Below are positions 1 to 64,000 of a stretch of DNA of 64,000 bases, piece by piece. The position numbers were made by a program, and so were the translations under genes. Within the stretch, counting starts at the first letter, position 1, and each line of letters begins with the position of its first letter. The DNA is taken from the sequence record OQ032512.1; one strand, written 5' to 3'. Origin of the DNA: Acinetobacter phage nACB2. The notes below the pieces were generated by a model. That model was not told the origin of the DNA, made no database searches, and saw nothing but the letters and a program-made list of their open reading frames with translations.

Positions 1-30
1 CTTTACTTTGTTCTAAAAATAAATTATAAT
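1..30 (+). promoter_or_regulatory. Early sigma70-type promoter (CTTTAC-N18-TATAAT) firing into the ORF-free 5' region
   Basis: ctttac at 1-6, 18-nt spacer, tataat at 25-30. Same architecture as eight other copies in the window. Confidence 0.5.
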
Positions 31-612
31 TCCTGAGTCGGTGAGACTTGTTACCCCATTTGTCAAATCCGATCCATATACGGCAATTTCCTTGTCACTG
101 TTATGGTTTGACATCCTAATAAGTTGAGGGGCAATAGCATAGTTCATAATGTGAACAATTGAATATAGCAATCCTACGGTCTGAGACCCTTGCAACAAGT
201 CTATATTCACTGAATGTTATTGTCTAAGGAGAGATGTTTGGAATATGTTACGTTGTAATGTTCATCTACAACCATTTACGCAATGTAACATCTGATATTT
301 GCATCTATAAAATTAAATATCGGGGTCATTCTCAAGTTGAGTAATTCTACTGAGAGTGCTTTCACAATGTGAAAGATGAGATACAGTCAGAGATTGAACG
401 ACGATATTGATATAATGAAGAAATAAGGAATCATCATTATTGATTATCTGAGACTGTATGAGGTTGGTTCCTCAAGGGTACTGAGTATCATAATTGGTTT
501 TTATCAATTATTCCTAATGGTTAGGGTATCGTTTATCTAAATTGCTGAGAATATAATTGTCTGAGTTATTTGATGGAATGGTATGAGAAAGGGGTGATGC
601 TATGTTTGCGAC

Positions 613-628
613 AACAAAAGTGGGGTGC
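613..628. repeat. Perfect hairpin GGGTGC-tcc-GCACCC
   Basis: Inverted repeat read directly from the sequence, in an ORF-free region. Confidence 0.5.
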
Positions 629-760
629 TCCGCACCCGAGTAATGCGAGCGAAGCGAGTATTACGAGGTTCAAAATTACATTTCCTGAGTCCTGTTCCTC
701 TTATAAATTATTTTAGAAATATAACAAAAATCAATTGACTAAATAATAGTGTACAGGCGG

Positions 761-844
761 TATAACAGTTACAATAAAACAACTCCTAATAATAATTCTT
801 AAAGTAAATGAAAGAGTTGATAATACTGATTATACCGCCTGTAC
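761..844. repeat. 15-bp inverted repeat GTACAGGCGGTATAA / TTATACCGCCTGTAC with a 54-nt AT-rich spacer
   Basis: Read directly from the sequence. No ORF of 60 aa or more in any frame between 211 and 1102. Confidence 0.5.
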
Positions 845-1102
845 ATCCCCAATCATACCATATTTTTATCTAGTCCCATATAGTAGTCTAGCTGTACGAT
901 TTTTACACTCTAAGAGCTTGTAATAGACAAGGATTGAGAATCTAATTTTATATTTTAATGTTCATTCATTTAAGAATCTAAAAGTTCATCCATTGAGAAA
1001 CAATTTTATTTGATTTATTACATTATAATAAAACCGTAGTATGATTTATCCCGTAATCATTCAACCTTTTTAGTTTCACTGTTAAAGGTTTATTTTGTTT
1101 CT

Positions 1103-1810
1103 TTGGAGAAACCAATGTCTGTATCATCTATTGTTCTGTCTAAGAACACGCTGTCTATTCTTAAAGTAGCTGCACAAATTAACACTTCTATCCTGTTTAA
1201 ACCAGGTCAAGAGATTAAAACTGCCACTGAAAACGGCGTTATCATGCTTCATGCAGTTATTGATGAAACATGGCCACGTGAATTTGCTGTATATGAATTG
1301 AACCGTCTACTGCAGGTGCTAAACCAATCTGCGATGACAGGAGCTTCTCTTAACTTTACAGACGGTAAAGAATATGTAGAAGTGAAATCAAGCAATGCTA
1401 AAGTTCGCTATAACTTCAGCGATGCTTCAATGATCAGCTATCGTGATAAAGCCATTGTAATTGACCCTAAAGATGTCAACCTTTCATTTGTTATCTCAGA
1501 ACAAACTATTGCTGACGTACGCAAAATGGCGGGTGTGTTGGGTCACACGCATATCAAATTTAAAGTAGAAAACAACGCGATTAAAATGATCACTAACAAT
1601 CCTACTTTAGATCAGTCATCAAATGAATTTACTGTAGACATTGACACACCTGAAGGTGAAACGTATGTGGACGGCGAATACTCTATTAAAATTGAAAACA
1701 TGATTCTTATTGACGGCGCGTATCGCATTACAATTTTCAAAGGCTTAGCAGCTCAGTTTGAGCATCAGGTGCTAAATGCTCGCATCTTCTTTGGTCTAGA
1801 ACGCAAATAA
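1103..1810 (+). CDS. 45: DNA polymerase sliding clamp (T4 gp45 family)
   Basis: 235 aa, length and N-terminal region like T4 gp45. Followed by gp44, gp62 and regA in conserved T4 order. GGAG Shine-Dalgarno upstream. Confidence 0.8.
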   Translation: MEKPMSVSSIVLSKNTLSILKVAAQINTSILFKPGQEIKTATENGVIMLHAVIDETWPREFAVYELNRLLQVLNQSAMTGASLNFTDGKEYVEVKSSNAKVRYNFSDASMISYRDKAIVIDPKDVNLSFVISEQTIADVRKMAGVLGHTHIKFKVENNAIKMITNNPTLDQSSNEFTVDIDTPEGETYVDGEYSIKIENMILIDGAYRITIFKGLAAQFEHQVLNARIFFGLERK

Positions 1811-1821
1811 AACAAATTAGT

Positions 1822-1850
1822 CAAGGGAGGTATTCTCCCTTGATTTTTAT
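1822..1850 (+). terminator. Intrinsic terminator hairpin caagggag/ctcccttg followed by ATTTTTATACT
   Basis: 8-bp stem, 5-nt loop, T-tract. Confidence 0.6.
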
Positions 1851-1921
1851 ACTCTTGTAGTTTTTACATTATACTACCGTATTACTGATACATCAACATA
1901 TTTTACTTTAAGGACAATACC

Positions 1922-2890
1922 ATGTCAACAGTTGTAGCTGCAAATCCTGAACATTTTCTTTGGTGTGAAAAATATCGCCCTGACACTTTAGAGCAAACCA
2001 TCTTGCCAGCTTCATTTAAAGCTGCACTACAAAAAAGTGTTCAAGATGCTAAGATGCCTTCTTTCATCTTCTTTTCTCCAAGTCCTGGTACTGGTAAGAC
2101 AACTACAGCTTTAGCTCTGTGTCATGACCTGAAATGCGAAAAGTTGTTCATCAATGGTTCTACAGACAACTCTATTGACACCATTCGTAACTTGGTTACT
2201 CAGTTTGCTACCACTGCCTCTTTATTCTCAGATGCGCCTATCAAAGTAGTTGTACTAGACGAGGCAGACCGTTTATCACCAGCTGCTCAAGACGGTTTGA
2301 AAGCCCTGATTGAAGAAGTATCTAAAAACTGTTCATTCATTTTAACTTGTAACAACAAAGCGCGTCTCATTGATCCATTGCGCTCACGCTGTACAGAAAT
2401 TGATTTCATCTACACCAAAGAACAGCAGGTGGAATTAGCAACCTTGATGCTAAAACGCGTGATTGAAATTCTTAAATTAGAAGGCATTGAGCATGACGTA
2501 AAAACTCTAGCTGCCTTAACAAAAGCGTGTGTGCCTGATAACCGTAAATTGATTCATACTGTTCAAGAATACGTGCGTCAATACGGTAAAGTGGACGCTG
2601 GTGTATTAGCTCTACATAATTCACGCGATACCAAAGTGTTCGTAGACATTCTACGCGCTAAAAACTTCGACCCTGCTCTTAAATGGTGTCTAGACAATTC
2701 AGATGCGATCGGCGATGACTTCTACCGTTTCATCTATGATTCTCTGAAAGATGATCTAACAGATCAATCTCGTGCTCAGATCATTATTACTCTGAATGAT
2801 TACCAACGTCATCATGCCACCGTTCCAGACCGCTTCTTACATTTAAGCGCTATGGCTACTCAAATCATGATGGAATCGCAGTTTAAATAA
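1922..2890 (+). CDS. 44: Clamp loader large subunit (T4 gp44, AAA+)
   Basis: Walker A SPSPGTGKTT, Walker B VVLDEADR, sensor SRC. Clear similarity to T4 gp44. Confidence 0.85.
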   Translation: MSTVVAANPEHFLWCEKYRPDTLEQTILPASFKAALQKSVQDAKMPSFIFFSPSPGTGKTTTALALCHDLKCEKLFINGSTDNSIDTIRNLVTQFATTASLFSDAPIKVVVLDEADRLSPAAQDGLKALIEEVSKNCSFILTCNNKARLIDPLRSRCTEIDFIYTKEQQVELATLMLKRVIEILKLEGIEHDVKTLAALTKACVPDNRKLIHTVQEYVRQYGKVDAGVLALHNSRDTKVFVDILRAKNFDPALKWCLDNSDAIGDDFYRFIYDSLKDDLTDQSRAQIIITLNDYQRHHATVPDRFLHLSAMATQIMMESQFK

Positions 2891-2994
2891 TGGGTTGCTG
2901 GTACGCCTGTCTCAAGTGCCCTTGTGTATGGGTGTTTTACCAACTTGTAGATGGGCGTTGTCCTATTTGTAAAGGTAATGTGAAGGAGATATAG

Positions 2995-3429
2995 ATGATG
3001 ACCTCTGAAGTCGCAGCTAGTAAAGAGAAAAAATTTGGATTGTTTGATATTCTGAACAATATCAATTCTGGAAAGGATCGCAGCCTATTCTTTCAATCAA
3101 ATTATGAAAAGGAATACAACCCTTTCATGATCAATCGTTCTTTGATGCAGAATCAACGTACAATTATGATTGCTCAGGCAGCTAATCAGGCGGTATTGAT
3201 TGATAAAGAAATGCATCATGATTATATGATGTCAACCATCAAAAAGAACAACTCTCGCGCCAAATGGAAAAAGCGAGATGACAAAAGTGAATACCTTGAA
3301 TGCGTGAAGCAATTCTATAAGGTAAACGAAAAAGTTGCTTTACAATACTTGAAAATCCTTACGATTGACGAATGTAAGGTATTATTAAAAAAGTTTGATA
3401 AAGGCGGTAAAGCTGGACGTGGTAAATGA
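2995..3429 (+). CDS. 62: Probable clamp loader small subunit (gp62 position)
   Basis: Called only by synteny between gp44 and regA. The sequence is divergent. Confidence 0.4.
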   Translation: MMTSEVAASKEKKFGLFDILNNINSGKDRSLFFQSNYEKEYNPFMINRSLMQNQRTIMIAQAANQAVLIDKEMHHDYMMSTIKKNNSRAKWKKRDDKSEYLECVKQFYKVNEKVALQYLKILTIDECKVLLKKFDKGGKAGRGK

Positions 3430-3430
3430 T

Positions 3431-3892
3431 ATGAAAAAATTAGCAGACATTCTTGTAGAACGACCATTGGGTGCAGATATTCTTCCGTACTGCGTGGAGA
3501 TTAACCCTGAAGTTGACGGCAACAATAACTTCAACCGCATTCGTGAAACGTTGAAACGCGTTGGTATTCAAAGCGCTTCTCATTCTAACACACTAAATCA
3601 ATCATGTCATATTTTCTTCCATGAAGGCAAATATTACTTGATGCACTTCTTGATGATGTTTATGTTTGATGGTCATCAGTCTAAACTAGATGAAGATGAC
3701 ATCAAGCGCACTCAATGTGTAGCCTATATGTTAGAGCAATGGGGATTATGCACCATTGTTAATAAAGAAGTTCTTGAAAAACCAAGTGAAGAACGTTTTA
3801 TGCACGGTCTGCGCGTAGTCAAATATCGTGATTCTAACAACTGGACATTCCGTTCTATTTACAAAATGCGCAAGGAAACGCCTAATGGCTGA
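3431..3892 (+). CDS. regA: RegA translational repressor
   Basis: RETLKRVGI...QSCHIFFHEGKYYLMHF...DGHQ...EDD...WGLCTIV aligns with T4 RegA. ATG at 3431 is in frame with the track ORF 3395..3892. Confidence 0.75.
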   Translation: MKKLADILVERPLGADILPYCVEINPEVDGNNNFNRIRETLKRVGIQSASHSNTLNQSCHIFFHEGKYYLMHFLMMFMFDGHQSKLDEDDIKRTQCVAYMLEQWGLCTIVNKEVLEKPSEERFMHGLRVVKYRDSNNWTFRSIYKMRKETPNG

Positions 3893-4778
3893 TTTATATC
3901 AACCGTTGTTACCACGATGGTTAAACTATTGCCACGCCATGGTCACTACGCTTGATTTAGACCCTGTCTATAGTGGCATGCGCGGTGCGTTCTTGTCTCA
4001 AGAGATAACAAGAGACCAATTCGACAACTTCATGGTTAGCTTCGCTCTTTTATATTCTTTAGAAGAAAGCTGTAAGATTGTTGAGATGAATCTTCCTACA
4101 AATGAATTGTGGAAGTATCTCATTGATAACTATGAGACATTGAAGCGCGGACGAGCAAGACGGTTCTTCCGTGAAAAGAAGGGAATGAACTGTCTCAACT
4201 ATCTTGTTGAACATTTTGAAACTTCTACTCAGTTTATTGAAGAAATGTATGATCCATGTTATGAAAAGATGGCTGAGAAGTTTGCTAAAGTTCCATCTTT
4301 TGGTCCATACTTCACTTGGAAGTGGTTAGATTTATATGACCGCGTATACGGTATGGAGTGTAAAATCACTCTAGACTACGCCGTACAAAATCTACCAGGA
4401 GCTCCGATCAAAGGCGCTAAACTAGTGTCTTCAGAACTTTGGCCAGAAGATGAGTTTGAACTCAAACGCGTTCTACAGCATATGATTCAAGAATGTCAAC
4501 GCGTTGGTCTTATGGCACCACCTTCGCTAGACCGTTTGGTAGACATTCAAGAGATTGAGACGTGTTTATGCGGCATTGTACATATGTACAAAGGCACACA
4601 TGTTGATAAAATAGGTAAAGACTTGAGAAGCAAGTATGAAGAGGTCTATAAAGTGGGTAAAACCGCTGGTTGGCTTTTGAAACACATGCCGAGACCTCTA
4701 CCTCATGACATTGAATTTAATGATCCGTACCTGAAAGTTGAAGATTCGTCTTCATCATTCAACCTATTAGACCTGTAG
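3885..4778 (+). CDS. Hypothetical ~300-aa protein, paralog A of 7991..8956; candidate DNA base-modification enzyme (aGPT-Pplase-like?)
   Basis: Shared motif block FGPYFTWKWLDLYD versus WGGFMAYELVTDL. Lies in the hydroxymethylase/kinase neighbourhood. Start taken at MADLYQPLL. Confidence 0.35.
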   Translation: MADLYQPLLPRWLNYCHAMVTTLDLDPVYSGMRGAFLSQEITRDQFDNFMVSFALLYSLEESCKIVEMNLPTNELWKYLIDNYETLKRGRARRFFREKKGMNCLNYLVEHFETSTQFIEEMYDPCYEKMAEKFAKVPSFGPYFTWKWLDLYDRVYGMECKITLDYAVQNLPGAPIKGAKLVSSELWPEDEFELKRVLQHMIQECQRVGLMAPPSLDRLVDIQEIETCLCGIVHMYKGTHVDKIGKDLRSKYEEVYKVGKTAGWLLKHMPRPLPHDIEFNDPYLKVEDSSSSFNLLDL

Positions 4779-4833
4779 ATTATAGGGATAAGACTTGAAG
4801 AAGAAAATATTTCGGAAAAAGTTAAAATTTTTC

Positions 4834-4863
4834 CTTTACTTCTTCAAGTAATAATTCAATAAT
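4834..4863 (+). promoter_or_regulatory. Early promoter CTTTAC-N18-AATAAT (weaker -10)
   Basis: Same architecture as the other early promoters. Confidence 0.35.
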
Positions 4864-4939
4864 AGTAATCATGAAAGGCAAGGTACAAAATCAAAACCAA
4901 GCCTCAATTGATAAATTAACGCTCAACGGAGTAAACCAA

Positions 4940-5635
4940 ATGAAAGCTATTCTTAAACACATCGCGGATTCAACTGTAACTGTTACAATCGACAACCTTA
5001 CTCTTGAAACTTCTAAAGAAGTTGCTAAGACTCTACGTGTAGATAACTCACTAGATATTACTGCTGCGACATTAAATCGCATCATCAAAAACAAAAAATC
5101 TTCTGCTGGTTTCAACCTTGAAGTTGACGGCGAAATGTACCCTTGGTCAGACCGCGATATCAAAGTATTCGGTATCACAGAAGCAATTCAACCTTCTTTC
5201 GAAAATATCTCTCAAATCGTAGCTGAAGAAGCAGTACAACCAGTTGTTGAAGCTGTAGCTGCGGTAGCTGAAGTTATTGTAGAAAAAGAAGAAACTGAAG
5301 ATGCAGATGATCTTACAGCTGGAGAAGGCGTGAACTGGATGCGTCGTAACCCTAAAGGTCCTCAAGAACTTCTGAAAGTTCGTAAAAGCTCAAAAGTTTG
5401 GGAAATTATTGTAGCTCTCAAAAAACGCCGTATGACTCTCAAAGAATTACAAGAAACGTTATATGCTGTTGGTCTTGATGAAGATCAGATTGATGATTAC
5501 AAAGTTATTCAAGCAATGTATGATGTTATGTGGAAAGGTTACAACATCGCTAAAATTACATGTGCAGACGGTGAAGTGCGCTACGCTATCCGTACACTAG
5601 ACTTCAAAAAAGTTGACTCAATCTTAACTTACTAA
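4940..5635 (+). CDS. Hypothetical early protein with an acidic central linker
   Basis: Start chosen at the ATG preceded by the conserved leader CTCAACGGAGTAAACCAA. Confidence 0.5.
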   Translation: MKAILKHIADSTVTVTIDNLTLETSKEVAKTLRVDNSLDITAATLNRIIKNKKSSAGFNLEVDGEMYPWSDRDIKVFGITEAIQPSFENISQIVAEEAVQPVVEAVAAVAEVIVEKEETEDADDLTAGEGVNWMRRNPKGPQELLKVRKSSKVWEIIVALKKRRMTLKELQETLYAVGLDEDQIDDYKVIQAMYDVMWKGYNIAKITCADGEVRYAIRTLDFKKVDSILTY

Positions 5636-5648
5636 TAAACCCATACGG

Positions 5649-5688
5649 AGGGGCGTGAAGTCCCTCAACTTTTATACTACCTTGAGGG
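5649..5688 (+). terminator. Hairpin gaggg/ccctc plus a mutually exclusive ccctcaa/ttgaggg hairpin enclosing TTTTATACTACC
   Basis: Two mutually exclusive stems can be drawn. The T-rich motif is shared with sites at 1843-1853 and 7237-7249. Confidence 0.45.
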
Positions 5689-5695
5689 TTCCGAG

Positions 5696-6043
5696 ATGGA
5701 AATTTTGAATATTGTTGTTTTGGTTGTTTCTTCTTTTTTAATTCTAGTTGGTCTTTTGACTCTTGTATCTTGCTACAAAGAGCGCAAACGCAATAAATAC
5801 CTCACAGAATATAAAGCGCTACAAGAATTGAAGCCTAAACTGGACTACTTCAACATCAAATTGATCGAAGTGTCTGAAGGTCAATACAAATTTGTACAGT
5901 GTGCAAAATCAGGTAAACCAGTTTTCCAAATTCGCAAGCGCGGTAAAGGTGTAGACTTTGTGAAAATGGTTCCAGAATTCCAAGAACACAAAAAGGATGT
6001 TATGTCTGCTAGTCATCTAAACAAGGTGCTTCACGCGAGTTGA
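5696..6043 (+). CDS. Small membrane protein (N-terminal TM helix, basic C-terminus)
   Basis: Hydrophobic N-terminus LNIVVLVVSSFLILVGLLTLV. Confidence 0.5.
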   Translation: MEILNIVVLVVSSFLILVGLLTLVSCYKERKRNKYLTEYKALQELKPKLDYFNIKLIEVSEGQYKFVQCAKSGKPVFQIRKRGKGVDFVKMVPEFQEHKKDVMSASHLNKVLHAS

Positions 6044-6078
6044 TTTTATAAAAAACTTCGAAAAAGTTATATAATACA

Positions 6079-6108
6079 CTTTACTTATGCGGCGAAGTGT
6101 ATTATAAT
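6079..6108 (+). promoter_or_regulatory. Early promoter CTTTAC-N18-TATAAT
   Basis: ctttac 6079-6084, tataat 6103-6108. Confidence 0.55.
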
Positions 6109-6150
6109 TTCTATCATAAGTTCAATATCAACTCAACGGAGTTAACCAAA

Positions 6151-7203
6151 ATGACTATCCACGCTTTTATCTCTTCAGCTTCTTATTTCAATCGTGAAAT
6201 TTCTGGTCAATATGTTGTGGCTGCTAAAGAGCCTAAAGATTCAGAGTGTAAACGAGACTTCTACCTTCGTATTATCCACCCAGATACTCAAAAAGAGTTT
6301 GGTGTACATATCTTTGCAAAAGATGTTATTTTCAAAGATGAAAACGCAAAGACAATCGAACTTCCTTTTGGGCGCGTTCAGAATAAAGGCGCTGAAGACA
6401 ACTCTGTTAGTCAACCAGTTGCTAATCCTATTGTAGAATTGACAGACGAAGAGCTGGATCTATTGATCTACAAGCGCTTCGAGATTATGTCCATGTTGTC
6501 TGATTCTCTGATCAATGGTCATACTCGTTCTTTGATTATTTCTGGCGCTCCTGGTATTTCTAAGACATATACTCTAGAATCTAAGTTGAACGCTGCTCTA
6601 GAAGAATCTTCAATTGAATCATTTGTGCATCTCAAGGGTCGTATCACACCTTTACAACTATTTGTGAAGTTGTTTGAAAATAAAGATGAAGGGCAAGTGT
6701 TATTAATCGATGACGTCAACTTATGGGGTGAAGAGAATTCTGTAGAGATTTTAAAAGCTGCTCTAGACACAGGCGCAAAACGTGAGATCACTTGGGCTTC
6801 TACACTTAAATGGTTGGAAGAGAATGAGATTCCGCAGACATTTGAGTTCAACGGCTCAGTATGTTTCATCACCAATATTGACTTTGACCGAGAAATTAGT
6901 AAGAATAATTCTCAGTCTGTACATCTGAAGGCGTTGATCTCAAGAGCCAACTACCTAGACCTAAAAGTACACTCAAATCGAGAGATTTTAATACGCATCA
7001 AACAGATTGTCAGAGACTCTGAAATTTTGTCTAAAAACGGTCTTAGTCCAGAGCAGGGTGCTCTAATGATCGAATGGTTAGAAAATAACGTGGATAAGTT
7101 GCGTGAAATGTCTCTGCGTACTGTATTGAAGATTGCTTCCTATATGAATACATCCATGGAAGAGTGGGAAACAATTTCTGCCGTCATGTTATTAAAGAAA
7201 TAA
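6151..7203 (+). CDS. P-loop NTPase (Walker A GAPGISKT, Walker B VLLIDD); AAA-like ATPase or candidate DNA 5-hmdU kinase
   Basis: Motifs read from the translation. Start set at the ATG after the conserved leader, not at the track start 6097. Confidence 0.5.
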   Translation: MTIHAFISSASYFNREISGQYVVAAKEPKDSECKRDFYLRIIHPDTQKEFGVHIFAKDVIFKDENAKTIELPFGRVQNKGAEDNSVSQPVANPIVELTDEELDLLIYKRFEIMSMLSDSLINGHTRSLIISGAPGISKTYTLESKLNAALEESSIESFVHLKGRITPLQLFVKLFENKDEGQVLLIDDVNLWGEENSVEILKAALDTGAKREITWASTLKWLEENEIPQTFEFNGSVCFITNIDFDREISKNNSQSVHLKALISRANYLDLKVHSNREILIRIKQIVRDSEILSKNGLSPEQGALMIEWLENNVDKLREMSLRTVLKIASYMNTSMEEWETISAVMLLKK

Positions 7204-7216
7204 GCTACGAGGCGTT

Positions 7217-7249
7217 GAGTGGGCGCTTTCCCACTCATTTTATACTACC
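7217..7249 (+). terminator. Terminator hairpin gagtggg/cccactc followed by ATTTTATACTACC
   Basis: 7-bp stem plus T-tract. Confidence 0.55.
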
Positions 7250-7267
7250 ATCCGAAGGATAAACATT

Positions 7268-7966
7268 ATGCATATCTCAGCTAAATTGAATGCTATGGAA
7301 AAACGAACAATGAGTCAAGTGGACTCTTCAATTGAAGCTATGCGCCAAATATGTTACGCTATAGATAACAATATGGCTTCAGACCTTGTATTGAAAGACA
7401 AAAATATTTCCCTTTTTCGCTGGGTGAATGAAGGCGGAGAAAGTAAGGTCATGAAAATGCTGGGCGATGATAAGATACAGGTTGGTAATGTATTTTCTAC
7501 GCGGTCTAGAGTTATTGTACACGGCGTGAATTGTATGGGTGTAATGGGTGCAGGTATAGCTGCACAGATACGTAGAAACTTTCCAAAAGCACATAGTGAA
7601 TACATTAAGTTTATCAACGAGTGTCGTATTAAACAAGAGTCTCCGTTGGGTAAAGCTCAGTTTGTTGATGTCGGTGGCGGAAATTACATTGTTAACGCCT
7701 TTACCCAAGAGAAAACAGCTAAAAAACAAGGAGATGTGGCCATCTCTTACAGCGCAATATTAATGTGTATGGAAGAGATTAAAGAGACCTGCTACTGTCT
7801 AGGTATTGACCGAATCGCTATGCCTAAAATTGGTTCTGATTTAGGTGGCGGAGATTGGAATATTATACGTTCAATCGTCAACGCTGTTTTTAATGATAGT
7901 CGCGTAGAGGTTACAGTATATGTTCTGCCGTCTACCTTTTTGAAGAATACAGGCACTAAGTTTTAA
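7268..7966 (+). CDS. Macro-domain protein (ADP-ribose binding/hydrolase family)
   Basis: VIVHGVNCMGVMGAGIAAQI matches the macro-domain nucleotide-binding motif (VNAAN...GGGV.GAI). Confidence 0.6.
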   Translation: MHISAKLNAMEKRTMSQVDSSIEAMRQICYAIDNNMASDLVLKDKNISLFRWVNEGGESKVMKMLGDDKIQVGNVFSTRSRVIVHGVNCMGVMGAGIAAQIRRNFPKAHSEYIKFINECRIKQESPLGKAQFVDVGGGNYIVNAFTQEKTAKKQGDVAISYSAILMCMEEIKETCYCLGIDRIAMPKIGSDLGGGDWNIIRSIVNAVFNDSRVEVTVYVLPSTFLKNTGTKF

Positions 7967-7990
7967 AAATCGGGTTTTGGAACATCGCAG

Positions 7991-8956
7991 ATGAATAACA
8001 AACATCTTATAGACATCAAACATGAATATGATTTCGACTTAGGATGGATTCTATATTTTATTGCTGAACGTCAGAGCATAATGCTAAAGAAAAACTCAGG
8101 TCTTCCAAAGTTTGAATGGACTGAAGATGCAATTTTTTCTGAATATCGTTTTTGTAACGTAGATCGAGAAGATGATAGAGTCACCACTTGGTTGAGAGAC
8201 AATATTCGAGAACCATTTGCAGATCACCCCGACCTTTGGCTGATGTTAGCTTTATCTAGATGGATCAACTGGCCACCTATGATTGAAGAATTGGCGAAAA
8301 GTAAATACTGGTTCGGAAAGCCTGAATTTAGTCTTCAAGGTCTAGCGGATACCATGCTTGAACGTCATAAACGCGGTGAAAAGGTGTATACCGCTTCTTA
8401 TATGATCAATACAGAAGGGGATAAGACATCTCCGTATCGCAACAAAACAAAACATGAATTTGTATGTTGTAAAGTGGTGGGTCAACTAATGGCTGATCGA
8501 GACCGTATTGAGAAAGAACTCAGTAGACCAAAATACACTCTAGAAGAAGCTTGTAATCTATTCCAAGAATACTCAAATTGGGGTGGGTTTATGGCTTACG
8601 AATTGGTTACTGATTTGAATCATACGCGGTATCTAGAGAATGCGCCTGATCGTTACACTTGGAGCAATCAAGGTATAGGCGCAAATCGTGGTATGAACCG
8701 ATTGACTGGAGAAACCAAACTTGAGAAAAATTGGGGTCAAGAAGTATGGAATGAATATAGCTTGAAAGTTATCAATGCCGTGCATAAGGCATACGATGAA
8801 GGTTTGATTCCTAATCACCTAATCTCCAAGTCTCAGATAGATGCTAGATGTATCGAGTCAGCTCATTGCGAGATGGACAAATATCTGAGAGTGAAGACTG
8901 GAGAAGGTCGTCCAAGATCAAAATACAATACCCACTCGAAATTTTACGCAGTATAA
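7991..8956 (+). CDS. Hypothetical ~320-aa protein, paralog B of 3885..4778
   Basis: Shared motif block with 3885..4778. Confidence 0.35.
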   Translation: MNNKHLIDIKHEYDFDLGWILYFIAERQSIMLKKNSGLPKFEWTEDAIFSEYRFCNVDREDDRVTTWLRDNIREPFADHPDLWLMLALSRWINWPPMIEELAKSKYWFGKPEFSLQGLADTMLERHKRGEKVYTASYMINTEGDKTSPYRNKTKHEFVCCKVVGQLMADRDRIEKELSRPKYTLEEACNLFQEYSNWGGFMAYELVTDLNHTRYLENAPDRYTWSNQGIGANRGMNRLTGETKLEKNWGQEVWNEYSLKVINAVHKAYDEGLIPNHLISKSQIDARCIESAHCEMDKYLRVKTGEGRPRSKYNTHSKFYAV

Positions 8957-9036
8957 TAAATCTATTTGATTATTACAGATAGTACACCTAATACATTATA
9001 ATATTAGGTGTCAAATGTTTGCTCTAGGAGAAAAAG

Positions 9037-10149
9037 ATGCAACCGCCTATGTTTATTACAGGACTAACAATTAATCAGACTGTTGGACGCGCTATCACCT
9101 CTATTATGCGTATGGGTAAAGAAATTGAAACTCGAAACGGTACAGCCAAATTTCTAAATGATATCACTTTGGAAATTCAAAACCCACGCGAGCGCCACCT
9201 TTCTCTAACTGGACGCAAAAGTAACATCTTCCAATTGATGGCTGAATCTTTTTGGGTTATGGCTGGACAAGATCAAGTTACAGGATTTCTAGAATTTTAT
9301 CTGCCTCGTGCTACAGATTATTCTGATGACGGCGCTCATTGGCACGGAGCTTATGGCCCACGTATATATGATCATGGTCAGATGGATGACTTGATTGAGA
9401 CCTTCCGTTCCGAAGGTAAAAATACACGCCGTGCTATTTTGATGATCGCTAACCCAATGCAAGATAATCTAACGACTATTCAACGCTTGTATGGCGAAGG
9501 TCATAAACCAAAAGACATTCCATGTAACCGCGAAATTCATTTTTATGTTACGGACAATAAGTTGAATTGTAAAGTTATTCAGCGTTCCGGCGATATGATT
9601 TTCGGTACTGGTTCAATCAATCCGTTTGAATTCACCTTCTTACAAGAAATCATCTATCAGCGTCTGTTGAAGTTACAAGGTTTTGAAGACCTAGAATTGG
9701 GTGTATACCGCTGGCACGTTACAAATGCTCATATCTATTCAAATTACTATCTTCAAGCTGAAGATGTAATGAAACACTTCGATGACGATAAAGAGCACGT
9801 TGAAGGTACTTTGCCTGTAGCTTATCCATTTACTAAAGAAATGTTTGCTCATAAGTTGAGTTCCCTGAACGAAATCATCGCTTGTGATAACGTAGAGCAT
9901 CTACGCGCTCTCGTCAACCATTACCCATTTGGTAAGTTCAATGAAATTATTGAATTGTATTATGTTCTAATCAAAGCATATACTTTGGGTAAAAAGATTA
10001 AAGAATTGCTTCCTGATCAGAAATTAGTCTTGAATATCTCTAGTATTCCAGATTCTTTAGCAGCTGCTATCGAAGGCTCAGCCTTCAAAAACTTTGATAT
10101 TAACTATGATACAGAAAGCGTATCTTTCCATCTTGTGGAGACAAAATAA
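9037..10149 (+). CDS. Thymidylate-synthase-family pyrimidine hydroxymethylase (dUMP/dCMP hydroxymethylase-like) with a C-terminal extension
   Basis: RRAILMIANP, PCNREIHFYV and IQRSGDMIFG correspond to the TS motifs RRxIxxxWNP, PCHxxxQFYV and QRSxD. His-to-Asn after the catalytic Cys as in T4 gp42. Confidence 0.7.
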   Translation: MQPPMFITGLTINQTVGRAITSIMRMGKEIETRNGTAKFLNDITLEIQNPRERHLSLTGRKSNIFQLMAESFWVMAGQDQVTGFLEFYLPRATDYSDDGAHWHGAYGPRIYDHGQMDDLIETFRSEGKNTRRAILMIANPMQDNLTTIQRLYGEGHKPKDIPCNREIHFYVTDNKLNCKVIQRSGDMIFGTGSINPFEFTFLQEIIYQRLLKLQGFEDLELGVYRWHVTNAHIYSNYYLQAEDVMKHFDDDKEHVEGTLPVAYPFTKEMFAHKLSSLNEIIACDNVEHLRALVNHYPFGKFNEIIELYYVLIKAYTLGKKIKELLPDQKLVLNISSIPDSLAAAIEGSAFKNFDINYDTESVSFHLVETK

Positions 10150-11321
10150 TGGGTCAACTCATCGTTCTATGCGGTGAACGCGGTGTGGGGAAAGATTTCC
10201 TCACATCAGCTGTAGCTGAACAAATGGCTAAATCTGGTATTAACGTCACACGTCTTTCTTTTAGTGATGAAGTGCGTCGCGTGGCATACGTGTTGTTCCC
10301 ATTTCTAAAGAATGTTTTGAATGACAATAAGAATGACCCAATTATCGGCAACTTAGACAATCCTAAAGAGTTTTCTTGGCGAGATATCATTAAGATGATA
10401 GGAAAGGTCTGTCGAGACGTCGATAGCTCTTATTTCGCCAAACGTTGGTCTGAGAATCAATCTCATCTAGTTCTAGAAAGTCCGTCAAATGATTTATTCT
10501 TCATCACGGATATGCGCACTCAAGATGAATACGATCTATTACGCAAAACAGCTCATACATTTGATAGTATTTTGTTTGTAAAAATTGAATCCGAAACAGG
10601 TTTACCTCCGGATGATTTTGAAAAGTGGACGCGCGAATTTAGTGATTACGACGTTCTGTTTAAGAATCTTCGTGATGAAAAATCTGTGGCTGATTTTATT
10701 AGCGCCTTGAATCTTAATGTTGGGATGCCTACGCGTCTAAACAAAAAGATGCTGAATACAATGTTAGAAATTCAGAATCGCAACAACGCACTCTATCTAG
10801 GAACAACAGACTGGCGTCAAAAGGCTGATCTACACAAATACTGCGCTGCCGCTGAGCGCGAGTTCTCTGAATTTCTAGATGAGATCACTACAGAGTGGGC
10901 TTGGTGGAAGAAAGGTGAACAACAATTTGATGTAAACAAAGCCGTTGTGGAATTTTGTGACTACATCTGCTTTAAGATGTCTGTACTATTGTTGAAATAT
11001 CCAGATTTTCAAGGCGTAAACGATGATGCTTACTTTGAACCGCGCGAAAGTATTAAAAACGTGGGGTTCGCCATTTGGTACGAGACCATCAAAACCAAGG
11101 GTATGTCTTATCTTCAGTATACGCCGTATGTAGCAATGGACTTCCAACGTCTAATGGAAGAAATTAATATCACACTTGATTATTTTAATATTACAGCAGA
11201 ACAGTTTTATAATACTATGTTGCAGGTTCTGGAACGTAATTCAGAACGCGCAGAAAAAATCTCTCAGGGCTTATTAGTAAATAAAGCAGCTGAAAATGAA
11301 ATCACTACGGTAGAGGAATAA
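10149..11321 (+). CDS. Fusion of dNMP kinase (T4 gp1-like) with an all-alpha NTP pyrophosphatase (MazG/gp56-like)
   Basis: N-terminus LIVLCGERGVGKDF resembles T4 gp1 MKLIFLSGVKRSGKDT. C-terminus EFSEFLDEI...VVEFCDYICFKM fits the MazG E-x-x-E / E-x-x-D motif. Confidence 0.6.
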   Translation: MGQLIVLCGERGVGKDFLTSAVAEQMAKSGINVTRLSFSDEVRRVAYVLFPFLKNVLNDNKNDPIIGNLDNPKEFSWRDIIKMIGKVCRDVDSSYFAKRWSENQSHLVLESPSNDLFFITDMRTQDEYDLLRKTAHTFDSILFVKIESETGLPPDDFEKWTREFSDYDVLFKNLRDEKSVADFISALNLNVGMPTRLNKKMLNTMLEIQNRNNALYLGTTDWRQKADLHKYCAAAEREFSEFLDEITTEWAWWKKGEQQFDVNKAVVEFCDYICFKMSVLLLKYPDFQGVNDDAYFEPRESIKNVGFAIWYETIKTKGMSYLQYTPYVAMDFQRLMEEINITLDYFNITAEQFYNTMLQVLERNSERAEKISQGLLVNKAAENEITTVEE

Positions 11322-11323
11322 AC

Positions 11324-12403
11324 ATGTCGTCATTAGCATCACGCCTTATCAAAGCAGCTCCAAAATCAAAAGCATGCATCGTGAACCAAACCGATATTGG
11401 TGAAAAGACCATGTTGGCTAAATACATTATTCCTCTTATGAACCTGATGTTTAGCGGTTCATTCAACGGCGGTCTTTGCTTTGGTATTCATCAGCTTGTA
11501 GGTGACTCGCGTACCTTTAAAACCAACATGGCGGTAATGATGGCCAAAGGTTATATGGATCATAATAAAGATTATGACCCAAATGACTTAGAAAAGCAGC
11601 CTGTTTTAGTTGTATTCGACTCTGAATTTGCAATCCGTCCGACATTGGAACAGTTTGGTATTCCACCTGAGCAAGTCGTATACATTCCATTTGAAAATCT
11701 GGAAGAATTGAAAGAAACACTCACTCAGATTATCCAAGACGTCAAACGCGGTGAAAAGGTATTCTTCCTAATTGATTCAATCTCTCAGGTTGCTTCTATT
11801 AAAGAAGTTGCTGACGCATTGAAAGGTGACGTGAAGGTAGATATGACGCGCGCCAAAGAAATGAACTCTTTGTTCCGTATCATCACTCCTATGTTAGCAA
11901 TTCGCGATCTTCCTCTTGTTGCTATTAACAGCTTCTATGAAGACAATGCTAATCAGTATGCAGACCCAATTATTAAAGGCGGTAAACAGAACTTCCTTTC
12001 ATCCGATATTATTTGGTTTGTTTCTCGTGCCCAAGATAAAGATGATGATGGTTTGAAAGGTTGGTTCTTCAACTATAAAGCCCTGAAACACCGTTTTGTG
12101 AAAGAGAAGTCAGTATTCAAACTACACGTGACATTCGATGGTGGTATTGATTGGGCTTCGGGTTTGATTGAATTAGGCGTTGAATCTAAACTGATCAAAC
12201 AGGCTGGTGCGTGGTATGAATTGGCTGATGAATTAAAAACGCCTAATCTCAGCAAAAAGTTCCAACGCAAGCAAATTGTGAACAAGGGTGAATCTGGTTT
12301 CCTTGAAGCACTTTTAGCGTCACCTAAATTTCATGAATTCTGTGAAGACAAATACCGCCTTGAAAATGGTGAGATGGTATCTGAAGATTTAGTTGAAGCG
12401 TAA
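11324..12403 (+). CDS. uvsX: UvsX recombinase (RecA family)
   Basis: SRLIKA..., LVVFDSEF, GEKVFFLIDSI and MTRAKEMNSLFRIITP align with T4 UvsX. Confidence 0.85.
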   Translation: MSSLASRLIKAAPKSKACIVNQTDIGEKTMLAKYIIPLMNLMFSGSFNGGLCFGIHQLVGDSRTFKTNMAVMMAKGYMDHNKDYDPNDLEKQPVLVVFDSEFAIRPTLEQFGIPPEQVVYIPFENLEELKETLTQIIQDVKRGEKVFFLIDSISQVASIKEVADALKGDVKVDMTRAKEMNSLFRIITPMLAIRDLPLVAINSFYEDNANQYADPIIKGGKQNFLSSDIIWFVSRAQDKDDDGLKGWFFNYKALKHRFVKEKSVFKLHVTFDGGIDWASGLIELGVESKLIKQAGAWYELADELKTPNLSKKFQRKQIVNKGESGFLEALLASPKFHEFCEDKYRLENGEMVSEDLVEA

Positions 12404-12415
12404 GTGATATAACGA

Positions 12416-12440
12416 TGGGGGCGCAAGCCCCTATCTTTTC
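12416..12440 (+). terminator. Hairpin GGGGC-gcaa-GCCCC with a T-tract
   Basis: Read from the sequence. Confidence 0.5.
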
Positions 12441-12452
12441 GGGGAAAATGGA

Positions 12453-13868
12453 ATGCAATTTGAAAATTTATTGTTGAGTACTTTGATTTACGCACCTCAG
12501 TTCGCGAACAAAGTAATCAATTTTATTGAACCTGATTATTTTACGGATATTGGCCAACGTAATACTTTCAAACTAATCAATCATTTTTACAAAAAATACA
12601 AAGCGCCACCGACTAAGGACGCTTTGCTTATTAACCTAAGCAATACCAATCTACCTGAAGCCATCTATGATCCTACTAGCGTAGCTATTCAGATGCTTTA
12701 TATGCCAGAAGATGAAATCAGTAATCTAGATTGGACATTTGATGAAACTGAAAAGTGGGCTCAAGAACGCGCTTTGTATATTGCTATGTCTACATCTCTG
12801 GCTGTGATGAACGGTGAAGACAGTAGCATTTCAAAGACAGGTATTCCTTCTATGATTCAGAAGGCGCTCGCAATACGTTTTGACCAATCTATTGGTCATG
12901 ACTATATTGATGACGCTCAGAAGCAGTGGGAGTATTATCAGAATCCAGCTAGTAAGATTCCTTACAAACTTGAGTGTATGAATAAAGTCACTCAAGGCGG
13001 TAATACGCGTAAAACTCTATCCATTGTTCAGGCAGGTATCAACGTAGGTAAAACTACATGGATGCTGAATATGGCTGCCGACTATGCTAAGCAAGGTCTA
13101 GACGGTATCTATTTTACACTAGAAATTGCCGAAGAAGTCCTACGCGAGCGTTTGGATGTACGTTTGTTCGGAGAGAATTCTGAACAGATCAGAGCGCACG
13201 ATTCTTTTGCCTATTTGAACCGCGTTAAAAAGATCAAAGATGAAAATTTTGGTCGAGTTGTAGTAAAACAGTTCGCGGCATCTTCTGCTCACGTTGGCCA
13301 CCTACGTCATGTGTGTCAAGAATTTGAGGTCAAACATGGTAAAAAGCCAGACTTCATCATGGTGGATTACCTTACACTATTGAACTCATCTGTACTCCAC
13401 CCTAGTACAAAGAGTGACTCGAACACGTACTTTACCAACGTAGCTGAGGAACTACGCGGTTTAATGATTGAGATGGATGCTATTGGTTGGTCAGCGCAAC
13501 AGTTCAACCGTTCTGGACAAGATGAAAAGGATCCTAAGTTGTCTAACTCAGGCTTATCTATTGGCGTTCAGGCTACTGCTGACTTTACATTGGCTCTAGT
13601 ATCACCTAATGAGCTGAAACAACAGGGTAAAGCAATTGGCATTGTTCTGAAAAACCGTTTTGCTAACAAGATGCATATTCCTAAGTTTGCGCTTGGTATT
13701 AATGACGATCTACAGATATTCTTTGACTTGCCTGAAGGCGAAGAATATAAAGACGTTTCTGATCGCATGGACGAGCAGATTCAAGAAGCCATGGCTCATG
13801 TAGATGCTACAGCAGCTAAAAAGACTCAAACTAAGACAATGAACATATCAGAATTGAATTTTGGTTAG
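12453..13868 (+). CDS. 41: Replicative DNA helicase gp41 (DnaB family)
   Basis: 471 aa, Walker A GINVGKTT, DnaB-like layout. Confidence 0.8.
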   Translation: MQFENLLLSTLIYAPQFANKVINFIEPDYFTDIGQRNTFKLINHFYKKYKAPPTKDALLINLSNTNLPEAIYDPTSVAIQMLYMPEDEISNLDWTFDETEKWAQERALYIAMSTSLAVMNGEDSSISKTGIPSMIQKALAIRFDQSIGHDYIDDAQKQWEYYQNPASKIPYKLECMNKVTQGGNTRKTLSIVQAGINVGKTTWMLNMAADYAKQGLDGIYFTLEIAEEVLRERLDVRLFGENSEQIRAHDSFAYLNRVKKIKDENFGRVVVKQFAASSAHVGHLRHVCQEFEVKHGKKPDFIMVDYLTLLNSSVLHPSTKSDSNTYFTNVAEELRGLMIEMDAIGWSAQQFNRSGQDEKDPKLSNSGLSIGVQATADFTLALVSPNELKQQGKAIGIVLKNRFANKMHIPKFALGINDDLQIFFDLPEGEEYKDVSDRMDEQIQEAMAHVDATAAKKTQTKTMNISELNFG

Positions 13869-13950
13869 GTCTTAAACTTTCAGTAATAATTGTTCCAATG
13901 TAAATAGATGTAAAGTTTTTACATTGGAACTTACTGAGAGGCACTACTCC

Positions 13951-16900
13951 ATGTCACAAATTTTGCTGGAAGCATTTAATTCCATCCCATACACCACAGA
14001 ACGTACTGAAAAGAATGGTCTGATGGATATCAGCTATACCTTTGAAGATGAAACAAAACACAGTTTCCGTTTCCACTTTGAAAAGCGCGTAAACTACGGT
14101 CGCAACGTATTTGTTCTGACTCTAGGCCAAAAAGCGCCTAACATCAAAATGTACAAGCGTGTATTTGGTAAGTTCCACAACCCATTACGCGTTATTGCTA
14201 CTCTCATTGAAATCATCAAAGACAACCGTCAAAAACGTTCTGATGTGAAAGGTCTTATCATTGAAGTTCCAGCTCAGGCTTTTGGCGCTCACGGTCGTCT
14301 AGTAGACAAAATTGTAAAACGCGAATTGCGTTCAGAACTGAAGGTTCAAGACCTTGATGTTACCATTGAAGAATTTGAAAAACTAGGTCTTCAAGGTATC
14401 ATTGCTACCGTTAAGCCGTACAACTTCGACAGCGTATTCAACGGTAAATTGATGAAGGAGCTGTTGGATAACCGTAGCGCAGATCGGAACGCGCCTGTCG
14501 TTGCTCAAACTGCTAAGAAACAGATTGTAATTGACACAAGATATGACGGCGTTTGGCAAAATGCCAAAAGTTTCAGAGTCTTTGTTTCTACTCTTGAAAA
14601 AGATGAAGGCAAAGGCGTTATTGACGCTCTAGAGAAATGCAACTTCAAATATCTAGGCGACAATCCATTAGCGCATCGTTTGATTTTTGCCTATCCTGGT
14701 GAATACGCAGATAAATTGAATCAAGACCTAAACAAAGCAATTGAACTCGTGAACTCATCTACGGAGTTTGAAGCGTCAATAGGAGAAAAGGAAGTCATAA
14801 TCTCTCATATGTTTAAATACGAAGATAGAGCAGTAGCGTATTTCTCTTCACCAACTGAATTGAAAGTGGCTCAAAAAATTGTTTCGTCTGCTGGTTACGA
14901 AGACATAGAAATTTCTGTTGAGACTTCGAAGTATCGTATGGTTGATACTACCGAAAAATTATCTTGTAAGGAATTCAATGCTTTGCTCTCAACTTTTATC
15001 GGCGACGGCAAAATTATTTCTGAACGCACATCTGAAATAGCTGGCGCAGATGATATTTCTACAGCGGAACAAAAATTCCATCTCGAACATCAAAAGGGTG
15101 GCTTCAAGATTGTAACAACTTCTCCATTAGCTACAATCTTGCTATTGAATGATCTACAATTAGACCTTACTGATAATAAAGATGGTTCTGTTTATGTGAA
15201 GTTGTCTCACTTCAGTAAAACAGTTGGTACTAAAAAGCAAGTTGTTAATGCTCTAACTGCCGCTGGTTATGTTGAAGGTGAGCATGTCGCGACTCCTGGT
15301 TCAGCTGCATCAACTTCGAAGACTAAACTCGATACGTCAGATGTGAAGCCATCTAAGCAATCAATTGATGTACAGATTGAAGATGCTATCGAAGCCAATA
15401 AAGGTCGCGCTGAAGAAGTGTTGAAAGAAAGTTTCAAATATAATACTTCAGGCCATACTGTCGCCAACTATAAGTTCCTACGAGCGGTGCGCCCTAAAGA
15501 CGGATATGTTCTATATGTATTCGAACTTATGGTTTCTCCTAAGTTTGGAAGTCCTGTGAAACAAAAGGCTTTTGTCAAAGGGTATATCGAAACTGACGCT
15601 CTAATTGGTTATACTGGTAGTGGCGCTGAACGCAAACCAGTGATTGCTCCTGTAAGAATATCTATCGACCGAACAGTTACAAGTTGGGTTGGATATGATT
15701 ACGAACCAGATGTTGCTGAGCGCTTCGAAAAGACTATGTCTTTCGATGAACCTAAACCAACATCAATCAACTGGTCTACTGCTGAGACTGCTTTGAAAGG
15801 TCAATACTTCAAAGATAGCAACTACAAAGTTGTTAACATGAAAGTTGATGAGTTGATCTCTAGACAATCGACTGATTTCCGTATTGATGCAGGTAGCAAT
15901 ACAAACCGTATCAAAGGAAGAGCTGAACGCGCTCTGGCGCACATCGCTTCTGGCGCTCCAATGGACATGCCAGTTGTTGATATTGATGCTCAAGGTAATC
16001 TTCAGGTTGTAGATGGTCGTCATCGCATTGCTGTAGCTAAAGAAATGGGTCTGAAAGAGATTCCAGTGTTCTTGAATGATGCTGCTAGAAAACCAAAACT
16101 ATTTAATGATTTGACAATCAAATTGGCGAAACAAGGTAATCTACCGCAAAAAACGATCAATGTGAAAGGAGATGATGTTTTCGTAACAAAATTATCAATG
16201 CCCGGAATGTATAATACTGAAGAACGTAATCTGTCATTCTTAATGGATTCTAATCCGTTATACACTTCTATTGATAATCAGAATGCAGAAGTAAAGCGTC
16301 GCCTACTTCAACTTGTTGGTTCTTCCGCAGAACGAATTAAATCTGCAATTGAAAGTTGGACTGGTGGGCGTATTAAGGTAGAGAGCGTTAGCGGTTCTGG
16401 TGTGAAATCTGAACCTAAAACGGATTTATCTTTCCTTCTTAACAAAGACATCTCTTCAGACGCAGCGGAACCAATCTTGAAATACCTGAAGAAAAATATC
16501 AAAGTTGGTACCAAAAAGTACGAACTAAACAGTGAAAGTGGTGTTAATTATTTGAATAAGATTCTAAACCAATTGGTGAGTCTGATTCCAAATTCTAACG
16601 ACCATTCATTCTCTATTGGCGGAAACATTAACGCTAGAAAGGCAGGCGGTCTAAAAGTTGTTGTAAATGATATGCACAGAGGTGGATATTATGAAGGTAA
16701 TACGCACTTAGCTGTAGCGGTACAAGTTGGCGGAGCGTACACATACGGCATTAATTCTGCAGTTTGTAAGTTCTTGAAAGAGGTATTTGCTAACTTGACT
16801 AATATAGGAGATAGTCTTCCTGAGGGTAGAGTTTTCGACAAACACGGTACCAATTTCTCTACGGTTGGTGTAGCTTATACTGGAAAAGAGTACTATAGCA

Positions 16901-17232
16901 AACCAACATTTGCTAATGTCAAGATTACCGCAAAACATCTTGTTTTGTCTGAAAAAATGAACGAAGGCATTAAGGAAGACTTGACAGGCGTTGCACCTAA
17001 AGTGAACAAAGTAGATAAATCTATTTTAGAAACTGCTATGCGTCAAATGGGTATCTACCATTCAGCATTTGGTTACGGCGGTGGTTCATTTACCGTAACA
17101 ATGACTGAGGGAGTTGTTGATATTCTACCTGTTTCCGGAAATGTAATTGCATTGAGCAAACTGTTAGGTGTAAAATTAGGTCAAGACTTAGTTCAAGATG
17201 AACGCGGTGGACTACGCTTTGATATTGCATAA
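13951..17232 (+). CDS. Large (1094 aa) multidomain protein with a central ParB/Srx-fold domain (DGRHR...IPV)
   Basis: VVDGRHRIAVAKEMGLKEIPVFL is the ParB/DGQHR-type motif. ATG 13951 has a GAGAGG SD; the track start at 13924 is TTG. Confidence 0.6.
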   Translation: MSQILLEAFNSIPYTTERTEKNGLMDISYTFEDETKHSFRFHFEKRVNYGRNVFVLTLGQKAPNIKMYKRVFGKFHNPLRVIATLIEIIKDNRQKRSDVKGLIIEVPAQAFGAHGRLVDKIVKRELRSELKVQDLDVTIEEFEKLGLQGIIATVKPYNFDSVFNGKLMKELLDNRSADRNAPVVAQTAKKQIVIDTRYDGVWQNAKSFRVFVSTLEKDEGKGVIDALEKCNFKYLGDNPLAHRLIFAYPGEYADKLNQDLNKAIELVNSSTEFEASIGEKEVIISHMFKYEDRAVAYFSSPTELKVAQKIVSSAGYEDIEISVETSKYRMVDTTEKLSCKEFNALLSTFIGDGKIISERTSEIAGADDISTAEQKFHLEHQKGGFKIVTTSPLATILLLNDLQLDLTDNKDGSVYVKLSHFSKTVGTKKQVVNALTAAGYVEGEHVATPGSAASTSKTKLDTSDVKPSKQSIDVQIEDAIEANKGRAEEVLKESFKYNTSGHTVANYKFLRAVRPKDGYVLYVFELMVSPKFGSPVKQKAFVKGYIETDALIGYTGSGAERKPVIAPVRISIDRTVTSWVGYDYEPDVAERFEKTMSFDEPKPTSINWSTAETALKGQYFKDSNYKVVNMKVDELISRQSTDFRIDAGSNTNRIKGRAERALAHIASGAPMDMPVVDIDAQGNLQVVDGRHRIAVAKEMGLKEIPVFLNDAARKPKLFNDLTIKLAKQGNLPQKTINVKGDDVFVTKLSMPGMYNTEERNLSFLMDSNPLYTSIDNQNAEVKRRLLQLVGSSAERIKSAIESWTGGRIKVESVSGSGVKSEPKTDLSFLLNKDISSDAAEPILKYLKKNIKVGTKKYELNSESGVNYLNKILNQLVSLIPNSNDHSFSIGGNINARKAGGLKVVVNDMHRGGYYEGNTHLAVAVQVGGAYTYGINSAVCKFLKEVFANLTNIGDSLPEGRVFDKHGTNFSTVGVAYTGKEYYSKPTFANVKITAKHLVLSEKMNEGIKEDLTGVAPKVNKVDKSILETAMRQMGIYHSAFGYGGGSFTVTMTEGVVDILPVSGNVIALSKLLGVKLGQDLVQDERGGLRFDIA

Positions 17233-17246
17233 ATTGTAGAATGATA

Positions 17247-17276
17247 AAGGGAAGCTTCGGCTTCCCTTTTGATTTT
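17247..17276 (+). terminator. Intrinsic terminator aagggaagc-ttcg-gcttccctt plus T-tract
   Basis: 9-bp stem, T-run. Confidence 0.7.
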
Positions 17277-17327
17277 AGACTGAATTATTAAAAAAGGTTA
17301 TAATACCTTCACTCGTTTGGAGACTCA

Positions 17328-18713
17328 TTGATGAACATTTTTGAAATTGTACAAGCTGTAAAAAACGCTAAAGGATCAAACAATAAGATTGGTCTATTGA
17401 ATGCCAACTCAGGTAACAAAATACTCCAGAAGTATCTTTCCACTGTATATGACACACGTCTTTGCTTCTACGTACAGAAATACGAAGCTGGTACTCCAAC
17501 TAAGCAAGAATATGATGATACTGAGATCGAACGCATGTTGGATTTTGTATCTGCTCTTTCAGAGCGCTTATTAACAGGTGAAGCAGCTCAAGAAGCAATC
17601 AAAGAATTCACCGCAACATTGTCTACAGATGGACAAGAGTTATTCGCATCTTTGATACGCCGTGATATCAAAGCTGGCGTTGCTTCTGGTACTCTAATCA
17701 AAATCTGGCCAAACAGTATCTTCATTGAACCGTATCAGCGTTGCGTTCTAGCTAAAGACACTAAAAGTGATATCAAAGGCTGGGGATTCTACGTTTCTCA
17801 GCTGAAGGCTGACGGCTCTTTCGCATCATTGAATGCTTCTGATGAATTACACCATTGCGCGTCTCGTGCTGGAACAATCTACCCTAATAGTGTTCCATTC
17901 ATGAACCTCATCAATGAAGTTCGCCAAAAGCAAGACGAAATTGTATTCAATGAATACAAAGTCAAAGATTGTACAATTGAAGGTGAATTCCTAGTGCGCG
18001 TTGATGGCGAAATTCTACCTCGCGAAGAATCTAATGGTATGCTTAACAGTTTACAGCAATCTGGTAAAGAACTTCCAGAAAACGCTGAACTTGTATACTT
18101 CATCTGGGATATTGTACCAACTGAAAAGCGCAAATACAAAGGTTCTTTTGGCGTGGGTTACAAACAACGCTTTGAAGCTATAGAACGCCTATTCTCCGAA
18201 GGCACTCTAGTGTTTCCTATTGAAACTAAATTCTTCAATAGTTATGAGCAATGTGTAGAACACTTCTTGGAAAAAATCAATTTAGGTCTTGAAGGCACTA
18301 TCATCAAACATCCAAATGCAATTTGGGAAGATGGTGATAACAAACTTCAGATCAAAATGAAGATTGAAGCTGAATGCGAATTGAAAATTGTTGGATTCAA
18401 TCCAGCTGAAAAAGCCTCAAAATATGAGCACCTTTTTGGTTCGTTACAATTGGAATCCGAAGATGGATTGCTGAAAGTGGGTTGTTCTTCGGGCTTGAAA
18501 GATGCAGTGCGAGCAGAGCTTCATCAGATTGGAGATAACCTAATCGGACAATTGGTGACAGTACGCTTCAATGACATTTTGAAACCAAAAGAAAATGGTT
18601 CAGATTGTCATAGTTTATTTTTACCGCGTTTTGTTGAATTGCGTCTGGACAAAACTGTTGCTGACACACTTACCCGCATTCAAGATATTTTTGAAGACGC
18701 GAAAAAGAAATGA
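17328..18713 (+). CDS. 30: ATP-dependent DNA ligase (T4 gp30 family)
   Basis: KADG adenylation motif (SQLKADGSF). Overall layout like T4 gp30. Confidence 0.8.
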   Translation: MMNIFEIVQAVKNAKGSNNKIGLLNANSGNKILQKYLSTVYDTRLCFYVQKYEAGTPTKQEYDDTEIERMLDFVSALSERLLTGEAAQEAIKEFTATLSTDGQELFASLIRRDIKAGVASGTLIKIWPNSIFIEPYQRCVLAKDTKSDIKGWGFYVSQLKADGSFASLNASDELHHCASRAGTIYPNSVPFMNLINEVRQKQDEIVFNEYKVKDCTIEGEFLVRVDGEILPREESNGMLNSLQQSGKELPENAELVYFIWDIVPTEKRKYKGSFGVGYKQRFEAIERLFSEGTLVFPIETKFFNSYEQCVEHFLEKINLGLEGTIIKHPNAIWEDGDNKLQIKMKIEAECELKIVGFNPAEKASKYEHLFGSLQLESEDGLLKVGCSSGLKDAVRAELHQIGDNLIGQLVTVRFNDILKPKENGSDCHSLFLPRFVELRLDKTVADTLTRIQDIFEDAKKK

Positions 18714-18743
18714 TGTAACAATAATTTTCTAAAATGTAAAAAT

Positions 18744-18810
18744 AAGCCCTGTCTAGTACAGGGCTTTTTAATACCAAAATACTGGGTTCCAGACGGTAGG
18801 TTGGAACGTA
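18744..18810 (+). repeat. Composite element: terminator hairpin (agccctgtctagtacagggct + T-run) followed by stem-loop GTTCCA-gACGGTAGGt-TGGAAC
   Basis: Near-copy at 47809..47872 in the same orientation. Confidence 0.55.
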
Positions 18811-18820
18811 GGAAAAAGTC

Positions 18821-18850
18821 CTTTACTTTTTCTTGAATATTGATTATAAT
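18821..18850 (+). promoter_or_regulatory. Early promoter CTTTAC-N18-TATAAT
   Basis: Part of a 78-bp repeat that is about 97 percent identical to 19211..19290. Confidence 0.6.
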
Positions 18851-18891
18851 TCTAATCATAAGGTTCAATAACACTCAACGGAGTAAATCAA

Positions 18892-19146
18892 ATGACTAAA
18901 CTTACAGAAAATCAAAAAATTGTTTTAAACGCTCTCATTGGTACTCAAACTTTCGCAAATCAACGCTGGACACCAACTTCTACAGTAGCTGAACGTTGCG
19001 GTCTTTCTAAATTGGTAGTTGCTGGCGTTATGTGCTCATTGATTAACAAAGGTTTAGTTGTATCAATGAAGACTAAAGAGGGTTCGGTGTACGAATTCAC
19101 ATTAGATGGTAATGCGACTTTGATTGAGGAATTGTTAAAGGCTTGA
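18892..19146 (+). CDS. Small winged-helix DNA-binding protein (paralog 1)
   Basis: N-terminus MTKLTENQK. The segment SKLVVAGVMCSLINKGLV looks like an HTH. Confidence 0.5.
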   Translation: MTKLTENQKIVLNALIGTQTFANQRWTPTSTVAERCGLSKLVVAGVMCSLINKGLVVSMKTKEGSVYEFTLDGNATLIEELLKA

Positions 19147-19162
19147 AAGTTAAAATTCTAAA

Positions 19163-19190
19163 ATCCTAGTCAATTGGCTAGGATTTTTTA
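19163..19190 (+). terminator. Terminator ATCCTAG-tcaattgg-CTAGGAT plus TTTTT
   Basis: Read from the sequence. Confidence 0.6.
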
Positions 19191-19210
19191 TTGATAATAC
19201 GAAAATACCA

Positions 19211-19240
19211 CTTTACTTTTTCTTGAATATTGATTATAAT
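19211..19240 (+). promoter_or_regulatory. Early promoter CTTTAC-N18-TATAAT (second copy of the 78-bp repeat)
   Basis: Identical -35/-10 elements to 18821..18850. Confidence 0.6.
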
Positions 19241-19281
19241 TCTAATCATAAGGTTCAATATCACTCAACGGAGTAAATCAG

Positions 19282-19587
19282 ATGACTACATTAACAGACA
19301 ACCAAAAATTCCTTTTCAAAACTTTAGCAGTACACTCAGACGGCGTTGAACGCGGAATACTTATTCGAGATATCACAAATCCTGTTGACCTTAACATCAA
19401 AGCATTGGATGTTAAAGAAATATCTGACTTCACAGGTTTTCACCCTGTAGCAATTCGCGGTTTGATCCATAATCTTGAAGTGAAAGGTTTAATAATCGTA
19501 ATCAAAAATCCAAGACGCGGCAATACGCACGTTACATTTACAGATGCTGGTTACGAGTTGGTTAAGAAATACTTCCCTCCAATGTAA
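19282..19587 (+). CDS. Small winged-helix DNA-binding protein (paralog 2)
   Basis: N-terminus MTTLTDNQK is paralogous to 18892..19146. Confidence 0.5.
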   Translation: MTTLTDNQKFLFKTLAVHSDGVERGILIRDITNPVDLNIKALDVKEISDFTGFHPVAIRGLIHNLEVKGLIIVIKNPRRGNTHVTFTDAGYELVKKYFPPM

Positions 19588-19604
19588 ACCGCATGAACTG
19601 CTCA

Positions 19605-19635
19605 GGAGACCATATCGGTCTCCTTTCTTATTTCT
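19605..19635 (+). terminator. Terminator GGAGACC-atatc-GGTCTCC plus T-rich tail
   Basis: Read from the sequence. Confidence 0.6.
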
Positions 19636-19680
19636 AGTGTAAATATTCTCAGTACAAGAACTCTCACATTGGAAATAGCC

Positions 19681-21438
19681 ATGAGCAACAGACAACCTGA
19701 CAGCTATGACTTCAGAGACTTGCAAGAGGCATTACAGCAATTTCTTTCTACGCATCCTGACTTCAAAGATGTGAACTGGAAAGGATCTGTTGCCGCTCGC
19801 ATGGTCGATCTTCACGCCTATAATACATCTATCAATGCTTCAAGTGTTGGTTTCGCGTTTAATGAATCATCAATCAATTCAGCCACTATCAGAAGTAACG
19901 TAGCAGCCAAGGCTAGTGGTATATTGAACTACCTTCCTGCTTCAAAGCGCTGTTCGGAAATTCTAGTCAAGTTAGATGTACGAGCTACTGGAATCAATCC
20001 TGACGAAGATATTGCATTTGACCGCGATGTACGCTTCAACGGCGTTTCAAATCAGGTATCATTGAATTTCGTGCCTGATGGTACGTACCGCGCTAATCTA
20101 GTTGATGGGTACTATACATTCCCAGAGGTTAAACTACTTCAAGGTGAGCGTATTACAAACCGATTTGTAGTAAAGACATCTGAAGGTATAGAAACATATA
20201 TCATTCCCAACCAGCGTATTGACATCAATACATTAAAGGTTATGGTGAAGGAAGGCGACAGTCTCCAAACCTATACAAGATATCAACATCCTAATCAGTT
20301 AGGAAAGAACAACAAACTATACTACGTCAGAATTAACCCTGAAGGAAAATACGTTCTGGAGTTCGGTGATGACGTATTCAGTAGACGTTTACAATATGGT
20401 GAATCTGTTATTGTAGATTATATTGCTACGCTAGGTTCTGAAGGGAATGGTGCCGCTAAATTATCAGCTAGTGGTCTTATTGGCGGATCTACTGATATTA
20501 CCATAACTGTATTGAGCGAATACAGTAAAGGCGGGGCTGATGAAGAAAGTATTGAGTCAATTAAACGTCTAGCTCCTCTAGGGTTCGGCGCAAATGGAGT
20601 TTGTGTCACGCCTTCCGATTTCATAGCCGCAGTAAAGCGCTTCATGGGTGACTCGGTATCCGTGAATGCATGGGGCGGAGAACAGAATGATCCACCAAAG
20701 TATGGTTACACATTCATCGCAGCAAGATATAAAAACGGCACAAACCTAGATCAAATGACAAAGGATAATCTACAAGAACAGATTCAACCTTTGTGCGTTG
20801 GACAGATTACGCCTTTAATCAAAGATGCAGATATTTTCCATCTGTCGGTTGATGTAGACTATGAATACAATCCAAAGCGTACAGTTCTTTCTCGATCTCA
20901 ATTGAATAGAAAAATTGAAGAAGCAGTGAAGACGTACTCTTCAAAAAATCTGGAAAATTTCTCTACCGATTTTGATCACAATATGCTTAATGCATTTATC
21001 AAGTCTATAGATAACTCTATTATATCTGCTGATACTCAAATCAAGATATACAAAGAGATTGCAGAAGCTGAAGTTGGGTATTATTACAACGGAAAAATAG
21101 AATACGGCTCGGCTATTCTAGGTTCGTCTGTTCTAGTATCAGGCTTTAAGCCTATTGAAACAAATAGCGACAAAAATGATTATAGACTGGTTGCCTCAGG
21201 AAAAGAACTTGTAATGGAAAGGGTGAATAAAGTCACTGGTTCTGTTTCAGTATATCCTGGAAAATACGGAAGTGTGGACGAGACTAAGGGTGTGGTATAC
21301 ATTCAAAACCTTTACATTGATGAACTAGAAAAGATGAAGGCTTGGGCGCAACGTTCTGCTCTAGACAAATCAATGAAAGCAAATAAAGGCGTGATCTTCC
21401 AATTGAGTGCTGGTACAATTAATGGAGTATCACTATGA
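19681..21438 (+). CDS. 6: Baseplate wedge protein (T4 gp6 / P2 gpJ family)
   Basis: YDFRDLQEAL...DLHAYNT and ESIKRLAPLGFGANGVCVTPSDF align with T4 gp6 YDFEGSRL...LLAYNT and ERIRELGTIK...CVTATDY. Confidence 0.6.
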   Translation: MSNRQPDSYDFRDLQEALQQFLSTHPDFKDVNWKGSVAARMVDLHAYNTSINASSVGFAFNESSINSATIRSNVAAKASGILNYLPASKRCSEILVKLDVRATGINPDEDIAFDRDVRFNGVSNQVSLNFVPDGTYRANLVDGYYTFPEVKLLQGERITNRFVVKTSEGIETYIIPNQRIDINTLKVMVKEGDSLQTYTRYQHPNQLGKNNKLYYVRINPEGKYVLEFGDDVFSRRLQYGESVIVDYIATLGSEGNGAAKLSASGLIGGSTDITITVLSEYSKGGADEESIESIKRLAPLGFGANGVCVTPSDFIAAVKRFMGDSVSVNAWGGEQNDPPKYGYTFIAARYKNGTNLDQMTKDNLQEQIQPLCVGQITPLIKDADIFHLSVDVDYEYNPKRTVLSRSQLNRKIEEAVKTYSSKNLENFSTDFDHNMLNAFIKSIDNSIISADTQIKIYKEIAEAEVGYYYNGKIEYGSAILGSSVLVSGFKPIETNSDKNDYRLVASGKELVMERVNKVTGSVSVYPGKYGSVDETKGVVYIQNLYIDELEKMKAWAQRSALDKSMKANKGVIFQLSAGTINGVSL

Positions 21439-23234
21439 ATCATCTGAGAGTTGGAAAACATCTACCACTTCATTTTAAAGAAATGTACCCCAAGTTGGTA
21501 ACATTCATAGAAACGTATTATGAATTCATGAACGATTCTGGGTTTATGAATTCGGTTATACGCAGTCGCATACAAAATGGCGAAACAGAGCTGGTAAGAG
21601 ACGACGCAGAAGCATTTGTTGCAACTTTGGATGAACGTCTTAGTGGATTAGATCAGCAAACGGCAGATATACACGTTTCTGATTGGAGAGCGCCGAATTG
21701 GTGGTCTGCTAATATGATGTCAATATTAAATATGGAACGCATACCAGAGTCATTCTTGACGTCGGAGCAAAATATATTCAAGACGTCTGATGGGGAAACA
21801 TATCAATCCAATTTTGTTCATAAGAAAACTATAGAAAATTGGATGAAAGATGCTGGTTTTCCTGAAGCTTCCGCATTCGGCGGAGACGCAATTCTTACTA
21901 GCCGTATTTTACGCTCATTGTATCAATTGAAGGGAACATCAAAGGCTTTGGAGTTGTTCTTCAATGTATTTTACGGTGAGCAAGTTACAATCATCAACCC
22001 TAACAAGTTGATTGCTTGTATAGATGGTAATTTCATTCTAGATTCTAATGTTCAGATTAAAGATGATCTGTTGTTTTCGGAGTATAGTATCATCGTACAA
22101 TCTGAACACCCTAGAGAATATTACGAACCCTTGTACACCGATGTTTATCTAAAAATGTTCCACCCAGCTGGTTTTGGTGTTTCATTCTCTGATACAGCTC
22201 CGATTCATAATGAATACAACATCAATAAGTTGGATCCATTCCTTAGTAAACCATACGCGCCGCATATCTCCAATACTGGTATGATATCTGTTAAGGGTAT
22301 TCAGGGAGGAAACTCTTGGGAATATACGACAAATTATGGCTCACGGTACATCAAGGGCTTTGGAACTTCATTCCAATTGCCTGACGGGATCTACTCTGAA
22401 GGTCGAGTAGGTGTGCGTCAAGTTACGCCGTACGGAGAGTTGGGTGAGACAACCTTTATGTCTGAGTTCGTCATTGAAACGTCTAAACCAGAGATAACAG
22501 CAGGAATTGATTCTGAGTACAAACGTATCAGAGGGCAAACTATTCCACGCGTTGAAGTCAAGTTGATGCGTTATAACGGAGACGTCATCCAAACGACAAA
22601 ATCTGATAGTAAAGGTATATACCGTTTCTTGTTTAGTTCGGGAATTACTAGAGGTGAATACCTATTGGGCGTAACATCTAATGCTGGCAACGAGAATACA
22701 ATTTCTTTGACAGTAGACTATCGCAACAAATCCCTTCCTATACCTACGTTAGTATTGAGCAATGATAGCGGAGAGTCTAACAAAGATTACATCACCAATG
22801 ACGGCAAAGTTATCGTAGAACACACGGAAGGCTACAATTGGGAATACTCTGTTGACGGCGGTTTCAATTGGAATGATGGCTCAGGAAATAGTTTCAGACT
22901 TAAACACGGTTCATATAAAATGAATTCAATAATGGTCAGAACTAAAGAAGGTCGTTTCCATAGCACTGTAAATGCTCTGTCCAGAAATGTTCAGGTCATT
23001 CTTCTTCTACCAAAAATTGATATTAAGCGCGTGAATAATACTTTGGAGATATATTCCAAAGATGTGAAAACAATATCTATCTTCAGAAATGGGTCTTATA
23101 TCAAAACCATTGATCTTGTTTCAAACGCGTATTCATTTTCTATAGAACTTGTTGATTGGGACATGTATGTGTTTAAGTCTACAGATGCGGCGGGCAATAA
23201 GGTAGAACAAGAATACACTATTCAAATCATATAA
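21435..23234 (+). CDS. 7: Baseplate wedge protein related to the C-terminal half of T4 gp7, with C-terminal Ig-like repeats
   Basis: EYSIIVQSE matches T4 gp7 EYDIIVQSD. A F.E.Y..Y block is shared. 599 aa against 1032 aa in T4. Confidence 0.5.
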   Translation: MNHLRVGKHLPLHFKEMYPKLVTFIETYYEFMNDSGFMNSVIRSRIQNGETELVRDDAEAFVATLDERLSGLDQQTADIHVSDWRAPNWWSANMMSILNMERIPESFLTSEQNIFKTSDGETYQSNFVHKKTIENWMKDAGFPEASAFGGDAILTSRILRSLYQLKGTSKALELFFNVFYGEQVTIINPNKLIACIDGNFILDSNVQIKDDLLFSEYSIIVQSEHPREYYEPLYTDVYLKMFHPAGFGVSFSDTAPIHNEYNINKLDPFLSKPYAPHISNTGMISVKGIQGGNSWEYTTNYGSRYIKGFGTSFQLPDGIYSEGRVGVRQVTPYGELGETTFMSEFVIETSKPEITAGIDSEYKRIRGQTIPRVEVKLMRYNGDVIQTTKSDSKGIYRFLFSSGITRGEYLLGVTSNAGNENTISLTVDYRNKSLPIPTLVLSNDSGESNKDYITNDGKVIVEHTEGYNWEYSVDGGFNWNDGSGNSFRLKHGSYKMNSIMVRTKEGRFHSTVNALSRNVQVILLLPKIDIKRVNNTLEIYSKDVKTISIFRNGSYIKTIDLVSNAYSFSIELVDWDMYVFKSTDAAGNKVEQEYTIQII

Positions 23235-23259
23235 GTACAGATAGATCAGGAGAAATACG

Positions 23260-23772
23260 ATGTCATTTTCTATCTCACCACAAGTGAACATTTTTGAGAC
23301 GGACGCCACTTCTTTGGCTGTACCGTTCTCAGGCGACACGGTAGGAGCTATGTCTGGTACTGCCCAATGGGGCGCAGTCATGAAGCCCATATTCATTAAC
23401 AAAGGTATTGACGAGTATCTGGAGAAGATGTTTCCTCCTAAATCTCCAAGCTCAGAGACCTTTTACATCGCAAAAGATTATCTGCAATATAGCAATAAAC
23501 TAGCTTTTGTACGAGTTGTTGGTAAAAAAGCCAGAAACGCATGCTATAAAAAGGCTTCTGATAACGTTGCTCATCACAGAATCTCTATTTCATCAGCGCC
23601 TGTACTTCATATCGTAGACACTACGACTGAACCAAATGCCACAGTAGAATTAATTGTGAATGGAGTTGTACAAGATGTAAACGTTACCAATCAGAATGCT
23701 GACACGGCGTTCCAAGTTGAAGTTCCGGAAGGAAAGAGAATCGTTTGGATGCGTTTGACCAAACAAGACTAA
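23260..23772 (+). CDS. Tail-sheath N-terminal-domain paralog (residues 1-95) plus an extra ~75-aa beta-rich C-terminal domain
   Basis: MSFSISPQVNIFE...FYIAKDYLQYSNKLAFVRVVGKKARN parallels the T4 gp18 N-terminus and ORF 23820..24116. Confidence 0.5.
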   Translation: MSFSISPQVNIFETDATSLAVPFSGDTVGAMSGTAQWGAVMKPIFINKGIDEYLEKMFPPKSPSSETFYIAKDYLQYSNKLAFVRVVGKKARNACYKKASDNVAHHRISISSAPVLHIVDTTTEPNATVELIVNGVVQDVNVTNQNADTAFQVEVPEGKRIVWMRLTKQD

Positions 23773-23819
23773 GTAATAACAGTTGAACATATACAACTAT
23801 CAAATAAGGAGGAAGTCTT

Positions 23820-24116
23820 ATGGCTTTCAGTATTTCTCCTCAGATCAACATCTATGAAGTAGACAATACCACTTTTGTCGAAACAAAGGGTGACACCATG
23901 GGGGCAATGGCAGGTTATGCGCGTTGGGGTAAGTGTGGTCAAATCACACCTATCACTACTGGTGGTACTCAGTTCGCTGAAACCTTTTTCAAACCAGATG
24001 CGCAGACAGCACTAAGTTTCTTCATTGCTGCGGACTTTTTACGTTACACCAACAAGATGTTCTTTGTACGTGTGATCGGCGAGAAGGCGCGTAACTCAAC
24101 AATTTCTTCGGAGTAA
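23820..24116 (+). CDS. 18: Tail sheath N-terminal fragment (equivalent to T4 gp18 residues 1-95)
   Basis: FFIAADFLRYTNKMFFVRVIGEKARNS matches T4 gp18 YFMSAMNFLQYGNDLRVVRAVDRDTAKNS. Ends in two in-frame stops, TAA TGA. Confidence 0.65.
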   Translation: MAFSISPQINIYEVDNTTFVETKGDTMGAMAGYARWGKCGQITPITTGGTQFAETFFKPDAQTALSFFIAADFLRYTNKMFFVRVIGEKARNSTISSE

Positions 24117-24122
24117 TGAATA

Positions 24123-25730
24123 ATGGTTGATTCAAACCTTTTAATCCGTAATGAAGACGAGCTCGAATTTGCGGACTTTGCTGGTTCACCTTTTGCTGGA
24201 CGCTATCCTGGTAGCCTAGCAAACGGTATTATGATCAGCGTGGCAGACAGCGCTTCATTCTCTACGTGGCCATTCGCATATTCTTTTGAATACGTCCCAG
24301 ACGCAGGTCAGGTGGCAGTAGCAGTTGTGGATACAACTGGTAAAATCAAAGGAACAGGTTCTGCGTATCAGGAATTCAACTTATATATTGAGCGCATTCG
24401 CAAGCCTGAATTAGTTGCAACGTCTACCATTACCATTGGTGGTGCTGCTATTGAATATTCTACTGACGTTTCTATTGCTGATCTTGTTGCAGATATTCAG
24501 ACCAAGTTTATGGCAGCAGCTTCAAATAGCACAAAATACGCTATTGTTGAAACTAAAGTAAGTGGTAACACTGCTATTATCAGCATGCGTAATCTTGTGT
24601 TGGGTAATGAACGTCCGTCTATTCAGACTGATGATTTCCTTCACATTGTTTCTAACGTCACAAAGGCAGGTGGCTATGGTACATTGTTGGAAAAATATGA
24701 ATCTGTGTCACTGACCAAGGGTAGCAAGAAAGAAGATGGTTCAAGTAACTATATTCTTGACGTTATCAACCGTCAATCGAAGTGGATCTATGTTAACCCA
24801 GCGTTGACTACAATTGCACCAGACGATTACGTTCTTGACGGTGGTGAAGACGACTATGACACAACCCTCTATGAAGGTCTGTCAATGTTCAAAAACGCCG
24901 AACGCTACAAGATCAACTATCTATTTGGCGCTTTGCGTCCACTAGAGAAAAAGCTGATCCATGAAGTGGTAGAAGGGCGTAAAGACTGTATTGGCTTTGT
25001 GGCTCCAGATATGGAAGATGTCGTAAACAATAGCGGCAATGAAATGACTTCTGTCATTGACTTCCGTAATGTGCGTTTCAACATTAACTCTACGTATGTG
25101 TTCACTACAGACAACTGGGCTCAAGTGTACGATCAGTACAATGACCGCTTCGTTTGGATTCCAACTTGTGGCGGCACAGCTGGTCTGAAAGCGCGTACTA
25201 CCGATGAAGTATCAGCTTGGAAGTCTCACGCTGGTTATACTCGTGGTGTGTATGCGGGTTATAACAAGTTAGCTTGGTCAGCTGAAAAGGGTGAGCGCGA
25301 TGAGTTGTACAAAATCGGCGTAAACTCTATTATTGATGCAGGTTCTGACGGTATGGTACTTCTTGGCGACAAGATGACTACATCTAAGCCTACAGCATTT
25401 AGCCGTATCAACGTTCGTTCTGCGTTCATTGTGGCTGAGCAGTCTATTGCCAACTACGCGAAATATTACTTCTTTGAAAACAACAATGAAGAAACGCGTT
25501 CTCAATTCTTGAATGCTGTGAATCCTTTCTTCCGTAAAATGGTTACACAAGAAGCATTTGAAAAGGTTGAAACGCAGGTTGATGAAAATAACAACCCATT
25601 GTCTGTTCGCCAAGAAAACCGTTTCGTGGCTAACTTCCGTATCTGGCCTCAGTACAGCATCAATTACATTGACTTGTACTTCCAAGCTGAAGGTTCTAAC
25701 GCTTCATTTGAAGAAAACGAAGCTCAATAA
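24123..25730 (+). CDS. 18: Tail sheath main body (gp18 residues ~100 to the end)
   Basis: Same frame as 23820..24116, with its own GGAG RBS. C-terminal region is gp18-like (PTCGGTAGL...GYTRG...RINVRS). Confidence 0.7.
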   Translation: MVDSNLLIRNEDELEFADFAGSPFAGRYPGSLANGIMISVADSASFSTWPFAYSFEYVPDAGQVAVAVVDTTGKIKGTGSAYQEFNLYIERIRKPELVATSTITIGGAAIEYSTDVSIADLVADIQTKFMAAASNSTKYAIVETKVSGNTAIISMRNLVLGNERPSIQTDDFLHIVSNVTKAGGYGTLLEKYESVSLTKGSKKEDGSSNYILDVINRQSKWIYVNPALTTIAPDDYVLDGGEDDYDTTLYEGLSMFKNAERYKINYLFGALRPLEKKLIHEVVEGRKDCIGFVAPDMEDVVNNSGNEMTSVIDFRNVRFNINSTYVFTTDNWAQVYDQYNDRFVWIPTCGGTAGLKARTTDEVSAWKSHAGYTRGVYAGYNKLAWSAEKGERDELYKIGVNSIIDAGSDGMVLLGDKMTTSKPTAFSRINVRSAFIVAEQSIANYAKYYFFENNNEETRSQFLNAVNPFFRKMVTQEAFEKVETQVDENNNPLSVRQENRFVANFRIWPQYSINYIDLYFQAEGSNASFEENEAQ

Positions 25731-25775
25731 ATAGAGTGAGGGAGGAAACTCCCTCAATTTCATAAGGATGAAAAC

Positions 25776-26303
25776 ATGTCAGTACAAGACTTGAAGAATT
25801 CGGTGAAGAGTGGTTTGTATCGTAACCACAAATTCCGCGTTCTGTTTAACTTTCCTGAGTTCGCAGGTACAGCAGACGTTGTGAAACAAGCAGCTGTATT
25901 AGGGCGTTCTTCAAAAACACCTTCATCAACTATGGGTGTTATTGAAGTACCTTTTGAAGGTCGTACTGTACCTCTTCCTGGCGACCGTCAGTTCGAAGAG
26001 TTCTCAATCACGCTTTTAGCTGTGAACGACTTCAAAGTGCGTAATACGCTTGAAATTTGGCAAGAATACATCAATGGTAGTGAATCAAATACTACTACTT
26101 CATTGGATTACACTGATTTCTTACGTGATATCACTGTTGAAATGCTTGATGTAAATGACCGTGTTGTGAAGACTTATACACTTCAAGACGCTTGGCCATC
26201 TCTTATTGACGGTATTGATTTGGATCGCGGTTCTATGGACAGCTCATCTGAATTCAACGTGACTCTACGTTACCTTCAGTTTACATCGAACACTACTCGC
26301 TAA
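25776..26303 (+). CDS. 19: Tail tube protein (gp19)
   Basis: 175 aa, lies between sheath and portal, gp19-like pattern. Confidence 0.65.
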   Translation: MSVQDLKNSVKSGLYRNHKFRVLFNFPEFAGTADVVKQAAVLGRSSKTPSSTMGVIEVPFEGRTVPLPGDRQFEEFSITLLAVNDFKVRNTLEIWQEYINGSESNTTTSLDYTDFLRDITVEMLDVNDRVVKTYTLQDAWPSLIDGIDLDRGSMDSSSEFNVTLRYLQFTSNTTR

Positions 26304-26315
26304 GGCAGGTGACAA

Positions 26316-27863
26316 ATGGCAGCTTCATGGTTTGGATTGACTAGCAAAAAAGCAAAAGCGATCGAGGCAAAACTCGCTCCGTTACAATTAAGAGCGACAG
26401 ACCCATTAGATGGTTCTTTGGTTTTGAGCGGATTCCACCATGAATCTGCCAACCTAGCCATAGATGGTACGTTCCAAAACTCCGCTGCCCTTATCAATGA
26501 ATATCGGGATATGGCTATTGACCCTGACGTTGATATGGCGGTGGACGATATTATCAATTCTATTGTTACTTGTGAAGAAGACAAACGCGCCGTTGAACTT
26601 GATTTCTCTAAGCTAGAAATGAGCGACGCGATGTGCGAAAAGTTTAGAAAGGAATTTGACCGCCTTCTTCATTTAATGGATTTCAATGAAAACGGCTACG
26701 AACGTATTAAACAATGGTACGTTGATGGGCGTCAATATATTCAGCCTGTTCTAGACCCATCGAGACACAAAGAAGGTATCAAAAAGCTGGTATTTCTTGA
26801 CTCTAGAACTGTTCAAAAGGTCAAGATGATTGAAAAGAAATCAGCAATCGTTGACCGCAAACAAGTAGAAGTAATTGACCGTATCAAAGATTGTTTTGTA
26901 TTCAACCCCTTCTGGGCACCTGAATACAATACCTTCAGTAACAGTTTGTCAATGCCTGCTATCACGCGCCTAGACACTCAGATACTAGATCAGGATGCCC
27001 TTATTTACGTGCATTCAGGTGTTAAAGATCCTCTTACAGGCGTTGTTGTATCAGATTTAGAAAAAGCCAAAAAACCACTAAATAATTTAAAAATGCTACG
27101 TGACGCTCAGGTGATCTATCGCTTGACGCGTTCTGTAGAAAAGCGTGTGTTTAAAGTTGATGTTGGTTCTTTACCGCCTAAACAGGCTGAAGAGCAGATG
27201 AAGAAAGTCATCCGTGAACACAAGACTAAGATGCAGTATGATCCTAAGTCTGGTAAGGTGAACGGTAAAGGTCACCAACAACATATGCTTGAAGACTTTT
27301 GGTTCCCAGTACGAGACGGTGGTCGCGGTTCAGACGTTTCTACATTAGCTGGCGCTCAAAACCTTTCTGAAATTGATGATATTCTTTACTTCCAAAAACT
27401 TCTGTACCGTTCTCTAAACACACCTGAAGGGCGTTTAGGTGATCAACAACCTACTTTATTTGGTAACAGAAATGCCGAAATGACTAGGGATGAATGGAAG
27501 TTTAATAAGTTCGTTATGCGTAAGCGTAAACGCTACGCTGACGGTGTATTCATTCCTCTTCTCAAAATTCAAGCTGTTTCTCAAAATATTGTTACAGACG
27601 AAGAATGGGAACGCGATATTGCTCCTAATCTGAATTTCAAATGGTTATCTGATTCTTGGGTTGAAGATCAGCAAGAAACAGACCAGTTGATGAATCGGTT
27701 CTCCAATCTTGGAAGCGTGGACGAGTATGTAGGTAAATATATTTCAGATGAATGGGTATATGAAAACATCCTTCGTTTCACACCTGAGCAAATCAAGCGT
27801 GAAAAAGAGCGTGTAGCAAAAATGCCAAAACCTACTGAAGGAGAAGATCCAAATGGCTTTTAA
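26316..27863 (+). CDS. 20: Portal vertex protein (gp20)
   Basis: 515 aa. Similar to the T4 gp20 N-terminus and core. Confidence 0.75.
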   Translation: MAASWFGLTSKKAKAIEAKLAPLQLRATDPLDGSLVLSGFHHESANLAIDGTFQNSAALINEYRDMAIDPDVDMAVDDIINSIVTCEEDKRAVELDFSKLEMSDAMCEKFRKEFDRLLHLMDFNENGYERIKQWYVDGRQYIQPVLDPSRHKEGIKKLVFLDSRTVQKVKMIEKKSAIVDRKQVEVIDRIKDCFVFNPFWAPEYNTFSNSLSMPAITRLDTQILDQDALIYVHSGVKDPLTGVVVSDLEKAKKPLNNLKMLRDAQVIYRLTRSVEKRVFKVDVGSLPPKQAEEQMKKVIREHKTKMQYDPKSGKVNGKGHQQHMLEDFWFPVRDGGRGSDVSTLAGAQNLSEIDDILYFQKLLYRSLNTPEGRLGDQQPTLFGNRNAEMTRDEWKFNKFVMRKRKRYADGVFIPLLKIQAVSQNIVTDEEWERDIAPNLNFKWLSDSWVEDQQETDQLMNRFSNLGSVDEYVGKYISDEWVYENILRFTPEQIKREKERVAKMPKPTEGEDPNGF

Positions 27864-28053
27864 AGAAGAACTAGCAGAAGCAATTTTGCAAGTACAAGAA
27901 TCTGAAGGTGGTGCTCTAGGTAATAGCACTGAAGCACTTACAGGCGCTGTTACAAACCGTCTAGATCAAGGTCTAGCTATTTTGAAACGCGAATGCCAAA
28001 AGGCTTACAAAGGTAAATTTGTTGGCGGCGATGGCATCAACGAAAACAAGTGA
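27853..28053 (+). CDS. 67: Prohead core protein (gp67-like)
   Basis: Small acidic protein immediately after the portal gene. Confidence 0.45.
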   Translation: MAFKEELAEAILQVQESEGGALGNSTEALTGAVTNRLDQGLAILKRECQKAYKGKFVGGDGINENK

Positions 28054-28345
28054 GAATATTGCGATGCAAGATATTAACACAGAAGATTTGGTTGAGAAAT
28101 TCATCTATAAGGTGAATTTCAAAGGCAAGAAGCGCAAGAAATTATCTTGTCCTCCTGGCTATCATCCAAATGCAGAAGGTACTGCTTGCGTTCCAATGAC
28201 TTCATCTATGAAGACTCATTTGAAGTTGGGTGCAAGAGCAGGTAAGCGCACTAAAAAGGCAATGGGCGTTGGCTTTATCAAGCGTACAGTACGTAAGATG
28301 CGTAAAGCCATGAAGTTCCGTAAAGCATATGGGTACTCAAAATGA
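28019..28345 (+). CDS. 68: Prohead core protein (gp68-like), very basic C-terminus
   Basis: Called by position between gp67 and gp21. Start uncertain; an alternative ATG is at 28064. Confidence 0.4.
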   Translation: MLAAMASTKTSENIAMQDINTEDLVEKFIYKVNFKGKKRKKLSCPPGYHPNAEGTACVPMTSSMKTHLKLGARAGKRTKKAMGVGFIKRTVRKMRKAMKFRKAYGYSK

Positions 28346-29010
28346 CACAAGGTCTATTGTTTTTACGCGAATCAACTGATCAAGTAGAGATTCTCAATGA
28401 GAATACTTCTACTGGTAAAGCGATGTACATTGAGGGACCGTTCATCAGTTGTAATATGAAAAACCGTAATGGACGCGTTTACCCTAAGTCAATGATGGAA
28501 GCAGTCGTAGACCAATACAAAACTGAATACATCAATGAAAGACGCGCTTTCGGGGAATTTTTACACCCTGAATATCCTTTTCCAAACCCTAAGATGGCAG
28601 CTATCCGTATCGACTCTTTAGAGTGGAAAGGCGACACTGTTATCGGTAAGGCGAAGGTGCTTGAGTCTATGGATGAAGGGCGTAAATTAAAAGCCCTAAT
28701 TGACGAAGGTTTCAAGTTGGGTGTTTCTACGCGTGGTATGGGTAAACTTGCTCGTGACAAGTTCACGGTTGAACAATATCGCATGAATGCGGTTGATGCC
28801 GTTGATCTTCCATCTGGTCAACCTTGCTACTTTGATGTTGTAAACGAAAGCGCTATGTGGTATCCATCTAGTTCAGGTGGTTGGGAACAACGCACTCCAG
28901 AAGGTGAAGTGATTAATGAAGCTGAAACAGCTGAACAAGCTGCAGGCTTGGATCATGAAAAATTCTTAGAGCGCTTGAACATGGCTTTACACAATAAAAT
29001 TTACGGCTAA
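28342..29010 (+). CDS. 21: Prohead core protease (gp21)
   Basis: NRNGRVYPKSMM matches T4 gp21 NQNGRIYPVEVL. 222 aa. Confidence 0.8.
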   Translation: MTQGLLFLRESTDQVEILNENTSTGKAMYIEGPFISCNMKNRNGRVYPKSMMEAVVDQYKTEYINERRAFGEFLHPEYPFPNPKMAAIRIDSLEWKGDTVIGKAKVLESMDEGRKLKALIDEGFKLGVSTRGMGKLARDKFTVEQYRMNAVDAVDLPSGQPCYFDVVNESAMWYPSSSGGWEQRTPEGEVINEAETAEQAAGLDHEKFLERLNMALHNKIYG

Positions 29011-29068
29011 AATTTTACAACCTTAGTAGTTGTAACAAGAGCTGAAACTCTTTGAAAAGGAAACAGAA

Positions 29069-29821
29069 ATGTCACAAGTAATTGTTGATCTGTTGGCTGA
29101 AGCAGGTATTGAAGAAGCCTTAGCAGACAAAATTGTTGAAGCGTTTGAAGAAAAGCTGCAGGAAGGCATCTCTACAGGTGTTGAAACGCAACTTGAATCC
29201 GCTAAACAAGAATGGGCTTTGAACCAAGCTGGATTAGTAGAATCCGCTTTGGACACTATCATTGAACAATGGGGTGAGACCAATAAATCTCTTCTCGAAT
29301 CAGCTGCTCAAGCTGAAGTGGTTAATGAAGCGTCAGAAGCCATTCGCAAACTTTTAGGTGTAGATACCGTAGCCTTCAACGAATCTGTTGGCCAATATGC
29401 AGACGGCAAGATTGGTATGTTGAACGGTACTGTTGAAACATTACAAACCCAATTAGATGAAGCTAACACTGAAAAAGAATCATTGTTAGACGAACTAACA
29501 GGTTATCGTCGCGCTGAAATCTTTGCTGAAGCTACAGACGGTCTTTCAGATTTAGCTTGTGACAAAATCACTGAAGCTCTTTCAAAACAGACTTTTGCTG
29601 ACGAAGCTGAATTCGGTGTAATGGTAAAAGCGCTTGCTGAAGCTCATCGCGCCCCTTCTACTGTTGAAAAACAAGTTGATGGTGCCGTTGATAATGCTGG
29701 TACTCAAGATCAGTTCAACGAAGGAACTAAAGCTCCTGCTGCAGCTGACCCCGCAGAACAACAGAAGCCTATTTCACTCGCTGAAGCAACATTGTTGCAA
29801 ATGCAAGGCAAGAAAGTTTGA
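29069..29821 (+). CDS. 22: Prohead scaffold protein (gp22)
   Basis: Acidic, Ala/Glu-rich, alpha-helical. Lies between gp21 and gp23. Confidence 0.7.
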   Translation: MSQVIVDLLAEAGIEEALADKIVEAFEEKLQEGISTGVETQLESAKQEWALNQAGLVESALDTIIEQWGETNKSLLESAAQAEVVNEASEAIRKLLGVDTVAFNESVGQYADGKIGMLNGTVETLQTQLDEANTEKESLLDELTGYRRAEIFAEATDGLSDLACDKITEALSKQTFADEAEFGVMVKALAEAHRAPSTVEKQVDGAVDNAGTQDQFNEGTKAPAAADPAEQQKPISLAEATLLQMQGKKV

Positions 29822-29886
29822 TCTTTTGGTCGAACTTTCCTCAACTAAATAATTCATCAACTCAATGATCTTTAGGAACTATTATC

Positions 29887-31209
29887 ATGGATCAATTTAA
29901 CGAAACAGTAGAAAAGTGGACGCCAATCATCGAAGGTAAAGATGAAGCGAACAGCCAAGCATTTAGCCGTTTGTCTAAAAAAGGCATCATGGCCCAAATT
30001 CTTGAAAACCAAGAAAAATGGTGTAATGCAAACGTTCAAGTATTGAATGAAGCAGCGCCTACTAACACCATCGGTGGCGGTGCAGTAGCAACTTGGGCAC
30101 CTGTATTAGTTCGTATGGCGAAACGTGCTCAACAAGCGCTTATCTCTATGGATTTCTTCGGTACTCAGCCTGCTACTACTCCAGATACACTGATCTTTGC
30201 TCTACGTTCGCGTTACACTTCGCAAACTGGCCCAGAAGCATTATTTGGTAAACCAAATACAGCTCACTCTGGTGCAGGCGCTGAAGTTGGTTCAAGCTCA
30301 GGTTTCACAGAAGCATTCATCACTGGCGCTGGCGCTACCGATACTCCTGCTTCTGGTACTGCAATGACTACTTCCAAAGGTGAATTGTTAGGCTCTGATG
30401 CCGGCAATGCTTGGGGTCGTATGGCAATCAGCATCGAAAAACAAACGGTGTCTGTTGGTACTCGTGGTCTATACGCTGATTACACTAATGAATTGCGTCA
30501 AGATATGCAAGCTGTTCATGGTGAAAACGTAGACGAAATCATTTCAAGCCTTCTTGTTAATGAAATTCTTGCAGAAATGAACCGTGAATTCATTACTCGT
30601 ATGAACGTTTGTGCAAAAATTGGCGCTCAAGCTGGTACTGCTGAAGCTGGTAAATTCAACTTAACAACTGATACTGATGGTCGTTGGTTACTTGAACGCC
30701 TTAAAGCATTGTTGTTCCGCATTGAATTAGAAAACAACGCTGTTGCAATTGACACTCGTCGTGGTCGCGCAAACCGCTTGTTGACTTCTGCAAACGTAGC
30801 TTCTGCTCTTGCTATGGCGGGTATGCTTGACTTCTCTCCTGCAATTGCTGCAAACGGTGAACTTGAAGTAGACCCTACTGGTCAAACTTTCTGTGGCGTG
30901 TTAGCTTCTGGTCAACGTGTCTACATCGACCCATTTGCTGACGTGAACTACTTGACTGTAGCTTACAAAGGTGCAACTGAATTGGATGCTGGTATCTACT
31001 ACGTGCCATATACTCCGCTTGAAATGCATCGTGCTCAAGACCCTGATTCTATGCAACCGCGTATGGCATTTAAAACGCGCTACGCCGTTACAGGAAATCC
31101 ATATTATGCCAAGAACGCTGATGGTACCGACACCGTTGGTAAAGGTCTTGGCGCTGAAAGCAACGGCTACTACCGTAAACTGTTGGTGCAGGGCTTAGAG
31201 GTGGCTTAA
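29887..31209 (+). CDS. 23: Major capsid protein (gp23)
   Basis: DAGIYYVPYTPL matches T4 gp23 DAGIYYAPYVALTPL. The N-terminal prohead cleavage region (QILENQEK) is conserved. Confidence 0.85.
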   Translation: MDQFNETVEKWTPIIEGKDEANSQAFSRLSKKGIMAQILENQEKWCNANVQVLNEAAPTNTIGGGAVATWAPVLVRMAKRAQQALISMDFFGTQPATTPDTLIFALRSRYTSQTGPEALFGKPNTAHSGAGAEVGSSSGFTEAFITGAGATDTPASGTAMTTSKGELLGSDAGNAWGRMAISIEKQTVSVGTRGLYADYTNELRQDMQAVHGENVDEIISSLLVNEILAEMNREFITRMNVCAKIGAQAGTAEAGKFNLTTDTDGRWLLERLKALLFRIELENNAVAIDTRRGRANRLLTSANVASALAMAGMLDFSPAIAANGELEVDPTGQTFCGVLASGQRVYIDPFADVNYLTVAYKGATELDAGIYYVPYTPLEMHRAQDPDSMQPRMAFKTRYAVTGNPYYAKNADGTDTVGKGLGAESNGYYRKLLVQGLEVA

Positions 31210-31231
31210 ACAGCATCTTTGACTCATTGAA

Positions 31232-31264
31232 AGAAAAAGCCCCTGTTTAGGGGCTTTTTCTTTA
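31232..31264. terminator. Bidirectional terminator aaaagcccctgtttaggggctttttc
   Basis: Perfect hairpin with A/T runs on both sides. Near-identical copy at 32383..32413. Confidence 0.7.
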
Positions 31265-31269
31265 GTATT

Positions 31270-32361
31270 CTAATTCATTTCTAACATATCTAGGACTGCG
31301 TCCAACTTATCTCTGAATACAATCTTTCTAGCAGCTTCAACATCTTGACCAGACCTCCAATTCATGTATTCAACATCACCTATAGGGTTGAACGGTTTAC
31401 CTGTTGCTCCATGAGGGTCGCGCATAGCATTACATATTGCTGAAAATAGTTTATACTCTTCGTCAACGTCAAATAAGAATGTGCATAATCGCTTGGCGCC
31501 ATATCCTTTATCATACAGCATACGCATTTCAAGTGAGCAGACCTGTAGAGCCTTCTTATATTCTAGACGCCATCCTTCAGTCTTGTAGTAGCATCTATTT
31601 GAAAGATAGAATGGGAGCCAGACTTTTTCTCGAACTTCTTTACGTTGTATACGTTCGGTGGCTCTTATTGAATCTTGGACTTTGAATTCAGGTTTGTTTC
31701 TAGTATTCTTTTGGCGTTCTATCCATAAGCGTCTGGCTTCTGGATCATTCTGAAGTTTTATTCTAGCGTTCTCTAGACATTTATCGTAACATCCTTTAGC
31801 CGCAAAATTTTTAGATCGCACAGAAGTCGCTGCCCTTCTTTCATCTGTCCAACTGCGATTAATGCCCTCCATCGCATTCTTGCGATACGTTTCGTCTTTC
31901 CATAATTCAGTAGTATGCTTTTGAAACATATCTCTGTATTCAGGTTGCGACAATAATTCACTCTGTCTCTGACGTTGTTCTTCAGAAGGTACAAATCCGC
32001 TCATACCCTCTCCACCATCAGTTAGATTAGTTAAACAACCTGTACCCAAATCCCTTCTTCCGTATCTGGCAATATACTCTATTTCAGCAGCATGAGCTTC
32101 GGCTTCTGTGAGATTGTCCAGAATGATTTCGGAGACGACTTCTAAACCTTCTCTTTGCGCTTTCTTTATGGTATTAATTTTATGCTTGTTACCTTTGTTG
32201 GTTTCGATCATATACCCAACAAAATGCTCTTTATGGCGTTCCTCTTTACCCTTTCCAATATAGAATGGTAAATCGATACCCATTATCTTCAACTGATAAA
32301 CATAAAACACGTTTGACTCCGATATTAAATCTACGTTAATAATAGTTGAAACCCCAATCAA
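31270..32361 (-). CDS. GIY-YIG homing endonuclease (Seg/I-TevI-like)
   Basis: VYQL...GIDLPFYIGKG...HKEHF...AEIEYIARYG...LTNLTDGG. Free-standing between gp23 and the - strand block. Confidence 0.75.
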   Translation of the reverse strand: MIGVSTIINVDLISESNVFYVYQLKIMGIDLPFYIGKGKEERHKEHFVGYMIETNKGNKHKINTIKKAQREGLEVVSEIILDNLTEAEAHAAEIEYIARYGRRDLGTGCLTNLTDGGEGMSGFVPSEEQRQRQSELLSQPEYRDMFQKHTTELWKDETYRKNAMEGINRSWTDERRAATSVRSKNFAAKGCYDKCLENARIKLQNDPEARRLWIERQKNTRNKPEFKVQDSIRATERIQRKEVREKVWLPFYLSNRCYYKTEGWRLEYKKALQVCSLEMRMLYDKGYGAKRLCTFLFDVDEEYKLFSAICNAMRDPHGATGKPFNPIGDVEYMNWRSGQDVEAARKIVFRDKLDAVLDMLEMN

Positions 32362-32382
32362 TGGATAAAAATCAAGTCAAAA

Positions 32383-32413
32383 AGAAAAAGCCCCTGAATA
32401 GGGGCTTTTCTTT
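32383..32413. terminator. Bidirectional terminator aaaagcccctgaataggggcttttc
   Basis: Near-identical to 31232..31264. Flanks the GIY-YIG gene. Confidence 0.7.
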
Positions 32414-32421
32414 GTCCGAGT

Positions 32422-32808
32422 TTATACCAAGTTGATGAAATGTTCTTTACATACTTCTTTGACGATTGTGTCAAAGTCATCTTCAAAGTCACAGACGTCA
32501 TCCAATGAGTCTACTGTAGTTGTTGAAACGTAGCCGTTGACCTTTGTAACTTTGAACGTAGATACATTTTCTCGGGTTACGGCTAAGGTGACTACGCCTT
32601 GACTAGAAATAGATGTAAATGAGATTGAGTTAGGGTCAACTACAATAGCAACATCTTCAGAATAATCATAGCTGTTGACGATTGAAGAAATAGCGGAAGC
32701 GAGTTTGTCTGAAAAAGTGATGTTGCGAATGCTCTGACCAGCTCTGACTGATACATCTTGATCTAGGGTGTATCTTGAACCTGATACAAAAAATTTAACT
32801 GTAGACAT
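32422..32808 (-). CDS. Hypothetical beta-rich 128-aa protein
   Basis: ORF flanked by terminators. Confidence 0.45.
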   Translation of the reverse strand: MSTVKFFVSGSRYTLDQDVSVRAGQSIRNITFSDKLASAISSIVNSYDYSEDVAIVVDPNSISFTSISSQGVVTLAVTRENVSTFKVTKVNGYVSTTTVDSLDDVCDFEDDFDTIVKEVCKEHFINLV

Positions 32809-32902
32809 TTGAGTTCTCCGCTGAGAGGTAATATAAGTTTGTGTCCATGAGAGATAGTATAATGGTTTCCATTAAGGAAGTAAAGGACTATTTCCGAAAT
32901 AT

Positions 32903-33229
32903 TCAAATAATATTTTCTCGAATGAACAATCTTGCGAAATTATGTTTCTGGAGATGTTTGGTTAAATCTGTTAGGAATGTAAATTTTATTAGACTTTCCT
33001 CTGTCTTGAAACCATTAGCGCACCATATCTTGAGTTCATACGCATCACCCTTTCTTAGAGATATGATGTATTGTTTCTCGCTCTTAGTGTAACTAACCAT
33101 TACAAAGTTACCATGCACTTCAGCTTGGCATTCTTCAATGTTCTCCACTTCAAATGAGTCTGTCATCAATTTGCTTATTTTGACCTGTACCGTATTTTCA
33201 AGATCAATATTCATAAAACTTCTACCCAT
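32903..33229 (-). CDS. Hypothetical protein
   Basis: Protein-like composition. Preferred over the overlapping + ORF 32841..33092. Confidence 0.4.
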   Translation of the reverse strand: MGRSFMNIDLENTVQVKISKLMTDSFEVENIEECQAEVHGNFVMVSYTKSEKQYIISLRKGDAYELKIWCANGFKTEESLIKFTFLTDLTKHLQKHNFARLFIRENII

Positions 33230-33495
33230 TCGTTATTGAATTTCTTTTGTATTTTACAAATGTATTTCGTATCTAACATAGATGGCGTTGAATCATAAAG
33301 AAATAATGTGTTTGAAGTACAACGATATGCTTGATTATCCACATAAAAAAAATGGTATCTGGATGAGTTTAACGGTTTGTGGATATCCCCTTCTAAAATC
33401 AGAACATCATTTTTGTATACTTCAAACTTCATATTGTCTTGTTTAGTGCACCCTAGTAGAGAACAAACCAAAACAACTAAAAATAGATATTTCAT
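33211..33495 (-). CDS. Lipoprotein (signal MKYLFLVVLVCSLLGC)
   Basis: Lipobox LLGC. Start reset to the ATG preceded by GCGGAGAA; the track's MRRTLM is the SD region translated. Confidence 0.5.
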   Translation of the reverse strand: MKYLFLVVLVCSLLGCTKQDNMKFEVYKNDVLILEGDIHKPLNSSRYHFFYVDNQAYRCTSNTLFLYDSTPSMLDTKYICKIQKKFNNEWVEVL

Positions 33496-33968
33496 TAAAG
33501 TTCTCCGCATGACGCTTCAATTATTCTATCGATCACTTGACGACGGCGCGAATTAAACGGCGTAATTGTTTTTTGAAATGACTCCAAGATTACTTTTACA
33601 TCCTTATTGTTGAGGCTCTCTATGAAATCTTTGTCCAAAAACATTTCGCATCTTGCCCAAGTTCCTTCTTCACCTTCAACGTAATACTTTGGATTTGAAA
33701 GATTGCGGGAAAGTAATCTGGCTTCACCTTCCGCCAATTCTAAAACAATGTACCCATCCTGAATGAATGTAATTATCTCATGAGAGGTGTAGAACTCGTT
33801 GTATGTTACGTCACACTGAAAAGCTACGCATGCTTGTTTTCCGTTTAGAACGTCTCTCAATTCCATAGAATCGTCTGTGTTAAGACGAGCTATGCCAATT
33901 TTACAATTCAATGAATCATCTAGTGTCATTAAGACGCCATCAAGGCTTGTTCTAGGTATTCCGTACAT
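33495..33968 (-). CDS. Hypothetical protein
   Basis: ORF only. Confidence 0.4.
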   Translation of the reverse strand: MYGIPRTSLDGVLMTLDDSLNCKIGIARLNTDDSMELRDVLNGKQACVAFQCDVTYNEFYTSHEIITFIQDGYIVLELAEGEARLLSRNLSNPKYYVEGEEGTWARCEMFLDKDFIESLNNKDVKVILESFQKTITPFNSRRRQVIDRIIEASCGEL

Positions 33969-33980
33969 ATTCTTTATTTC

Positions 33981-34322
33981 CTACAATTTGTACTGTTTGA
34001 TCTGCTCATCAATAATATGACGCATTTCTGGATAATATTTCAGGGTATATTCTTTATATGATATACGACTTCCGTCTTCATCAATTAATTCAATTTCTGA
34101 TAGATTTCTAGCATATCCCATATCACCTCGAATATACAACGCATCACGGCTTCCTGTCTCTATGAAACGTATGTAACCATCAACGGAACTGTTTCCAGTA
34201 TAAAATTCAACCCCTAGTAAGTGCATAAACATGCGCACATATTCTGAAGTTGTTATTTCATCGTATTGAAACTTTAAACGATGAGTTCGATTGAAACCAA
34301 CGTTGGGTATTTCAAATGTCAT
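33981..34322 (-). CDS. Hypothetical protein
   Basis: ORF only. Confidence 0.4.
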   Translation of the reverse strand: MTFEIPNVGFNRTHRLKFQYDEITTSEYVRMFMHLLGVEFYTGNSSVDGYIRFIETGSRDALYIRGDMGYARNLSEIELIDEDGSRISYKEYTLKYYPEMRHIIDEQIKQYKL

Positions 34323-34355
34323 ATCTTTAAACCTATATTCATGAAGTAAAAAACG

Positions 34356-34862
34356 TTAAAATACAAAAATCGAGTCTGTATTTTCCAATTGTCTAGTGGT
34401 GTAATTTTTACCTTCCAGACGGTAGTGTGGGAACATACTATGAAGGCACTCTCGAATATGTTTCATCCTTTGAGTCATTGACAAATGAAAGGTTTGATCA
34501 GCCAACCCTAAGTCATCAAGATTCACTATACCAAATAAAGATAACATGCTAGATGGTATATTCTTAGGACAGACTCTGACTTCAAAATCTAATTCGTACT
34601 CAGGAATCATAGAATGAGACGGATACTCTGGATCCCATTCGAGCGCGTCGTTATCAGGATGAATATCAACCTCTAGAACGGCTATAGATTTATAATCAAA
34701 TATTTCTGGATAAGTTCCGGAAGCCAAAAGTTCAACCCAGTCAGAAGACAGATAAACGCCTAGTGGATCATGTTGGTCAGACGTTTGTGTTGGTGGTTTA
34801 GCGAGTAGACCGAACTGATGTATTGAGTCTAGATTCTCTAAAGGTGTTAAATGATATAGCAT
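34356..34862 (-). CDS. Minimal ADP-ribosyltransferase-like protein (H-Y-E class motifs, Tpt1/KptA- or DarT-like)
   Basis: N-terminus MLYHLTPLENLDSI..GLL and GVYLS resemble the HG[ST] and VHLS NAD-binding motifs of Tpt1 and DarT. Start at the ATG after GCGGAGAA. Confidence 0.3.
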   Translation of the reverse strand: MLYHLTPLENLDSIHQFGLLAKPPTQTSDQHDPLGVYLSSDWVELLASGTYPEIFDYKSIAVLEVDIHPDNDALEWDPEYPSHSMIPEYELDFEVRVCPKNIPSSMLSLFGIVNLDDLGLADQTFHLSMTQRMKHIRECLHSMFPHYRLEGKNYTTRQLENTDSIFVF

Positions 34863-35692
34863 CAGCGTTCTCCGCACACCTTGTTTTCAATCATGACTAC
34901 ACTATCTCTTAACAGTTTGAATGACTGTAGGTTTAATTCATTCTGGTCTATCTTCGATAGTATAGGTCTTAGAATTGAATTGTTGTAAGATTGAAGTGAA
35001 GGGCTTTTCTTTATCAACGTTGAAGCTGTGTGGATCATCAACTCCAAGTCTTTTTTACCACTCAGAATGCAATCGTCCACGTTAAAAATATCCATTATGG
35101 TTTCATTCGTCTTGTAATAGCTCTGAGCTGGTTTGGTGCCTTTGAACTCAACATACAGAGCTAAAAAGTATAACGCAAACGCAACAATATAATAATACCA
35201 TTCCAAGTTGAAAAATAACATCATTATTGCTAAAACTACAAAGAGTATGAATGTTGCATGAATATATTCAACCAAATTTAATTTATATTCATTTCTGAAT
35301 CCTTGATGGTTGAGAATTATCATTCTGGGATTTTCGAAAGAAAACACAGCTCCCCAACTAGGCTCATATTCAACAAAATCGAACAACATATTTCTTATGT
35401 CTAAGAAGTCTTGTACACTTCTAGCATTTTCAATATATTCTCTAAAGGTTCTTGAAGAGATGTATTGTTGAATTTCTAAACGTCTATTGATCATCTCATT
35501 GAATGGTTCTTGATCCCAGTCTAGACCATCAAGTAAAGATATTCTAACCATGGACACATTTAGATCATTTATTAAATTTGTGGCTCTAGACATATCATTG
35601 TATATAATATCCGATAGACGAGAAAGAATGTCGATTTTAGTTTGTAAAACATTCTCTTCGGACAGCATTTTAACAACTATTGGATTTATCAT
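34862..35692 (-). CDS. Membrane protein (two central TM helices)
   Basis: FILFVVLAIMMLFFNLEWYYYIVAFALYFLALY. Confidence 0.45.
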   Translation of the reverse strand: MINPIVVKMLSEENVLQTKIDILSRLSDIIYNDMSRATNLINDLNVSMVRISLLDGLDWDQEPFNEMINRRLEIQQYISSRTFREYIENARSVQDFLDIRNMLFDFVEYEPSWGAVFSFENPRMIILNHQGFRNEYKLNLVEYIHATFILFVVLAIMMLFFNLEWYYYIVAFALYFLALYVEFKGTKPAQSYYKTNETIMDIFNVDDCILSGKKDLELMIHTASTLIKKSPSLQSYNNSILRPILSKIDQNELNLQSFKLLRDSVVMIENKVCGER

Positions 35693-36108
35693 CTTTTTAT
35701 AATGCTCGCAGTATTGAGTGGAAACGATTCTGGGTCTAGAGGATCTTTCAACCGTCTAGGATTCAACTCAATCCATTCATAGCCTATTTCATCTTTGCGG
35801 AACCATTCTTGGTTTGGAAGTTTACTAGGCATCTTTGTATGGAAACGCATGGTTCCGCTTCTGCCTACGCTGAAGTATCTGAAACGTCTTGACGGCGCGT
35901 AATCCCATACGTTCGCGTATACTGGTAAAGGCTCCTCATACATCTCTAACAGAGACATAAACACAATGTTACTTGTGTCTGTTATATGCTTTTCATCGGC
36001 GCCAATCCAATTACTTCCATCGTACGTAGCCCATAGAACCATGGAATTGTTCAAAAACAAAGCATATGTTCCATATTCTGGACTTTCATCAAATGGGTTT
36101 AACAACAT
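35689..36108 (-). CDS. Hypothetical protein
   Basis: ORF only. Confidence 0.4.
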   Translation of the reverse strand: MLLNPFDESPEYGTYALFLNNSMVLWATYDGSNWIGADEKHITDTSNIVFMSLLEMYEEPLPVYANVWDYAPSRRFRYFSVGRSGTMRFHTKMPSKLPNQEWFRKDEIGYEWIELNPRRLKDPLDPESFPLNTASIIKR

Positions 36109-36183
36109 GAGACTGCTCTCGTTATTATATCAATGACCTATTATAATAGCAAACGAAATATTTTTAAAAAATCAAATGAATCA

Positions 36184-36213
36184 CTTTACTTCACCCAAGA
36201 AATTGATTATAAT
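36184..36213 (+). promoter_or_regulatory. Early promoter CTTTAC-N18-TATAAT; leader then forms hairpin CAGGTTTGAA-t-TTCAAACCTG
   Basis: ctttac 36184-36189, tataat 36208-36213. Hairpin at 36221-36241. Confidence 0.55.
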
Positions 36214-36268
36214 AGATATCAGGTTTGAATTTCAAACCTGTTTAATAACACTCAATGGAGTAGTCAAT

Positions 36269-36646
36269 ATGACAACTAATTTCACAATCTTGGTAGAATC
36301 TGATTTTCATAAACTAGACAGTAAAACAATTGGCGACATTCTGCGCGGAGAGATTGTACAAGTGATGAAAGAATGTACTGATGATCTAGAAGCCAATTAC
36401 CGCTTTTCAGACGTTGTATTCACTCAGGTATCTAAAACTCATCGCATGATCACTTCTTCAGTCTCAAACAAAGGTACTTTCAAAACAGTATCTGTTAATA
36501 TTGATGAAGAAAATGACATCTATGTCATGTCTGTGTTAGCTGACCGTGAACGTTATGACCGTCGTTTCGGCGATCTAGCTTCTCTTGTAGGCAATCTAGG
36601 CGCTGAAGATGCAAGAATAATCGCTGTATTGAATAAAGCGTTCTAA
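36269..36646 (+). CDS. Lone + strand early protein, 125 aa
   Basis: ATG preceded by the leader AATAACACTCAATGGAGTAGTCAAT. Convergent with the 36693..37700 gene. Confidence 0.5.
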   Translation: MTTNFTILVESDFHKLDSKTIGDILRGEIVQVMKECTDDLEANYRFSDVVFTQVSKTHRMITSSVSNKGTFKTVSVNIDEENDIYVMSVLADRERYDRRFGDLASLVGNLGAEDARIIAVLNKAF

Positions 36647-36663
36647 TTTTCTTGTAATAAAGG

Positions 36664-36694
36664 AAAAGCCCCAATAGGGGCTTTTCTTTTGTCT
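36664..36694. terminator. Bidirectional terminator aaaagccccaataggggcttttc
   Basis: Member of the aaaagcccc/ggggctttt hairpin family. Confidence 0.65.
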
Positions 36695-37700
36695 AGAAAG
36701 GAAGTTTGTTATCCTTCACTAGCTTGCTATAACCGCCGTCATCAAATACGCTGAGGTTGGTATTGCCATCGAAATTGCTACGCTTCATGGACGAGATGTT
36801 TATGATGTTATTCAAAGCATAAAATTGTTGGTCTACTGAGCAATGCGCGAGGTCATTAACCTTAGCCATCATGATAGCTTGGAAGGATTCTGGTAGCCGT
36901 TCCAATACCTTATAAGAAATATCTATAGTGGAGAAGCGTTGGTACGTGTATTCATTGAACTTATGTTCTCGCAGAGCAGTGAACATAGGTCTAGAAGCGC
37001 GTTTGTCGCCTTTTCTTAAATCCAACATATCTGGTTTGAACAGATGTGATCTTTCCATCCAAATAAATGCATCTCGAAAATCTTCAAATGCGTAACCTCT
37101 ATACGGAGAATGATTCAATTCTAAGATGTCTAAAACCGCGAACCAGTCTGTAGTTATCAATACTAGATGCTCCACACCTGCGGTAACAGTCTTATAGTAT
37201 AGTCCTGTATTTTTGAGAACCATCTTGAAGTTTCTTAACCATATCTGTAATAACTGAGAAAGGTCGCCATACGAATAATAATGTGCGCTGAAAGATAAGC
37301 AGTTACTAGGAACAAACTGAACATCTACATGACACCACTTACCCTCGGTTGATTTCAACCGTAGCTGAGAACTACCTTCCGTTTGTATCAAGTAACGTTC
37401 TGACGGCTCTACTGTACTGTTGTGTTTAGCGAATACTCCCATATCAACCCAAGGATGATCAGGTTGCTCGTTACGATAGGCTATCATAGCCAATTCATTG
37501 ACTGCACAACGGTTTTGAACAGTATCAGAAAGAAATACGTCAAGGTCTCCGTGATCTTCTTTAGATTTAAAGAACTCAGGAAAATGAGGCTTTGATATAT
37601 TAAAGTCATTACTTGTTGAAAGAGTAGTTAAAAGACGCTTTAAGTTTTCCAACGTCTCTGTACTCATACGTTCTGTTTGTTTAAAAGCATTTCCGCTCAT
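36693..37700 (-). CDS. Hypothetical 335-aa protein, possible Pol-beta-type nucleotidyltransferase fold
   Basis: HGDLDVFLS then HVDVQFV would fit a G...DxD...hDh pattern. Weak. Confidence 0.25.
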   Translation of the reverse strand: MSGNAFKQTERMSTETLENLKRLLTTLSTSNDFNISKPHFPEFFKSKEDHGDLDVFLSDTVQNRCAVNELAMIAYRNEQPDHPWVDMGVFAKHNSTVEPSERYLIQTEGSSQLRLKSTEGKWCHVDVQFVPSNCLSFSAHYYSYGDLSQLLQIWLRNFKMVLKNTGLYYKTVTAGVEHLVLITTDWFAVLDILELNHSPYRGYAFEDFRDAFIWMERSHLFKPDMLDLRKGDKRASRPMFTALREHKFNEYTYQRFSTIDISYKVLERLPESFQAIMMAKVNDLAHCSVDQQFYALNNIINISSMKRSNFDGNTNLSVFDDGGYSKLVKDNKLPF

Positions 37701-37779
37701 AACTGTAATCCCATCATTGGTTTTATCATAGATGAGTCTATTATAAGTGAGGATTCCAATTAAAATAATAAATCAAATC

Positions 37780-37809
37780 CTTTACTTGGTGCTGATAATA
37801 CAGTATAAT
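37780..37809 (+). promoter_or_regulatory. Early promoter CTTTAC-N18-TATAAT
   Basis: ctttac 37780-37785, tataat 37804-37809. Confidence 0.55.
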
Positions 37810-37866
37810 GTTCTTCATTCAGGTAATAACCTGTATTAATGTCTCAAACAATTTAGGAGAATAGAC

Positions 37867-38142
37867 ATGAACCGTACTGAACTTGTAGCTGCTGTAGCAA
37901 AAACAACTGGCCAAACTCAAGTATCTGTTGAAGCAACAGTGAAAGCAATTGAAGCAGAAATCACTAACCAATTCGTAGCTGGTAACGGCGTACAACTTAT
38001 CGGCTTTGGTTCATTCAAAGTAACTCCAGTTGAAGCGCGTAAAGGTCGCAACCCGCAAACTGGTGAAGAAATTGATATTGCTGCTACTAAACGCGTTACA
38101 TTCAGCGTTGCTGATTCAACCAAAGAAAAATTAAAAGGCTAA
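37867..38142 (+). CDS. HU/IHF-family histone-like DNA-binding protein
   Basis: MNRTELVAAVAK...GFGSFKV...RKGRNPQTGEEI is a near-canonical HU sequence. Confidence 0.85.
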   Translation: MNRTELVAAVAKTTGQTQVSVEATVKAIEAEITNQFVAGNGVQLIGFGSFKVTPVEARKGRNPQTGEEIDIAATKRVTFSVADSTKEKLKG

Positions 38143-38157
38143 ATTTTTCTCAGGTAC

Positions 38158-38186
38158 AAAAAAGCCCCTTGCGGGGCTTTTTTATT
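38158..38186. terminator. Terminator aaaagcccc-ttgc-ggggctttttt
   Basis: Hairpin plus T-run. Confidence 0.7.
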
Positions 38187-38346
38187 GGCTGTCTATTTCT
38201 CTGGATTGCTTCTTTCCTTGTTGACGCTCAATTCTATGCGTCATAATTTTTGTATACTTTCCTACACAACCTCCGCCTTTGTTACAAGGTCTAGCTGTCC
38301 AATAGTCGTATCCAACTGGTTTACTGCCTTTACGCGTTCTACTCAT
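38182..38346 (-). CDS. Small basic Cys-containing protein
   Basis: MSRTRKGSKPVGYDYWTARPCNKGGGC... Start taken at the second Met. Confidence 0.3.
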   Translation of the reverse strand: MSRTRKGSKPVGYDYWTARPCNKGGGCVGKYTKIMTHRIERQQGKKQSREIDSQ

Positions 38347-38391
38347 TTCACTCTCCGATAAAAAATGAGACTTGCGTCTCATTTTGATAAA

Positions 38392-38637
38392 TTACTCAGG
38401 CATACCTAAATGTACACCTTTTTCATCATAGAGCCGTCGCCGTAGCTCTATATTATTAACTTCAATTTCAACCATGCGGTCTTTAGTTTTATTATGCTCA
38501 GTTAAGAGATAATTGTATTTGCTCTTCGAGTCCTCTAGACCTTTCTGTAGATGTTTGTTTTCACGTCTTGATAATTCATATAGTATACAAAGAACGCAAC
38601 AAATAGCTCCAAGAAAAGCAACAACGCCAATATCCAT
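38392..38637 (-). CDS. Small membrane protein with coiled-coil tail
   Basis: TM segment VVAFLGAICCVLCILY then a charged helix. Confidence 0.4.
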   Translation of the reverse strand: MDIGVVAFLGAICCVLCILYELSRRENKHLQKGLEDSKSKYNYLLTEHNKTKDRMVEIEVNNIELRRRLYDEKGVHLGMPE

Positions 38638-38969
38638 TATAGCATCACTCCAAGTGTTATGATTATAACAATAATTAGATGAGCTATTTGATCCTGAAAA
38701 AACGTTAAACGGCTGTCATTCTTCATGAAGTCGATAATGAAATGCGATAAAACCATAAACCACATTGAGACCATAGCGACGTTAGACTCGTGTCCAAGCG
38801 CCTTCAGTACGATATAAACGCCCAAACCGTGTATAAAACAATGAGCTAAAAGAATAATTGACCAGTTAGGGTCAACGTGTCTAGATTTATGAACAGCGAC
38901 AAAATCCCCTTGCAACGGAAAGTCGCAAAGGAAGTGGACTGCCAATAGTATAGAAAAAAGTTCGATCAT
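38637..38969 (-). CDS. Polytopic membrane protein
   Basis: Three or four hydrophobic segments. Confidence 0.4.
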   Translation of the reverse strand: MIELFSILLAVHFLCDFPLQGDFVAVHKSRHVDPNWSIILLAHCFIHGLGVYIVLKALGHESNVAMVSMWFMVLSHFIIDFMKNDSRLTFFQDQIAHLIIVIIITLGVML

Positions 38970-39505
38970 GCTTTATACAACCATTTAGAACGCTCACGCG
39001 CTTCACGCGCTTCAGGCAATTGAGAAACGTCCATAGTAACAATTTTGTCATTGCCAAGATTATTACTTGAGCGAATGCGCAATTTACCGCCATTGATGTA
39101 TAGGTCTTTGCCTTCCATCCAACCAATGTAGAATTCATTTTCAGCGCCTGTATTTTTATATAGACGCATGTCTTCAGCTACACCAAGCGTCATTTTGAGG
39201 TCTACACCGCCTTGAACCAATTCAATTTTAGCAGAAACAATTTTCAGTCCGCCGTACAGCTCTAGTTTTTTATAGCCTTTAATCTGTTGGTTAATGTGAT
39301 AATCCAGCGCTTGAGCATCTTCTTCAGTAATGAGAGCGTTCGCTTCGCTGTATTGTTGTTTGATTGAAGCAAGTAGACGCGCAGCCTGTTCACTGAATAA
39401 TAAGGTTTGTTCTGAACCACTGCGTAGGTCAATTTCTTCAGCTTGGGGTTGTTGAACTTTCTGATGTTTAGAATCTAGAATTAAAGCAGCCATTATGGTC
39501 TCCAA
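38966..39505 (-). CDS. Hypothetical protein
   Basis: ORF only. Confidence 0.4.
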   Translation of the reverse strand: METIMAALILDSKHQKVQQPQAEEIDLRSGSEQTLLFSEQAARLLASIKQQYSEANALITEEDAQALDYHINQQIKGYKKLELYGGLKIVSAKIELVQGGVDLKMTLGVAEDMRLYKNTGAENEFYIGWMEGKDLYINGGKLRIRSSNNLGNDKIVTMDVSQLPEAREARERSKWLYKA

Positions 39506-39508
39506 ATA

Positions 39509-40447
39509 TTACCAATGAACAATATTTACTGTGCAAAGTTGTTTGCCTTTAAGGGTTTTGATAGATGCACAGCCCTTTAGCATATTGAGGTCACCGAATG
39601 AGAATTCAATTGGGCCAAGGCTGATATCTCTAAGATCGGTATACACAGTGCGTACAATGTCGCCACTAGATGGTCTGAAAGAACGTTTGATATGTTCATC
39701 TTCTTTGCTTTTAGAAGAAAGACCAGACAAAAACAGGATATTATCTTCTGGTTTGGTGAAAGGTATCATAAACGTCTGACGAAGGAAGCTATCAAGCAAA
39801 GAGCCACGGAAATCAGCGCCTTCTACTTGGAAATCAACGTTGCGAAATGGCAATTCACTTTTCACGCGAGAGATGAGATTGTGCATATGATGGAATACAG
39901 CCATAAACACGCGGTATTGTTCAGGTTCATCAATACGCTTCATATAAAGACTTCCAGTATTGAAATGGTCTCCAATGAAATGTAATTTCACGTCAACCTC
40001 GCCTTTAGACATGATTATAGCCTGAGCCTTTTGAATACTGATACTCAACGCTTGATCTAGGTTATCGTTGTTACGATCATAGAAGGCGTTGAAGTCTTTA
40101 AAAATGACATGATGAGTAGCTTTATTTTCTGAAGCTGATACAGAACCACCTTCAGATGATTCCGGAGAAAGATTTATTGGCTTATATGTCTCTAACAACT
40201 TAGAAACAAATGCGCGTTCAACCTTATTCATGTTACGACTTACGATTGCTGTCGTTGATGGAAGCGCAGAATCTAGGTTGACTGTCTCTACCTTTTCACC
40301 TTTAGCATGAGCAGCTGCACATTCTTTAACCCAAAGTCTTGCTGTTGACGGCGGTATGTTGAATTTTGAAGCAATTGTATTTACATGTAAGCCCTGACGT
40401 ATTGCTTTGAATACATCTTGCTTGAACGTTTTAGAATACTTTGGCAT
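39509..40447 (-). CDS. DNA-binding protein with an N-terminal IS3-OrfA-like HTH
   Basis: KTFKQDVFKAIRQGLHVNTIASKFNIPPSTARLWVKE. Start at the ATG with a GGAG SD (MPKYSK). Confidence 0.4.
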   Translation of the reverse strand: MPKYSKTFKQDVFKAIRQGLHVNTIASKFNIPPSTARLWVKECAAAHAKGEKVETVNLDSALPSTTAIVSRNMNKVERAFVSKLLETYKPINLSPESSEGGSVSASENKATHHVIFKDFNAFYDRNNDNLDQALSISIQKAQAIIMSKGEVDVKLHFIGDHFNTGSLYMKRIDEPEQYRVFMAVFHHMHNLISRVKSELPFRNVDFQVEGADFRGSLLDSFLRQTFMIPFTKPEDNILFLSGLSSKSKEDEHIKRSFRPSSGDIVRTVYTDLRDISLGPIEFSFGDLNMLKGCASIKTLKGKQLCTVNIVHW

Positions 40448-40510
40448 AACTATTAACTCCATATACTTGGGTTAATCATAGCCTATTCTTTGTAATATTA
40501 TAAAAATCAA

Positions 40511-40540
40511 AAAGGAAGCATTACGCTTCCCTTTTGGTTG
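40511..40540. terminator. Terminator GGAAGC-attac-GCTTCC with flanking A/T runs
   Basis: Read from the sequence. Confidence 0.6.
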
Positions 40541-40553
40541 GTCTTGTATTACT

Positions 40554-41123
40554 TCAAGACAAAAGTATTGCCGTCAGTTCATCTTGTTTCTTCAGAAGTT
40601 TATTCCAAACAAACCCCATTACTGATGCAATGGCAATGGATAAGGCAATGATGGCGTAATGATCAACTGAATAACCTAGATACGTTAGTACAAATACTAC
40701 TACTAGAGCCAAAACCACCGCTACGAAAAAGCCCTTGCGCATGAGCTCAATCTTAGTTTCGTTTTGTTTCAACTCAATCAACGTTCCAAGCATTTCTTTT
40801 GAAACTACAAAACGGCTGAACTCGCGAATGTCGTAAAAGCTCTTTTTAATCCATGTTGCAAACAAATTGATTAAAAGACGATTTTGTTCCTTTCCGAAGT
40901 CAAAAACGCCGTCTTGTAAGGCGCGTATCACAGCACGACTATCAATATCGTCAAAGAACTTAAACACGGCTGAAGCTACTTCTTCAACCGTGGAAATACT
41001 GTTCTTAAACGACGTCTGTAAATCCAAACACAATGAATGAGCATTTACCAAGACAACATCTTCATCTTGTACTGGTTCAACCCAATGGAATTGTTTTGAA
41101 ATTTCAGGAATCGTTAGCATCAT
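40554..41123 (-). CDS. Hypothetical protein with C-terminal TM helices
   Basis: FFVAVVLALVVVFVLTYLGY...IIALSIAIASVMGFV. Confidence 0.4.
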   Translation of the reverse strand: MMLTIPEISKQFHWVEPVQDEDVVLVNAHSLCLDLQTSFKNSISTVEEVASAVFKFFDDIDSRAVIRALQDGVFDFGKEQNRLLINLFATWIKKSFYDIREFSRFVVSKEMLGTLIELKQNETKIELMRKGFFVAVVLALVVVFVLTYLGYSVDHYAIIALSIAIASVMGFVWNKLLKKQDELTAILLS

Positions 41124-41135
41124 GATTCTCTACTC

Positions 41136-42615
41136 CTAGAATAGGGAGTCAAGGCTGAACGATGTCGGAGCCTTTGCCTCCCAATTTATTGCTGTTAAAA
41201 AGTTAGTCAAAGGCGAAATGAAGCACTTATTGAATGCTGTTTCTTTATCAATAAACTGATCAAGTTTGAACTCCTTCGGCAATTGATCATCATATGATAT
41301 TACTTCCATACCGAAAGGCGAACCCTTCCGTAATGGTAACACAAAATATTTATTCCCGCTACGAAGTGGCATGATATGTGTCACTTCCAACCGTTTCAAT
41401 AGATTGTTATGGTTCACTGCGCCTTTAACGTGATAAGGTGTACCCTTTACGTAATTACCGCTACTATCTAGATAGTCTTCAATGTTGTTGATATTTTGAG
41501 CAGCGCCGTACTCATTAATATCTCGATCCTTTTTGAAGTCTGTTTCACAAGCGTCAACAAACTGATGCATCTCAGTCATTCGATCATTCAACGCAAATTC
41601 ATAACACTTCTTCATCCAATCTCGACAGAACATTGGGTAGTTTGATTTACGCGCTTCTAAGCCAACAATCTTCAGCTTAGGAGACGCGAATCGAACGCCT
41701 TCATTATCTGTTAATAGCATAGCGTATCTTTTCTTAGTAGTAAAGATGGCAACTGTAGAAATCGCTTCTCGCTTAAAGAAAAGAGCATTGATTGGGCAGT
41801 TATATGAAGCAGCTAGTTCTTCAGCCCATTGGATGAATAGTGGTTCAAGAACGTCTTTAGCGAGTTCATCAAGTTTGTCAGTTTTAGCTTCAACAGACAA
41901 CTTATCCCAACCTTCGGCTTTCACCACTTCTTTAAATTCAACGTACACAGAGTCTGTATCACCGTAGAAACAGTGATCACCTGATAGACCGTATTTGTTA
42001 TTGATCCATTCGTTCAAGCGGAACATGATATGACGCGTTGAACATTGTCCAGCTGTAGTAATTGCTTCTGCAATACGAATATCAAAGTGGTCAGCAAAGT
42101 TTTCATTCGCAATCGCGCCGTAACCAGCGTTGGCAGCAATTTTATGCGAGTGTTGGTTTGAATCGCCGTTCTGAATGATTGTTTCCCATTCATCCTTCTG
42201 CTTATAGAACCCTGCGTCCTTCTCTAGACATTCATCAAGATATTTTTTCTTGATAGATTCTAAAGAGCGTTCATCATTCTTCATTTGACGTTTAATCGCA
42301 GAACGCGTGTCGTACAAGTCTTTGAATACGCGACGTAACAGAGATGGACGCTCAATCTTGAACATGGCTAAGTTTGGAGCCATACAAACTTTAAGGCGCT
42401 TGAGTACTTGGAAATCATATGGGCGTTCAAAATATACATCCCAAATGCCTTGACGAGCACGGAAGCGTTCAGCGTACAAACGTGTATATTTGTCTTGTTG
42501 GTCTTCAGGTAAAGATTCCAATTCTTTTGCTAGTGCATCTAGAATCTGTTCTGTAATAGCCCAAGGAATCAAGGTCTCAACGCCCATATTGAACTGTTGC
42601 GCCATGTGTGGATAT
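41136..42615 (-). CDS. 43: DNA polymerase gp43, exon 2 (motif A YP onward, motif C YGDTDS, C-terminus)
   Basis: YPHMAQQFNMGVETL aligns with T4 gp43 YPSIIRQVNISPETI. YGDTDSVYV present. The first 57 aa of the 549-aa track ORF are intron sequence. Confidence 0.8.
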
Positions 42616-43788
42616 CCTTTATGTTCAGATGAGTTCGTGATTCTCATCCCGGAATTGTATCCAGCTTGTATTCGCATACAAGAGCAGACTATATCATCAC
42701 CCACGTTATACGTTTGGTACGCTGTTGTAACTAGCGCAGATGAGCTATACTCACCGTGTCTCCCGTTTCCAATTAAGCCATACATTTAGGCACCACACTT
42801 GGCTGTACTATGTCTTGCGACTGTCTAGTCGTTGAACCTTTCAGAACTTCTTTGATCTTTAGTGTATACAGTTCTACATCTAAACCTTTTAATTTCAATG
42901 GCTTGACGTAGTTAGATGCTAGTGTTCCGTTTTGGTTGAAGATTGTTTTGCCTTTCGCTTGAGCCTTCAGATAGTAAGCAAACAATTGTTCGTCAGACCA
43001 TCCAATGATTTCAAGTTTCTTGCGTTCAAGACTTTCTTTGAATTTTTGCTTTCCATCTTCTGATTGCATCGGGTTAGATTGTTCAAACCCTTTACCATCT
43101 AGATGATGTTTCAATTCGCCAGAAATATATCTTGGATCATTCTTTTCAGTCATAAATGTATTACCGTCTGAGTCTTTAACAACAACTCGTCCAGTCATGT
43201 ATTCTTGACTACGTTTAGTGATGCTTTTAGCAGTTTCTTCATCAGCCCCAAAGAACTTTTTACCGTTCATATCGGGTCTAGAAACACCGCGTTTAGTCTC
43301 ACTAATCTTCAACTTCACATCTTCGCGCTTAGATGGATTGTTCTCACCTGAGTTCATTACGCTAGCATTCAATCTAGCTTCAACGGTATACTCAGCGCCA
43401 TCTCTAGTTGTTGTCATTAAGTGATACGCAAATCCCATACCTCGAGTTTTTGCGCCTAACATCAATAATCTATGCGCTTCGACGTGTTCTAAAATAGATA
43501 AATCTATCAGATTCCACTTAGCATTTCTGTATTCATAAAAATCGCAGACTGGAAGAATATGATGACACTCTGTTACGCCATAACCTTTAGCAGACAAAAT
43601 GAATTCCACGTACTGTTCTAGTACAGCGTGGTCACCATTCTTGTAAGTCTGTTTCAAAGCATCTAGCATTTGTAAAGCGTTCATATAATTCACCATTCTG
43701 ACTTGGCTGCTGATTGTCTCAGTGAGAGTTCCCAGCAATTAAAGAGATTTTCATTGTATTATTACTAATACAAGCCCCTTATCAGTTA
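42616..43788 (-). mobile_element. Group I self-splicing intron (1173 nt) carrying an HNH homing-endonuclease ORF in P6
   Basis: P1 is exon GCCCU paired with IGS GGGGC, with U.G at the 5' splice site. P2 is UUGUAUUA-GUAA-UAAUACAA. Elements P (AAUUGCUGGGAA), Q (AAUCAGCAG), R (GACUA) and S (GAUAUAGUC, + strand 42687-42695). P9 is cuuguau-GCGA-auacaag. Terminal G at 42616. Splicing joins ...DANAL|YPHM... in frame. Confidence 0.75.
42773..43696 (-). CDS. HNH homing endonuclease (intron-encoded)
   Basis: ECHHILPVCDFYEYRNAKWNLIDLSILEHVEAHRLL. ATG MVNYMNALQ immediately follows element Q. Confidence 0.7.
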   Translation of the reverse strand: MVNYMNALQMLDALKQTYKNGDHAVLEQYVEFILSAKGYGVTECHHILPVCDFYEYRNAKWNLIDLSILEHVEAHRLLMLGAKTRGMGFAYHLMTTTRDGAEYTVEARLNASVMNSGENNPSKREDVKLKISETKRGVSRPDMNGKKFFGADEETAKSITKRSQEYMTGRVVVKDSDGNTFMTEKNDPRYISGELKHHLDGKGFEQSNPMQSEDGKQKFKESLERKKLEIIGWSDEQLFAYYLKAQAKGKTIFNQNGTLASNYVKPLKLKGLDVELYTLKIKEVLKGSTTRQSQDIVQPSVVPKCMA

Positions 43789-45053
43789 AGGGCATTAGCA
43801 TCCACTGAAACCACGTCTTCGTACCGTCCTGGCTTCAAATCTTTAACGTATCCGCCAGCGTAATCAGGCTTAGAATTCACGCGCGCACGAATTTCAGAAT
43901 ATTCTTTGCCGCGTGCTCCATAGCCGTACATCAAGTATTGCCAAGGAAGTACTGTCGCATTTGTGTCGTCTGGATTACAATGGAATAAGAAAGCCAGCGT
44001 ATATGCCAGTTGTAACATCTTAGTCTTTTCGGCAATGCGCTTAACTAAGTTCACGTCATGAATGTTGTATGAGATGTAGTTCTGGAAGTCTTTGTAATAG
44101 AATTCAGTCAGGTTTTTATAATCGCTATGGTCAACCTTTTCTTCACCCAAGAAGTGTTTTGCGGCTGTGTTTAGCTTTTTGTTATCCAATTCTACAAAGG
44201 CGTGTTTGTCAACGATGTCTTTCAAATCGAGGTTGCTGATACCTGCAATGTTGAAAGTCACTTCTTCGCCATAAGGTCCTTGGAAGGTACGCTTGCGCAC
44301 GTAATCTAGTGGAGAAATGCGTTTGAGCTGATCTCGTCCAAGAAGGGCGTCAATACGGTTACAGAAATATGCAATATCAAACGTGTCGCTGTTCCACCCT
44401 GAAATATAGTTGTATTCGGCATCTGCGAAATGATCAACAAAATCTGCAAGTAAGTCTAGCTCAGAGTCATAACCAACATATTCAATTTGTTCTGGCGTGA
44501 TATGTTTAGCTACTTCAGGCGGTAACTTTTCTACATCGAAAGTACCAATATATTCGCCCTTGAACGTCTCAAGACCAAATACAAAGAATTTATTTGTAAA
44601 TGTGTCATAAACCGTGATGGCTGTGACTTCGTATTGAGCTAGAGCAGGCTCAGGGAATGGGCCACTAAAGATAACGCCTTTTGCGTCTTTATAACCAGAC
44701 TCAACCTCAATATCCAGAAGCGCGCCGCGGATATGTTTCATATCAAACGTAATCTGCTTTTCAGGATAACGTTCAGCCACATATTGAGCTAGAGGGTTGT
44801 CAATGCCGTAGATTTTGTAGTTAGGAACGTTCTTCATTTCATCTAACCATTGATCCATGGCATAGATGTTATCAAAAGTCACAGCCTGTAAGGGTAGACC
44901 ACCTAGAGAACGGTGTTCAGATTCTTGATCTTGAGATGGTACAAATAACTTGGGCTTGAAATGAATTTCTGAAGTACCACGTACGCCATTTTCTACGTAG
45001 CGCTCAATGATTTTTTCTTTATGCTTGGTTAGTGAAGTGTAAAAACGAGACAT
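43789..45053 (-). CDS. 43: DNA polymerase gp43, exon 1 (3'-5' exonuclease domain through the start of motif A)
   Basis: Exo I FDIEV. Ends ...VSVDANAL, equivalent to T4 ...MSFDLTSL. Confidence 0.8.
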
Positions 45054-45132
45054 ATATCTCTTCTCCTATGATATCGGGTTAATCATAACCCCAAAAGCTG
45101 TTAAGTATTAATAATCAAATGAGGTCAAACAA

Positions 45133-45642
45133 ATGCAGGATATTATCTATTCCAACGCCCAGTCAAACAATTTCTTGGTTGTAATTGAGATGATGGAGAA
45201 TATTCAATTCAAATTGTATGACATTCAGATGCCTATGTTCAGCGCTTCATCTACAATTGTGCCTACTGACACAGACCGTCAAATAAGGATTCCAGGGTCT
45301 CACATTGAGGTAGACCAACTTCAAATCAACTTCTTTGTAGATGAACTTTGGAAAAACTATATTGATTGTTACAAGTGGATGAAAGATTGTACTGGTAATC
45401 CAGATCCATTTGCTCATTCAAAATCAGTTGCGGTACTGCCGCTAAATAGTAATAAGAAGCCCGTGGGCGTTGCCTTTGTCTTCTCAGACTGTCATGCAGT
45501 CAACCTTGCGCCTTTATCACTAGATGCTGAAGGTGAAACAACAGATGTTGTAATGGGTTTGACACTAGACTTTTCTGATATGACAGTAGAGCAATGGTTC
45601 AACGAGGACGGTACGACGAGAGTCACTTTCTCCAATGGATAA
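45133..45642 (+). CDS. Tail-tube-fold protein (gp19/gp54/gp48-like paralog)
   Basis: RQIRIPGSHIEVDQLQINFFVDELWKNY..W parallels gp19 RTVPLPGDRQFEEFSITLLAVNDF..W. GAGG SD. Confidence 0.35.
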   Translation: MQDIIYSNAQSNNFLVVIEMMENIQFKLYDIQMPMFSASSTIVPTDTDRQIRIPGSHIEVDQLQINFFVDELWKNYIDCYKWMKDCTGNPDPFAHSKSVAVLPLNSNKKPVGVAFVFSDCHAVNLAPLSLDAEGETTDVVMGLTLDFSDMTVEQWFNEDGTTRVTFSNG

Positions 45643-45666
45643 TAGGGTGCAGCCCCTATTATCCAT
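45643..45666. terminator. Bidirectional hairpin TAATAGGG-tgcag-CCCTATTA
   Basis: Between convergent genes. Confidence 0.5.
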
Positions 45667-45671
45667 CTTTT

Positions 45672-45932
45672 TTACCAAAGGTCATCGCTACAGACCGCCG
45701 ATAATTCAACCTTCAATTGTCCACATTCAAAGGCGTGTGCGGCAGCTTCAGTTCTGTTGTAGTACTTTCCGTACTCATCAACAAAACCTTGATTCAGTCC
45801 CTTGCCCCAGTCGAAAGCCACGCTCTCGTCTAAGTTCAGTCGTTCCATCATTCTTATCGCATCAGAATGTCTTAGTGGGTTGGGAACAGCTATTAATATG
45901 TCCCCGACCTTTACTGCAGCACCTATTATCAT
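45672..45932 (-). CDS. Hypothetical 86-aa protein
   Basis: More protein-like than the overlapping + ORF 45635..45976. Confidence 0.45.
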   Translation of the reverse strand: MIIGAAVKVGDILIAVPNPLRHSDAIRMMERLNLDESVAFDWGKGLNQGFVDEYGKYYNRTEAAAHAFECGQLKVELSAVCSDDLW

Positions 45933-45939
45933 TTCAATC

Positions 45940-46719
45940 TCACAATAACATCAAAGGTGGAATATCGTACCAATGAGCAAATTGACGTTGGAAACGAGCC
46001 GACTTGTCCATTAACTCATCTCTCATATTATCAACTTGTTCAATGAATACGTGGGCTTTATTACGCTTCTTATCTTCCTCTGAAGCTAGAATGACGATAT
46101 CATCAATCTTTTCTCCATAACGCTCTTCATGCATTACTGCATATAAAGCGCCTTGAAGGAAGTAGTCGCGCATGTCTTCTCGACCTCGAACATAGTTTTT
46201 GTTCTTGTAGTCAAGAATAGCTCTACGTTTGCGGAATGTACCCATCAAGTCACAACGCCCAGCAACTCGCAACTTGTCTGACCACAATGCATGTTCAACA
46301 TACGACCAGTCATCCAATTCACCTAGAACAACGCGTAGTTGCTCATACATGAAAAAGAATTCGCCTGTTGCAGCTTCAGCGTCGTATGGTATACCCTGTA
46401 CATAATGCTCTAAGGCGTCATGAATAGCGGTACCACGATCTGTAGAACGTTTTGAGATACGATTGGCTTCAGCTTCTCCTACGCGCTTCCGCCACGCAAT
46501 GAGATGAGTTTCGTCTTCAAAAGCCCCCAGAAACGTAGTTGCTGACGGATAGATGCCACCATTAGGCGTTCTATAATAACGTCTTCCATCAAAATGAAAA
46601 GTCTCGCCCCATTTTGACTCCGGCACTAAACTGTCAATGATGCGCTTTGGAAATACCTTATTTCCAGACTTTGGTACACCTTCGGTTGTTATCTTCTTTA
46701 AATCTGCAAATGAAACCAC
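45940..46719 (-). CDS. PD-(D/E)xK-family nuclease
   Basis: GRCDLMG...ILDYKN is a D...(D/E)xK signature. Confidence 0.45.
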   Translation of the reverse strand: MVSFADLKKITTEGVPKSGNKVFPKRIIDSLVPESKWGETFHFDGRRYYRTPNGGIYPSATTFLGAFEDETHLIAWRKRVGEAEANRISKRSTDRGTAIHDALEHYVQGIPYDAEAATGEFFFMYEQLRVVLGELDDWSYVEHALWSDKLRVAGRCDLMGTFRKRRAILDYKNKNYVRGREDMRDYFLQGALYAVMHEERYGEKIDDIVILASEEDKKRNKAHVFIEQVDNMRDELMDKSARFQRQFAHWYDIPPLMLL

Positions 46720-46720
46720 A

Positions 46721-47119
46721 TTACTCCCCTAGTGTAACTATAGTGTCACACTCCTCACTCAGAAAATTCTTGGCACTAAAACAAGTACCACCTACATCTT
46801 CATAGTTGCGCTGAAATTTGGAAACAACGGCTCTCCACCCAACCTTTTCATCATAATAGATGACTACATGCTCACCGTCAAATTTAATGTCTTTGAGGCG
46901 TTCAGCGAGCGGAGTAGAAAAGTTAAAACGCTTCTCTACAAAAGCGCCCATGCCTTTTATCTTTTCCACAAGTAGTGTCTTTTCAGATTCTGAAAGCTCT
47001 TTCAAACCTGTAATCCAGACGCGTGTATATCTGGATTGAGTTATTCTTAGTTTGTCTTTCATAAGGAAAGTCTTCCAATGATAAAGGCTACCGCCAAACA
47101 AACGGCGGTCTGAATCCAA
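46721..47119 (-). CDS. Hypothetical protein
   Basis: ORF only. Confidence 0.4.
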   Translation of the reverse strand: MDSDRRLFGGSLYHWKTFLMKDKLRITQSRYTRVWITGLKELSESEKTLLVEKIKGMGAFVEKRFNFSTPLAERLKDIKFDGEHVVIYYDEKVGWRAVVSKFQRNYEDVGGTCFSAKNFLSEECDTIVTLGE

Positions 47120-47219
47120 GCTGAAATATTAGATGTGCGCCCCAATTGCTTTCTCGACTCAATAATGAGAAGTACTATAATGGTAGCAACCAATAATGTA
47201 ATAGATAAAGCGCCGTTCA

Positions 47220-47693
47220 TTAGCCGTTACCATTCATCATGCGTCTGAAGTCAATAGCGTACTTGATGGTGTACGTGCGTTCAGACATAGCTTTCTTGGA
47301 TTCTTCGAGAAATTTGACAATGCGTTCTTGAATCTGAAGTTCCAATTTAGATAGGATGAACTCTTCATCCACTTTGATGAATTCATCAATTTCTGACTTC
47401 AACGGAGCTACGCGTAATGGACGTTGTTTGTATGTCTCTTCTGAAGCTTTACCACCGTAGTAGCTTTTCAAACGACCTTTCAGCATGTCATGAGAGATGG
47501 TCAGTTTGTCCAACTTCTTGAATTCACGGCTATAAAGGCGTTGTAGCTTAGAGAAGATATTGACATGTTTCAACGCTTCGCCATCAAGTTGTTCAGAGTT
47601 GATTTCCAATAAGGCATCTACCTCATTATGGATCTGTTCAAGCATATCAGTACGTTCTTGAACGCGTTCGGCTGGGGTCAATTGTTGAGACAT
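47220..47693 (-). CDS. uvsY: UvsY recombination mediator
   Basis: RLKSYYGGKASEE...ERTYTIKYAIDFRRMMNG aligns with T4 UvsY RLDYYSGRGDGDE...SRGFAIKHIQDMRAFEAG. Confidence 0.6.
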   Translation of the reverse strand: MSQQLTPAERVQERTDMLEQIHNEVDALLEINSEQLDGEALKHVNIFSKLQRLYSREFKKLDKLTISHDMLKGRLKSYYGGKASEETYKQRPLRVAPLKSEIDEFIKVDEEFILSKLELQIQERIVKFLEESKKAMSERTYTIKYAIDFRRMMNGNG

Positions 47694-47808
47694 TGGTATT
47701 TTCCTACCTTTGGTCGTTATGATTACGAATATTATACTATTATATATTGTAAAAACGCAATATCAAATAAACAAATAATCATGAACATCATTTTCTAAAA
47801 TCCAATAA

Positions 47809-47872
47809 AAAGCCCCTGTACTAGACAAGGGCTTTTGTATGTAAAAATCCAACTCCACACGGTAGGCTGGAT
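47809..47872 (+). repeat. Second copy of the terminator hairpin plus ACGGTAGG stem-loop element
   Basis: aaaagcccctgtactagacaagggctttt then ATCCA-actccacacggtaggc-TGGAT. Compare 18744..18810. Confidence 0.5.
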
Positions 47873-48576
47873 CAATACTTTTCTGGTTGGTATATTCCGT
47901 CAACTTTAGTGGAGATAGTCCAATTAGAAACTGCGACCAAAGGCGTTGCGATGAATTGATATGAGAAATAATCTCCCATATCTTCAACCTGATGAATAAA
48001 ATCTAATGACACATTAGGTCTTAATTTGTCGATTTCAACATACGGTACGCCATCTTCCATAATACCGTACACTACAGTTCCGTTTAATAGCGTTTTTACG
48101 TTAGTATTTGTACGTAAGAAGGCTGCGTATGTGAAAGCGCCGTGAGTACTTTGCCCCAATAAAGGTTTATCAATATTGACCTCAAATGCCACATGACGCT
48201 CATCTGTTGACGTTCTATTGATGGTACCTTCTACTGGGAAAAAGCTAAACAGTTCATAACCGTCAACGCGTCTAAGATTCTTAACTGGGGTGACTTCAAA
48301 TAAACCGCGCAGACGTTTGTCAGGGTCATTATGAATGCGTACGATGTAACCTTGTTGTAGTATGACACCGCCTAGAGCATCTACACTAGCCAGTTGATAG
48401 TTGTCATAATCTCTAACCTGTTGTACTAATGAACGTTCAGCACCAACCTTTTCTATACCAGCCATGGTTTTGATCTCTCGACCATCTTCGAGCTGAACCT
48501 TTTCATCTGCTGAGCCGTTCACAAATCGATGTAGTTTAAAGATAAGATTCTTCAAACCTGCTACTGATACATCCAT
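47872..48576 (-). CDS. Hypothetical protein (possibly structural)
   Basis: ORF only. Confidence 0.4.
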   Translation of the reverse strand: MDVSVAGLKNLIFKLHRFVNGSADEKVQLEDGREIKTMAGIEKVGAERSLVQQVRDYDNYQLASVDALGGVILQQGYIVRIHNDPDKRLRGLFEVTPVKNLRRVDGYELFSFFPVEGTINRTSTDERHVAFEVNIDKPLLGQSTHGAFTYAAFLRTNTNVKTLLNGTVVYGIMEDGVPYVEIDKLRPNVSLDFIHQVEDMGDYFSYQFIATPLVAVSNWTISTKVDGIYQPEKY

Positions 48577-48577
48577 A

Positions 48578-49321
48578 TTAGAACTCCGCCAATTTGTGAA
48601 CAGTTGTAGTTGAACCTGAAGCTAGTGTCATCTCTAACTTGGCCACGTCACCTTCCAAATACATGCGCTTCACCTTTATGAGTTCTGAGTTGGAACCCAC
48701 ATATCCAGAAGTTGTCCAATATGTATTACCGTTCTTAACGCACATCAGAACTTCTACGGCGCAGATATCGTTAGCTGTCTCTGAACGCACAAGTAGTTTT
48801 ACAGTTTGAATATTGTAACGGTCAAATTGGTATACAACCTTATCACCGCCAGATACTTCAGATTGTTTAGCTTGAGTAGCTTCTGGTGTCCATTTACACT
48901 GCACCCAATTCTTTTTAACAATATCGTAGTATTCAAGAGACTGAACACCAGACTTGTTTTTCAACAGAGATATTTCACCACCTGAAAGATTTAGCGTTGA
49001 CAAATTAGACTGGCGTTCGATGGCATCTTGATATGTACCAACAAAACCACGTTTCAGGCGGTTGAGAAGTTGTCTATCATCTTCTGTGAAAACGTCAAAT
49101 CCTTCTATAGACTTGAATAACTCAGTCAACCACACTTGATCATCGAACTGTTTAGACCATTTATGAAGTCTGGCCACACTTTCTGCGGAGGCAACCTTTT
49201 GATTACCTCCGCCTTGATAATCGTCTACAATATCGTCATATGATATCTTTTCGCCTACGGAGCTGAGTATCTTTTCAATATCAGATCCGGAGTGACGACT
49301 TTGGAATGTTTTACTCATCAT
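48578..49321 (-). CDS. Hypothetical protein
   Basis: ORF only. Confidence 0.4.
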   Translation of the reverse strand: MMSKTFQSRHSGSDIEKILSSVGEKISYDDIVDDYQGGGNQKVASAESVARLHKWSKQFDDQVWLTELFKSIEGFDVFTEDDRQLLNRLKRGFVGTYQDAIERQSNLSTLNLSGGEISLLKNKSGVQSLEYYDIVKKNWVQCKWTPEATQAKQSEVSGGDKVVYQFDRYNIQTVKLLVRSETANDICAVEVLMCVKNGNTYWTTSGYVGSNSELIKVKRMYLEGDVAKLEMTLASGSTTTVHKLAEF

Positions 49322-49646
49322 TGTTCTCCCGTTTGTCTTTCAATTGTGTACCATTTGGAATAAAAGACTTTAACCAATCTACTCCACCCCTTTCCAACAA
49401 ACCTAATATTGGGTATGAAAGGAAACCACAAAGCATAAACAAACCATCTCTATAAGTTAGGTCTTCCGGCACAAAAGTACCGAATACATTTCCTACAAAG
49501 AAAGCAATTATTACTGCCGCAACGAAAGACCAAACGTTGAACTTTTCTCTTGTCTTGGTAAGCCGATAGACGTATGCAGAGACACCCCCGAAGATGCCAA
49601 TACCACCAGCGATTAAAGCTTCAAGCAACCGATCTACTAGAAACAC
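49311..49646 (-). CDS. Small membrane protein
   Basis: Multiple hydrophobic helices. Confidence 0.4.
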   Translation of the reverse strand: MFLVDRLLEALIAGGIGIFGGVSAYVYRLTKTREKFNVWSFVAAVIIAFFVGNVFGTFVPEDLTYRDGLFMLCGFLSYPILGLLERGGVDWLKSFIPNGTQLKDKRENNDE

Positions 49647-49706
49647 AGGTTATCCCCCATTATTGTAGGGAATCACTTCCCATGTATCTACTTATTCAAG
49701 ACGCAT

Positions 49707-49737
49707 AAAAAGAGGGGCTGTTTAGCCCCCTTTTTAT
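49707..49737. terminator. Terminator aaaagaggggct-gttt-agccccctttttat
   Basis: Hairpin plus T-run. Confidence 0.65.
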
Positions 49738-49759
49738 AGACCACATCTGATATTATTTA

Positions 49760-51100
49760 TCAGATTGATAAGCTCATGAGATCAGACATCATAATGTCAA
49801 CTGGAGTTTTGGACTGTAATTCCTTTTGCTCAGATACAATCTTGTCTAGATTAGCTTGAGTTTTATCAATACGCTCTTGCGTTAAAGATAAAATATCAGA
49901 CTCCAAGAATTTTTTGATGTATGCAGTATTTTCTGTCAAGGTGCCCAACTCCAACTCAATTTCTGGACGCTTTTTCTTCAAAATATCAGGGTTGGCTAAC
50001 CAATATTTGATCATATCCATAAGAGCAGTATACCACTTCAGATTGTCTTCCATTTTTTGAAGCATATGCGTCTTTCGATCTTGTAGATATTTGAAGCGCT
50101 CATTCATCCAAACGTTCATCAATTCTTCAATACTACCAAAGTTTTTCATACGATTATCGTATTCCCAAACTGTAATATTTTCTGTGAATGATTGATTCAT
50201 TTTGAGAATGTTGGCAATCTTTTCAGGCGTTTGTTTTCCAAAATCTCTAGAGTGGTGAATTACAATATGCCAATTACCTTCAGTTGATTCATTATCGAAA
50301 CCAGTAATTTTCTTGGCGTCTAAAAGAGGTAATAACACACGCGTTTTGTATTTCTCAAACTGGAATGAAGAAAATGGCGGAAGGTCTTTGATGATAGTTG
50401 TAGTTTGTCCAGCTCGTTCCAAAAGTCCTTTGATCATGAACTTGTTCTTTTCTAGGCGCTCAACAGTTCCTTTGAAGCCGTTAAAATGAGGAATTAGTAG
50501 ACTTTGGTCAATAATTGCACCCGTGGCCACCTGTTCCATATACTTTTTAACCTTTTTAGGACAGCGCGGAAGAATGTTTGATGAGTAACCTGTACCAATA
50601 CCAAAACCACCATTAATAACAATTAGAGGCATTTTAGGTAGGAAGAATTTAGGCTCAATCAGTTCATCATCAAACAATTGATATTCCACTAAGTTTAAGT
50701 CATCTTGGTCAAACATTTGAGATAACAATTTAGAACGGCGAACGTGAATATAACGCGGACTAGCGGCATCATTATCAATGGCTGTACCAAACTGCCCTTC
50801 TTTTTCCAGTAGAGGATAGTTGTTTGATCCAGCGAAATCTTGAGCAAGACCAACTACAGTATCTACAATTGAATCCTCGCCGTGTTTATAATGAGTTTCA
50901 TTAGATGTAGCTGAACCCAAGTTTGTGACTTTGATGTCAACGCCTTCTTTCAAAGTCTTCAGAACTGTATGAATGATCTTACGTTGAGAAACCTTCATTC
51001 CGTCAACCATAGACGGAATACTGCGCTGACAGTCATAGACAGCATAAGGTAAAAAATCTGTATTGATAAAATCATTTACTTGTTGAAGTTTTGAGTTCAT
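49760..51100 (-). CDS. 52: Topoisomerase II medium subunit (gp52, GyrA-like breakage-reunion domain)
   Basis: YAVYDCQRSIPSMVDGMKVSQRKII and NYPLLEKEGQFGT align with T4 gp52. Confidence 0.8.
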   Translation of the reverse strand: MNSKLQQVNDFINTDFLPYAVYDCQRSIPSMVDGMKVSQRKIIHTVLKTLKEGVDIKVTNLGSATSNETHYKHGEDSIVDTVVGLAQDFAGSNNYPLLEKEGQFGTAIDNDAASPRYIHVRRSKLLSQMFDQDDLNLVEYQLFDDELIEPKFFLPKMPLIVINGGFGIGTGYSSNILPRCPKKVKKYMEQVATGAIIDQSLLIPHFNGFKGTVERLEKNKFMIKGLLERAGQTTTIIKDLPPFSSFQFEKYKTRVLLPLLDAKKITGFDNESTEGNWHIVIHHSRDFGKQTPEKIANILKMNQSFTENITVWEYDNRMKNFGSIEELMNVWMNERFKYLQDRKTHMLQKMEDNLKWYTALMDMIKYWLANPDILKKKRPEIELELGTLTENTAYIKKFLESDILSLTQERIDKTQANLDKIVSEQKELQSKTPVDIMMSDLMSLSI

Positions 51101-51102
51101 GT

Positions 51103-51516
51103 TTAGTTTTCCAAGAAATTACGTATTGCTTCAATAAAGGATTGACGCTCGTGATAGCTCATAGTCTTGTATTTTGATTTAACCAATTTCAACTTGTCTA
51201 TCAGTCCATCTTCTATTTTAATCTGTAAGTTGCACAGTTTGTATTTATCAATTTCAGATTGAGAATTTAACTTAAACATCTCAATCTGAATATTGTCGGC
51301 GTACACTCCGCAAGGTCGTTTTGGCACAGAATAACGCCCTGACGGTTGTTCTTCCAATTCAAAAATCTTTCCAATTTTATTATGGTCTGATAGTGTACCA
51401 GAAAAAACTAATGTCTCTCCCTGAAGCGTATTGTTGTCAACTGATTGATATTTGACCAACAATTTACCTCTGCTAAACATCAGACCTTCCAAAACGTACT
51501 TTGCCATTACGTCCAT
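51103..51516 (-). CDS. Hypothetical protein
   Basis: ORF only. Confidence 0.4.
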   Translation of the reverse strand: MDVMAKYVLEGLMFSRGKLLVKYQSVDNNTLQGETLVFSGTLSDHNKIGKIFELEEQPSGRYSVPKRPCGVYADNIQIEMFKLNSQSEIDKYKLCNLQIKIEDGLIDKLKLVKSKYKTMSYHERQSFIEAIRNFLEN

Positions 51517-51857
51517 ACCTCAGTTCTGAAATGGAAATTCAGCTCATATTCCACGATAATTGCCTTTATTAGCAAGCGTTCTACGCTTTCCCGATCATAC
51601 GTCTGTTCAGCGCGGTCAAAGTCGTAAAAATCGTCAATTATACACTGAGGAACATCCCATTCCTTAGTACCTTCTGAAAGAATGTACGCGTGTAATGTGT
51701 CTGGTTTGAGATTGATTGTTTCCGCCTTCAAAAGTTTGAATAGACTTTCTACAATAGGGCTGCGTATCCCTTCCACCAAACGCTCATCAGCATTAGTGAT
51801 ACTGTCTGAAATTTGCTGAATAATGGGGCTGCCCTTTAAAGAACTCCATGTAGCCAT
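51507..51857 (-). CDS. Hypothetical protein
   Basis: ORF only. Confidence 0.4.
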   Translation of the reverse strand: MATWSSLKGSPIIQQISDSITNADERLVEGIRSPIVESLFKLLKAETINLKPDTLHAYILSEGTKEWDVPQCIIDDFYDFDRAEQTYDRESVERLLIKAIIVEYELNFHFRTEVWT

Positions 51858-52163
51858 CTACATCTCCTGGTCATAAGAAGTGAAGGTGTACGAAAAACCT
51901 TTCTCATTTGTAAGATTCAAACCGCTGGTAAACATATCTGCTTGTGAGATAGACGACAGACGAAGATTCTTAGCTGAATACAAATCCTTCAGATGATTCA
52001 TAGAAAAATCTACGTAGGATTGGATCAACCCTTTAGTCAACAGTCTTTGATCAGACTTTATGAAAAAGGTGAATGAGCGCTCCACAGGCTCATTCTTACA
52101 GATACCGTCACCTACAACGACCTCTTGCTCAATTTTACAAGCCAAGATTAGAATTAGCATCAT
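51858..52163 (-). CDS. Hypothetical protein
   Basis: ORF only. Confidence 0.35.
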   Translation of the reverse strand: MMLILILACKIEQEVVVGDGICKNEPVERSFTFFIKSDQRLLTKGLIQSYVDFSMNHLKDLYSAKNLRLSSISQADMFTSGLNLTNEKGFSYTFTSYDQEM

Positions 52164-52498
52164 TCTTCGTCTTCCTGATCTTGGGCGTGGATAAATGGTA
52201 GAGACAAATTATCTACTAATAACAAGCGCTTGGTGTTAGCAAAATCAGAGAAATTTTGTACTTCGGTCACTTTGGACATAGAATTTACAAAGAAAGTCAA
52301 GACTGTTTTATCGCTGCACTGGTCTAGATGCTTACGGCGGTCTTGAACCATTGTTTCTGCGATCTGGTCAATCAACTTCTTGTTCAGGTCTACGCCAGAA
52401 TCCACTCCAATATAATGGGTGGAATTTACTGTCACTTCGCCAATATATTCTGGGTGACGATATTTAATGGCTAAAGCCAAACACATTACGTTAATCAT
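52160..52498 (-). CDS. Hypothetical protein
   Basis: ORF only. Confidence 0.35.
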   Translation of the reverse strand: MINVMCLALAIKYRHPEYIGEVTVNSTHYIGVDSGVDLNKKLIDQIAETMVQDRRKHLDQCSDKTVLTFFVNSMSKVTEVQNFSDFANTKRLLLVDNLSLPFIHAQDQEDEE

Positions 52499-52818
52499 TC
52501 AAATAAATCCTTACGCTCTCCTAAGCGGATATTACAGTTAATTGGAAGGCGCTCAGGCGTTCTGAAGTATTCTGGAACTGTACCAGCGCTCCATAAATTA
52601 TTTGTCACAATACGTTTTCCATCTAACTTTTCAATGATGAAAACTCGACCTGCATGACCTAGATATTTGGTCTCGTTTGGTTTACAACCGCCATCAGAAT
52701 AGCAACCGTAATTTTCATCAACTAATGTCTTTGGATCACCGATCATTGATTTCCAATGATGGCATAACCAACACTTTTCGTGCGGGCAATTTTCGTAATC
52801 GTGATTTTCAATATCCAT
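52495..52818 (-). CDS. Cys/His-rich (zinc-binding?) small protein
   Basis: CPHEKCWLCHHW...C...C. Confidence 0.35.
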   Translation of the reverse strand: MDIENHDYENCPHEKCWLCHHWKSMIGDPKTLVDENYGCYSDGGCKPNETKYLGHAGRVFIIEKLDGKRIVTNNLWSAGTVPEYFRTPERLPINCNIRLGERKDLFE

Positions 52819-52843
52819 AAAACTTCTCCAAAATAGAATTATA

Positions 52844-53272
52844 CTACGGACTGATGAATAATTCCGGATTCAATTCGAGTTCATCTTTGAAATACCAATT
52901 TCCATCTTTAGGTTTAAACTTTCGAATGAAAACAGGTAACCAACGAGTATAAACAGCGCCCATATCATCCTCATATACTACCATATGAGGATAGTTCAAG
53001 GTTGTATTATTAGCTAGGGCAATGATCTTATAAGGTTTGTCTTTTCCAATATGAATCACATCTTGACCAGAATGAATGTTGTAATTCTGGAAATTGGCTG
53101 GAAAGCCCTTCTGATCCACTGTTACCCATCCGCAACCTTCGCAAAGGTCGTTATACACCAAGAAATTGAAGTCAATCTCAGAGTCGTCCATTTCTGGTTC
53201 TCTGTTGAGATCATTCATCTCGGGTTCAATGTGTAGGTGCTTAACGGCGCAGCATGCACAAAAATCAGCCAT
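52844..53272 (-). CDS. Cys-rich small protein
   Basis: CACC...CEGCGW. Confidence 0.35.
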   Translation of the reverse strand: MADFCACCAVKHLHIEPEMNDLNREPEMDDSEIDFNFLVYNDLCEGCGWVTVDQKGFPANFQNYNIHSGQDVIHIGKDKPYKIIALANNTTLNYPHMVVYEDDMGAVYTRWLPVFIRKFKPKDGNWYFKDELELNPELFISP

Positions 53273-53274
53273 TG

Positions 53275-54075
53275 TTACTTCTCCAATTTCAAAGACAATT
53301 TATATTCTTTTCCAATTTTTTCTGAAAGCCCTTTGAGGCGTTCATCCAGATTTTTGGAAATAAACTCTTCAAGATTAGTTTTTGCCGCCTGAAGATCATT
53401 TTCAACATCAGAAATATCTTCTGGGTCTAGACTACCTTTATATTCATCTGCTCTGACACAGGATTCATAATTTTTCAAAATGATGTCAAATTCAGAAGTC
53501 AATTGTATCTTTAGTTCTCCAGCTTCAGTTCCAAAATCCATAACGACAACAGATGGTTTGAAATAGTGAGCGCCCACTACCTTAGCCCCCTTCTTTGTAA
53601 AGGTGTTATGAAGTGGAATGTATGAAGATGTCCAATGTGGTTTCTTCTCGTACGGCGCACACCACATCAAAGCATGTAAGCCTTGCTCTCCTTCTTTAAT
53701 GGTATACAGAATGTCATCGTAGATATAATTGAAGCCTTTGGTCAAATCAACTTCATAGAAATGGTCTTTGGCGTATTCTTTATCAATTACAAGACTACCC
53801 GCAGAACCAATTTTCATAGCTAACAGGTCTTTCCCTGCGCGCATCAATACGCTTCCAAAACGTCCACGTACAATAGCATCTACCTCTGGATTGAATTCTG
53901 GAAGCGGAATTTGATTGAACGCGTGGCTCACTGTTGAATCCGTAGCTTTGATTACATCACGAAAAACAGTTTGTGTATACTGACGAGAATTTGGATTGAA
54001 TTCAACAGCCAAGAGAATTTCATATGGATCGGTTTTGTTTACAAGTACTTTAGAAAAAGAATCAATGGTATACAT
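53275..54075 (-). CDS. Hypothetical 266-aa protein
   Basis: ORF. Promoter found 60-90 nt upstream. Confidence 0.45.
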   Translation of the reverse strand: MYTIDSFSKVLVNKTDPYEILLAVEFNPNSRQYTQTVFRDVIKATDSTVSHAFNQIPLPEFNPEVDAIVRGRFGSVLMRAGKDLLAMKIGSAGSLVIDKEYAKDHFYEVDLTKGFNYIYDDILYTIKEGEQGLHALMWCAPYEKKPHWTSSYIPLHNTFTKKGAKVVGAHYFKPSVVVMDFGTEAGELKIQLTSEFDIILKNYESCVRADEYKGSLDPEDISDVENDLQAAKTNLEEFISKNLDERLKGLSEKIGKEYKLSLKLEK

Positions 54076-54133
54076 TTTGTAACTCCGTTGAGTTGATAGT
54101 AAAATCTCAGATAAACTGAGTTATCTGAGACCA

Positions 54134-54163
54134 AGTATAATATATTATTGTGTACAAGTAAAG
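54134..54163 (-). promoter_or_regulatory. Early promoter on the - strand (CTTTAC-N18-TATACT)
   Basis: + strand reads agtata-N18-gtaaag. Confidence 0.4.
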
Positions 54164-54187
54164 GATTATTCCTAAAATTAATTCTTT

Positions 54188-54406
54188 TCAAATGTTCATC
54201 AATAATGTATGGAATCTAGGCGTTGTATCTTTAAAATAAGAATGAACGGTATACGATTTGTAATACACGCCTTTCACCACCTGTACACCTTTGGGTTTAA
54301 TTGATAACTTTCGATTATGAAGAAACTTCTTGACATCACTAGGTTTTTCAAAATTACGATGCACATGGTTTTTCTTTTCATCAATAGTGATTACAAGCAT
54401 GATCAT
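54188..54406 (-). CDS. Hypothetical small basic protein
   Basis: ORF only. Confidence 0.3.
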   Translation of the reverse strand: MIMLVITIDEKKNHVHRNFEKPSDVKKFLHNRKLSIKPKGVQVVKGVYYKSYTVHSYFKDTTPRFHTLLMNI

Positions 54407-54411
54407 TACTC

Positions 54412-54948
54412 TCAGATAAGTCCACTGTTTTTATTAAGTAGTGTTAGAAGTTCTTTATGAACCTGAATTAACAGTTTTGCGTCAGATAGTGCTGTATGTA
54501 ATTGCTCACTACTGTAGTCTATCCCAAGGCGCTCGATGACGTTTAACAGTTTGTTCTTTTCGCCAGGAAATACGGACTTTGCAAGCCCTAATACATCTAT
54601 TTGATTGTGTATATTAAATGGCCCAAAACCTCTAGAATTAAATTCATGCTTCAGAAATTTGACATCAAAGGGTGCATTATAAGCAATTAGATTATCAGCC
54701 TGTTTTATGAAATGCTTCAAGTCTTTAGAAATATCTGAGAAAACTGGTGCATTTTTCAATTGTTCGTCAGTGTGGCCGTGAATGGTAGCTGAGAACCCAA
54801 CAGGACGTTCAGGATTTACCAAAGTATGAAACGTATCAACGATTTCAAAATCTACCGTTAAAATGCAACATACCTCAACTATTCTGTCGCCTTTGAAGGG
54901 GTTGAGACCAGTGGTCTCAGTATCTGTGTAACAGCTGATTAAGCTCAT
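54412..54948 (-). CDS. dexA: DEDDh 3'-5' exonuclease (DnaQ/epsilon-like; T4 DexA analog)
   Basis: Exo I YTDTETTGL, Exo II AYNAPFD, Exo III HTALSDA. Confidence 0.7.
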   Translation of the reverse strand: MSLISCYTDTETTGLNPFKGDRIVEVCCILTVDFEIVDTFHTLVNPERPVGFSATIHGHTDEQLKNAPVFSDISKDLKHFIKQADNLIAYNAPFDVKFLKHEFNSRGFGPFNIHNQIDVLGLAKSVFPGEKNKLLNVIERLGIDYSSEQLHTALSDAKLLIQVHKELLTLLNKNSGLI

Positions 54949-54961
54949 ATTGTTTCCAAAT

Positions 54962-54988
54962 AAAAGGGGCTTTTATAAGCCCCTATTA
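54962..54988. terminator. Terminator aaaaggggcttttataagcccctatt
   Basis: Hairpin. Confidence 0.55.
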
Positions 54989-54997
54989 TAATATCAT

Positions 54998-55192
54998 TTA
55001 TACTCTGTAGCGTTCTTTCAATATCACACGCACTAGATTATTTTGCGTTGTATGAATTACTCTTATTACAACATACATTCTAGACCGCATGATCACGTTT
55101 TCACCAATTCTAGGAACAAACGCAGCACTTTGATTCTCTTCTCTAATATCTGAATCTTCGTCTTCATAACGTATCATGCTACGCCAACCCAA
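54998..55192 (-). CDS. Small hypothetical protein
   Basis: ORF only. Confidence 0.3.
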   Translation of the reverse strand: MGWRSMIRYEDEDSDIREENQSAAFVPRIGENVIMRSRMYVVIRVIHTTQNNLVRVILKERYRV

Positions 55193-57021
55193 GTCTTACG
55201 ATCATCAGCCATAGTAGGGTCAAAGACAAGATTCAATAAACCATCATCCCGATCTTCTTCATAGTTTACTGTCACAAAACAAGCTGGGTCTACCAAGAAT
55301 GATTGGATCTTCTCGCTGCTATGTGAACCTAGACCTTTACAATATTTAGTTTTGGCTGACGGTTTGTCTTCAATGAATTTGAAATACGTTTCATCGTCAT
55401 AGAAATCGTACTCTTTATTCTTGTACGTGACAACGCGGTTAGGTGTATTGAAGAATTGAACGCGCCCTGCTTTCAATAGCTCTGGGAAGAACTTTTTGAA
55501 AAACAATACCAACAGACCTCGAATATGCATCCCATCCAAGTCAAAGTCTGTCGCAATAACAACCTTTTGATAACGCATATCGCTGAAATCATCTTGCCCC
55601 AGCTTGAGATTCAAGATACTCATAACATAGAGAATCTCTTGACTCAAAACAGCCTTCACTTCTTTAGCGAAACAGTTTTCAGGCTTTCCGCGCAATGGAA
55701 ATAGACCATGTACCTTTGGATTCGAAGCAGCACCCAAAGGCTTCAATGCTGAGTCACCTTCCGTTAGGAATAGAATACAGTCTTCGCGTTGTTTAGATGT
55801 TGCTGGGCGATATTTTGGAATATCGTAGAATCCGTTTTTACGTACAGCTTTCGCTTGTTCTTCAATGGATCTTGCATCTTCCAGCTCCTTCTTGCGTTTA
55901 GCCCATTCAATGATAGATTCAATCATTGGAGACGCTAGAAGAGCCTTCAGCTGCTTATCAGAAATTTTGAACTGACTTCCAAACTGGTTCGGCGCTGTAA
56001 TCAATTTTTCTTTAGTTTGAGAATTGTAGCGTGGGTTATTGATTTTACAATCAATGAACAAGCGCAAATTGTTTTTGATGTCAGATGGTCGGATCTGCTG
56101 CTTTGTCTTTTTCTCAATATGAGATCGCACTGCTTCAACAATCTTTTCACTGACGTAATCAACATGCGTCCCGCCGTCAAATGAAGCTGTTGAGTTCACG
56201 TAAGAGATATGTTGGAAACCAGTCTTTGAAAGCCCTACTGCTACATTCCAACGGTCTTGAGAAATATCTACAGTGGATTTATCAAATGAATTAACAAACG
56301 TTTCAAAATTGTTTATGTTGATCAATTTAGTGTTGAACCAAACCTTCAAATGCGGATTGGTGAAAGCAATTTCATAACAACGGCGTTCTAGAAGTAGTAA
56401 GGTGTCTTCATCAAAGTAAGCGTTGAGAATCTTCAAGTCGGGCTTGTATGTAATGGTTGTACCGTTTTCAGAAACAATATCACAAATTTCAGGAGTAGAA
56501 CGCTCCGTCATATGATTTTTGAATACTTGTTCAAACATTTTACCGTTATGGATAGTTTGTACTTTGAACATTTCGCTGAAGATGTTTACTAAAGAAGCGC
56601 CTTCGCCATTCTGACCTGTAGATAAAGAGTCTTCGTTGTCATCAAAGTTGGAACCAGAACGTAGTTCACCAAAGATCATTTCAGGAATATATTGACCGTA
56701 CTCTGGATGAAGAACAACTGGAATGCCGCCGTTATCAGTTACAATAATGAGACCTGTTTCTGGTTGAACCTGTACGTCAATTTCTGTAAGATTCTTTCCT
56801 TCTGGAGTACGAGAATGGTCAGCTGAGTTAGAAATAATCTCATCGAACAACTTATGAAAAGCAGGTGATGATGTCAATGTTCCTTCAGCAACTACTCCAT
56901 CTCGAAAGAACCATGTGTTTGCAACTACTGGATTGATTGAACCTACATAACGTCCAGGACGCGCTAACACATGTTCAACTTCACTTAATTTGCGGTACTT
57001 CGCCCATTCTTGGTTACTCAT
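55174..57021 (-). CDS. 39: Topoisomerase II large subunit (gp39+gp60 fused, GyrB-like ATPase-TOPRIM)
   Basis: YRKLSEVEHVLARPGRYVGS, GLIIVTDNGGIPV and TOPRIM LTEGDSA. 615 aa. Confidence 0.8.
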   Translation of the reverse strand: MSNQEWAKYRKLSEVEHVLARPGRYVGSINPVVANTWFFRDGVVAEGTLTSSPAFHKLFDEIISNSADHSRTPEGKNLTEIDVQVQPETGLIIVTDNGGIPVVLHPEYGQYIPEMIFGELRSGSNFDDNEDSLSTGQNGEGASLVNIFSEMFKVQTIHNGKMFEQVFKNHMTERSTPEICDIVSENGTTITYKPDLKILNAYFDEDTLLLLERRCYEIAFTNPHLKVWFNTKLININNFETFVNSFDKSTVDISQDRWNVAVGLSKTGFQHISYVNSTASFDGGTHVDYVSEKIVEAVRSHIEKKTKQQIRPSDIKNNLRLFIDCKINNPRYNSQTKEKLITAPNQFGSQFKISDKQLKALLASPMIESIIEWAKRKKELEDARSIEEQAKAVRKNGFYDIPKYRPATSKQREDCILFLTEGDSALKPLGAASNPKVHGLFPLRGKPENCFAKEVKAVLSQEILYVMSILNLKLGQDDFSDMRYQKVVIATDFDLDGMHIRGLLVLFFKKFFPELLKAGRVQFFNTPNRVVTYKNKEYDFYDDETYFKFIEDKPSAKTKYCKGLGSHSSEKIQSFLVDPACFVTVNYEEDRDDGLLNLVFDPTMADDRKTWVGVA

Positions 57022-57175
57022 TATCAGTAAACTCCGATGTTTCTACTTTAGACGGTTTATATTTGAATTCATCAATATTAATGTGAGGAATCTCTTTGCG
57101 CTCGCATGAAATGCTTTCTTGAATGAAGACCTGATTGAAAAGGTCTTCCGTTCTGGGGTCGAATGATAACTGCAT

Positions 57176-57823
57176 TTATTTTGTCTGCAGAAAAATCAAT
57201 TTACCTTGAATTAAATGTAGGTAATTTGAAATAGAAAAAAGCTCGTTGTTGTTTCGATCAATTTCAACCCGCAGCATCTCATTACGCGCCTGTATATCAC
57301 TGATGCGCTGGTTAGCATCACTGATAAAGTTAATCACTTCATCAAGTTCTGGCATATCTGTATTACGCGCAGTTTGCTCTTGTGATGCAATTGGTTCAAT
57401 AACTTCTTTGACTTCCTGAACTTCTGGGCCAAGTTCTTCATCAATGTGTTCTTTAAAGTCTTCAGGAACTTTTATGTCTTCAACAACGCGAAAAGAGTCT
57501 AGAACAGATACGTCACAGGTGCGACCAATTTCAAAGTTGGCGTTAGGTGTCATCTTTAAACCGTGTGTATACTTTCCCATTAGCCCTAGACTTTTACGTC
57601 CATCTGCACTTGTCGTTAACATAGTATTGGCAAATGAACCACCAAGTTTCTTAACGCTCTTCTTCAAGGCTGCTAATGCCGAAGGAGAGATAAATACATG
57701 GTCAGATGAAATTACAATACCCATCTGACCTGTTCCGCTCGGGTTATTTAGAAAATGACCGTTTTCAATATCAGATTTAGCTCCCACGCAACCGCGATAT
57801 TCGAAGATTTCTACTGTACGCAT
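57176..57823 (-). CDS. Hypothetical protein with C-terminal coiled coil
   Basis: ORF only. Confidence 0.4.
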   Translation of the reverse strand: MRTVEIFEYRGCVGAKSDIENGHFLNNPSGTGQMGIVISSDHVFISPSALAALKKSVKKLGGSFANTMLTTSADGRKSLGLMGKYTHGLKMTPNANFEIGRTCDVSVLDSFRVVEDIKVPEDFKEHIDEELGPEVQEVKEVIEPIASQEQTARNTDMPELDEVINFISDANQRISDIQARNEMLRVEIDRNNNELFSISNYLHLIQGKLIFLQTK

Positions 57824-57824
57824 T

Positions 57825-57868
57825 AAAAAGCCCCTAGGCAGTTATTATATGTCAGGGGCTATTATAAT
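57825..57868. terminator. Imperfect hairpin AGCCCCT-N19-AGGGGCT
   Basis: Weak. Confidence 0.35.
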
Positions 57869-57892
57869 GTATTTTATGTTATTCCATAAAAA

Positions 57893-59377
57893 TCAAATAT
57901 CAACCTTAATGGTTTTGATTGTTTGTCCCTCTTCCCTGTATATATCTAAACGCTCGGCAGCCCATTCCATTGTTCTATTTCTACGCCCGTCAAACTTCAT
58001 TTCATCTATCAAGTCGTAAATGAACGCAATGTCTTTAGAGTCGTGAATACGCAACATACGCCCTATTGATTGCTGAATTCTGATATTTGACTTACTTGGG
58101 AATGCAAATACTAAATTGTGCAGCTTCTTGATAGAGATACCTGTAGACGTTGTTCCATATGACGCTAAGAGAATGACGTCATCATGCGTTTCCATGTAGC
58201 GCTTGATTTCTTCTCTTTCTTCAACTGAAATTTCGCCGTGAATAACAAAGGGCTTCAAACCTGCTTTGATCATCTCTTCTTTAACAACTTCTAGGTGTGT
58301 CTCAATATTGTTAAACAAAAACAATGAGTTACCTTTGAGTTTGCGCCCTAGATTTACTAGAATTTTATTTCTTGGTTCATATCCACATATGATTTTAGTT
58401 TCCTTCTCCAAAGTACAGTCATTACGCCATTTGCGTCTTTGTTCTGTTGGATAAGACATTACGATCATATTAACAACTGTTTTAGTGGCTAAACCTCTGT
58501 CTTGCAGTTGTTTTGTAGTTACTAGGCGCTTAGAATCTCCAAAAATCTTACAAACTCTGATCTTATGATTTGGGTCATTTCTTCTGAGTGTACCTGTTAA
58601 GCCTACGCGCTGCCAACAGTTGATACAAGATGAGCTGATATAATCTAGGCTTTCTGAGCTGAATGTATGAGCTTCATCCCCCATTAAGAAATTGAACGGT
58701 TGGAAAAATTCTCTGTCTTGATTCTTTAGAGTCTGCCACGTACAAATTACAATTCTTTTTCTTGTATATGGACTTACGCCGTCACCAGCTACGTGAACAA
58801 ACGCATCTGTATCCCAGCCGTTGAGTTGAGAATAGTCCTTGAAGTCTTTATATAACTGTTGAGTCAACTGAAGGGTTGGGACAACAATAAGAATCTTAGC
58901 CTCATCAGCCATCATATCGAGCCAAAATCTGGATTTCATGTATTGCATCAAAGATTTACCAGCTGATGTAGCTGCCAGAGCAAGGTATCTCGTATACTTC
59001 ACGCTGTAGTAAAGCGCTTCAACTTGGTAGTCGTAAGGCTTGATGGGATTGCCGCCAGATGAAACATTGAGATTATCAACCCATTCCTGAATGTCTTCTC
59101 GGCTGATATCTCTGACTAGATTCTTCAATAACGGTTCGATGTCTACTTTGTCTTCGTAATCTTTACAAAGTTTCAGCATCATGGAAAGCAAGCCTGAAGG
59201 GAATGTACCATTCTTTTTATTGAACATACGTACAGTTCCATCCCACTTTGTCCAAGCATTGCGCTCGAAAGTGGGGTCTTGATATCTCAAAGTATCATAA
59301 GCTGCTTGCCATAGGCTATCATTGTCCGTTTCCAAGAACAAGGTACTAGCGTTCACTACACCAACAAAAGCAGCCAT
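57893..59377 (-). CDS. uvsW: UvsW-like SF2 DNA helicase
   Basis: Walker A ATSAGKS, DEAH MGDEAHT, motif VI QSIGRMLR. Confidence 0.7.
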   Translation of the reverse strand: MAAFVGVVNASTLFLETDNDSLWQAAYDTLRYQDPTFERNAWTKWDGTVRMFNKKNGTFPSGLLSMMLKLCKDYEDKVDIEPLLKNLVRDISREDIQEWVDNLNVSSGGNPIKPYDYQVEALYYSVKYTRYLALAATSAGKSLMQYMKSRFWLDMMADEAKILIVVPTLQLTQQLYKDFKDYSQLNGWDTDAFVHVAGDGVSPYTRKRIVICTWQTLKNQDREFFQPFNFLMGDEAHTFSSESLDYISSSCINCWQRVGLTGTLRRNDPNHKIRVCKIFGDSKRLVTTKQLQDRGLATKTVVNMIVMSYPTEQRRKWRNDCTLEKETKIICGYEPRNKILVNLGRKLKGNSLFLFNNIETHLEVVKEEMIKAGLKPFVIHGEISVEEREEIKRYMETHDDVILLASYGTTSTGISIKKLHNLVFAFPSKSNIRIQQSIGRMLRIHDSKDIAFIYDLIDEMKFDGRRNRTMEWAAERLDIYREEGQTIKTIKVDI

Positions 59378-59413
59378 AAGAATCTTCCATAGATATCAAT
59401 TATGTACTTACCA

Positions 59414-59719
59414 TCATAATTCCCAATATAATATAGCTTTCTTAATCACGTTCCCGTGACATTGTTTCGGGCTACAGAAGCATTGTAGGTTCAAATCGCC
59501 TTCCGAGCTTATACCTTTAAGGCGTTTCAAATCATTTATGATTTTTCTATTTCCTTGGTTCACTTGATTTTTAAGCCATTCTTCGTATTGATCAATGACT
59601 CTTTTACGACTAACTTCGCCATTTAGCGGAAATGGATTCCCCAGAATAGTTGGACGTCCAATATAAACTGTCGTTCCAGAATACACTTGGGTATCACTTT
59701 TGTTTATTATGCGTATCAT
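59414..59719 (-). CDS. Small conserved phage protein (GNPF...CxC..CH motifs)
   Basis: ILGNPFPL...CFCSPKQCHG. Confidence 0.4.
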   Translation of the reverse strand: MIRIINKSDTQVYSGTTVYIGRPTILGNPFPLNGEVSRKRVIDQYEEWLKNQVNQGNRKIINDLKRLKGISSEGDLNLQCFCSPKQCHGNVIKKAILYWEL

Positions 59720-60039
59720 AATTCAGACTCATCTAAAGTTGAAAGAATCATCTGCTGACTTTGTTTCTGTCCTTTACGTCCATTTGTAATAGCGTTCTGC
59801 TTAGCTACGGAATGTCTAAATGCGCGTCGGCGGTCTTTTTCAGCCTGTTTTGCCGCTCGCTTTTCAGCCTGTCGAGTAGTGCGTCCATCTGGAGACTGAG
59901 ATAAGAAATTTGGTTCAAATCCAGTTTCCGGAATACTAATTTTTCTAGCTGGAGACGCTTCAACAGCTTGCATTTGACCAGCTACAGCCATAAGCATACC
60001 AATATTTGAAAGTCTTTTACCAATCATGACATAATCCAC
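59716..60039 (-). CDS. Hypothetical basic protein
   Basis: ORF only. Confidence 0.35.
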   Translation of the reverse strand: MDYVMIGKRLSNIGMLMAVAGQMQAVEASPARKISIPETGFEPNFLSQSPDGRTTRQAEKRAAKQAEKDRRRAFRHSVAKQNAITNGRKGQKQSQQMILSTLDESEL

Positions 60040-60532
60040 ATAATTTAATACGAGTGTTCATTAAAATAATACCAAGATTATTAGCGCCGCAACCTGTTTT
60101 ATGGTCTACGCCCCAATAATTATCTTTCCACCAGTTACCTTCTATCAATGTCTTATCGTTAGTTGAAATCAACTTTTCTAACAAGTTTGGATTGTTTTCA
60201 AATTTCTTCAAAACTATAGATTGCATATACTTCAATCTGTTAGGTATGAATGAACTATCAAGTCGATGGTCTTTACCCTTTAGATCAAATTGTTCTTTAG
60301 CGAAGACTTTAGATTTTTTAGGAGACATTTTAGATACAAGACGTTTTGTCTCCATATCCAAGAACTTACAAGACTGATAAGCAGCTTCTGAACTAAAAAA
60401 ATTCAATATGAGCAATGATTATAGGCTTGTCCAATACCTGCATATTACTCAGATATTTGTTATCAGCATTGTCGTAGAAATTTCTGATTTCAGAATGTTC
60501 TTCTTTATACCAATCTTGAGATGTACTTTTCA
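60017..60532 (-). pseudogene. NADAR-domain gene disrupted by two 1-nt frame changes at short homopolymers (YbiA-like N-glycosidase/ADP-ribose family)
   Basis: Three pieces in two frames together recreate a full YbiA-like N-terminus. The C-terminal 132-aa ORF carries the NADAR core DNYWG...G.G.N.LG..LM..R. Confidence 0.55.
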
Positions 60533-61640
60533 TAAAGTCTCCAGTTATAACTCAACTGCGGTAACCAATTTGAAACCTACTCTAGACGATTGGCCAGACC
60601 ACTACCATCAATCTCAAACTGTTTTCACAATATTATGGTTTGCTCACCTTGTTCTGACTAGCGCCTGAAAGGTTATAACCTCTGTCTTCATCAGACATTA
60701 ACTAGCTAGTTGAACCACCTCACTTTTTCTGTCACGCCCCTAATGAACATAACCCCAGTAATCTCGGAATGAACCTTACAAACATCAATCTATCACCGCA
60801 GATAAATTATAAAACCGAATGACTCAACTCTATATAAATCAAATAAAAAGGAGTCAAAAGACTCCTAGCGTTTAAGATAGAATTGTGTGGCGGCGTGGTA
60901 GCTATCAACCTCTAGCTTTTCTTTACCTTTAACGCAAATAACGTTACCACTATGATTTTCCAAAACCATTTCATCGCTTGTTCTAAAGAATGAACCTCTT
61001 TCATATGTTTATCTCATGATCAGATTATTTATAAATTCCATTTCAACGTCTGTAATAAACAGCATCTAAATGGTCTATTTTTATACAGCTGTACTACCGT
61101 GTGAGACCTATAATTTAGTAATGGCTCTTGTCTAATATATACAAGGTTTCACCCCTTTCTCACATTCTTCCCATAAATCACAAGGTGATAATTCAGGAAA
61201 TTAAGAATGACACTTGACCAAGTGTATCTTCAAATGAATGAAGACTGATACTAGGAACCCAGATTTCAATTAAGGAAATCTCAACGCCTGAATGTTCAGC
61301 TGACGTTGCTCACACTGTATTACTACAGAATCAAGATAAAATCTCAACCTTATCATCATATAATGTTTAACGTGATCTGATGATCCAATACAATTATAGG
61401 GGTCAATCTGAACTTCAATTGTAAAGGCTTCCAAACACGGTAGTCTATCAGATTGATATTAGACAAATGGGCTTAATGAAGGAGAAAAATCTCAAGATGC
61501 CATTTGAATCAATTCAAATTTTTGAATTTTACCATTCTGACCACTTTCTCTCAAGTTTAGACCTTGAGGAAAACTAGACTGAACTTTTACGTCCAAGAAT
61601 CCTTGTCATGTGTATAGGTGAAAACATAAACAAGGCAACA

Positions 61641-61670
61641 AGCAAGGCTGATTATAAATCCTTTGTTTTT
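61641..61670 (-). promoter_or_regulatory. Early promoter on the - strand (CTTTAC-N18-TATAAT) reading into the ORF-free region
   Basis: + strand reads attata-N18-gtaaag. Confidence 0.5.
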
Positions 61671-61759
61671 AAAAGTAAAGTATTTTTATTATTTGATTTT
61701 TATCTATATGATGGTCTTTACAGTAAAATAGCTGTATCATTCAAACAAGGAGCAATGAT

Positions 61760-62032
61760 ATGCCTATTATATTAGGATTGTTAATTGTCATAGGTGTGCT
61801 ATCGTACCTGTACTACGTTGAGCGTAAACGTAACCAATCTTACATTTCTCAAGATGAATCTGAGTTGCGTGGTTACGTTTATGCAACTGAACAACTTGAT
61901 GAACATTTCACAATTATGAAATTTGAAGAATTGAAATGTATGTCTGAAGTTTCTGTAGCTGGATATTCAAGATTCCACGAAGGTATCCGTAGAAAGCTAA
62001 AAGAAGTAAACGTTGAACATTTAGAGACATAA
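61760..62032 (+). CDS. Small membrane protein
   Basis: N-terminal TM helix IILGLLIVIGVLSYLYY. Confidence 0.45.
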   Translation: MPIILGLLIVIGVLSYLYYVERKRNQSYISQDESELRGYVYATEQLDEHFTIMKFEELKCMSEVSVAGYSRFHEGIRRKLKEVNVEHLET

Positions 62033-62075
62033 TCCTTTATTTCAAACCTCAAATACATTAAAATAGGAGATTAGG

Positions 62076-62486
62076 GTGGATACTATTGTAATTTTTACAG
62101 CTATAATGCTGATAATGATGTCACCTATGGGAATATTATGGGTAGTGGCTTCTGACCATAAAAGAATAGTTGACGCTGAAAGTTTTAGACAACTATTACT
62201 TCGTGAAGACTTTGAAGATACAAAACATCTATTGTTTGGGCGACTAGGGTGGGCTGAAGCTTTAGAAGTTGATGAAGAAAATATGCTTTTCAAATACAAG
62301 TTTGAAGCTGACGGCGTTACTCTTTTTTCAAATCAAGATAAAGATGGATATGCTCTTTTAACAATAGATGCAGATAATCTTAGTTGGCAATCTACAAAGC
62401 AAACGAAAAGATCCATTTTACAATTTCACACTTATTTGCATTTTCGCAATTTCATTCAACAATTAAAGGCAAAAGATGAACATTAA
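62076..62486 (+). CDS. Membrane-anchored hypothetical protein
   Basis: N-terminal TM helix. Confidence 0.4.
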   Translation: MDTIVIFTAIMLIMMSPMGILWVVASDHKRIVDAESFRQLLLREDFEDTKHLLFGRLGWAEALEVDEENMLFKYKFEADGVTLFSNQDKDGYALLTIDADNLSWQSTKQTKRSILQFHTYLHFRNFIQQLKAKDEH

Positions 62487-63036
62487 ACCTTTACAGTATC
62501 CGCAACAATTTCAAGAATTATTGACGCCGTTATCTATTCTTGAAATATGGACTGACGGCGGTGTGACAAACAACGGCAAAGAGAATTCATTTGGAGGGTG
62601 GTCATACGTAGCCATTAAACCAAATGAAAAGCCGAAAATTGGTTATTCTGAACACGTTCCTGGTATTGTTACCAACAACCGTTGTGAAATCATGGGCGTT
62701 ATGGCTGCAATAGTTGAATTCGCTAATCCAGAGTGTAAACTCATTGTGCATAGCGATTCTCAGTATGTAGTTAAGACGGTGAATGAATGGCGTCACGGCT
62801 GGAAGCGTAAAAACCCTGCTTTAATCAAGAATAAAGAACTCTTTGAACAACTATTTGATCTTGTGGATAAAAATCACGTAGAATTGAAGTGGGTGAAGGG
62901 TCATTCTACATGCGTTGGAAACAATATCGCAGACTTTTGGGCAACTAAGGCTATGCACAAACAAAAACCTTCTGACGCTCATCTAGAAAAGGCTGATATT
63001 ATCTACTACGAAAGCGTGGAAGGGTTTTCAATATGA
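62476..63036 (+). CDS. RNase HI-type ribonuclease H
   Basis: IWTDGG...E...HSDSQYVV...KWVKGH...N..AD is the RNase H DEDD pattern. Confidence 0.7.
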   Translation: MNIKPLQYPQQFQELLTPLSILEIWTDGGVTNNGKENSFGGWSYVAIKPNEKPKIGYSEHVPGIVTNNRCEIMGVMAAIVEFANPECKLIVHSDSQYVVKTVNEWRHGWKRKNPALIKNKELFEQLFDLVDKNHVELKWVKGHSTCVGNNIADFWATKAMHKQKPSDAHLEKADIIYYESVEGFSI

Positions 63037-63623
63037 GCAAACAAAATTACGTTGACAATGAAAGACTCTCAGACGACATATTAGACTGGGTTGGAAAATA
63101 TAATGACGCAATGTCTGCAGGTCTTCCTAAACCTAGAATACCAGAACGCGTTGGAAGAGATATATTGTTAATTGCTGTCAACCTTGCGCGCCTTCCTAAA
63201 TTCAACCGTTACACTTGGTTGGAAGAAATGGTTGGCGATGCTGTAGAGAATACCTTAAAATACCTACATAATTTTAATGGCGGCGTATCAACAAGAATCG
63301 GTAAACCTAATGCTTTCAGCTGGATCACTATTTCTATGGAACGCGTGTTCTATGATCGCATAGAAAGTGAGAACAGACAACTCTATTATCGCAACAAGAT
63401 GGGCGTTGAAGCATTTGATGAAATGGGAAGCGAAATTGAGAATGGCGATCTAGGTTCTGCTGATACAACTCAGAAAATTTCAAATGATATGCGAGAACGC
63501 GTTGGAAGCTATGAACAACAACAACGCAAAAGAAAAGAGAAAGAACGCCAGAAACAGGATGAAAAGAAACAATCTGTTCCTACTGGTACAATTTCTCTAT
63601 CAGAACTGTTTTTGTCGGAGTGA
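63033..63623 (+). CDS. 55: Late-transcription sigma factor gp55
   Basis: NYVDNERLSDDILDW and YLHNFNG align with T4 gp55 NYVNNKELLQAIIDW and GLHNFDE. Confidence 0.7.
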   Translation: MSKQNYVDNERLSDDILDWVGKYNDAMSAGLPKPRIPERVGRDILLIAVNLARLPKFNRYTWLEEMVGDAVENTLKYLHNFNGGVSTRIGKPNAFSWITISMERVFYDRIESENRQLYYRNKMGVEAFDEMGSEIENGDLGSADTTQKISNDMRERVGSYEQQQRKRKEKERQKQDEKKQSVPTGTISLSELFLSE

Positions 63624-63953
63624 ATGATGATATCTTTAATTTCTGAATCTAAAACACCTCGTCTTGGAACTGCGACTTCAAAACGTCTTGATGAGATGTC
63701 TCAACTGAAGTCATTCATTACCAAAACACCAACTAATGGTTATTCGTATGAAATAAAAAGTAGCTCTCAAGCCTACGAGGGCGGATTTTTCTCAGACGAA
63801 CTTTTGAAAATAGCTGAGACGGTTCCTTCAAATTTAGATCGAATTATAGCCCAGAAAAGTGCTATACAAGCTCGTGAATATCACAACAACCGTCATCTAG
63901 ATGGTCTTAGCGACTATGAAAGACATTTCTGGAAGAAATGTCCAGAATGGTAG
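63624..63953 (+). CDS. Hypothetical protein
   Basis: ORF only. Confidence 0.4.
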   Translation: MMISLISESKTPRLGTATSKRLDEMSQLKSFITKTPTNGYSYEIKSSSQAYEGGFFSDELLKIAETVPSNLDRIIAQKSAIQAREYHNNRHLDGLSDYERHFWKKCPEW

Positions 63954-64000
63954 ACTATAGGACGAAGGGGCGATCTAATCCATCAATAAATATAGAACGC

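Follow-up and report, generated by a model that had tools for sequence, protein, structure and literature searches.

Thymine hypermodification pathways in related phages

The pathway closest to the one considered here has been worked out experimentally in Acinetobacter phage SH-Ab 15599, the virion DNA of which contains dapT (Li et al., Nucleic Acids Res 2026, PMC13458397). In this phage, 23% of T is modified, Pplase2 is a diamine DNA transferase, and reconstitution in E. coli succeeded with DctD, HMase, dTTPase, 5-HMUDK and Pplase2 (PMC13458397). The alpha-putrescinylthymine system of the Delftia phage phiW-14 includes the putrescine:DNA transferase gp109, the 5-HMUDK gp37 and the clade-1 Pplase gp72, whereas the end products in ViI, M6 and PaMx11 are 5-NeOmdU, 5-NedU and 5-AcNmdU, respectively (Lee et al. 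2018, 2021). The activated intermediate in DNA is the monophosphate 5-PmdU (Lee 2021), rather than the 5-PPmdU named in the initial annotation of the locus described below. Phage nACB2, the host of which is A. halotolerans, is listed as a likely dapT phage in the Discussion of the SH-Ab 15599 study (PMC13458397), so that the prediction of a dapT pathway in this sister phage is not new.

A predicted hypermodification module in the T4-like replication block of nACB2

We analysed a window comprising the first 64,000 nucleotides (nt 1-64000) of the nACB2 genome (OQ032512.1), in which a block on the + strand (3885-11321) is flanked by regA, uvsX and gp41 (Table 1). The eight ORFs named in the initial annotation are all present on the + strand at the positions assigned to them, and the published CDS coordinates (Table S2) are identical to those of the window ORFs, e.g., 1922-2890, 6151-7203, 7991-8956, 9037-10149 and 10149-11321. 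Pfam family matches and collinearity with SH-Ab 15599 support the original assignment of the block to a thymidine (5-hmdU) hypermodification module embedded in the T4-like replication genes. More specifically, the block appears to represent the window-resident part of a thymine hypermodification pathway of the phiW-14/SH-Ab 15599 type, with dapT as the predicted end product (probability of roughly 0.8). The activities have been demonstrated only in the SH-Ab 15599 orthologs, and the roles proposed for the nACB2 proteins are derived from orthology, synteny and residue conservation. In the window, 21.9% of T stands in the TG context, versus 22.7% in SH-Ab 15599.

Given that the published annotation truncates gp5 and labels most block genes as hypothetical, the module might be considered partly decayed or rewired, with virion DNA containing 5-hmdU or plain T and no hypermodification. 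However, all block ORFs are intact, the catalytic, metal-binding and pocket residues are conserved, full-length gp5 is preceded by a good Shine-Dalgarno sequence, and the block layout recurs in three additional metagenomic lineages, a pattern that speaks for purifying selection. We consider decay the least probable of the readings weighed here.

Table 1. Features of the nACB2 hypermodification block, its borders and associated genes elsewhere in the genome
Feature	Coordinates	Strand	Matches and remarks
regA translational repressor	3431..3892	+	PF01818, E 1e-26; left border of block
gp5, aGPT-Pplase clade 2 (Pplase2)/ADDT-family diamine:DNA transferase (DADT; predicted)	3885..4778	+	PF18724
gp5 residues M19, D26, Y57, A91, Y142, E225			15599 Pplase2 M18, D25, Y54, A88, Y139, E222
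gp5 residues T226, C229, G230, H233, D241, D246			15599 Pplase2 T223, C226, G227, H230, D238, D243
gp8, T4 NrdC.10-family P-loop NTPase	6151..7203	+	motifs GAPGISKT, LLIDD; PHROG 1250
gp9, Macro-domain protein (Tk.4-like, TARG1/YmdB-type)	7268..7966	+	PF01661, PHROG 335
gp10, aGPT-Pplase clade 1 (Pfam HMUDK_hel)	7991..8956	+	PF18723
gp11, TS-family dUMP hydroxymethylase (predicted)	9037..10149	+	Thymidylat_synt, PHROG 3676
gp12, N-terminal dNMP-kinase-like P-loop domain	10149..10733	+	PHROG 139
gp12, C-terminal dimeric-dUTPase-like dTTPase/dUTPase domain (predicted)	10734..11321	+	PHROG 173, PDB 1OGK
UvsX recombinase	11324..12403	+	69% identity to SH-Ab UvsX, weak RecA_C match; right border
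HU-like gene	37867..38142		
Split T4-type DNA polymerase	43782-45053 + 41136-42785 (span 41136..45053)	-	
321-aa ORF between polymerase halves	42773-43738	-	
gp134, dCMP deaminase	near 104 kb		outside window; 55% to SH-Ab deaminase
gp136, P-loop 5-hmdU DNA kinase homolog	104,478-105,287		outside window; 54% to AXF41517

Enzymes acting on nucleotides

In Pfam profile searches, gp11 matched the thymidylate synthase family with 52.9 bits (cut-off 24.3), and its match to the PHROG has an E of 1.9e-89. The motifs noted in the initial annotation were located at residue 131 (RRAILMIANP), around Cys163 (PCN) and at residue 182 (QRSGD); Cys163 is aligned with the catalytic Cys of E. coli TS. At the base-specificity position, which is occupied by Asp in MilA, gp11 carries the uracil-type Asn195, which it shares with the corresponding enzymes of ViI, M6 and SH-Ab. 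This residue, together with the similarity to the HMase that served in the published SH-Ab 15599 reconstitution (57% identity), supports the assignment of gp11 as a dUMP-type hydroxymethylase that would make 5-hmdUMP. The C-terminal extension of ~100 aa is normal in this phage family (enzyme lengths of 346 aa in ViI, 351 aa in M6 and 375 aa in SH-Ab).

The dNMP-kinase::MazG fusion proposed originally for gp12 stands as a fusion with a place in the pathway, the orthologous SH-Ab gp18 being a proven dTTPase/dUTPase, but its second domain is closer to dimeric dUTPases than to MazG proper. Residues 3-172, with the Walker A motif GERGVGKD at residues 9-16, match the dNMP kinase PHROG (E 1.1e-20) and, weakly, Pfam P-mevalo_kinase and DNMK; this domain can be aligned from end to end with the product of 'dnk', a separate gene in ViI. 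We infer that it phosphorylates 5-hmdUMP, a step assigned to host kinases by Li et al. (PMC13458397). Residues 191-370 match an NTP pyrophosphohydrolase PHROG and are closest to dimeric all-alpha dUTPases (E 1.7e-6 to the PDB entry in Table 1). This domain is 50% identical to SH-Ab gp18, which hydrolyses dTTP and dUTP but not 5hmdUTP (PMC13458397), and retains all four published specificity residues (Q13, N17, Y35 and W56, corresponding to Q209, N213, Y231 and W252 of gp12). It is thus predicted to remove dTTP and to recycle dUTP to dUMP.

The two halves of the DNA polymerase are 71-79% identical to two SH-Ab 'DNA polymerase' CDSs, and the intervening ORF is 75% identical to its counterpart. 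The nACB2 polymerase would have to accept 5-hmdUTP in a pathway operating like that of SH-Ab 15599.

The putative diamine:DNA transferase gp5

A profile search bore out the suspected aGPT-Pplase affiliation of gp5, which matches ADDT with 34.4 bits (cut-off 26.2), as well as PDB entries 8Z2M and 25QC; it is 50% identical to SH-Ab 15599 Pplase2 and 35% to phiW-14 gp109. A Shine-Dalgarno sequence, AAGGAA, lies 7 nt upstream of the ATG at 3885, and the gene start overlaps the 3' end of regA by 8 nt. No Shine-Dalgarno sequence was found before 3978, the start in the published annotation, which is probably truncated. All 12 residues named as functional or pocket residues in 15599 Pplase2 are kept in the alignment with gp5, including M18 and A88 (15599 numbering), both different in the phiW-14 putrescine enzyme, and G227 and H230, both different in the M6 glycine enzyme. 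gp5 is predicted to turn 5-PmdU in DNA into a diamine-substituted thymine, presumably dapT.

The same pathway could yield another product, should gp5 install putrescine, cadaverine, 1,2-diaminoethane or histamine, giving putT or a new aminoalkyl-thymine. Indeed, 15599 Pplase2 is promiscuous in vitro, accepting C2-C6 diamines and histamine, and produces putT in E. coli lacking added 1,3-diaminopropane (PMC13458397), so that the product depends on the host diamine pool; the nACB2 host is a different, halotolerant species, and at ~50% identity gp5 differs from 15599 Pplase2 at many positions outside the pocket. Nevertheless, every named pocket residue equals that of 15599, including the two that separate it from the phiW-14 enzyme, and we regard a product other than dapT as unlikely.

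The kinase, the clade-1 paralog and bystander genes

The initial annotation placed the 5-hmdU DNA kinase within the 8-kb block, but the kinase homolog, gp136, is encoded outside the window, with gp134 and gp136 both located within 103.8-105.3 kb. The SH-Ab counterpart of gp136, AXF41517, is itself homologous to the M6 kinase gp54 (E 2e-7) and has no match to Pfam PF18748 at E <= 0.01; we infer that AXF41517 is the published '15599 5-HMUDK'.

The P-loop NTPase gp8, the kinase candidate of the initial annotation, was rejected in this role: a Pfam profile search gave no match to PF18748 and only sub-threshold matches to AAA_16/nSTAND3, no similarity was found to M6 gp54, ViI gp67 or AXF41517, and the protein belongs instead to the NrdC.10 family, sharing 35-38% identity over 98% of its length with the NrdC.10 proteins of T2, RB51 and other T-even phages. 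It is not a member of the 5-HMUDK family, and nothing connects it with base modification. A tblastn search recovered the NrdC.10 family from 1,308 phage records, among them T2 and RB51 (nrdC.10), both hmC phages, Acinetobacter T4-likes and jumbo phages; most of these phages do not make hmU. The Macro protein gp9 (E 5e-10 to its Pfam family; PDB matches 2AFC, 5M3I and 4J5R) is 34% identical to SH-Ab gp13, annotated as RB43 Tk.4-like, and is syntenic in relatives, the same slot being filled in one metagenomic locus (L010). It is a Tk.4-type accessory gene of T4-like phages, and no part in the pathway is documented for it. Both gp8 and gp9 are general T4-like accessory genes that happen to sit in the block. 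Likewise, nothing ties the HU-like gene to the pathway, the argument from SPO1 TF1 being an analogy only.

The second presumed aGPT-Pplase, gp10, was also recovered by the profile search (140.7 bits to HMUDK_hel, cut-off 25). It is a helix-hairpin-helix glycosylase-like protein without a P-loop and is not the 5-hmdU DNA kinase. The proposal that paired paralogs decorate DNA holds insofar as the block encodes one member of each clade, but clade 2 alone decorates in characterised systems: the clade-1 proteins M6 gp55 and ViI gp160 were dispensable for hypermodification in the respective reconstitutions, and that of SH-Ab 15599 contained none (PMC13458397). We view gp10 as a conserved companion of the pathway genes.

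These observations bear on the possibility that the 8 kb form a self-contained module, in which gp8 is the kinase, the base is decorated by gp5 as well as gp10, and the products of the Macro and HU genes take part. Consistent with such a module, no block gene is better conserved than gp8 (72% to SH-Ab), its position is kept in metagenomic relatives, and in SP10 a clade-1 Pplase domain is fused to a kinase, with no clade-2 gene detected. However, gp8 resembles no proven 5-HMUDK, a separate homolog of the M6 kinase exists in both SH-Ab and nACB2, the clade-1 paralogs were either dispensable in the reconstitutions or not included, and no part is documented for the Macro and HU proteins, making this possibility very improbable.

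Proposed pathway

In the dapT pathway favoured here, gp134 would supply dUMP before replication, gp11 would convert it to 5-hmdUMP, and the kinase domain of gp12 would phosphorylate the latter. The C-terminal domain of gp12 would hydrolyse dTTP and dUTP, so that the phage polymerase would insert 5-hmdU instead of T. After replication, gp136 would convert 5-hmdU in DNA to 5-PmdU, and gp5, relying on Cys229 and on a divalent metal bound by D26, E225 and T226, would eliminate the phosphate and add a host diamine, most likely 1,3-diaminopropane, yielding alpha-1,3-diaminopropanylthymine (dapT) mainly at TG sites. If this is true, dapT would shield nACB2 DNA from restriction enzymes.

Comparison with known systems

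The predicted nACB2 pathway shares with those of ViI, M6 and PaMx11 the nucleotide stage (dUMP HMase, dTTP depletion and 5-hmdU DNA), the DNA stage (P-loop 5-HMUDK, 5-PmdU and a Cys-dependent Pplase2 transferase) and the presence of a clade-1 paralog. The nACB2 gene order HMase, dnk, NTP-PPase, uvsX and gp41 recurs in ViI, although there dnk and NTP-PPase are separate genes rather than fused, and the kinase gene (gp67) immediately precedes the HMase, a position taken by the clade-1 Pplase in nACB2. The transferases of these phages, however, use glycine or serine (M6 has K227 and S230) and depend on tailoring enzymes of the PLP, radical-SAM, FAD or acetyltransferase type; a scan of window ORFs found no gene for any of these. 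The nearest chemistry is the diamine transfer of phiW-14 and SH-Ab, rather than the amino acid transfer of ViI and M6. In phiW-14, direct diamine transfer makes the base without tailoring enzymes, the Pplase2 belongs to the same sub-cluster (35% identity) with a diamine-type pocket (G227, H230, D238 and D243), and the virion is of the same lineage (major capsid protein 59% identical). By contrast, its donor is putrescine, its enzyme has I18 and E88 in place of M and A in nACB2 and 15599, and its genes are scattered rather than placed between regA and uvsX.

SH-Ab 15599 differs from nACB2 in its host (A. baumannii), in two small ORFs (6500-6676 and 8574-8924) without nACB2 counterparts and in having a pathway demonstrated by experiment, that of nACB2 being predicted from sequence; block proteins are only 34-72% identical (50% for DADT). 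Otherwise, the window is collinear with its 1.5-65.7 kb region, BLASTn against SH-Ab 15599 gives a coverage of 55% at 69.5% identity (close to the published 52% at 72.8%), and every block gene has an ortholog in the shared order regA, Pplase2/DADT, two small ORFs, NrdC.10-like, Macro, Pplase1, dUMP HMase, kinase::dTTPase/dUTPase, uvsX and gp41. The two phages agree in host genus, in G+C content and in the fraction of T in TG context, both carry the kinase and deaminase genes ~100 kb from the block, and the published functional residues of DADT and dTTPase are all kept in nACB2.

Genome context and relatives of the modification block

Acinetobacter phage nACB2 (OQ032512; genome of 136,560 bp) infects A. 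halotolerans, and protein searches identified Acinetobacter phage SH-Ab 15599 as its nearest relative by far. The window is collinear with positions 1.5–65.7 kb of the SH-Ab 15599 genome, with protein identities of 34–84%; nt 3885–11321 yielded no megablast match in a phage collection lacking OQ032512. The ORFs of the window match those in the published table of coding sequences (1,922–2,890; 2,995–3,429; 6,151–7,203; 7,268–7,966; 7,991–8,956; 9,037–10,149; 10,149–11,321; 11,324–12,403; nACB2 genome paper) exactly, and the G+C content and the BLASTn similarity to SH-Ab 15599 are in agreement as well, so that the window corresponds to nt 1–64000 of nACB2. All ORFs named in the initial annotation are present on the plus strand at the positions reported there, and its core idea, namely, that the block is a thymidine-hypermodification module, holds as a prediction. 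In the database searched, the sub-clade of clade-2 aGPT-Pplases (Pplase2) to which the window protein belongs is otherwise represented only by SH-Ab 15599 and three short metagenomic contigs, L008 (ERR13714843), L009 (SRR25820363) and L010 (SRR19631088), which encode Pplase2 proteins 99%, 71% and 58% identical to that of the window, respectively. Of the gene order, L008 and L009 display only the left-hand portion, with clamp-loader genes, regA and Pplase2, and L010 covers the complete stretch between regA and uvsX. The nACB2 phage lineage thus has three or more additional uncultured members.

Collinearity is strict except for two adjacent small ORFs, 18862–19143 and 19252–19584, which, with 46% and 27% identity, respectively, resemble one and the same gene at 86.8 kb in SH-Ab 15599 and represent a local duplication or relocation. 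A search of the window for tRNA genes found none.

Table. Genes of the modification block and the HU-like gene of nACB2, with the matches on which their assignment is based
Feature	Coordinates	Strand	Assignment or match
regA	3395–3892	+	RegA (profile search)
gp5	3885–4778	+	PF18724 ADDT (amino acid:DNA transferase, formerly aGPT-Pplase2), 34.4 bits (cut-off 26.2), E = 2.5e-8
gp8	6151–7203	+	Sub-threshold AAA-type matches only
gp9	7268–7966	+	Macro, PF01661, 39.8 bits (cut-off 22)
gp10	7991–8956	+	PF18723 HMUDK_hel (formerly aGPT-Pplase clade 1), 140.7 bits (cut-off 25)
gp11	9037–10149	+	Thymidylate-synthase family, PF00303, 52.9 bits
gp12	10149–11321	+	dNMP-kinase domain, followed by NTP-pyrophosphohydrolase domain
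HU-like gene	37867–38142		PHROG 379, E = 4.7e-29

A predicted diamine:DNA transferase

The DNA of SH-Ab 15599 contains dapT (alpha-1,3-diaminopropanylthymine) at ~23% of the T positions, chiefly at TG sites (Li et al., PMC13458397). The Pplase2 of this phage is a metal-dependent diamine:DNA transferase (DADT) which acts on 5-PmdU DNA; C226 is the catalytic residue, the metal is served by D25, E222 and T223, and the donor pocket is shaped by M18, G227, H230, D238 and D243; the G227K/D238Y double mutant uses glycine as the donor (PMC13458397). The initial annotation had named 5-PPmdU as the intermediate, which has to be replaced by the monophosphate 5-PmdU; the nearest known chemistry is the transfer of a diamine rather than of an amino acid.

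The gp5 protein passes the curated cut-off of the ADDT family and further matches PHROG 6364 (E = 5e-43) as well as, by sequence, the solved Pplase2 structures 8Z2M (E = 1.3e-9) and 25QC. It is 50% identical to the 15599 Pplase2 (49% according to PMC13458397) and 35% identical to the putrescine transferase gp109 of phiW-14. All 12 residues named for the 15599 enzyme are retained (M19, D26, Y57, A91, Y142, E225, T226, C229, G230, H233, D241 and D246). Among these, the catalytic C229 (15599 C226) and the metal ligands D26, E225 and T226 (D25, E222 and T223) are invariant in six aligned sequences, G230, H233, D241 and D246 (G227, H230, D238 and D243) match a donor pocket of the diamine type, and M19 and A91 correspond to the 15599-specific M18 and A88. 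We assign gp5 to aGPT-Pplase clade 2/ADDT, as a predicted diamine:DNA transferase acting on 5-PmdU DNA.

In the published table, gp5 starts at 3,978 (267 aa), which would remove the conserved N-terminus with M19 and D26, the equivalents of SH-Ab M18 and D25. A start at the ATG at 3885 extends the protein by 31 conserved residues, and this ATG is preceded, 7 nt upstream, by the Shine-Dalgarno sequence AAGGAA, so that the deposited coding sequence (3978–4778) is probably truncated; no Shine-Dalgarno sequence was found upstream of the ATG at 3978.

Predicted hydroxymethylase and nucleotide-pool enzymes

The hydroxymethylase motifs initially noted (RRAILMIANP, PCN and QRSGD) are found in gp11, which is 57% identical to the SH-Ab hydroxymethylase (HMase). 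Cys163 of gp11 aligns with the catalytic Cys of E. coli thymidylate synthase (TS), and Asn195 occupies the pyrimidine-specificity position. An Asn is likewise found there in the hmU phages ViI, M6 and SH-Ab, whereas the CMP hydroxymethylase MilA has an aligned Asp. The assignment of Asn195 is based on the alignments with MilA and with the phage enzymes, since its segment is displaced by four residues in one of the HMMER alignments with E. coli TS. The TS fold, the catalytic Cys and the presence of Asn, not Asp, at the specificity position define gp11 as a predicted TS-family dUMP hydroxymethylase. The C-terminal extension of gp11 is a trait of the family rather than a peculiarity.

Whereas ViI encodes a dnk and an NTP-pyrophosphatase, both are fused in a single protein, gp12, in nACB2. 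The C-terminal domain (10734–11321) keeps the base-selecting residues Q13, N17, Y35 and W56 of SH-Ab gp18, a dTTPase/dUTPase (PMC13458397), as Q209, N213, Y231 and W252, and resembles dimeric dUTPases (PDB 1OGK, E = 1.7e-6). PF08761 matches the SH-Ab and L010 orthologs of gp12, but not gp12 itself. We therefore classify the C-terminal domain, going by these residues and matches, as a putative dTTPase/dUTPase of the SH-Ab gp18 type.

The 5-hmdU DNA kinase is predicted to lie outside the block

The proven 5-hmdU DNA kinases (5-HMUDK), namely, M6 gp54, ViI gp67 and gp243, phiW-14 gp37 and SP10 gp186N, belong to PF18748, a family of small P-loop proteins (Lee 2021 Table 1; Pfam). The initial annotation had suggested this activity for the P-loop ORF gp8. 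However, gp8 has no match to PF18748 (HMUDK_HMUD1), whereas M6 gp54, searched against the same library, matches this family with E = 7.7e-18. Nor is gp8 similar to the proven kinases: its BLASTP alignment with M6 gp54 covers 57 residues outside the P-loop at E = 0.038. On these grounds, the kinase assignment was rejected. Homologs of gp8 are found in 1,308 phage records, mostly T-even and other T4-like phages, including T2 and RB51, and hence are not confined to 5-hmdU phages; by homology, gp8 is assigned as the counterpart of T4 NrdC.10. The N-terminal domain of gp12 was likewise ruled out as a 5-HMUDK, as its matches are to dNMP kinase and ViI dnk, and it bears no resemblance to M6 gp54.

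Searches of the entire window with M6 gp54, ViI gp67 and AXF41517 as queries (tblastn, phmmer --max and a Walker A regular expression) revealed no 5-HMUDK. AXF41517, the SH-Ab 15599 homolog of M6 gp54, is encoded at 111.6 kb and adjoins a deaminase gene. In the published nACB2 table, its ortholog is gp136 (104,478–105,287; 54% identity), and the deaminase is gp134 (103,848–104,270). The kinase and deaminase of nACB2 are accordingly placed, as predicted by orthology, outside the window, with the kinase gene ~100 kb from the block.

The conserved clade-1 paralog

The second-best conserved gene of the block, with 368 homologs, is gp10, in which C293, E294, D296, K297 and R300 are invariant across a 35-sequence alignment; an exact-protein look-up of gp10 returned no match. 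The protein shows the HhH glycosylase-like fold common to clade 2; pairwise and profile comparisons with the latter were not significant, and the sole segment aligned by hhalign between the clades pairs IESAHC with the catalytic IETxLC. Of the initial proposal that gp5 and gp10 are paired decorating enzymes, membership of both in aGPT-Pplase families (PF18724 and PF18723) holds, whereas only gp5 falls into a known transferase clade.

The Pfam name HMUDK_hel is misleading and invites wrong labelling of gp10 as a kinase. PF18723 is the helical aGPT-Pplase clade-1 domain, which is fused to a kinase only in SP10 (gp186). As the kinases make up a P-loop family of their own (PF18748; Lee 2021 Table 1), a kinase assignment for gp10 was dropped; no Walker A motif was detected in this protein.

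The clade-1 proteins M6 gp55 and ViI gp160 are dispensable in vitro, and the SH-Ab reconstitution proceeded without a clade-1 protein (the latter, PMC13458397). A clade-1 Pplase accompanies every known thymidine-hypermodifying phage, yet is dispensable for hypermodification. Furthermore, PF18723 homologs (40–42% identity) are encoded by temperate prophages in bacterial contigs of 228–722 kb (L011 and L012, 8001–8906; L013, 6556–7437; L014, 6439–7320), where genes for integrase, RecT and terminase lie next to them. Within 8 kb of these homologs, neither a hydroxymethylase nor a P-loop kinase nor a Pplase2 was found, which speaks against a function bound strictly to 5-PmdU, and the family may have a function independent of 5-hmdU hypermodification. 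It appears distinctly unlikely that gp10 itself modifies DNA bases as an active, Cys-dependent enzyme, either by supplying the long-missing step from residual 5-PmdU in DNA to thymine or by adding a second, undetected group. If gp10 made thymine, ~77% of the T sites in SH-Ab 15599 would be concerned, given full replacement of T by 5-hmdU at replication, as described for phiW-14, SP10, ViI and M6.

Accessory genes and transcription

The initial annotation also counted the Macro and HU-like genes among the pathway components. Both genes are real, but neither has a documented link to hypermodification: gp9 is a Tk.4-like macrodomain protein of the TARG1/YmdB type, and the HU-like protein is 59% identical to its SH-Ab 15599 counterpart, annotated as HU-beta. 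No tailoring enzyme of the PLP, radical-SAM, FAD or acetyltransferase type was detected when 24 other ORFs, mostly at 31–64 kb (about half of the ORFs of ≥90 aa in this region, many of the rest being small), were scanned against Pfam. This result fits a direct, single-step transfer of the diamine like that of phiW-14 and SH-Ab.

Two hairpins that resemble terminators, each with a T-rich tail, lie between genes on the plus strand at 5648–5666 (after ORF 4871–5635) and 7216–7237 (after gp8), and a sigma-70-like site (10/12) at 6080–6108 lies ahead of gp8, suggesting that the 8-kb block is probably not one transcription unit; overall counts were not above the shuffled expectation, the promoter scan giving 29 sites versus 29.1 expected.

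Several other features of the window deserve mention. The T4-type DNA polymerase (41136–45053, minus strand) is split into two ORFs (43782–45053 and 41136–42785), separated by a 321-aa ORF (42773–43738) which shares 13 nt with the downstream half and lacks any Pfam match; SH-Ab 15599 has an identical layout, with a middle ORF that is 75% identical. The major capsid gene is followed directly, in the other orientation, by the gene for a 363-aa protein (31270–32361, minus strand) with a LEM-3-like GIY-YIG nuclease domain (E = 7.7e-10); its SH-Ab 15599 counterpart is 32% identical and has the opposite relative orientation. A 1,093-aa protein without a Pfam match, encoded just 3′ of gp41 (13951–17232), resembles its SH-Ab counterpart over the first ~190 residues only and includes a weak ParB-like segment (residues 635–717; PHROG 1033, E = 1.8e-4). 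ParB-like proteins have recently been tied to phage T-hypermodification clusters (PMC13229309).

Comparison with characterized pathways

In E. coli, DctD, HMase, dTTPase, 5-HMUDK and Pplase2 jointly suffice to make dapT, and putT is produced when 1,3-diaminopropane is not supplied (PMC13458397). According to this study, nACB2 is organised in the same way and probably carries dapT (PMC13458397). The nACB2 pathway is therefore already known as a prediction and, with the chemistry solved in the sister phage, our analysis carries little weight as a discovery. Its practical value lies in annotation, as the nACB2 record labels the block genes hypothetical, save the HMase, and probably shortens the transferase gene. 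In addition, nACB2 offers a clean system for asking what role the conserved clade-1 paralog plays, and gp5, as a second, 50%-diverged predicted DADT, could be used to probe pocket residues and host polyamine pools as determinants of modification. The phiW-14 enzyme differs from both gp5 and the 15599 enzyme in having I and E at 15599 positions 18 and 88, whereas the M6 enzyme differs from the two in having K and S at positions 227 and 230.

Follow-up and report, generated by a model that had tools for sequence, protein, structure and literature searches.

Gene nACB2_015 of Acinetobacter phage nACB2 (Ackermannviridae) encodes what is probably a string of about eight swappable modules, including an N-terminal domain (M1) like that of T4 Alt. 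We think it reasonably probable that the product is a multi-module, 'polyvalent-like' protein that is packaged in the head and injected. By profile comparison and predicted fold, M1 is related to the N-terminal domain of Alt, and a central module (M5) has a ParB/sulfiredoxin (ParB/Srx) fold. The phage also encodes a gp21-type prohead protease and T4-type core genes. From these observations we infer packaging, leader cleavage, injection and an activity of the ParB module. The label 'multi-effector' applies by analogy, as ParB/Srx is the single one of the eight modules with an assignable enzyme-type domain.

Gene and neighbourhood

The analysed window is the whole stretch of 64,000 nucleotides of nACB2 (OQ032512.1). 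The first-pass annotation of this window had described a 1094-aa orphan ORF occupying the 'primase slot' after helicase gp41. The ORF is real and uninterrupted (ATG at 13951, stop at 17230–17232), and its product was 100% identical to that of gene 015, but its length is 1093 aa, not 1094. It is preceded by a ribosome-binding site, GAGAGG, at 13936–13941.

13951..17232, + strand: complete nACB2_015 gene, 1093 aa plus stop; about eight modules, with linkers of low confidence between them
17246..17276, + strand: intrinsic terminator after nACB2_015, AAAGGGAAGC-TTCG-GCTTCCCTTT, then TGATTTT; a 10-bp G+C hairpin with a T tail

This hairpin, which had been recognized earlier as a terminator, was the sole terminator-like site of the region. 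Pfam and PHROGs identified the upstream gene (12453–13868) as a gp41/DnaB-type helicase, as previously annotated, and the downstream gene (17328–18713) as an ATP-dependent DNA ligase. Baseplate gene 6 follows less than 1 kb past the ligase (2.4 kb downstream of nACB2_015), and then come tail and head genes of the window, so the earlier placement of the gene away from virion genes does not hold. Genes for a 5-hmdU DNA kinase and a dUMP hydroxymethylase lie 5 kb upstream. nACB2_015 is co-oriented with the replication genes and sits directly downstream of them, an arrangement that counts against packaging.

The same helicase-X-ligase order was observed in SH-Ab 15599, the closest sequenced relative, and in one metagenome contig. 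SH-Ab 15599 encodes a separate gp61-type primase about 55 kb from this locus, and a separate gp61 gene is also present in CBA120 and LIMEstone1. The Pfam scan of nACB2_015 gave zero family matches, with no Zn-ribbon and no TOPRIM, in line with the first reading, and in Pfam and PHROGs the protein lacked this domain pair of gp61/DnaG-type primases. The 'primase slot' description fails on the comparison with SH-Ab 15599. A role of nACB2_015 as a replacement of primase 61 or as a replication-operon protein is not supported, since the gp61 primase of that phage is encoded elsewhere.

Modular anatomy and mosaic relatives

Module borders were defined by mosaic breakpoints and by pLDDT troughs of the AF2 model, which were found at aa 180–187, 351–372, 445–470, 575–600, 821–834, and 995–1021.

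13951..14484, + strand: M1 (aa 1–178), Alt-N-like, family-defining; pLDDT above 90; phrog_3867 E=1.8e-11
14518..15000, + strand: M2 (aa ~190–350), alpha/beta, in some relatives only; pLDDT about 80–93
15067..15285, + strand: M3 (aa ~373–445), ending in the conserved junction EGEHVATPGSA
15355..15678, + strand: M4 (aa ~469–576), two helices, then a beta-sheet; pLDDT about 55–73
15748..16086, + strand: M5 (aa ~600–712), ParB/Srx-fold module of the Osa/PFIN-SbnI/SerK kind; phrog_1033 'ParB-like' E=1.8e-4
16105..16410, + strand: M6 (aa ~719–820); pLDDT about 72–88
16453..16920, + strand: M7 (aa ~835–990), alpha/beta, with conserved N-D-x-H-R-G-G-Y-Y...V-G-G; pLDDT about 85–93
16957..17229, + strand: M8 (aa ~1003–1093), C-terminal, conserved in all 12 close relatives

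nACB2_015 is not an orphan. We found 12 close multi-module relatives of 1282–1798 aa, and its N-terminal 140–190 aa matched 343–348 phage records. Among the close relatives the N- and C-terminal modules were kept and the middle modules gained or lost. All 15 of the 15 multi-module relatives were collinear with nACB2_015 and differed by presence or absence of modules. P0002 showed 97% identity to nACB2_015 over aa 600–1093 yet was unrelated over aa 190–350, which points to a recent cassette exchange.

M2 was shared with P0003, P0004, P0006, P0007, P0009, P0010, and P0011, and with P0014 at a different offset. M3 was common to P0002–P0011 at offsets of 850–1280, and its EGEHVATPGSA junction was single-copy and followed by different modules. 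M4 occurred in P0004, P0005, and P0012, and M6 in P0002, P0003, P0005, and P0014. Relatives of M7 were found as stand-alone proteins of 130–340 aa and within proteins of 837–873 aa; Pfam assigned no family to 10 M7 relatives, and one sub-threshold DUF5661 match fell outside the module. M8 was present in 12/12 relatives at 45–97% identity and also in P0035, a stand-alone protein of 145 aa. The 'Gly-rich repeats' reported earlier for the C-terminal part were not recovered, as Tandem Repeats Finder detected no repeat array in the gene; in the alignment, the GG motifs of nACB2_015 are conserved single-copy motifs of M7 and M8.

The N-terminal domain and T4 Alt

M1 was detected in more than 340 phage genomes, in about 80 representative clusters. 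In the Foldseek search against BFVD it matched at least seven Alt ADP-ribosylases of T4-like phages (phiAS5, HY03, SP18, CF1, Henu6, 50AhydR13PP, and Melville) with a probability of 1.00 over about 175–226 columns, and the rmsd was 4.3–5.4 Å for most of them. The Foldseek output carries no query coordinates, so we infer that the Alt matches lie on M1. Alignment of the M1 profile with T4 Alt plus Melville by hhalign gave a probability of 75% (P=2.5e-5) over 154 columns starting from Alt residue 2; against T4 Alt alone the result was not significant (probability 3.6%). Head-packaged Alt proteins were the only named fold relatives of M1 in BFVD. The earlier statement that the rest of the protein matches nothing is thus corrected for its N-terminal domain, and for this flank the refuting condition set in the first-pass annotation, a T4-like phage homolog whose function is known, has been observed.

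Two M1-bearing proteins, P0034 and P0061, carry C-terminal ADPrib_exo_Tox domains, and Pfam placed the same domain at aa 374–614 of T4 Alt. nACB2_015 itself gave no Pfam match to this R-S-E ADP-ribosyltransferase domain. Further apparent M1 fusions in BFVD involved zeta-toxin and deaminase domains.

Candidate leader and prohead protease

The N-terminus of M1 holds a candidate propeptide, and a T4 gp21-type prohead protease is encoded in the window.

13951..13971, + strand: leader MSQILLE, ending L-x-E|A; candidate propeptide for a T4-type prohead protease
28342..29010, + strand: T4 gp21-type prohead protease, outside nACB2_015; Pfam Peptidase_S77 E=6.5e-30; presumed leader-trimming enzyme

The motif [LIVMF]-x-E-[AS..]-[FLM]-[DN] was observed near the N-terminus in 78 of the 81 M1-family representatives, with its Glu mostly at position 5–21 and followed by Ala in 57 and by Ser in 16. 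T4 Alt begins with MELITELFDED, and the form L-x-E-[ALV]-F-[DN] is common to Alt and M1. In T4, gp21 cuts small N-terminal peptides off Alt and the internal proteins (PMC9958956). The capsid protein adjoining the nACB2 protease has a propeptide end VLNE|AAPT, and the phage also encodes a gp22-like scaffold and a gp23 capsid protein.

M1 proteins in virions of other phages

Proteins bearing M1 have been recovered from purified virions of two other Ackermannviridae, which also speaks against the earlier separation of nACB2_015 from virion genes. Sajous1 gp214 aligned with M1, and its length and gene neighbourhood match those of CBA120 orf111. CsCl-purified virions yielded 196 spectra of it, a number exceeded by the capsid protein and VriC alone, and the authors of that study named it 'tail completion protein' (PMC10892097). 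Mass spectrometry cannot tell head from tail. LIMEstone1 ORF081/082 is a split form of the 531-aa Ds16CZ protein, and ORF082 matched the M1 HMM at 3e-48. The LIMEstone1 study lists the two ORFs, with 23 and 4 unique peptides, as 'confirmed structural proteins', and its virion list also contains DNA ligase, rIIB, and PhoH with 1 peptide each (PMC3296691). The counts of the M1 proteins were among the highest in both virion proteomes. These Kuttervirus and Limestonevirus proteins have only M1 in common with nACB2_015, and their genes are located elsewhere in the genome, among genes with virion-detected products.

Such abundance would also suit a structural component of the tail or baseplate, i.e., a tail-completion, baseplate-accessory or decoration protein in which M1 and M8 are conserved anchors and the variable modules are exposed, as in Ackermannviridae tail-spikes. 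Some GenBank records read 'putative tail completion protein', receptor-binding proteins also show conserved ends and a variable middle, and gene 6 lies close by. However, Pfam and PHROGs showed no similarity to a tail, baseplate or spike family, the AF2 model contained no trimeric beta-helix or fibre-like prediction, and the fold relatives of M1 named above are packaged in the head. ParB/Srx cargo, and the ADP-ribosyltransferase cargo of relatives, fits the host-cell interior and not a tail. We therefore regard a tail or baseplate role as unlikely.

The ParB/Srx module

M5 is, by profile similarity and modelled fold, a ParB/Srx-fold domain that lies closest to the Osa/PFIN and SbnI/SerK branches. 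The central ParB/Srx segment proposed in the first-pass annotation is thereby confirmed.

16012..16026, + strand: D688-G-R-H-R692 motif of M5, within VVDGRHRIAVAKEMGLKEIPVFL

The AF2 model of aa 590–748 had a pLDDT of 79.5, with the core above 90. The best 50 Foldseek PDB matches of the M5 model all belonged to the ParB/Srx superfamily, with probability up to 1.00, and included ParB, KorB, Noc, PadC, Osa, SbnI, SerK, Srx, and Atu1540. Osa had the highest TM-score to the model among solved structures (TMq 0.45, 112 columns). The 30-sequence M5 profile (A1) retrieved SbnI from the PDB at E=1.8e-4, and NCBIfam SerK gave a weak match. G-R-H-R was invariant in 30/30 aligned relatives, and the preceding residue was D or N. 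M5 thus combines the fold, the Gly/Arg motif at the strand-helix junction and the profile similarity of the superfamily. The window's own M5 stayed below threshold against every Pfam ParB-type family; Pfam PFIN (PF22162) matched 10 of the 30 relatives (best E=2.8e-5) and not M5 itself.

A partition-type clamp of the ParB/Noc/KorB kind was rejected. The motif reads VVDGRHRIA, not GERRxRA, as the first reading had also held in calling it DGxHR-type, and Pfam ParB_N missed nACB2_015 and all 30 relatives. Pfam detected no HTH or ParB-C family in nACB2_015, and M5 ends at about aa 712 with an unrelated module next. Of the 30 ORFs scanned against PHROGs or Pfam, a minority of those in the window, none matched ParA. 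An identity with DndB/DGQHR was likewise rejected: the motif is DGRHR, and 4/30 relatives matched DndB weakly (best E=0.019). Pfam and PHROGs showed no dnd-type genes among the neighbours of nACB2_015. Pfam ddrB-ParB matched 0 members of A1, in which D/N precedes GRHR.

Stand-alone M5 relatives were fused to ART-PolyVal, Phage_Mu_F, and DUF7178, and in the domain network of polyvalent proteins ParB/Srx domains form hubs (PMC5512222). The 'anti-defence factor' listed among the early candidates is compatible with the present findings.

Within the family, the ParB module was present in 5 of the 12 close relatives of nACB2_015 and absent from 7. SH-Ab 15599 lacks it, and its dapT hypermodification pathway was reconstituted with other enzymes. 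This distribution undercuts the earlier link to hypermodification. It also bears on the reading of nACB2_015 as a replication- or DNA-modification-associated enzyme, made together with helicase, recombinase and ligase, in which the ParB/Srx domain would be a nickase, an NTP-switch clamp or a kinase acting on the hypermodified phage DNA, e.g., in the 5-hmdU pathway just upstream. Helicase 41 and ligase 30 do flank the gene on its own strand, and the two 5-hmdU pathway genes are 5 kb upstream, an order kept in SH-Ab 15599 and the metagenome contig. Among the nearest sequence matches of M5 are two small-molecule kinases, SbnI and SerK, and DndB as a weak one, and with no sigma-70-type promoter of its own the gene could be read through from the helicase gene. 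Against this, besides the missing ParB modules, the Kuttervirus and Limestonevirus M1 genes stand apart from this locus among virion-product genes, M1 is related to Alt and to no replisome protein, and module swaps between near-identical phages are unexpected for a core enzyme. We judge this reading quite unlikely.

Upstream promoter-like element

13892..13930, + strand: 13-bp inverted repeat GTTCCAATGTAAA / TTTACATTGGAAC enclosing TGTAAATA; candidate late promoter or regulatory hairpin

TGTAAATA at 13899–13906 differs from the T4 late-promoter box at one position. The same yrTAAATA box recurs ahead of baseplate gene 6, at 19638–19645. At the two corresponding sites of SH-Ab 15599 the sequence is CATAAATA, there too inside an inverted repeat. 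This candidate late-promoter-like yrTAAATA box, conserved upstream of the gene in two phages, speaks for the packaged reading. The TGTAAATA 8-mer was no commoner in the window than expected by chance, and no sigma-70-like site was found upstream of nACB2_015 on the + strand. In LIMEstone1, the promoter that the study's authors annotated ahead of the ORF084-081 block is a putative middle promoter and not a late promoter (PMC3296691).

That middle promoter, the shared orientation with early/middle genes, the strong terminator and the low-level contaminants of virion proteomes (LIMEstone1 DNA ligase, rIIB, PhoH) would suit a non-packaged early/middle host-takeover protein, a cytoplasmic multi-domain effector with M1 serving oligomerisation or host-target binding, but we consider this quite unlikely given that M1 proteins rank among the highest counts in both virion proteomes where the contaminants have 1 peptide each, that M1 is related to Alt, and that L-x-E|A is conserved.

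Proposed mechanism

For a head-packaged protein we propose the following course. The Alt-N-like M1 would take nACB2_015 into the prohead core during head assembly, where the T4-type prohead protease would cut the short leader off after L-x-E|A. At infection the protein would exit the head along with the DNA. The middle modules would be exchangeable cargo working in the first minutes of infection. For the Osa/SbnI-like ParB/Srx cargo, nucleotide binding or hydrolysis is the most likely activity, and this module may also cut or nick DNA, be it that of the host, a resident plasmid or a competing phage; as pure speculation, the phage's own hypermodified thymidine DNA might escape cutting.

Comparison with known systems

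About 40 copies of T4 Alt sit in the prohead core; gp21 trims the N-terminus of the protein, which is injected (PMC9958956; PMC5512222). nACB2_015 shares with it an N-terminal domain of ~175 aa with the same predicted fold and detectable profile similarity, the L-x-E-[ALV]-F-[DN] motif, a gene position beside DNA ligase 30, bordering the baseplate genes, and, in its relatives, the ADPrib_exo_Tox cargo. Unlike Alt, it has no ADP-ribosyltransferase domain, is 60% longer with about seven other modules including ParB/Srx, and has the inverted gene order relative to the ligase. Packaging and cleavage are established for Alt and are proposed here for nACB2_015.

The polyvalent proteins (Iyer, Burroughs, Anand, de Souza, Aravind 2017), e.g., P1 DdrB, are likewise large multi-domain phage proteins with extreme mosaicism among close relatives. 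The eight modules of nACB2_015 and their collinear gain and loss in 15 relatives agree with several unrelated domains in mosaic relatives, as do the ParB/Srx domain without a ParA partner, the virion association of the M1-sharing proteins of Sajous1 and LIMEstone1, and the M5 relatives fused to ART-PolyVal and MuF. A polyvalent protein is expected to contain two or more effector or enzymatic domains of the described repertoire, whereas in nACB2_015 ParB/Srx alone was assignable. Pfam gave no ddrB-ParB, MPTase, LPD or ART-PolyVal match, the presumed packaging domain is Alt-N-like and not MuF, portal or DarA-linked, and most modules fall outside the described families.

Osa, the IncW pSa fertility inhibition protein of the PFIN family (PDB 4ovb, 4o7k), is an ATPase and DNase used in mobile-element conflicts (PMC5512222). 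It resembles M5 by the best TM-score and through the PFIN-matching relatives, but Osa stands alone as a plasmid-encoded protein of about 190 aa, and M5 itself has no PFIN match. The free serine kinases SbnI and SerK (PDB 5ujd, 5x0b) were the only solved proteins found by the M5 sequence profile, with the match on the helix-strand-DG[VR]HR-helix core. The alignment spans just about 55 residues, however; the C-terminal domain of the kinases is absent from nACB2_015, and the gene does not lie in a siderophore or cysteine-biosynthesis setting.

MuF-anchored phage effector fusions have another anchor domain, and Pfam detected no MuF in nACB2_015. Their logic is the one proposed for nACB2_015, with a conserved N-terminal domain that associates with the head and variable enzymes in the C-terminal part (PMC9503650), and one M5 relative is itself fused to Phage_Mu_F.

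Overall reading of gp015

The data are best explained if gp015, the product of nACB2_015, is a head-packaged carrier protein that is injected into the host; we consider its delivery by the virion moderately probable. The N-terminal module (M1, aa 1–178) would act as the packaging adaptor, the C-terminal module (M8) would be a second conserved element, and the middle modules would be exchangeable cargo. Polyvalent proteins (Iyer et al. 2017) follow the same carrier logic, and MuF-anchored effectors the same logic of anchor plus cargo. The gene is as follows:

13951 (ATG) to 17230–17232 (stop), + strand: ORF, translated to 1093 residues and 100% identical to nACB2_015
13936–13941, + strand: GAGAGG in the sequence upstream of the start
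17246–17269, + strand: hairpin followed by a T tail, the sole terminator-like site in the region

We regard as doubtful, when taken as a whole, a joint reading in which the Alt N-terminal domain would be a general head-packaging adaptor comparable to MuF, M2–M4 and M6–M8 would be mostly undescribed effectors, and the DGRHR module (M5) would be a new, phage-borne and injected branch of Osa-like ParB/Srx NTPase-DNases. Under this joint reading, the adaptor would bring long, rapidly reshuffled cargo trains into the host in Ackermannviridae and some Vibrio, Aeromonas, Erwinia, and Ralstonia phages. The DGRHR module would destroy or nick unmodified resident DNA, and the phage's hypermodified thymidine DNA would be spared.

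This kind of protein is known, with Alt, the head-packaged ADP-ribosyltransferase of T4, as the prototype of injected multi-domain phage effectors. Three features seem undescribed in the papers searched: the N-terminal region of Alt as the common anchor of long, reshuffled trains of modules throughout Ackermannviridae, a conserved leader with the site L-x-E↓A (arrow, cleavage position), and the DGRHR branch of ParB/Srx. The carrier reading, if true, would give a conserved protein of an entire phage family, so far without a known function, a role as carrier of injected effectors. The family includes therapy and biocontrol phages against Salmonella, E. coli O157, Klebsiella, Dickeya, and Acinetobacter, and the protein ranks near the top for abundance in two published virion proteomes. 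The N-terminal region of T4 Alt, a textbook protein, would gain a testable packaging function. Module swaps between near-identical phages would mark the cargo as arms-race targets and so make M2–M8 a ready set of candidates for domains of anti-defence or host takeover. Besides, foreign proteins could be loaded into the heads of Ackermannviridae with the Alt-N domain as a natural handle.

Relationship of M1 to T4 Alt

M1 was the part common to most relatives and was carried by about 80 representative clusters. It occurred in 343–348 phage records (Kuttervirus, Limestonevirus, Taipeivirus-like Klebsiella, Vibrio, Aeromonas, Erwinia, Serratia, and Ralstonia phages), in proteins of 530–800 aa that have only M1 in common with gp015. 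Two M1-bearing metagenome proteins ended in ADPrib_exo_Tox domains, the family of the T4 Alt catalytic domain (Alt aa 374–614). T4 Alt starts with MELITELFDED and its Melville homologue with MLELNEVFDED, and the M1 family shows L-x-E-[AS]-F-[ND]-S-x-P-Y near the N-terminus. The 81-sequence M1 profile aligned end-to-end with T4 Alt alone in hhalign, at a non-significant level (P = 0.012, probability 3.6%); against a two-sequence Alt profile (T4 and Melville) the probability was 75% (P = 2.5e-5) over 154 columns, covering Alt residues 2–178. A word-indexed homologue search with the T4 Alt N-terminus returned just five near-identical matches.

The structure comparison was independent of the sequence comparison. 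In the whole-protein AlphaFold2 model (mean pLDDT 71.9, with a shallow alignment behind M2–M4 and M6), M1 had pLDDT >90. Foldseek of this model against BFVD listed first uncharacterised M1 proteins and then at least seven Alt ADP-ribosylases of T4-like phages (phiAS5, HY03, SP18, CF1, Henu6, 50AhydR13PP, and Melville) with probability 1.00, about 175–226 aligned columns, and rmsd of 4.3–5.4 Å for most. Since gp015 lacks an ADP-ribosyltransferase domain and the alignment is just as long as M1, we infer that the modelled match must lie between M1 and the Alt N-terminal region. By our arithmetic, the TMq of 0.13, computed over all 1093 residues, would be about 0.8 if scaled to a domain of 178 residues. 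BFVD matches of similar aligned length included proteins with zeta-toxin and deaminase domains. Newer Pfam releases contain an entry for the Alt N-terminal region, PF26846.

Virion evidence and putative leader cleavage

In T4, Alt is non-essential and belongs to the prohead core, where it is present in about 40 copies; it loses a small N-terminal peptide to the gp21 protease and enters the cell with the DNA (PMC9958956; PMC5512222). Salmonella phage Sajous1 gp214 showed 36% identity to M1 over 140 aa and is like CBA120 orf111 in length (795 aa) and gene neighbourhood. In CsCl-purified Sajous1 virions gp214 gave 196 spectra, with only the capsid protein (924) and VriC (311) ahead, and its neighbours gp211 and gp215–217 were detected too (PMC10892097). 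Dickeya phage LIMEstone1 ORF082 matched the M1 HMM at 3e-48. ORF082 (4 unique peptides) and ORF081 (23 unique peptides) are both annotated as 'confirmed structural protein' and lie within an unexplained structural-protein cluster, ORF78–85, noted by the LIMEstone1 authors (PMC3296691). From both proteomes, M1-built proteins are abundant virion components in two genera; the proteomes do not separate head from tail, and a structural tail protein would also fit them. The resemblance of M1 to Alt, a prohead-core protein, favours the head-packaged carrier over this tail reading.

The LIMEstone1 ORFs (L008 4416–6012) overlap by 23 nt and together correspond to one 531-aa Ds16CZ gene (L007 3456–5051); either a frameshift, an error in the sequencing, or a programmed shift accounts for the split.

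The motif [LIVMF]-x-E-[AS..]-[FLM]-[DN] was present near the N-terminus of 78 of the 81 M1 representatives, with its Glu at position 5–21 in most; the next residue was Ala in 57 and Ser in 16. Judged from these sequences, the leader varies in length ahead of an invariant site, which is the pattern of a cleaved propeptide. T4 gp21 cleaves after L/I-x-E. The window encodes, besides a gp22-like scaffold rich in L-x-E sites, a prohead protease and the gp23 capsid protein:

28342–29010, + strand: gp21-type prohead protease (Peptidase_S77, E = 6.5e-30)
29887–31209, + strand: major capsid protein (Gp23 match from residue 67), with the protease gene 0.9 kb upstream

The capsid protein carries an N-terminal extension of about 55 residues ending in VLNE↓AAPT, a likely maturation site. 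Together, the leader motif, the gp21-type protease, and this capsid site make cleavage of the gp015 leader at MSQILLE↓AFNS plausible.

Upstream spacer and possible late expression

The 82-nt spacer 5' of the gene had no sigma-70-like site on the + strand. It contained the following element:

13892–13904 and 13918–13930: perfect 13-bp inverted repeat between the helicase stop and the nACB2_015 start, enclosing TGTAAATA

TGTAAATA is the T4 late box with one mismatch and was also found upstream of gene 6; the T4 consensus TATAAATA occurred once in the window. In SH-Ab 15599, the closest sequenced relative phage, CATAAATA stood at both equivalent positions. A different inverted repeat surrounds CATAAATA there (L001 ~7945–7990), so that the structure is conserved and the sequence is not. 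TGTAAATA was dropped as an enriched late-promoter motif, its window count being equal to chance, and kept as a position conserved in SH-Ab 15599. Because the 8-mer is not enriched, late expression of gp015 from the conserved box is a suggestive hint. A non-packaged early effector, a rival reading favoured by the co-orientation of the gene with early and middle genes, would sit poorly with the abundance of M1-built proteins in virions.

Module train and relatives

The search recovered 12 relatives of 1282–1798 aa, namely SH-Ab 15599 gene 00021 and metagenome proteins. With these and the phage records carrying M1, gp015 can no longer be called an orphan, as it was in the first-pass annotation. 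The relatives matched aa 1–190 at 50–84% identity and aa ~990–1093 at 45–97%. Between these conserved ends they held different subsets of segments, with borders at aa ~190, 355, 455, 600, 712, 826, and 990 that match low-confidence linkers of the whole-protein model. All multi-segment relatives (15/15) were collinear with gp015; modules were gained or lost, never permuted. P0002 showed 97% identity over aa 600–1093 and 84% over aa 1–183, with other sequence between, a pattern that points to recent cassette exchange.

Among the 12 relatives, only P0002, P0005, P0009, P0010, and P0011 had the ParB module. The SH-Ab 15599 counterpart lacks it, and the diaminopropyl-thymine pathway of that phage was reconstituted from other enzymes (PMC13458397), which together argue against a core role in replication or DNA modification.

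Pfam found no credible domain in six full-length relatives, and the whole protein and the family profile (A4) gave nothing meaningful against PDB sequences. The Gly-rich repeats first proposed for the C-terminal part were not confirmed, as no tandem repeat was found. M7 (aa 835–990) and M8 (aa ~1003–1093) had relatives standing alone or inside other proteins, and neither had a Pfam family. M7 (16453–16920) belongs to a family of ~120-aa domains with the motif N-D-x-H-R-G-G-Y-Y-x-G-S-T…V-G-G…T-D-G-T-N-W-S, found alone and in other large proteins (P0020, P0021, P0059, P0060, P0080, P0086, P0098, P0109, P0113, and P0120); by sequence it is an undescribed domain family. An assignment of M7 to Kelch was rejected as an artefact, because the profile search against PDB summed matches to designed Kelch proteins via GGYYxG and no single stretch was significant.

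ParB/Srx module

Pfam gave no match on gp015, and PHROGs a weak ParB-like match at aa 626–708. When 1.84 billion representatives were searched exhaustively with HMMER, about 40 proteins, mostly of 120–430 aa, matched aa ~600–735 alone; a word-indexed homologue search with the ParB segment alone found nothing. G-R-H-R was invariant in 30/30 aligned relatives, preceded by D or N, with the upstream pattern N-x-I-G-x-R...A..H..G.PMD.P. Against PDB, the 30-sequence profile matched SbnI, a ParB/Srx-fold serine kinase (E = 1.8e-4). The AlphaFold2 model of aa 590–748 had a mean pLDDT of 79.5 (core >90), and its top 50 Foldseek matches in PDB were ParB/Srx only (ParB, KorB, Noc, PadC, Osa, SbnI, SerK, sulfiredoxin, and Atu1540), with modest E-values (from 3e-3) and probabilities up to 1.00. 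Osa gave the best TM-score, 0.45 over 112 columns. Profile and model thus bore out the ParB/Srx fold first proposed for the DGRHR segment.

Among the 30 relatives, Pfam assigned PFIN (the Osa family) to 10 and, weakly, DndB to 4, and neither ParB_N nor ddrB-ParB to any; the gp015 module itself matched none of these four. NCBIfam gave a sub-threshold SerK match and PADLOC only a marginal methyltransferase match to the ParB core. The module lacks GERRxRA and an HTH, and no ParA was seen among the 30 window ORFs scanned with PHROGs or Pfam, so that it is not a CTP clamp of the partition type; it is an undescribed branch nearest to Osa/PFIN and SbnI/SerK. Its relatives were fused to ART-PolyVal, Phage_Mu_F, and DUF7178. 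ParB/Srx domains are hubs in the polyvalent-protein work of Iyer et al. 2017 (PMC5512222), and its authors proposed them to be NTP-regulated DNases or NTP sensors early in infection (PMC5512222; PMC9503650). We hold it possible, and rather unlikely, that the module is a nuclease or nickase telling unmodified from hypermodified DNA.

Gene neighbourhood

nACB2 belongs to the Ackermannviridae and has a genome of 136,560 bp (PMC10057805). The window starts with the sliding clamp, clamp loader, and RegA, followed by a thymidine-hypermodification block (macrodomain, 5-hmdU DNA kinase, dUMP hydroxymethylase, and kinase/pyrophosphatase fusion), UvsX, helicase 41, nACB2_015, ligase 30, and two small ORFs. 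The virion genes come after them, first two for the baseplate (gene 6 and another), then those for sheath, portal, prohead protease, scaffold, and major capsid protein. A sigma-70-like promoter for the next gene sits after the nACB2_015 terminator. This order places nACB2_015 at the border of replication and virion genes instead of inside an early/replication operon, as had been supposed.

A further rival, a replication or modification enzyme, draws on the position behind helicase 41 and is opposed by the patchy ParB module. The idea that gp015 fills the primase slot was abandoned: a primase or helicase-loader replacement was ruled out, as Pfam and PHROGs showed no Zn-ribbon or TOPRIM in gp015, and gp61 is encoded elsewhere in SH-Ab 15599 (at 71.5 kb), CBA120, and LIMEstone1. 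No primase was found in the 64-kb window, and by synteny that of nACB2 is expected just past the window end. The practical lesson for the scan is that placement after gene 41 does not imply a replication role.

SH-Ab 15599 and one 25-kb metagenome contig keep the helicase-X-ligase order; in CBA120, Vi01, Sajous1, and LIMEstone1 the M1 gene has another location, with the gp46/47 genes on one side and primase 61 on the other. T4 alt adjoins ligase 30 and baseplate gene 54, and an association of the Alt family with baseplate genes has been reported (PMC5512222). Likewise, nACB2_015 abuts ligase 30 near baseplate gene 6, but its order relative to these neighbours is swapped. A megablast search with 10 kb of the window found no match among phage records (a collection without nACB2).

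Some further observations concern the neighbouring genes. A 232-aa DarG-like macrodomain protein (7268–7966, + strand; NCBIfam antitoxin_DarG, E = 5.3e-20) is encoded directly 5' of the 5-hmdU DNA kinase and dUMP hydroxymethylase genes (7991–8956 and 9037–10149), and the trio recurs in a metagenome contig (L006). In a thymidine-hypermodifying phage, this protein could reverse DarT-type thymidine ADP-ribosylation. The 390-aa fusion protein encoded at 10149–11321 (+ strand) joins a dNMP-kinase-like domain (PHROG 139) to an NTP pyrophosphohydrolase domain (PHROG 173) and is probably the counterpart of the SH-Ab 15599 bifunctional dTTPase/dUTPase. Near-identical copies of ~80 nt (~18810–18891 and ~19200–19281) precede the two small ORFs between ligase and gene 6, each made up of a sigma-70-like promoter and a leader (…ctttactttttcttgaatattgattataattctaatcataaggttcaata.cactcaacggagtaaatca.atg); related 'cctttactt…caacggagt' leaders occur elsewhere in the window, e.g., upstream of 32808 (−) and 54075 (−). 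In SH-Ab 15599 (L009 21662–25576), the DNA polymerase is annotated as two CDS with a 300-aa ORF between them; as in LIMEstone1, the interruption may reflect an intein, intron, or homing-endonuclease insertion.

Follow-up and report, generated by a model that had tools for sequence, protein, structure and literature searches.

The window analysed here (the whole 64,000-nucleotide stretch of Acinetobacter phage nACB2, sequence record OQ032512.1) contains a gene for a family B DNA polymerase that is interrupted on the minus strand, the strand of all features described below. Exon 1 (43789..45053; Pfam DNA_pol_B_exo1, E 5e-12; phrog_262, E 2e-102) encodes the N-terminal and exonuclease part up to D-A-N-A and the CU of the motif A Leu codon. 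Exon 2 (41136..42615; phrog_262, E 7e-117; Pfam DNA_pol_B, E 7e-12) supplies the third base of this codon and continues with YPHMAQQ... through the palm, fingers and thumb part to the stop. The two halves are separated by an insert of 1173 nt (42616..43788), and the insertion splits the Leu codon of motif A (D-x-x-x-L-Y-P) behind its second base. The open reading frame of exon 1 (45053..43782) ends in ...VSVDANALN*, as it takes in two codons of the insert and then meets a UGA stop. On the far side, a 549-aa open reading frame (42785..41136) carries 57 residues ahead of YPHMAQQ.

Removal of the insert restores a continuous gene on paper. Along the phrog_262 profile (856 positions), exon 1 covers positions 6-407 and exon 2 positions 408-851, the halves adjoining exactly. 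Once CU|...G|A is joined, a stop-free frame of 914 aa results, reading ...VSVDANALYPHMAQQFN...; the predicted spliced junction is ...AAUGCCCU|AUAUCCAC..., and the uninterrupted target predicted for an intron-less allele is ...GAUGCUAAUGCCCUAUAUCCACACAUGGCG.... In about 250 phage polymerase genes the peptide spanning the junction aligns without a break, as it does over motif A of solved PolB structures. The exon 2 frame is open for 57-82 codons up into the insert in all four Acinetobacter-type copies compared. However, the ratios of synonymous to non-synonymous changes in this tail (1:8, 2:9 and 2:18, against 30:9, 24:20 and 22:29 in exon 2) are unlike those of a protein and support a non-coding tail upstream of exon 2. 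The original prediction, which had placed the polymerase halves 1173 nt apart on the minus strand, the exon 1 stop just inside the insert and 57 extra N-terminal residues on the 549-aa frame, and had proposed that splicing restores motif A in frame and that the 549-aa frame is partly intron read-through, agrees with this layout throughout.

The insert can be folded as a group I intron of IA type (P1-P10 with P7.1 and P7.2), an assignment that draws on half matches to the Rfam group I family (RF00028), covariation and helices shared across clades. It begins with UAAC and ends in a terminal G at 42616. The 5' ribozyme segment (43695..43793) is 90.5% identical to phage SH-Ab 15599, in which the adjacent exon is 67% identical. 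It opens with P1, formed by the exon sequence GCCCU(U) (43793-43788) and the guide sequence (IGS) AGGGGC (43779-43774; intron positions 10-15), with a U.G pair at the cut site. P2 (43773-43754) is closed by a GUAA loop and is followed by the 5' strand of P3 (43747-43742), the P element (43740-43729) and the Q element (43715-43707), P4 (43738-43733 with 43712-43707), P5 (43727-43717), P6 (43706-43705) and the 5' strand of P6a (43701-43695). The 3' segment (42616..42847; 90.4% identity to SH-Ab 15599) resumes with P6a' (42847-42841), P6' (42838-42837) and the R element or J6/7 together with P7 (42837-42826). There follow P7.1 (42821-42812), with a GCAA loop, and P7.2 (42804-42776); these two hairpins separate the 5' strand of P7 from the 3' strand of P3, a placement that points to the IA subgroup typical of introns in T4-like phages. 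P3' (42764-42759), an expanded P8 region of three hairpins (42755-42703), the S element or P7' (42695-42687), P9 (42682-42665) with a GCGA loop, P9.1 (42662-42651) and P9.2 (42648-42628) complete the structure. How exactly the expanded P8 region and P7.2 fold in the window type is uncertain. P10 would pair the first four bases of exon 2 with the four bases 5' of the IGS and covaries among relatives; it is merely 3-4 bp long, and it is supported within the Acinetobacter clade, while its register is inconsistent in the clade of Salmonella phage SeF6a. P1, the GUAA-capped P2, the P, Q, R and S elements, the GCGA-capped P9 and the terminal G had all been predicted from the letters of this DNA and are recovered in the fold. 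An alternative 3' splice site right after P9, as in the short introns of contig L005, was rejected: it is out of frame and meets a UGA.

Searching Rfam at the curated gathering score, which for RF00028 is 50 bits, returned no match in the whole 64-kb window. A permissive search found RF00028 as the sole family with E<=0.05 in the 64 kb, and only at the two ends of the insert, on the right strand and in the right order: a 5' half match at 43798-43570 (34.9 bits, E 7e-7) and a 3' half match at 42986-42665 (28.5 bits, E 6e-5). In the proposed covariance-model check, both half matches are significant and flank the reading frame within the insert, and each stays below the gathering score. The halves score so low because 847 nt of open reading frame sit in the loop of P6a. 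An intron lacking a reading frame (L005:12922-13175), with a P3-P6 sequence nearly that of the window, reaches 92 bits with RF00028, and its frame-carrying twin in the same contig gives a 37-bit 3' half match alone in the stretch searched, sub-threshold like the window.

Conservation and covariation were assessed at the RNA level. When the three clades were aligned together with MAFFT (A2), P3', the P7.x helices and P8 came out misaligned; the formal count was therefore made on a within-clade alignment of four diverged Acinetobacter-type copies (A3; 73 pairs, 292 cells), and the clades were compared with one another in a table that lists the helix strands of 10 introns from three clades explicitly. 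In the four copies, standard pairs occupy 99.7% of the 292 cells, the one broken pair lying in P8 hairpin 3 of copy L014. Changes on both sides of a pair were found in 14 of the 73 pairs, against 3.5±1.6 in shuffles (0/500) and 0-2 in slid controls, and compensatory changes are present in P8 hairpins 1 and 2, P9, P9.1 and P9.2. The U.G pair at the 5' splice site is invariant (4/4), and P1 is kept in three different exon contexts. Across the 10 introns, P2, P3, P6a, P7.2, P8 and P9 are fully paired, with the exception of one P8 mismatch in L005E, although each occurs in 4-9 sequence versions; P7.2, for instance, is paired in 10/10 with five versions. P7.1 reads GUC-GCAA-GAC in the window and UCCC-GCAA-GGGA in L014, and the loops of P2 and P9 are GNRA in every intron of the table. 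P4, P5, P6 and P7 are complementary but invariant in this set and thus contribute no covariation evidence. The predicted core retains the canonical helix order P3-P9, which the covariation backs. Relative to SH-Ab 15599, the non-coding part of the intron is about 90% identical, the exon flanks 67-78% and the reading frame within the intron 73%.

This reading frame (42773..43684; 303 aa) is looped out of P6a, and its last 75 nt (42847-42773) overlap P6a', P6', J6/7, P7, P7.1 and P7.2. Its start is taken as the conserved AUG at 43684; an in-frame AUG further upstream, at 43696, is absent in SH-Ab 15599. The frame had been expected inside P6, and the covariation of the enclosing helix P6a confirms its position. 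The product matches phrog_12434 ('HNH endonuclease', E 1e-62) and phrog_655 ('homing endonuclease', E 7e-17), and it has annotated Mob-like and HNH homologs in T-even-like phages. The motif E-x-HH...N...EH-x-EAH (E-C-HH-ILP...W-N-L...EH-V-EAH-RLL) is conserved in 13 of the 15 aligned homologs, that is, in those that carry this N-terminal region, distant NUMOD3-bearing ones included. The PHROG families, the conserved motif and the Mob-like homologs suggest a homing endonuclease of Mob-type HNH class. Curated HNH domain models from Pfam (E<=10) or NCBIfam did not match, neither did any PDB sequence by single-sequence phmmer or profile search, and the AlphaFold2 model is of low confidence (pLDDT 64). 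This model does contain a predicted beta-beta-alpha element at residues 41-81 (strands 41-45 and 62-66, helix 67-81; pLDDT there 60-76), but a Foldseek search with it against the PDB gave a best E of 0.65 and no fold support. The predicted HNH identity is thus upheld by the PHROG families, the motif and the homologs, and not by the Pfam, NCBIfam, PDB sequence and fold searches. No RBS-sequestering hairpin or late promoter was identified at the intron; a promoter and terminator scan found nothing above shuffles, the lone 'terminator' at the insert being the P1 hairpin.

The closest element to that of the window is the 'putative intron' with I-LimII in gp43 of Dickeya phage LIMEstone1 (HE600015), which recurs in 33 Ackermannviridae records from Salmonella, Escherichia and Dickeya phages. 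SeF6a, allotria and CRW-SP2 are examples of its carriers. The LIMEstone1 paper inferred the intron from gene order only, without RNA structure or splicing, and placed I-LimII under GIY-YIG (Adriaenssens et al. 2012, PMC3296691). Like the intron of the window, the I-LimII element occupies the same host gene after the CU of the motif A Leu codon, as seen in SeF6a and LIMEstone1, with exon 2 beginning (A)UAUCC; its P, Q, R and S elements and P4-P7 are identical, and its endonuclease (~40% identity) sits in the same P6a loop with a 3' end that runs into the core. However, P2, P6a, P7.1/P7.2, P8 and P9.1 differ in sequence and size, and the window type is set apart by its three-hairpin P8 region, its short P7.1 and its host lineage, an Acinetobacter phage group. 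Further, the I-LimII clade reads the ribozyme core in another frame and stops elsewhere, the core GGUUCAACGACUA being translated as KGSTT in one clade and KVQRL in the other.

Endonuclease and intron were located only between PolB halves. The predicted spliced junction of SeF6a is uninterrupted in 163 of the 170 Kuttervirus records that contain the junction, and these vacant sites, together with the sporadic distribution, indicate recent mobility of the family in the sister clade. All five Acinetobacter-type copies found contain the intron. Megablast against phages for an intron-less Acinetobacter-type polymerase gave only SH-Ab 15599, in which the intron is present too; viral contigs gave a near-identical contig only; and a degenerate DNA pattern for uninterrupted D-A-N-A-L-Y-P-H-M-A-Q-Q had no match in metagenome contigs. 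For the suggested comparison with intron-less gp43 of relatives, vacant sites were found in Kuttervirus, and none among these Acinetobacter-type sequences.

Collectively, the junction, the ordered RF00028 half matches, the covariation and the conservation speak for the original reading: the insert 42616-43788 on the minus strand is very probably a mobile self-splicing group I intron of phage IA type in motif A of a family B polymerase. Splicing catalysis, the activity and target of the endonuclease, and regulation can be sketched from the sequence. Ribosomes on exon 1 of the precursor transcript would halt at the UGA two codons into the intron. The RNA would fold such that the exon end GCCCU pairs with the guide GGGGC in P1 and the P3-P9 core builds a guanosine-binding site. 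An external guanosine would then attack the U.G splice site, and the freed exon 1 would attack behind the terminal G at 42616, with the short P10 holding exon 2. Ligation to ...GCC CU|A UAU CCA... would create an mRNA for one 914-aa polymerase. From the P6a loop, the 303-aa Mob-type HNH endonuclease would be translated independently; in a co-infection it presumably nicks or cuts polymerase alleles that lack the intron, close to the same site, whereupon repair would copy the intron in (homing). As the last 75 nt of its frame are ribozyme core, from P6a' to P7.2, translation and folding on the same RNA should exclude each other.

A polymerase that is truly split, with a retained former intron or endonuclease cassette and an enzyme assembled from two polypeptides, appears very unlikely. 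Its pieces would be a 423-aa N-terminal protein and a C-terminal one starting at AUG 42785 or at the AUG in ...YPH-M-AQQ, comparable to 43A/43B of Aeromonas phages 25 and 44RR. Two-subunit gp43 enzymes are documented (Petrov 2010, as summarised in PMC2988022), GenBank lists two or three 'DNA polymerase' coding sequences for SH-Ab 15599 and many Ackermannviridae phages, the frame upstream of exon 2 is open, and there is an AAGGA 9 nt upstream of the YPHM AUG. However, relatives do not keep the AAGGA (SH-Ab has UAGG and L014 has UAAG), and the upstream extension evolves non-synonymously. The break would also cut motif A between the strand of the catalytic Asp and L-Y-P, where intron-less alleles of the sister clade read through the same codon, and purifying and compensatory selection on the ribozyme is strong and exceeds that on the exons, which would not occur in a dead intron. 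A free-standing endonuclease gene between two polymerase cistrons without a ribozyme, or an intein, has a negligible chance of being correct. While HNH/mob genes are more commonly free-standing than intron-borne in T4-like phages (PMC2988022), the significant RF00028 matches on both sides of the frame and the covarying helices argue against the former, and the latter is ruled out by the UGA that ends the exon 1 frame after two codons of the insert and by the endonuclease lying in a different frame.

That the intron splices but is immobile, its endonuclease inactive or domesticated and its inheritance only vertical in the Acinetobacter-phage lineage, is unlikely, if less so. The universal presence in this lineage, with no vacant site in any collection searched, and the undetected Pfam HNH domain would fit such a history, and inactive intron endonucleases are known, for example the truncated I-TevIII of T4 (PMC2988022). 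On the other hand, the lineage sample is tiny (5 sequences), all copies, with amino-acid identities of 68-98%, have an intact full-length frame, the HH...N...H signature is kept out to distant NUMOD3-bearing homologs, and the sister-clade element is sporadically distributed.

A 38-nt pattern over P4-P6 with one free position has an exact match in an unrelated viral contig of 208 kb. This uncultivated phage (~208 kb) carries two intron copies at two different sites in a polymerase gene already riddled with introns, one copy without a reading frame and the other with an unrelated 125-aa frame in the same P6a loop. A joint reading, to which we give somewhat less than an even chance, is that of a promiscuous ribozyme chassis spanning unrelated phages, namely the Acinetobacter phage lineage, the enterobacterial Ackermannviridae and the ~208-kb phage, which all match the 38-nt pattern. 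Such a chassis would change sites by altering the guide sequence alone and would swap its cargo independently. The two HNH-bearing clades, which differ in frames and stops, would have extended their reading frames into the core independently; if true, this would be a natural replicate of 'core creep'. Hypermodified-thymine DNA, which is reported for SH-Ab 15599, may be a further demand on target recognition by the endonuclease of this lineage.

The mobile intron proposed here is of a real but ordinary kind and changes no concept. It matters for annotation: SH-Ab 15599 and dozens of Ackermannviridae genomes are deposited with two or three polymerase coding sequences and a 'hypothetical protein', where the intron reading would call for one spliced polymerase of ~914 aa and a homing endonuclease. 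To the 'putative intron' call of 2012 it adds RNA structure, splice sites and covariation evidence, and it brings into the intron family a lineage of Acinetobacter phages that is of interest for phage therapy. Further, it offers a clean natural example of an endonuclease frame laid over 75 nt of ribozyme core, which sister clades read in different frames.

That mobile group I introns can sit in the catalytic motifs of genes for phage replication has been known since T4 and SPO1. The polymerases of SPO1 and of cyanophage Pf-WMP3 belong to family A (T7/PolA-like), not family B. Like the window, both phages combine a group I intron and an HNH enzyme in the DNA polymerase gene (I-HmuI in SPO1; I-PfoP3I, in a group IA2 intron, in Pf-WMP3; PMC3073962 Table 1; PMC3428280). 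However, the SPO1 frame lies in P8 and overlaps the core by 9 nt, and the search of PDB chains, which would cover I-HmuI if it is in the copy searched, gave no sequence match for the product of the window. Shared architecture is also seen in the group IA2 introns of T4 td and nrdB (I-TevI; I-TevIII of RB3; PMC3073962, PMC2988022), in which the frame is likewise looped from P6 with a 3' end overlapping P6a/P7, an in-frame stop lies just past the 5' splice site (PMC3073962), and the intron interrupts a conserved, catalytically critical position in a gene of nucleotide metabolism. Like the predicted product here, I-TevIII is an HNH enzyme, whereas I-TevI is GIY-YIG; the host genes are those for thymidylate synthase and ribonucleotide reductase, and the overlap with the core is 20 nt in td against 75 nt in the window. 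Gene 43 of Aeromonas phages 25 and 44RR also encodes a T4-type family B polymerase and has been invaded by a group I intron and a homing endonuclease (Petrov, Ratnayaka & Karam 2010; PMC2988022). In these phages an untranslated spacer divides the gene into genuinely separate cistrons, 43A and 43B, the seg-type GIY-YIG endonuclease is free-standing, and the intron in 43B lacks a reading frame. In contrast, the window would present a single composite element of intron and HNH endonuclease in motif A of a polymerase gene that is otherwise unsplit.

The family B DNA polymerase gene (PolB, gp43) lies on the minus strand in two halves 1173 nt apart. A 423-aa ORF (45053..43782; Pfam DNA_pol_B_exo1) ends ...VSVDANALN*, and a 549-aa ORF (42785..41136; Pfam DNA_pol_B) reads YPHMAQQFNMGVETL from residue 58 onward; the ORF listing also holds a 321-aa ORF (43738..42773) on this strand. 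As the original prediction held, excising 43788..42616 (1173 nt) fuses ...GCC CU with A UAU CCA..., restoring a 914-aa frame without a stop. On the PHROG DNA polymerase profile phrog_262 (856 positions), exon 1 covers positions 6-407 and the proposed exon 2 positions 408-851, so that the two abut exactly. Further, a junction-spanning peptide of 122 aa aligns in one piece in ~250 phage records, including cyanophage gp43, Ralstonia RSP15, and Aeromonas and Vibrio phages. One of 173 aa aligns through motif A of solved family B polymerases, with Deep Vent VSLDFRSLYPSI opposite vsvdanalyphm of the window and with RB69 gp43 residues 384-431 across the motif. The three results concur that, judged by sequence, the proposed exon junction is correct.

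No Rfam family matched the 64-kb window at the gathering threshold. In a permissive search, RF00028 was the sole family at E<=0.05, with two matches on the correct strand bracketing the ORF inside the insert: a 5' half at 43798-43570 (P1-P6; 34.9 bits, E 7e-7, local search) and a 3' half at 42986-42665 (R, S and P9; 28.5 bits, E 6e-5). The RF00028 search that had been proposed thus returned significant half matches flanking the ORF, neither of which reaches the gathering score of 50. This is attributable to the presence of the ORF, as seen in a 208-kb uncultivated IMG/VR contig (L003/L005; IMGVR_UViG_3300031555_003522) that holds an exact match to a 38-nt P4-P6 pattern with one free position. 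Its ORF-less copy (12922-13175) scores 92 bits with RF00028, whereas its ORF-carrying copy (10429-11062) gives only a 37-bit 3' half match in the stretch searched. All the RNA landmarks named in the original prediction were found in their places; its observation is confirmed and its interpretation supported. The insert is very probably a group I intron that would be removed by splicing.

At least five group I introns interrupt a DNA polymerase gene of the same contig (L005:10001-13900) over ~3.3 kb, the pieces of the gene corresponding to phrog_2927 positions 66-144, 161-295 and 510-698. Four of these introns exceed the gathering score (94, 76, 88 and 92 bits) and two, at 10429-11062 and 12922-13175, share the core of the window intron; the former carries a 125-aa ORF without a PHROG match in the same P6a loop, with a perfect 10-bp closing helix.

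Acinetobacter phage SH-Ab 15599, the sole close relative in the phage collection (75.5% identity), has the same insert of 1173 nt, in a region annotated DNA polymerase/hypothetical protein/DNA polymerase. Across the non-coding intron the two share 90.5% (5' part) and 90.4% (3' part) identity, against 73% in the ORF and 67% and 78% in the adjacent exon flanks. Protein searches found further ORF copies at 98, 85, 75, 69 and 68% identity; each of those with readable flanking genes has the exonuclease half of a PolB gene on one side and the polymerase half on the other. In the 68% relative, an ENA wastewater contig (L014:2635-3906), gene calling divides the part of the polymerase that precedes the intron into ORFs of 115 and 302 aa; a further split, a frameshift or a misassembly could account for this.

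To assess covariation, the ORF was deleted from four distinct copies (window, L017, SH-Ab 15599 and L014) and a structure of 73 pairs in 14 helices, with P7 as a pseudoknot, was imposed on their alignment. Standard pairs occupy 99.7% of 292 cells; sliding the 3' partners by 1-3 columns lowers this to 38-44%. Both sides change in 14 pairs, against 3.5±1.6 in shuffles (0 of 500 reach 14) and 0-2 in the slid controls. The compensatory changes lie in P2, P6a, P8-region hairpins 1 and 2, P9, P9.1 and P9.2; P1, P3, P4, P5, P6 and P7 show complete complementarity but little or no variation among the four copies. Across 10 introns of three clades, P2, P3, P6a, P7.2, P8 and P9 are fully paired in 4-9 sequence versions each, the sole exception being one mismatch in P8 of one of the L005 copies (L005E), and GNRA loops cap P2 and P9 in every intron. 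P10, formed by exon 2 bases 1-4 and the four bases 5' of GGGGC, also covaries in the Acinetobacter-type copies (xUAU/AUAx, UUAU/AUAG, CUAC/GUAG); this register fails in the SeF6a clade, a homologous intron of Ackermannviridae phages. Collectively, these sequence patterns indicate that selection acts on the intron RNA.

By eye, the Acinetobacter and SeF6a clades both conserve CUGAACA a little upstream of the 3' splice site. UGAACA (window 42627-42622), just 3' of P9.2, is complementary to GUUCA in J6/7 (42837-42833), which might reflect a long-range pairing or a P9.0-like element.

A different explanation is that the polymerase is genuinely split in two. There is precedent in the split gp43 enzymes of Aeromonas phages 25 and 44RR (PMC2988022), and the exon 2 frame stays open for 57-82 codons into the intron in four of four Acinetobacter-type copies. 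However, nearly all changes in the intron tail are non-synonymous in that frame (syn:nonsyn 1:8, 2:9 and 2:18), whereas true coding sequence gives 30:9, 24:20 and 22:29 in exon 2 and 37:11 and 30:17 in exon 1, in keeping with the earlier claim that the 549-aa ORF is partly intron read-through. Further, a split would cut motif A, and a dead intron would not be expected to keep compensatory pairs. The group I intron is thus the reading we prefer. The open frame itself (window 42616-42785, with equivalents in copies L017, L001 and L014, and at least 16 codons in SeF6a) may be due to chance and strong RNA conservation.

The HNH assignment of the ORF was upheld in part. The protein matches nothing in Pfam, NCBIfam or PDB sequences by single-sequence or profile search, and Foldseek with a low-confidence AlphaFold2 model (pLDDT 64) returned nothing. 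In PHROG, it matches phrog_12434 'HNH endonuclease' (E 1e-62) and phrog_655 'homing endonuclease' (E 7e-17). It shares the signature E-x-HH-I-L/V-P ... N-L ... EH-x-EAHR-L-L with distant NUMOD3-bearing homologs, residues 41-81 are predicted to form strand-strand-helix in the same model, and tblastn with its N-terminal half finds 'Mob-like', 'HNH' or 'homing endonuclease' genes of T-even-like phages. It is therefore called a putative Mob-type HNH homing endonuclease, a name to which the structural search lent no match; we infer endonuclease activity and homing of the element. The same tblastn search also matched the T4-like Acinetobacter phage AC4 (OL770262, 46795-47076), where a related Mob-like gene adjoins or overlaps the annotated DNA polymerase and may be another polymerase-associated homing element.

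SH-Ab 15599 DNA contains the hypermodified thymine dapT (PMC13458397), and the neighbours of the polymerase in relatives (L016:8138-8885; L014:8130-8882) include genes for an HMUD2-family protein, in SeF6a, and, in L014, for an Orn/DAP/Arg decarboxylase. Should thymine be modified in the window phage as well, its intron endonuclease would have to work on modified DNA.

Salmonella phage SeF6a has an endonuclease 40% identical to the window ORF inside a homologous 1183-nt intron, at exactly the same insertion point (...E-D-L-N-S-L(CU|) ... (|A)UAU CCA = Y-P-H-I). Its element shares 96% identity with one in Dickeya phage LIMEstone1 that bears the annotation 'I-LimII: putative intron' and lies inside 'putative DNA polymerase gp43'; 33 phage records contain the element, 19 of Dickeya, 9 of Salmonella and 5 of Escherichia phages. 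The comparison with intron-less relatives that had been suggested was made in a sister clade, by querying Kuttervirus records with the computationally spliced SeF6a junction (200 + 200 nt). The junction is one uninterrupted piece in 163 of 170 matching records (89-96.5% identity). The sequence predicted after ligation thus exists as a natural allele, and the distribution of the element is sporadic, as homing predicts.

The 2012 LIMEstone1 paper proposed three introns from gene order, without RNA structure or splicing data, and its Table 1 groups I-LimII under GIY-YIG (PMC3296691). Close homologs of I-LimII (L019:2642-3520, LIMEstone1) in SeF6a and related Salmonella phages have an HNH-type HH...N...H signature and align with the window ORF. 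A second homing-endonuclease gene, I-LimIII (L019:4100-4942; phrog_655, E 1e-45), published as an 'intron', sits on the opposite strand, flanked by two more polymerase fragments (ORF180 and ORF182); either an intron containing an antisense ORF or a free-standing insertion that truly splits the gene may explain it.

Group I introns with HNH genes have long been known from phage DNA polymerase genes, as in SPO1 and Pf-WMP3 (PMC3428280). Three papers on SH-Ab 15599 or nACB2 that were searched make no mention of an intron or split polymerase. The element belongs to a known kind and extends an already annotated, uncharacterised intron family to an Acinetobacter-phage lineage.

The helix that encloses the ORF is P6a: UCAGAAU/GUUCUGA for the window, UUAGAAU/AUUCUAA for L014 and CUAGAAU/AUUCUAG for the related copy L018. 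Its start codon, AUG at 43684, is preceded by GGUGA and conserved in all copies; an in-frame AUG at 43696 is absent from SH-Ab 15599. The ORF reads past the loop through P6a', P6', J6/7, P7 and P7.1 to a UAA (42775-42773) directly behind the 3' side of the P7.2 stem, and its overlap with the ribozyme core thus amounts to 75 nt. SH-Ab 15599, L014 and the SeF6a type have the stop at other positions. An invariant string of the core, GGUUCAACGACUA, reads K-G-S-T-T in the Acinetobacter type but K-V-Q-R-L in the SeF6a type, and its conservation is therefore imposed by the RNA. The window intron obeys the published rule for phage group I introns, an in-frame stop directly behind the 5' splice site (PMC3073962). 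Similarly, its 75-nt overlap fits the published picture of 'core creep', in which the ORF overlaps the core by 20 nt (T4 td) or 56 nt (B. thuringiensis nrdF) (PMC3073962).
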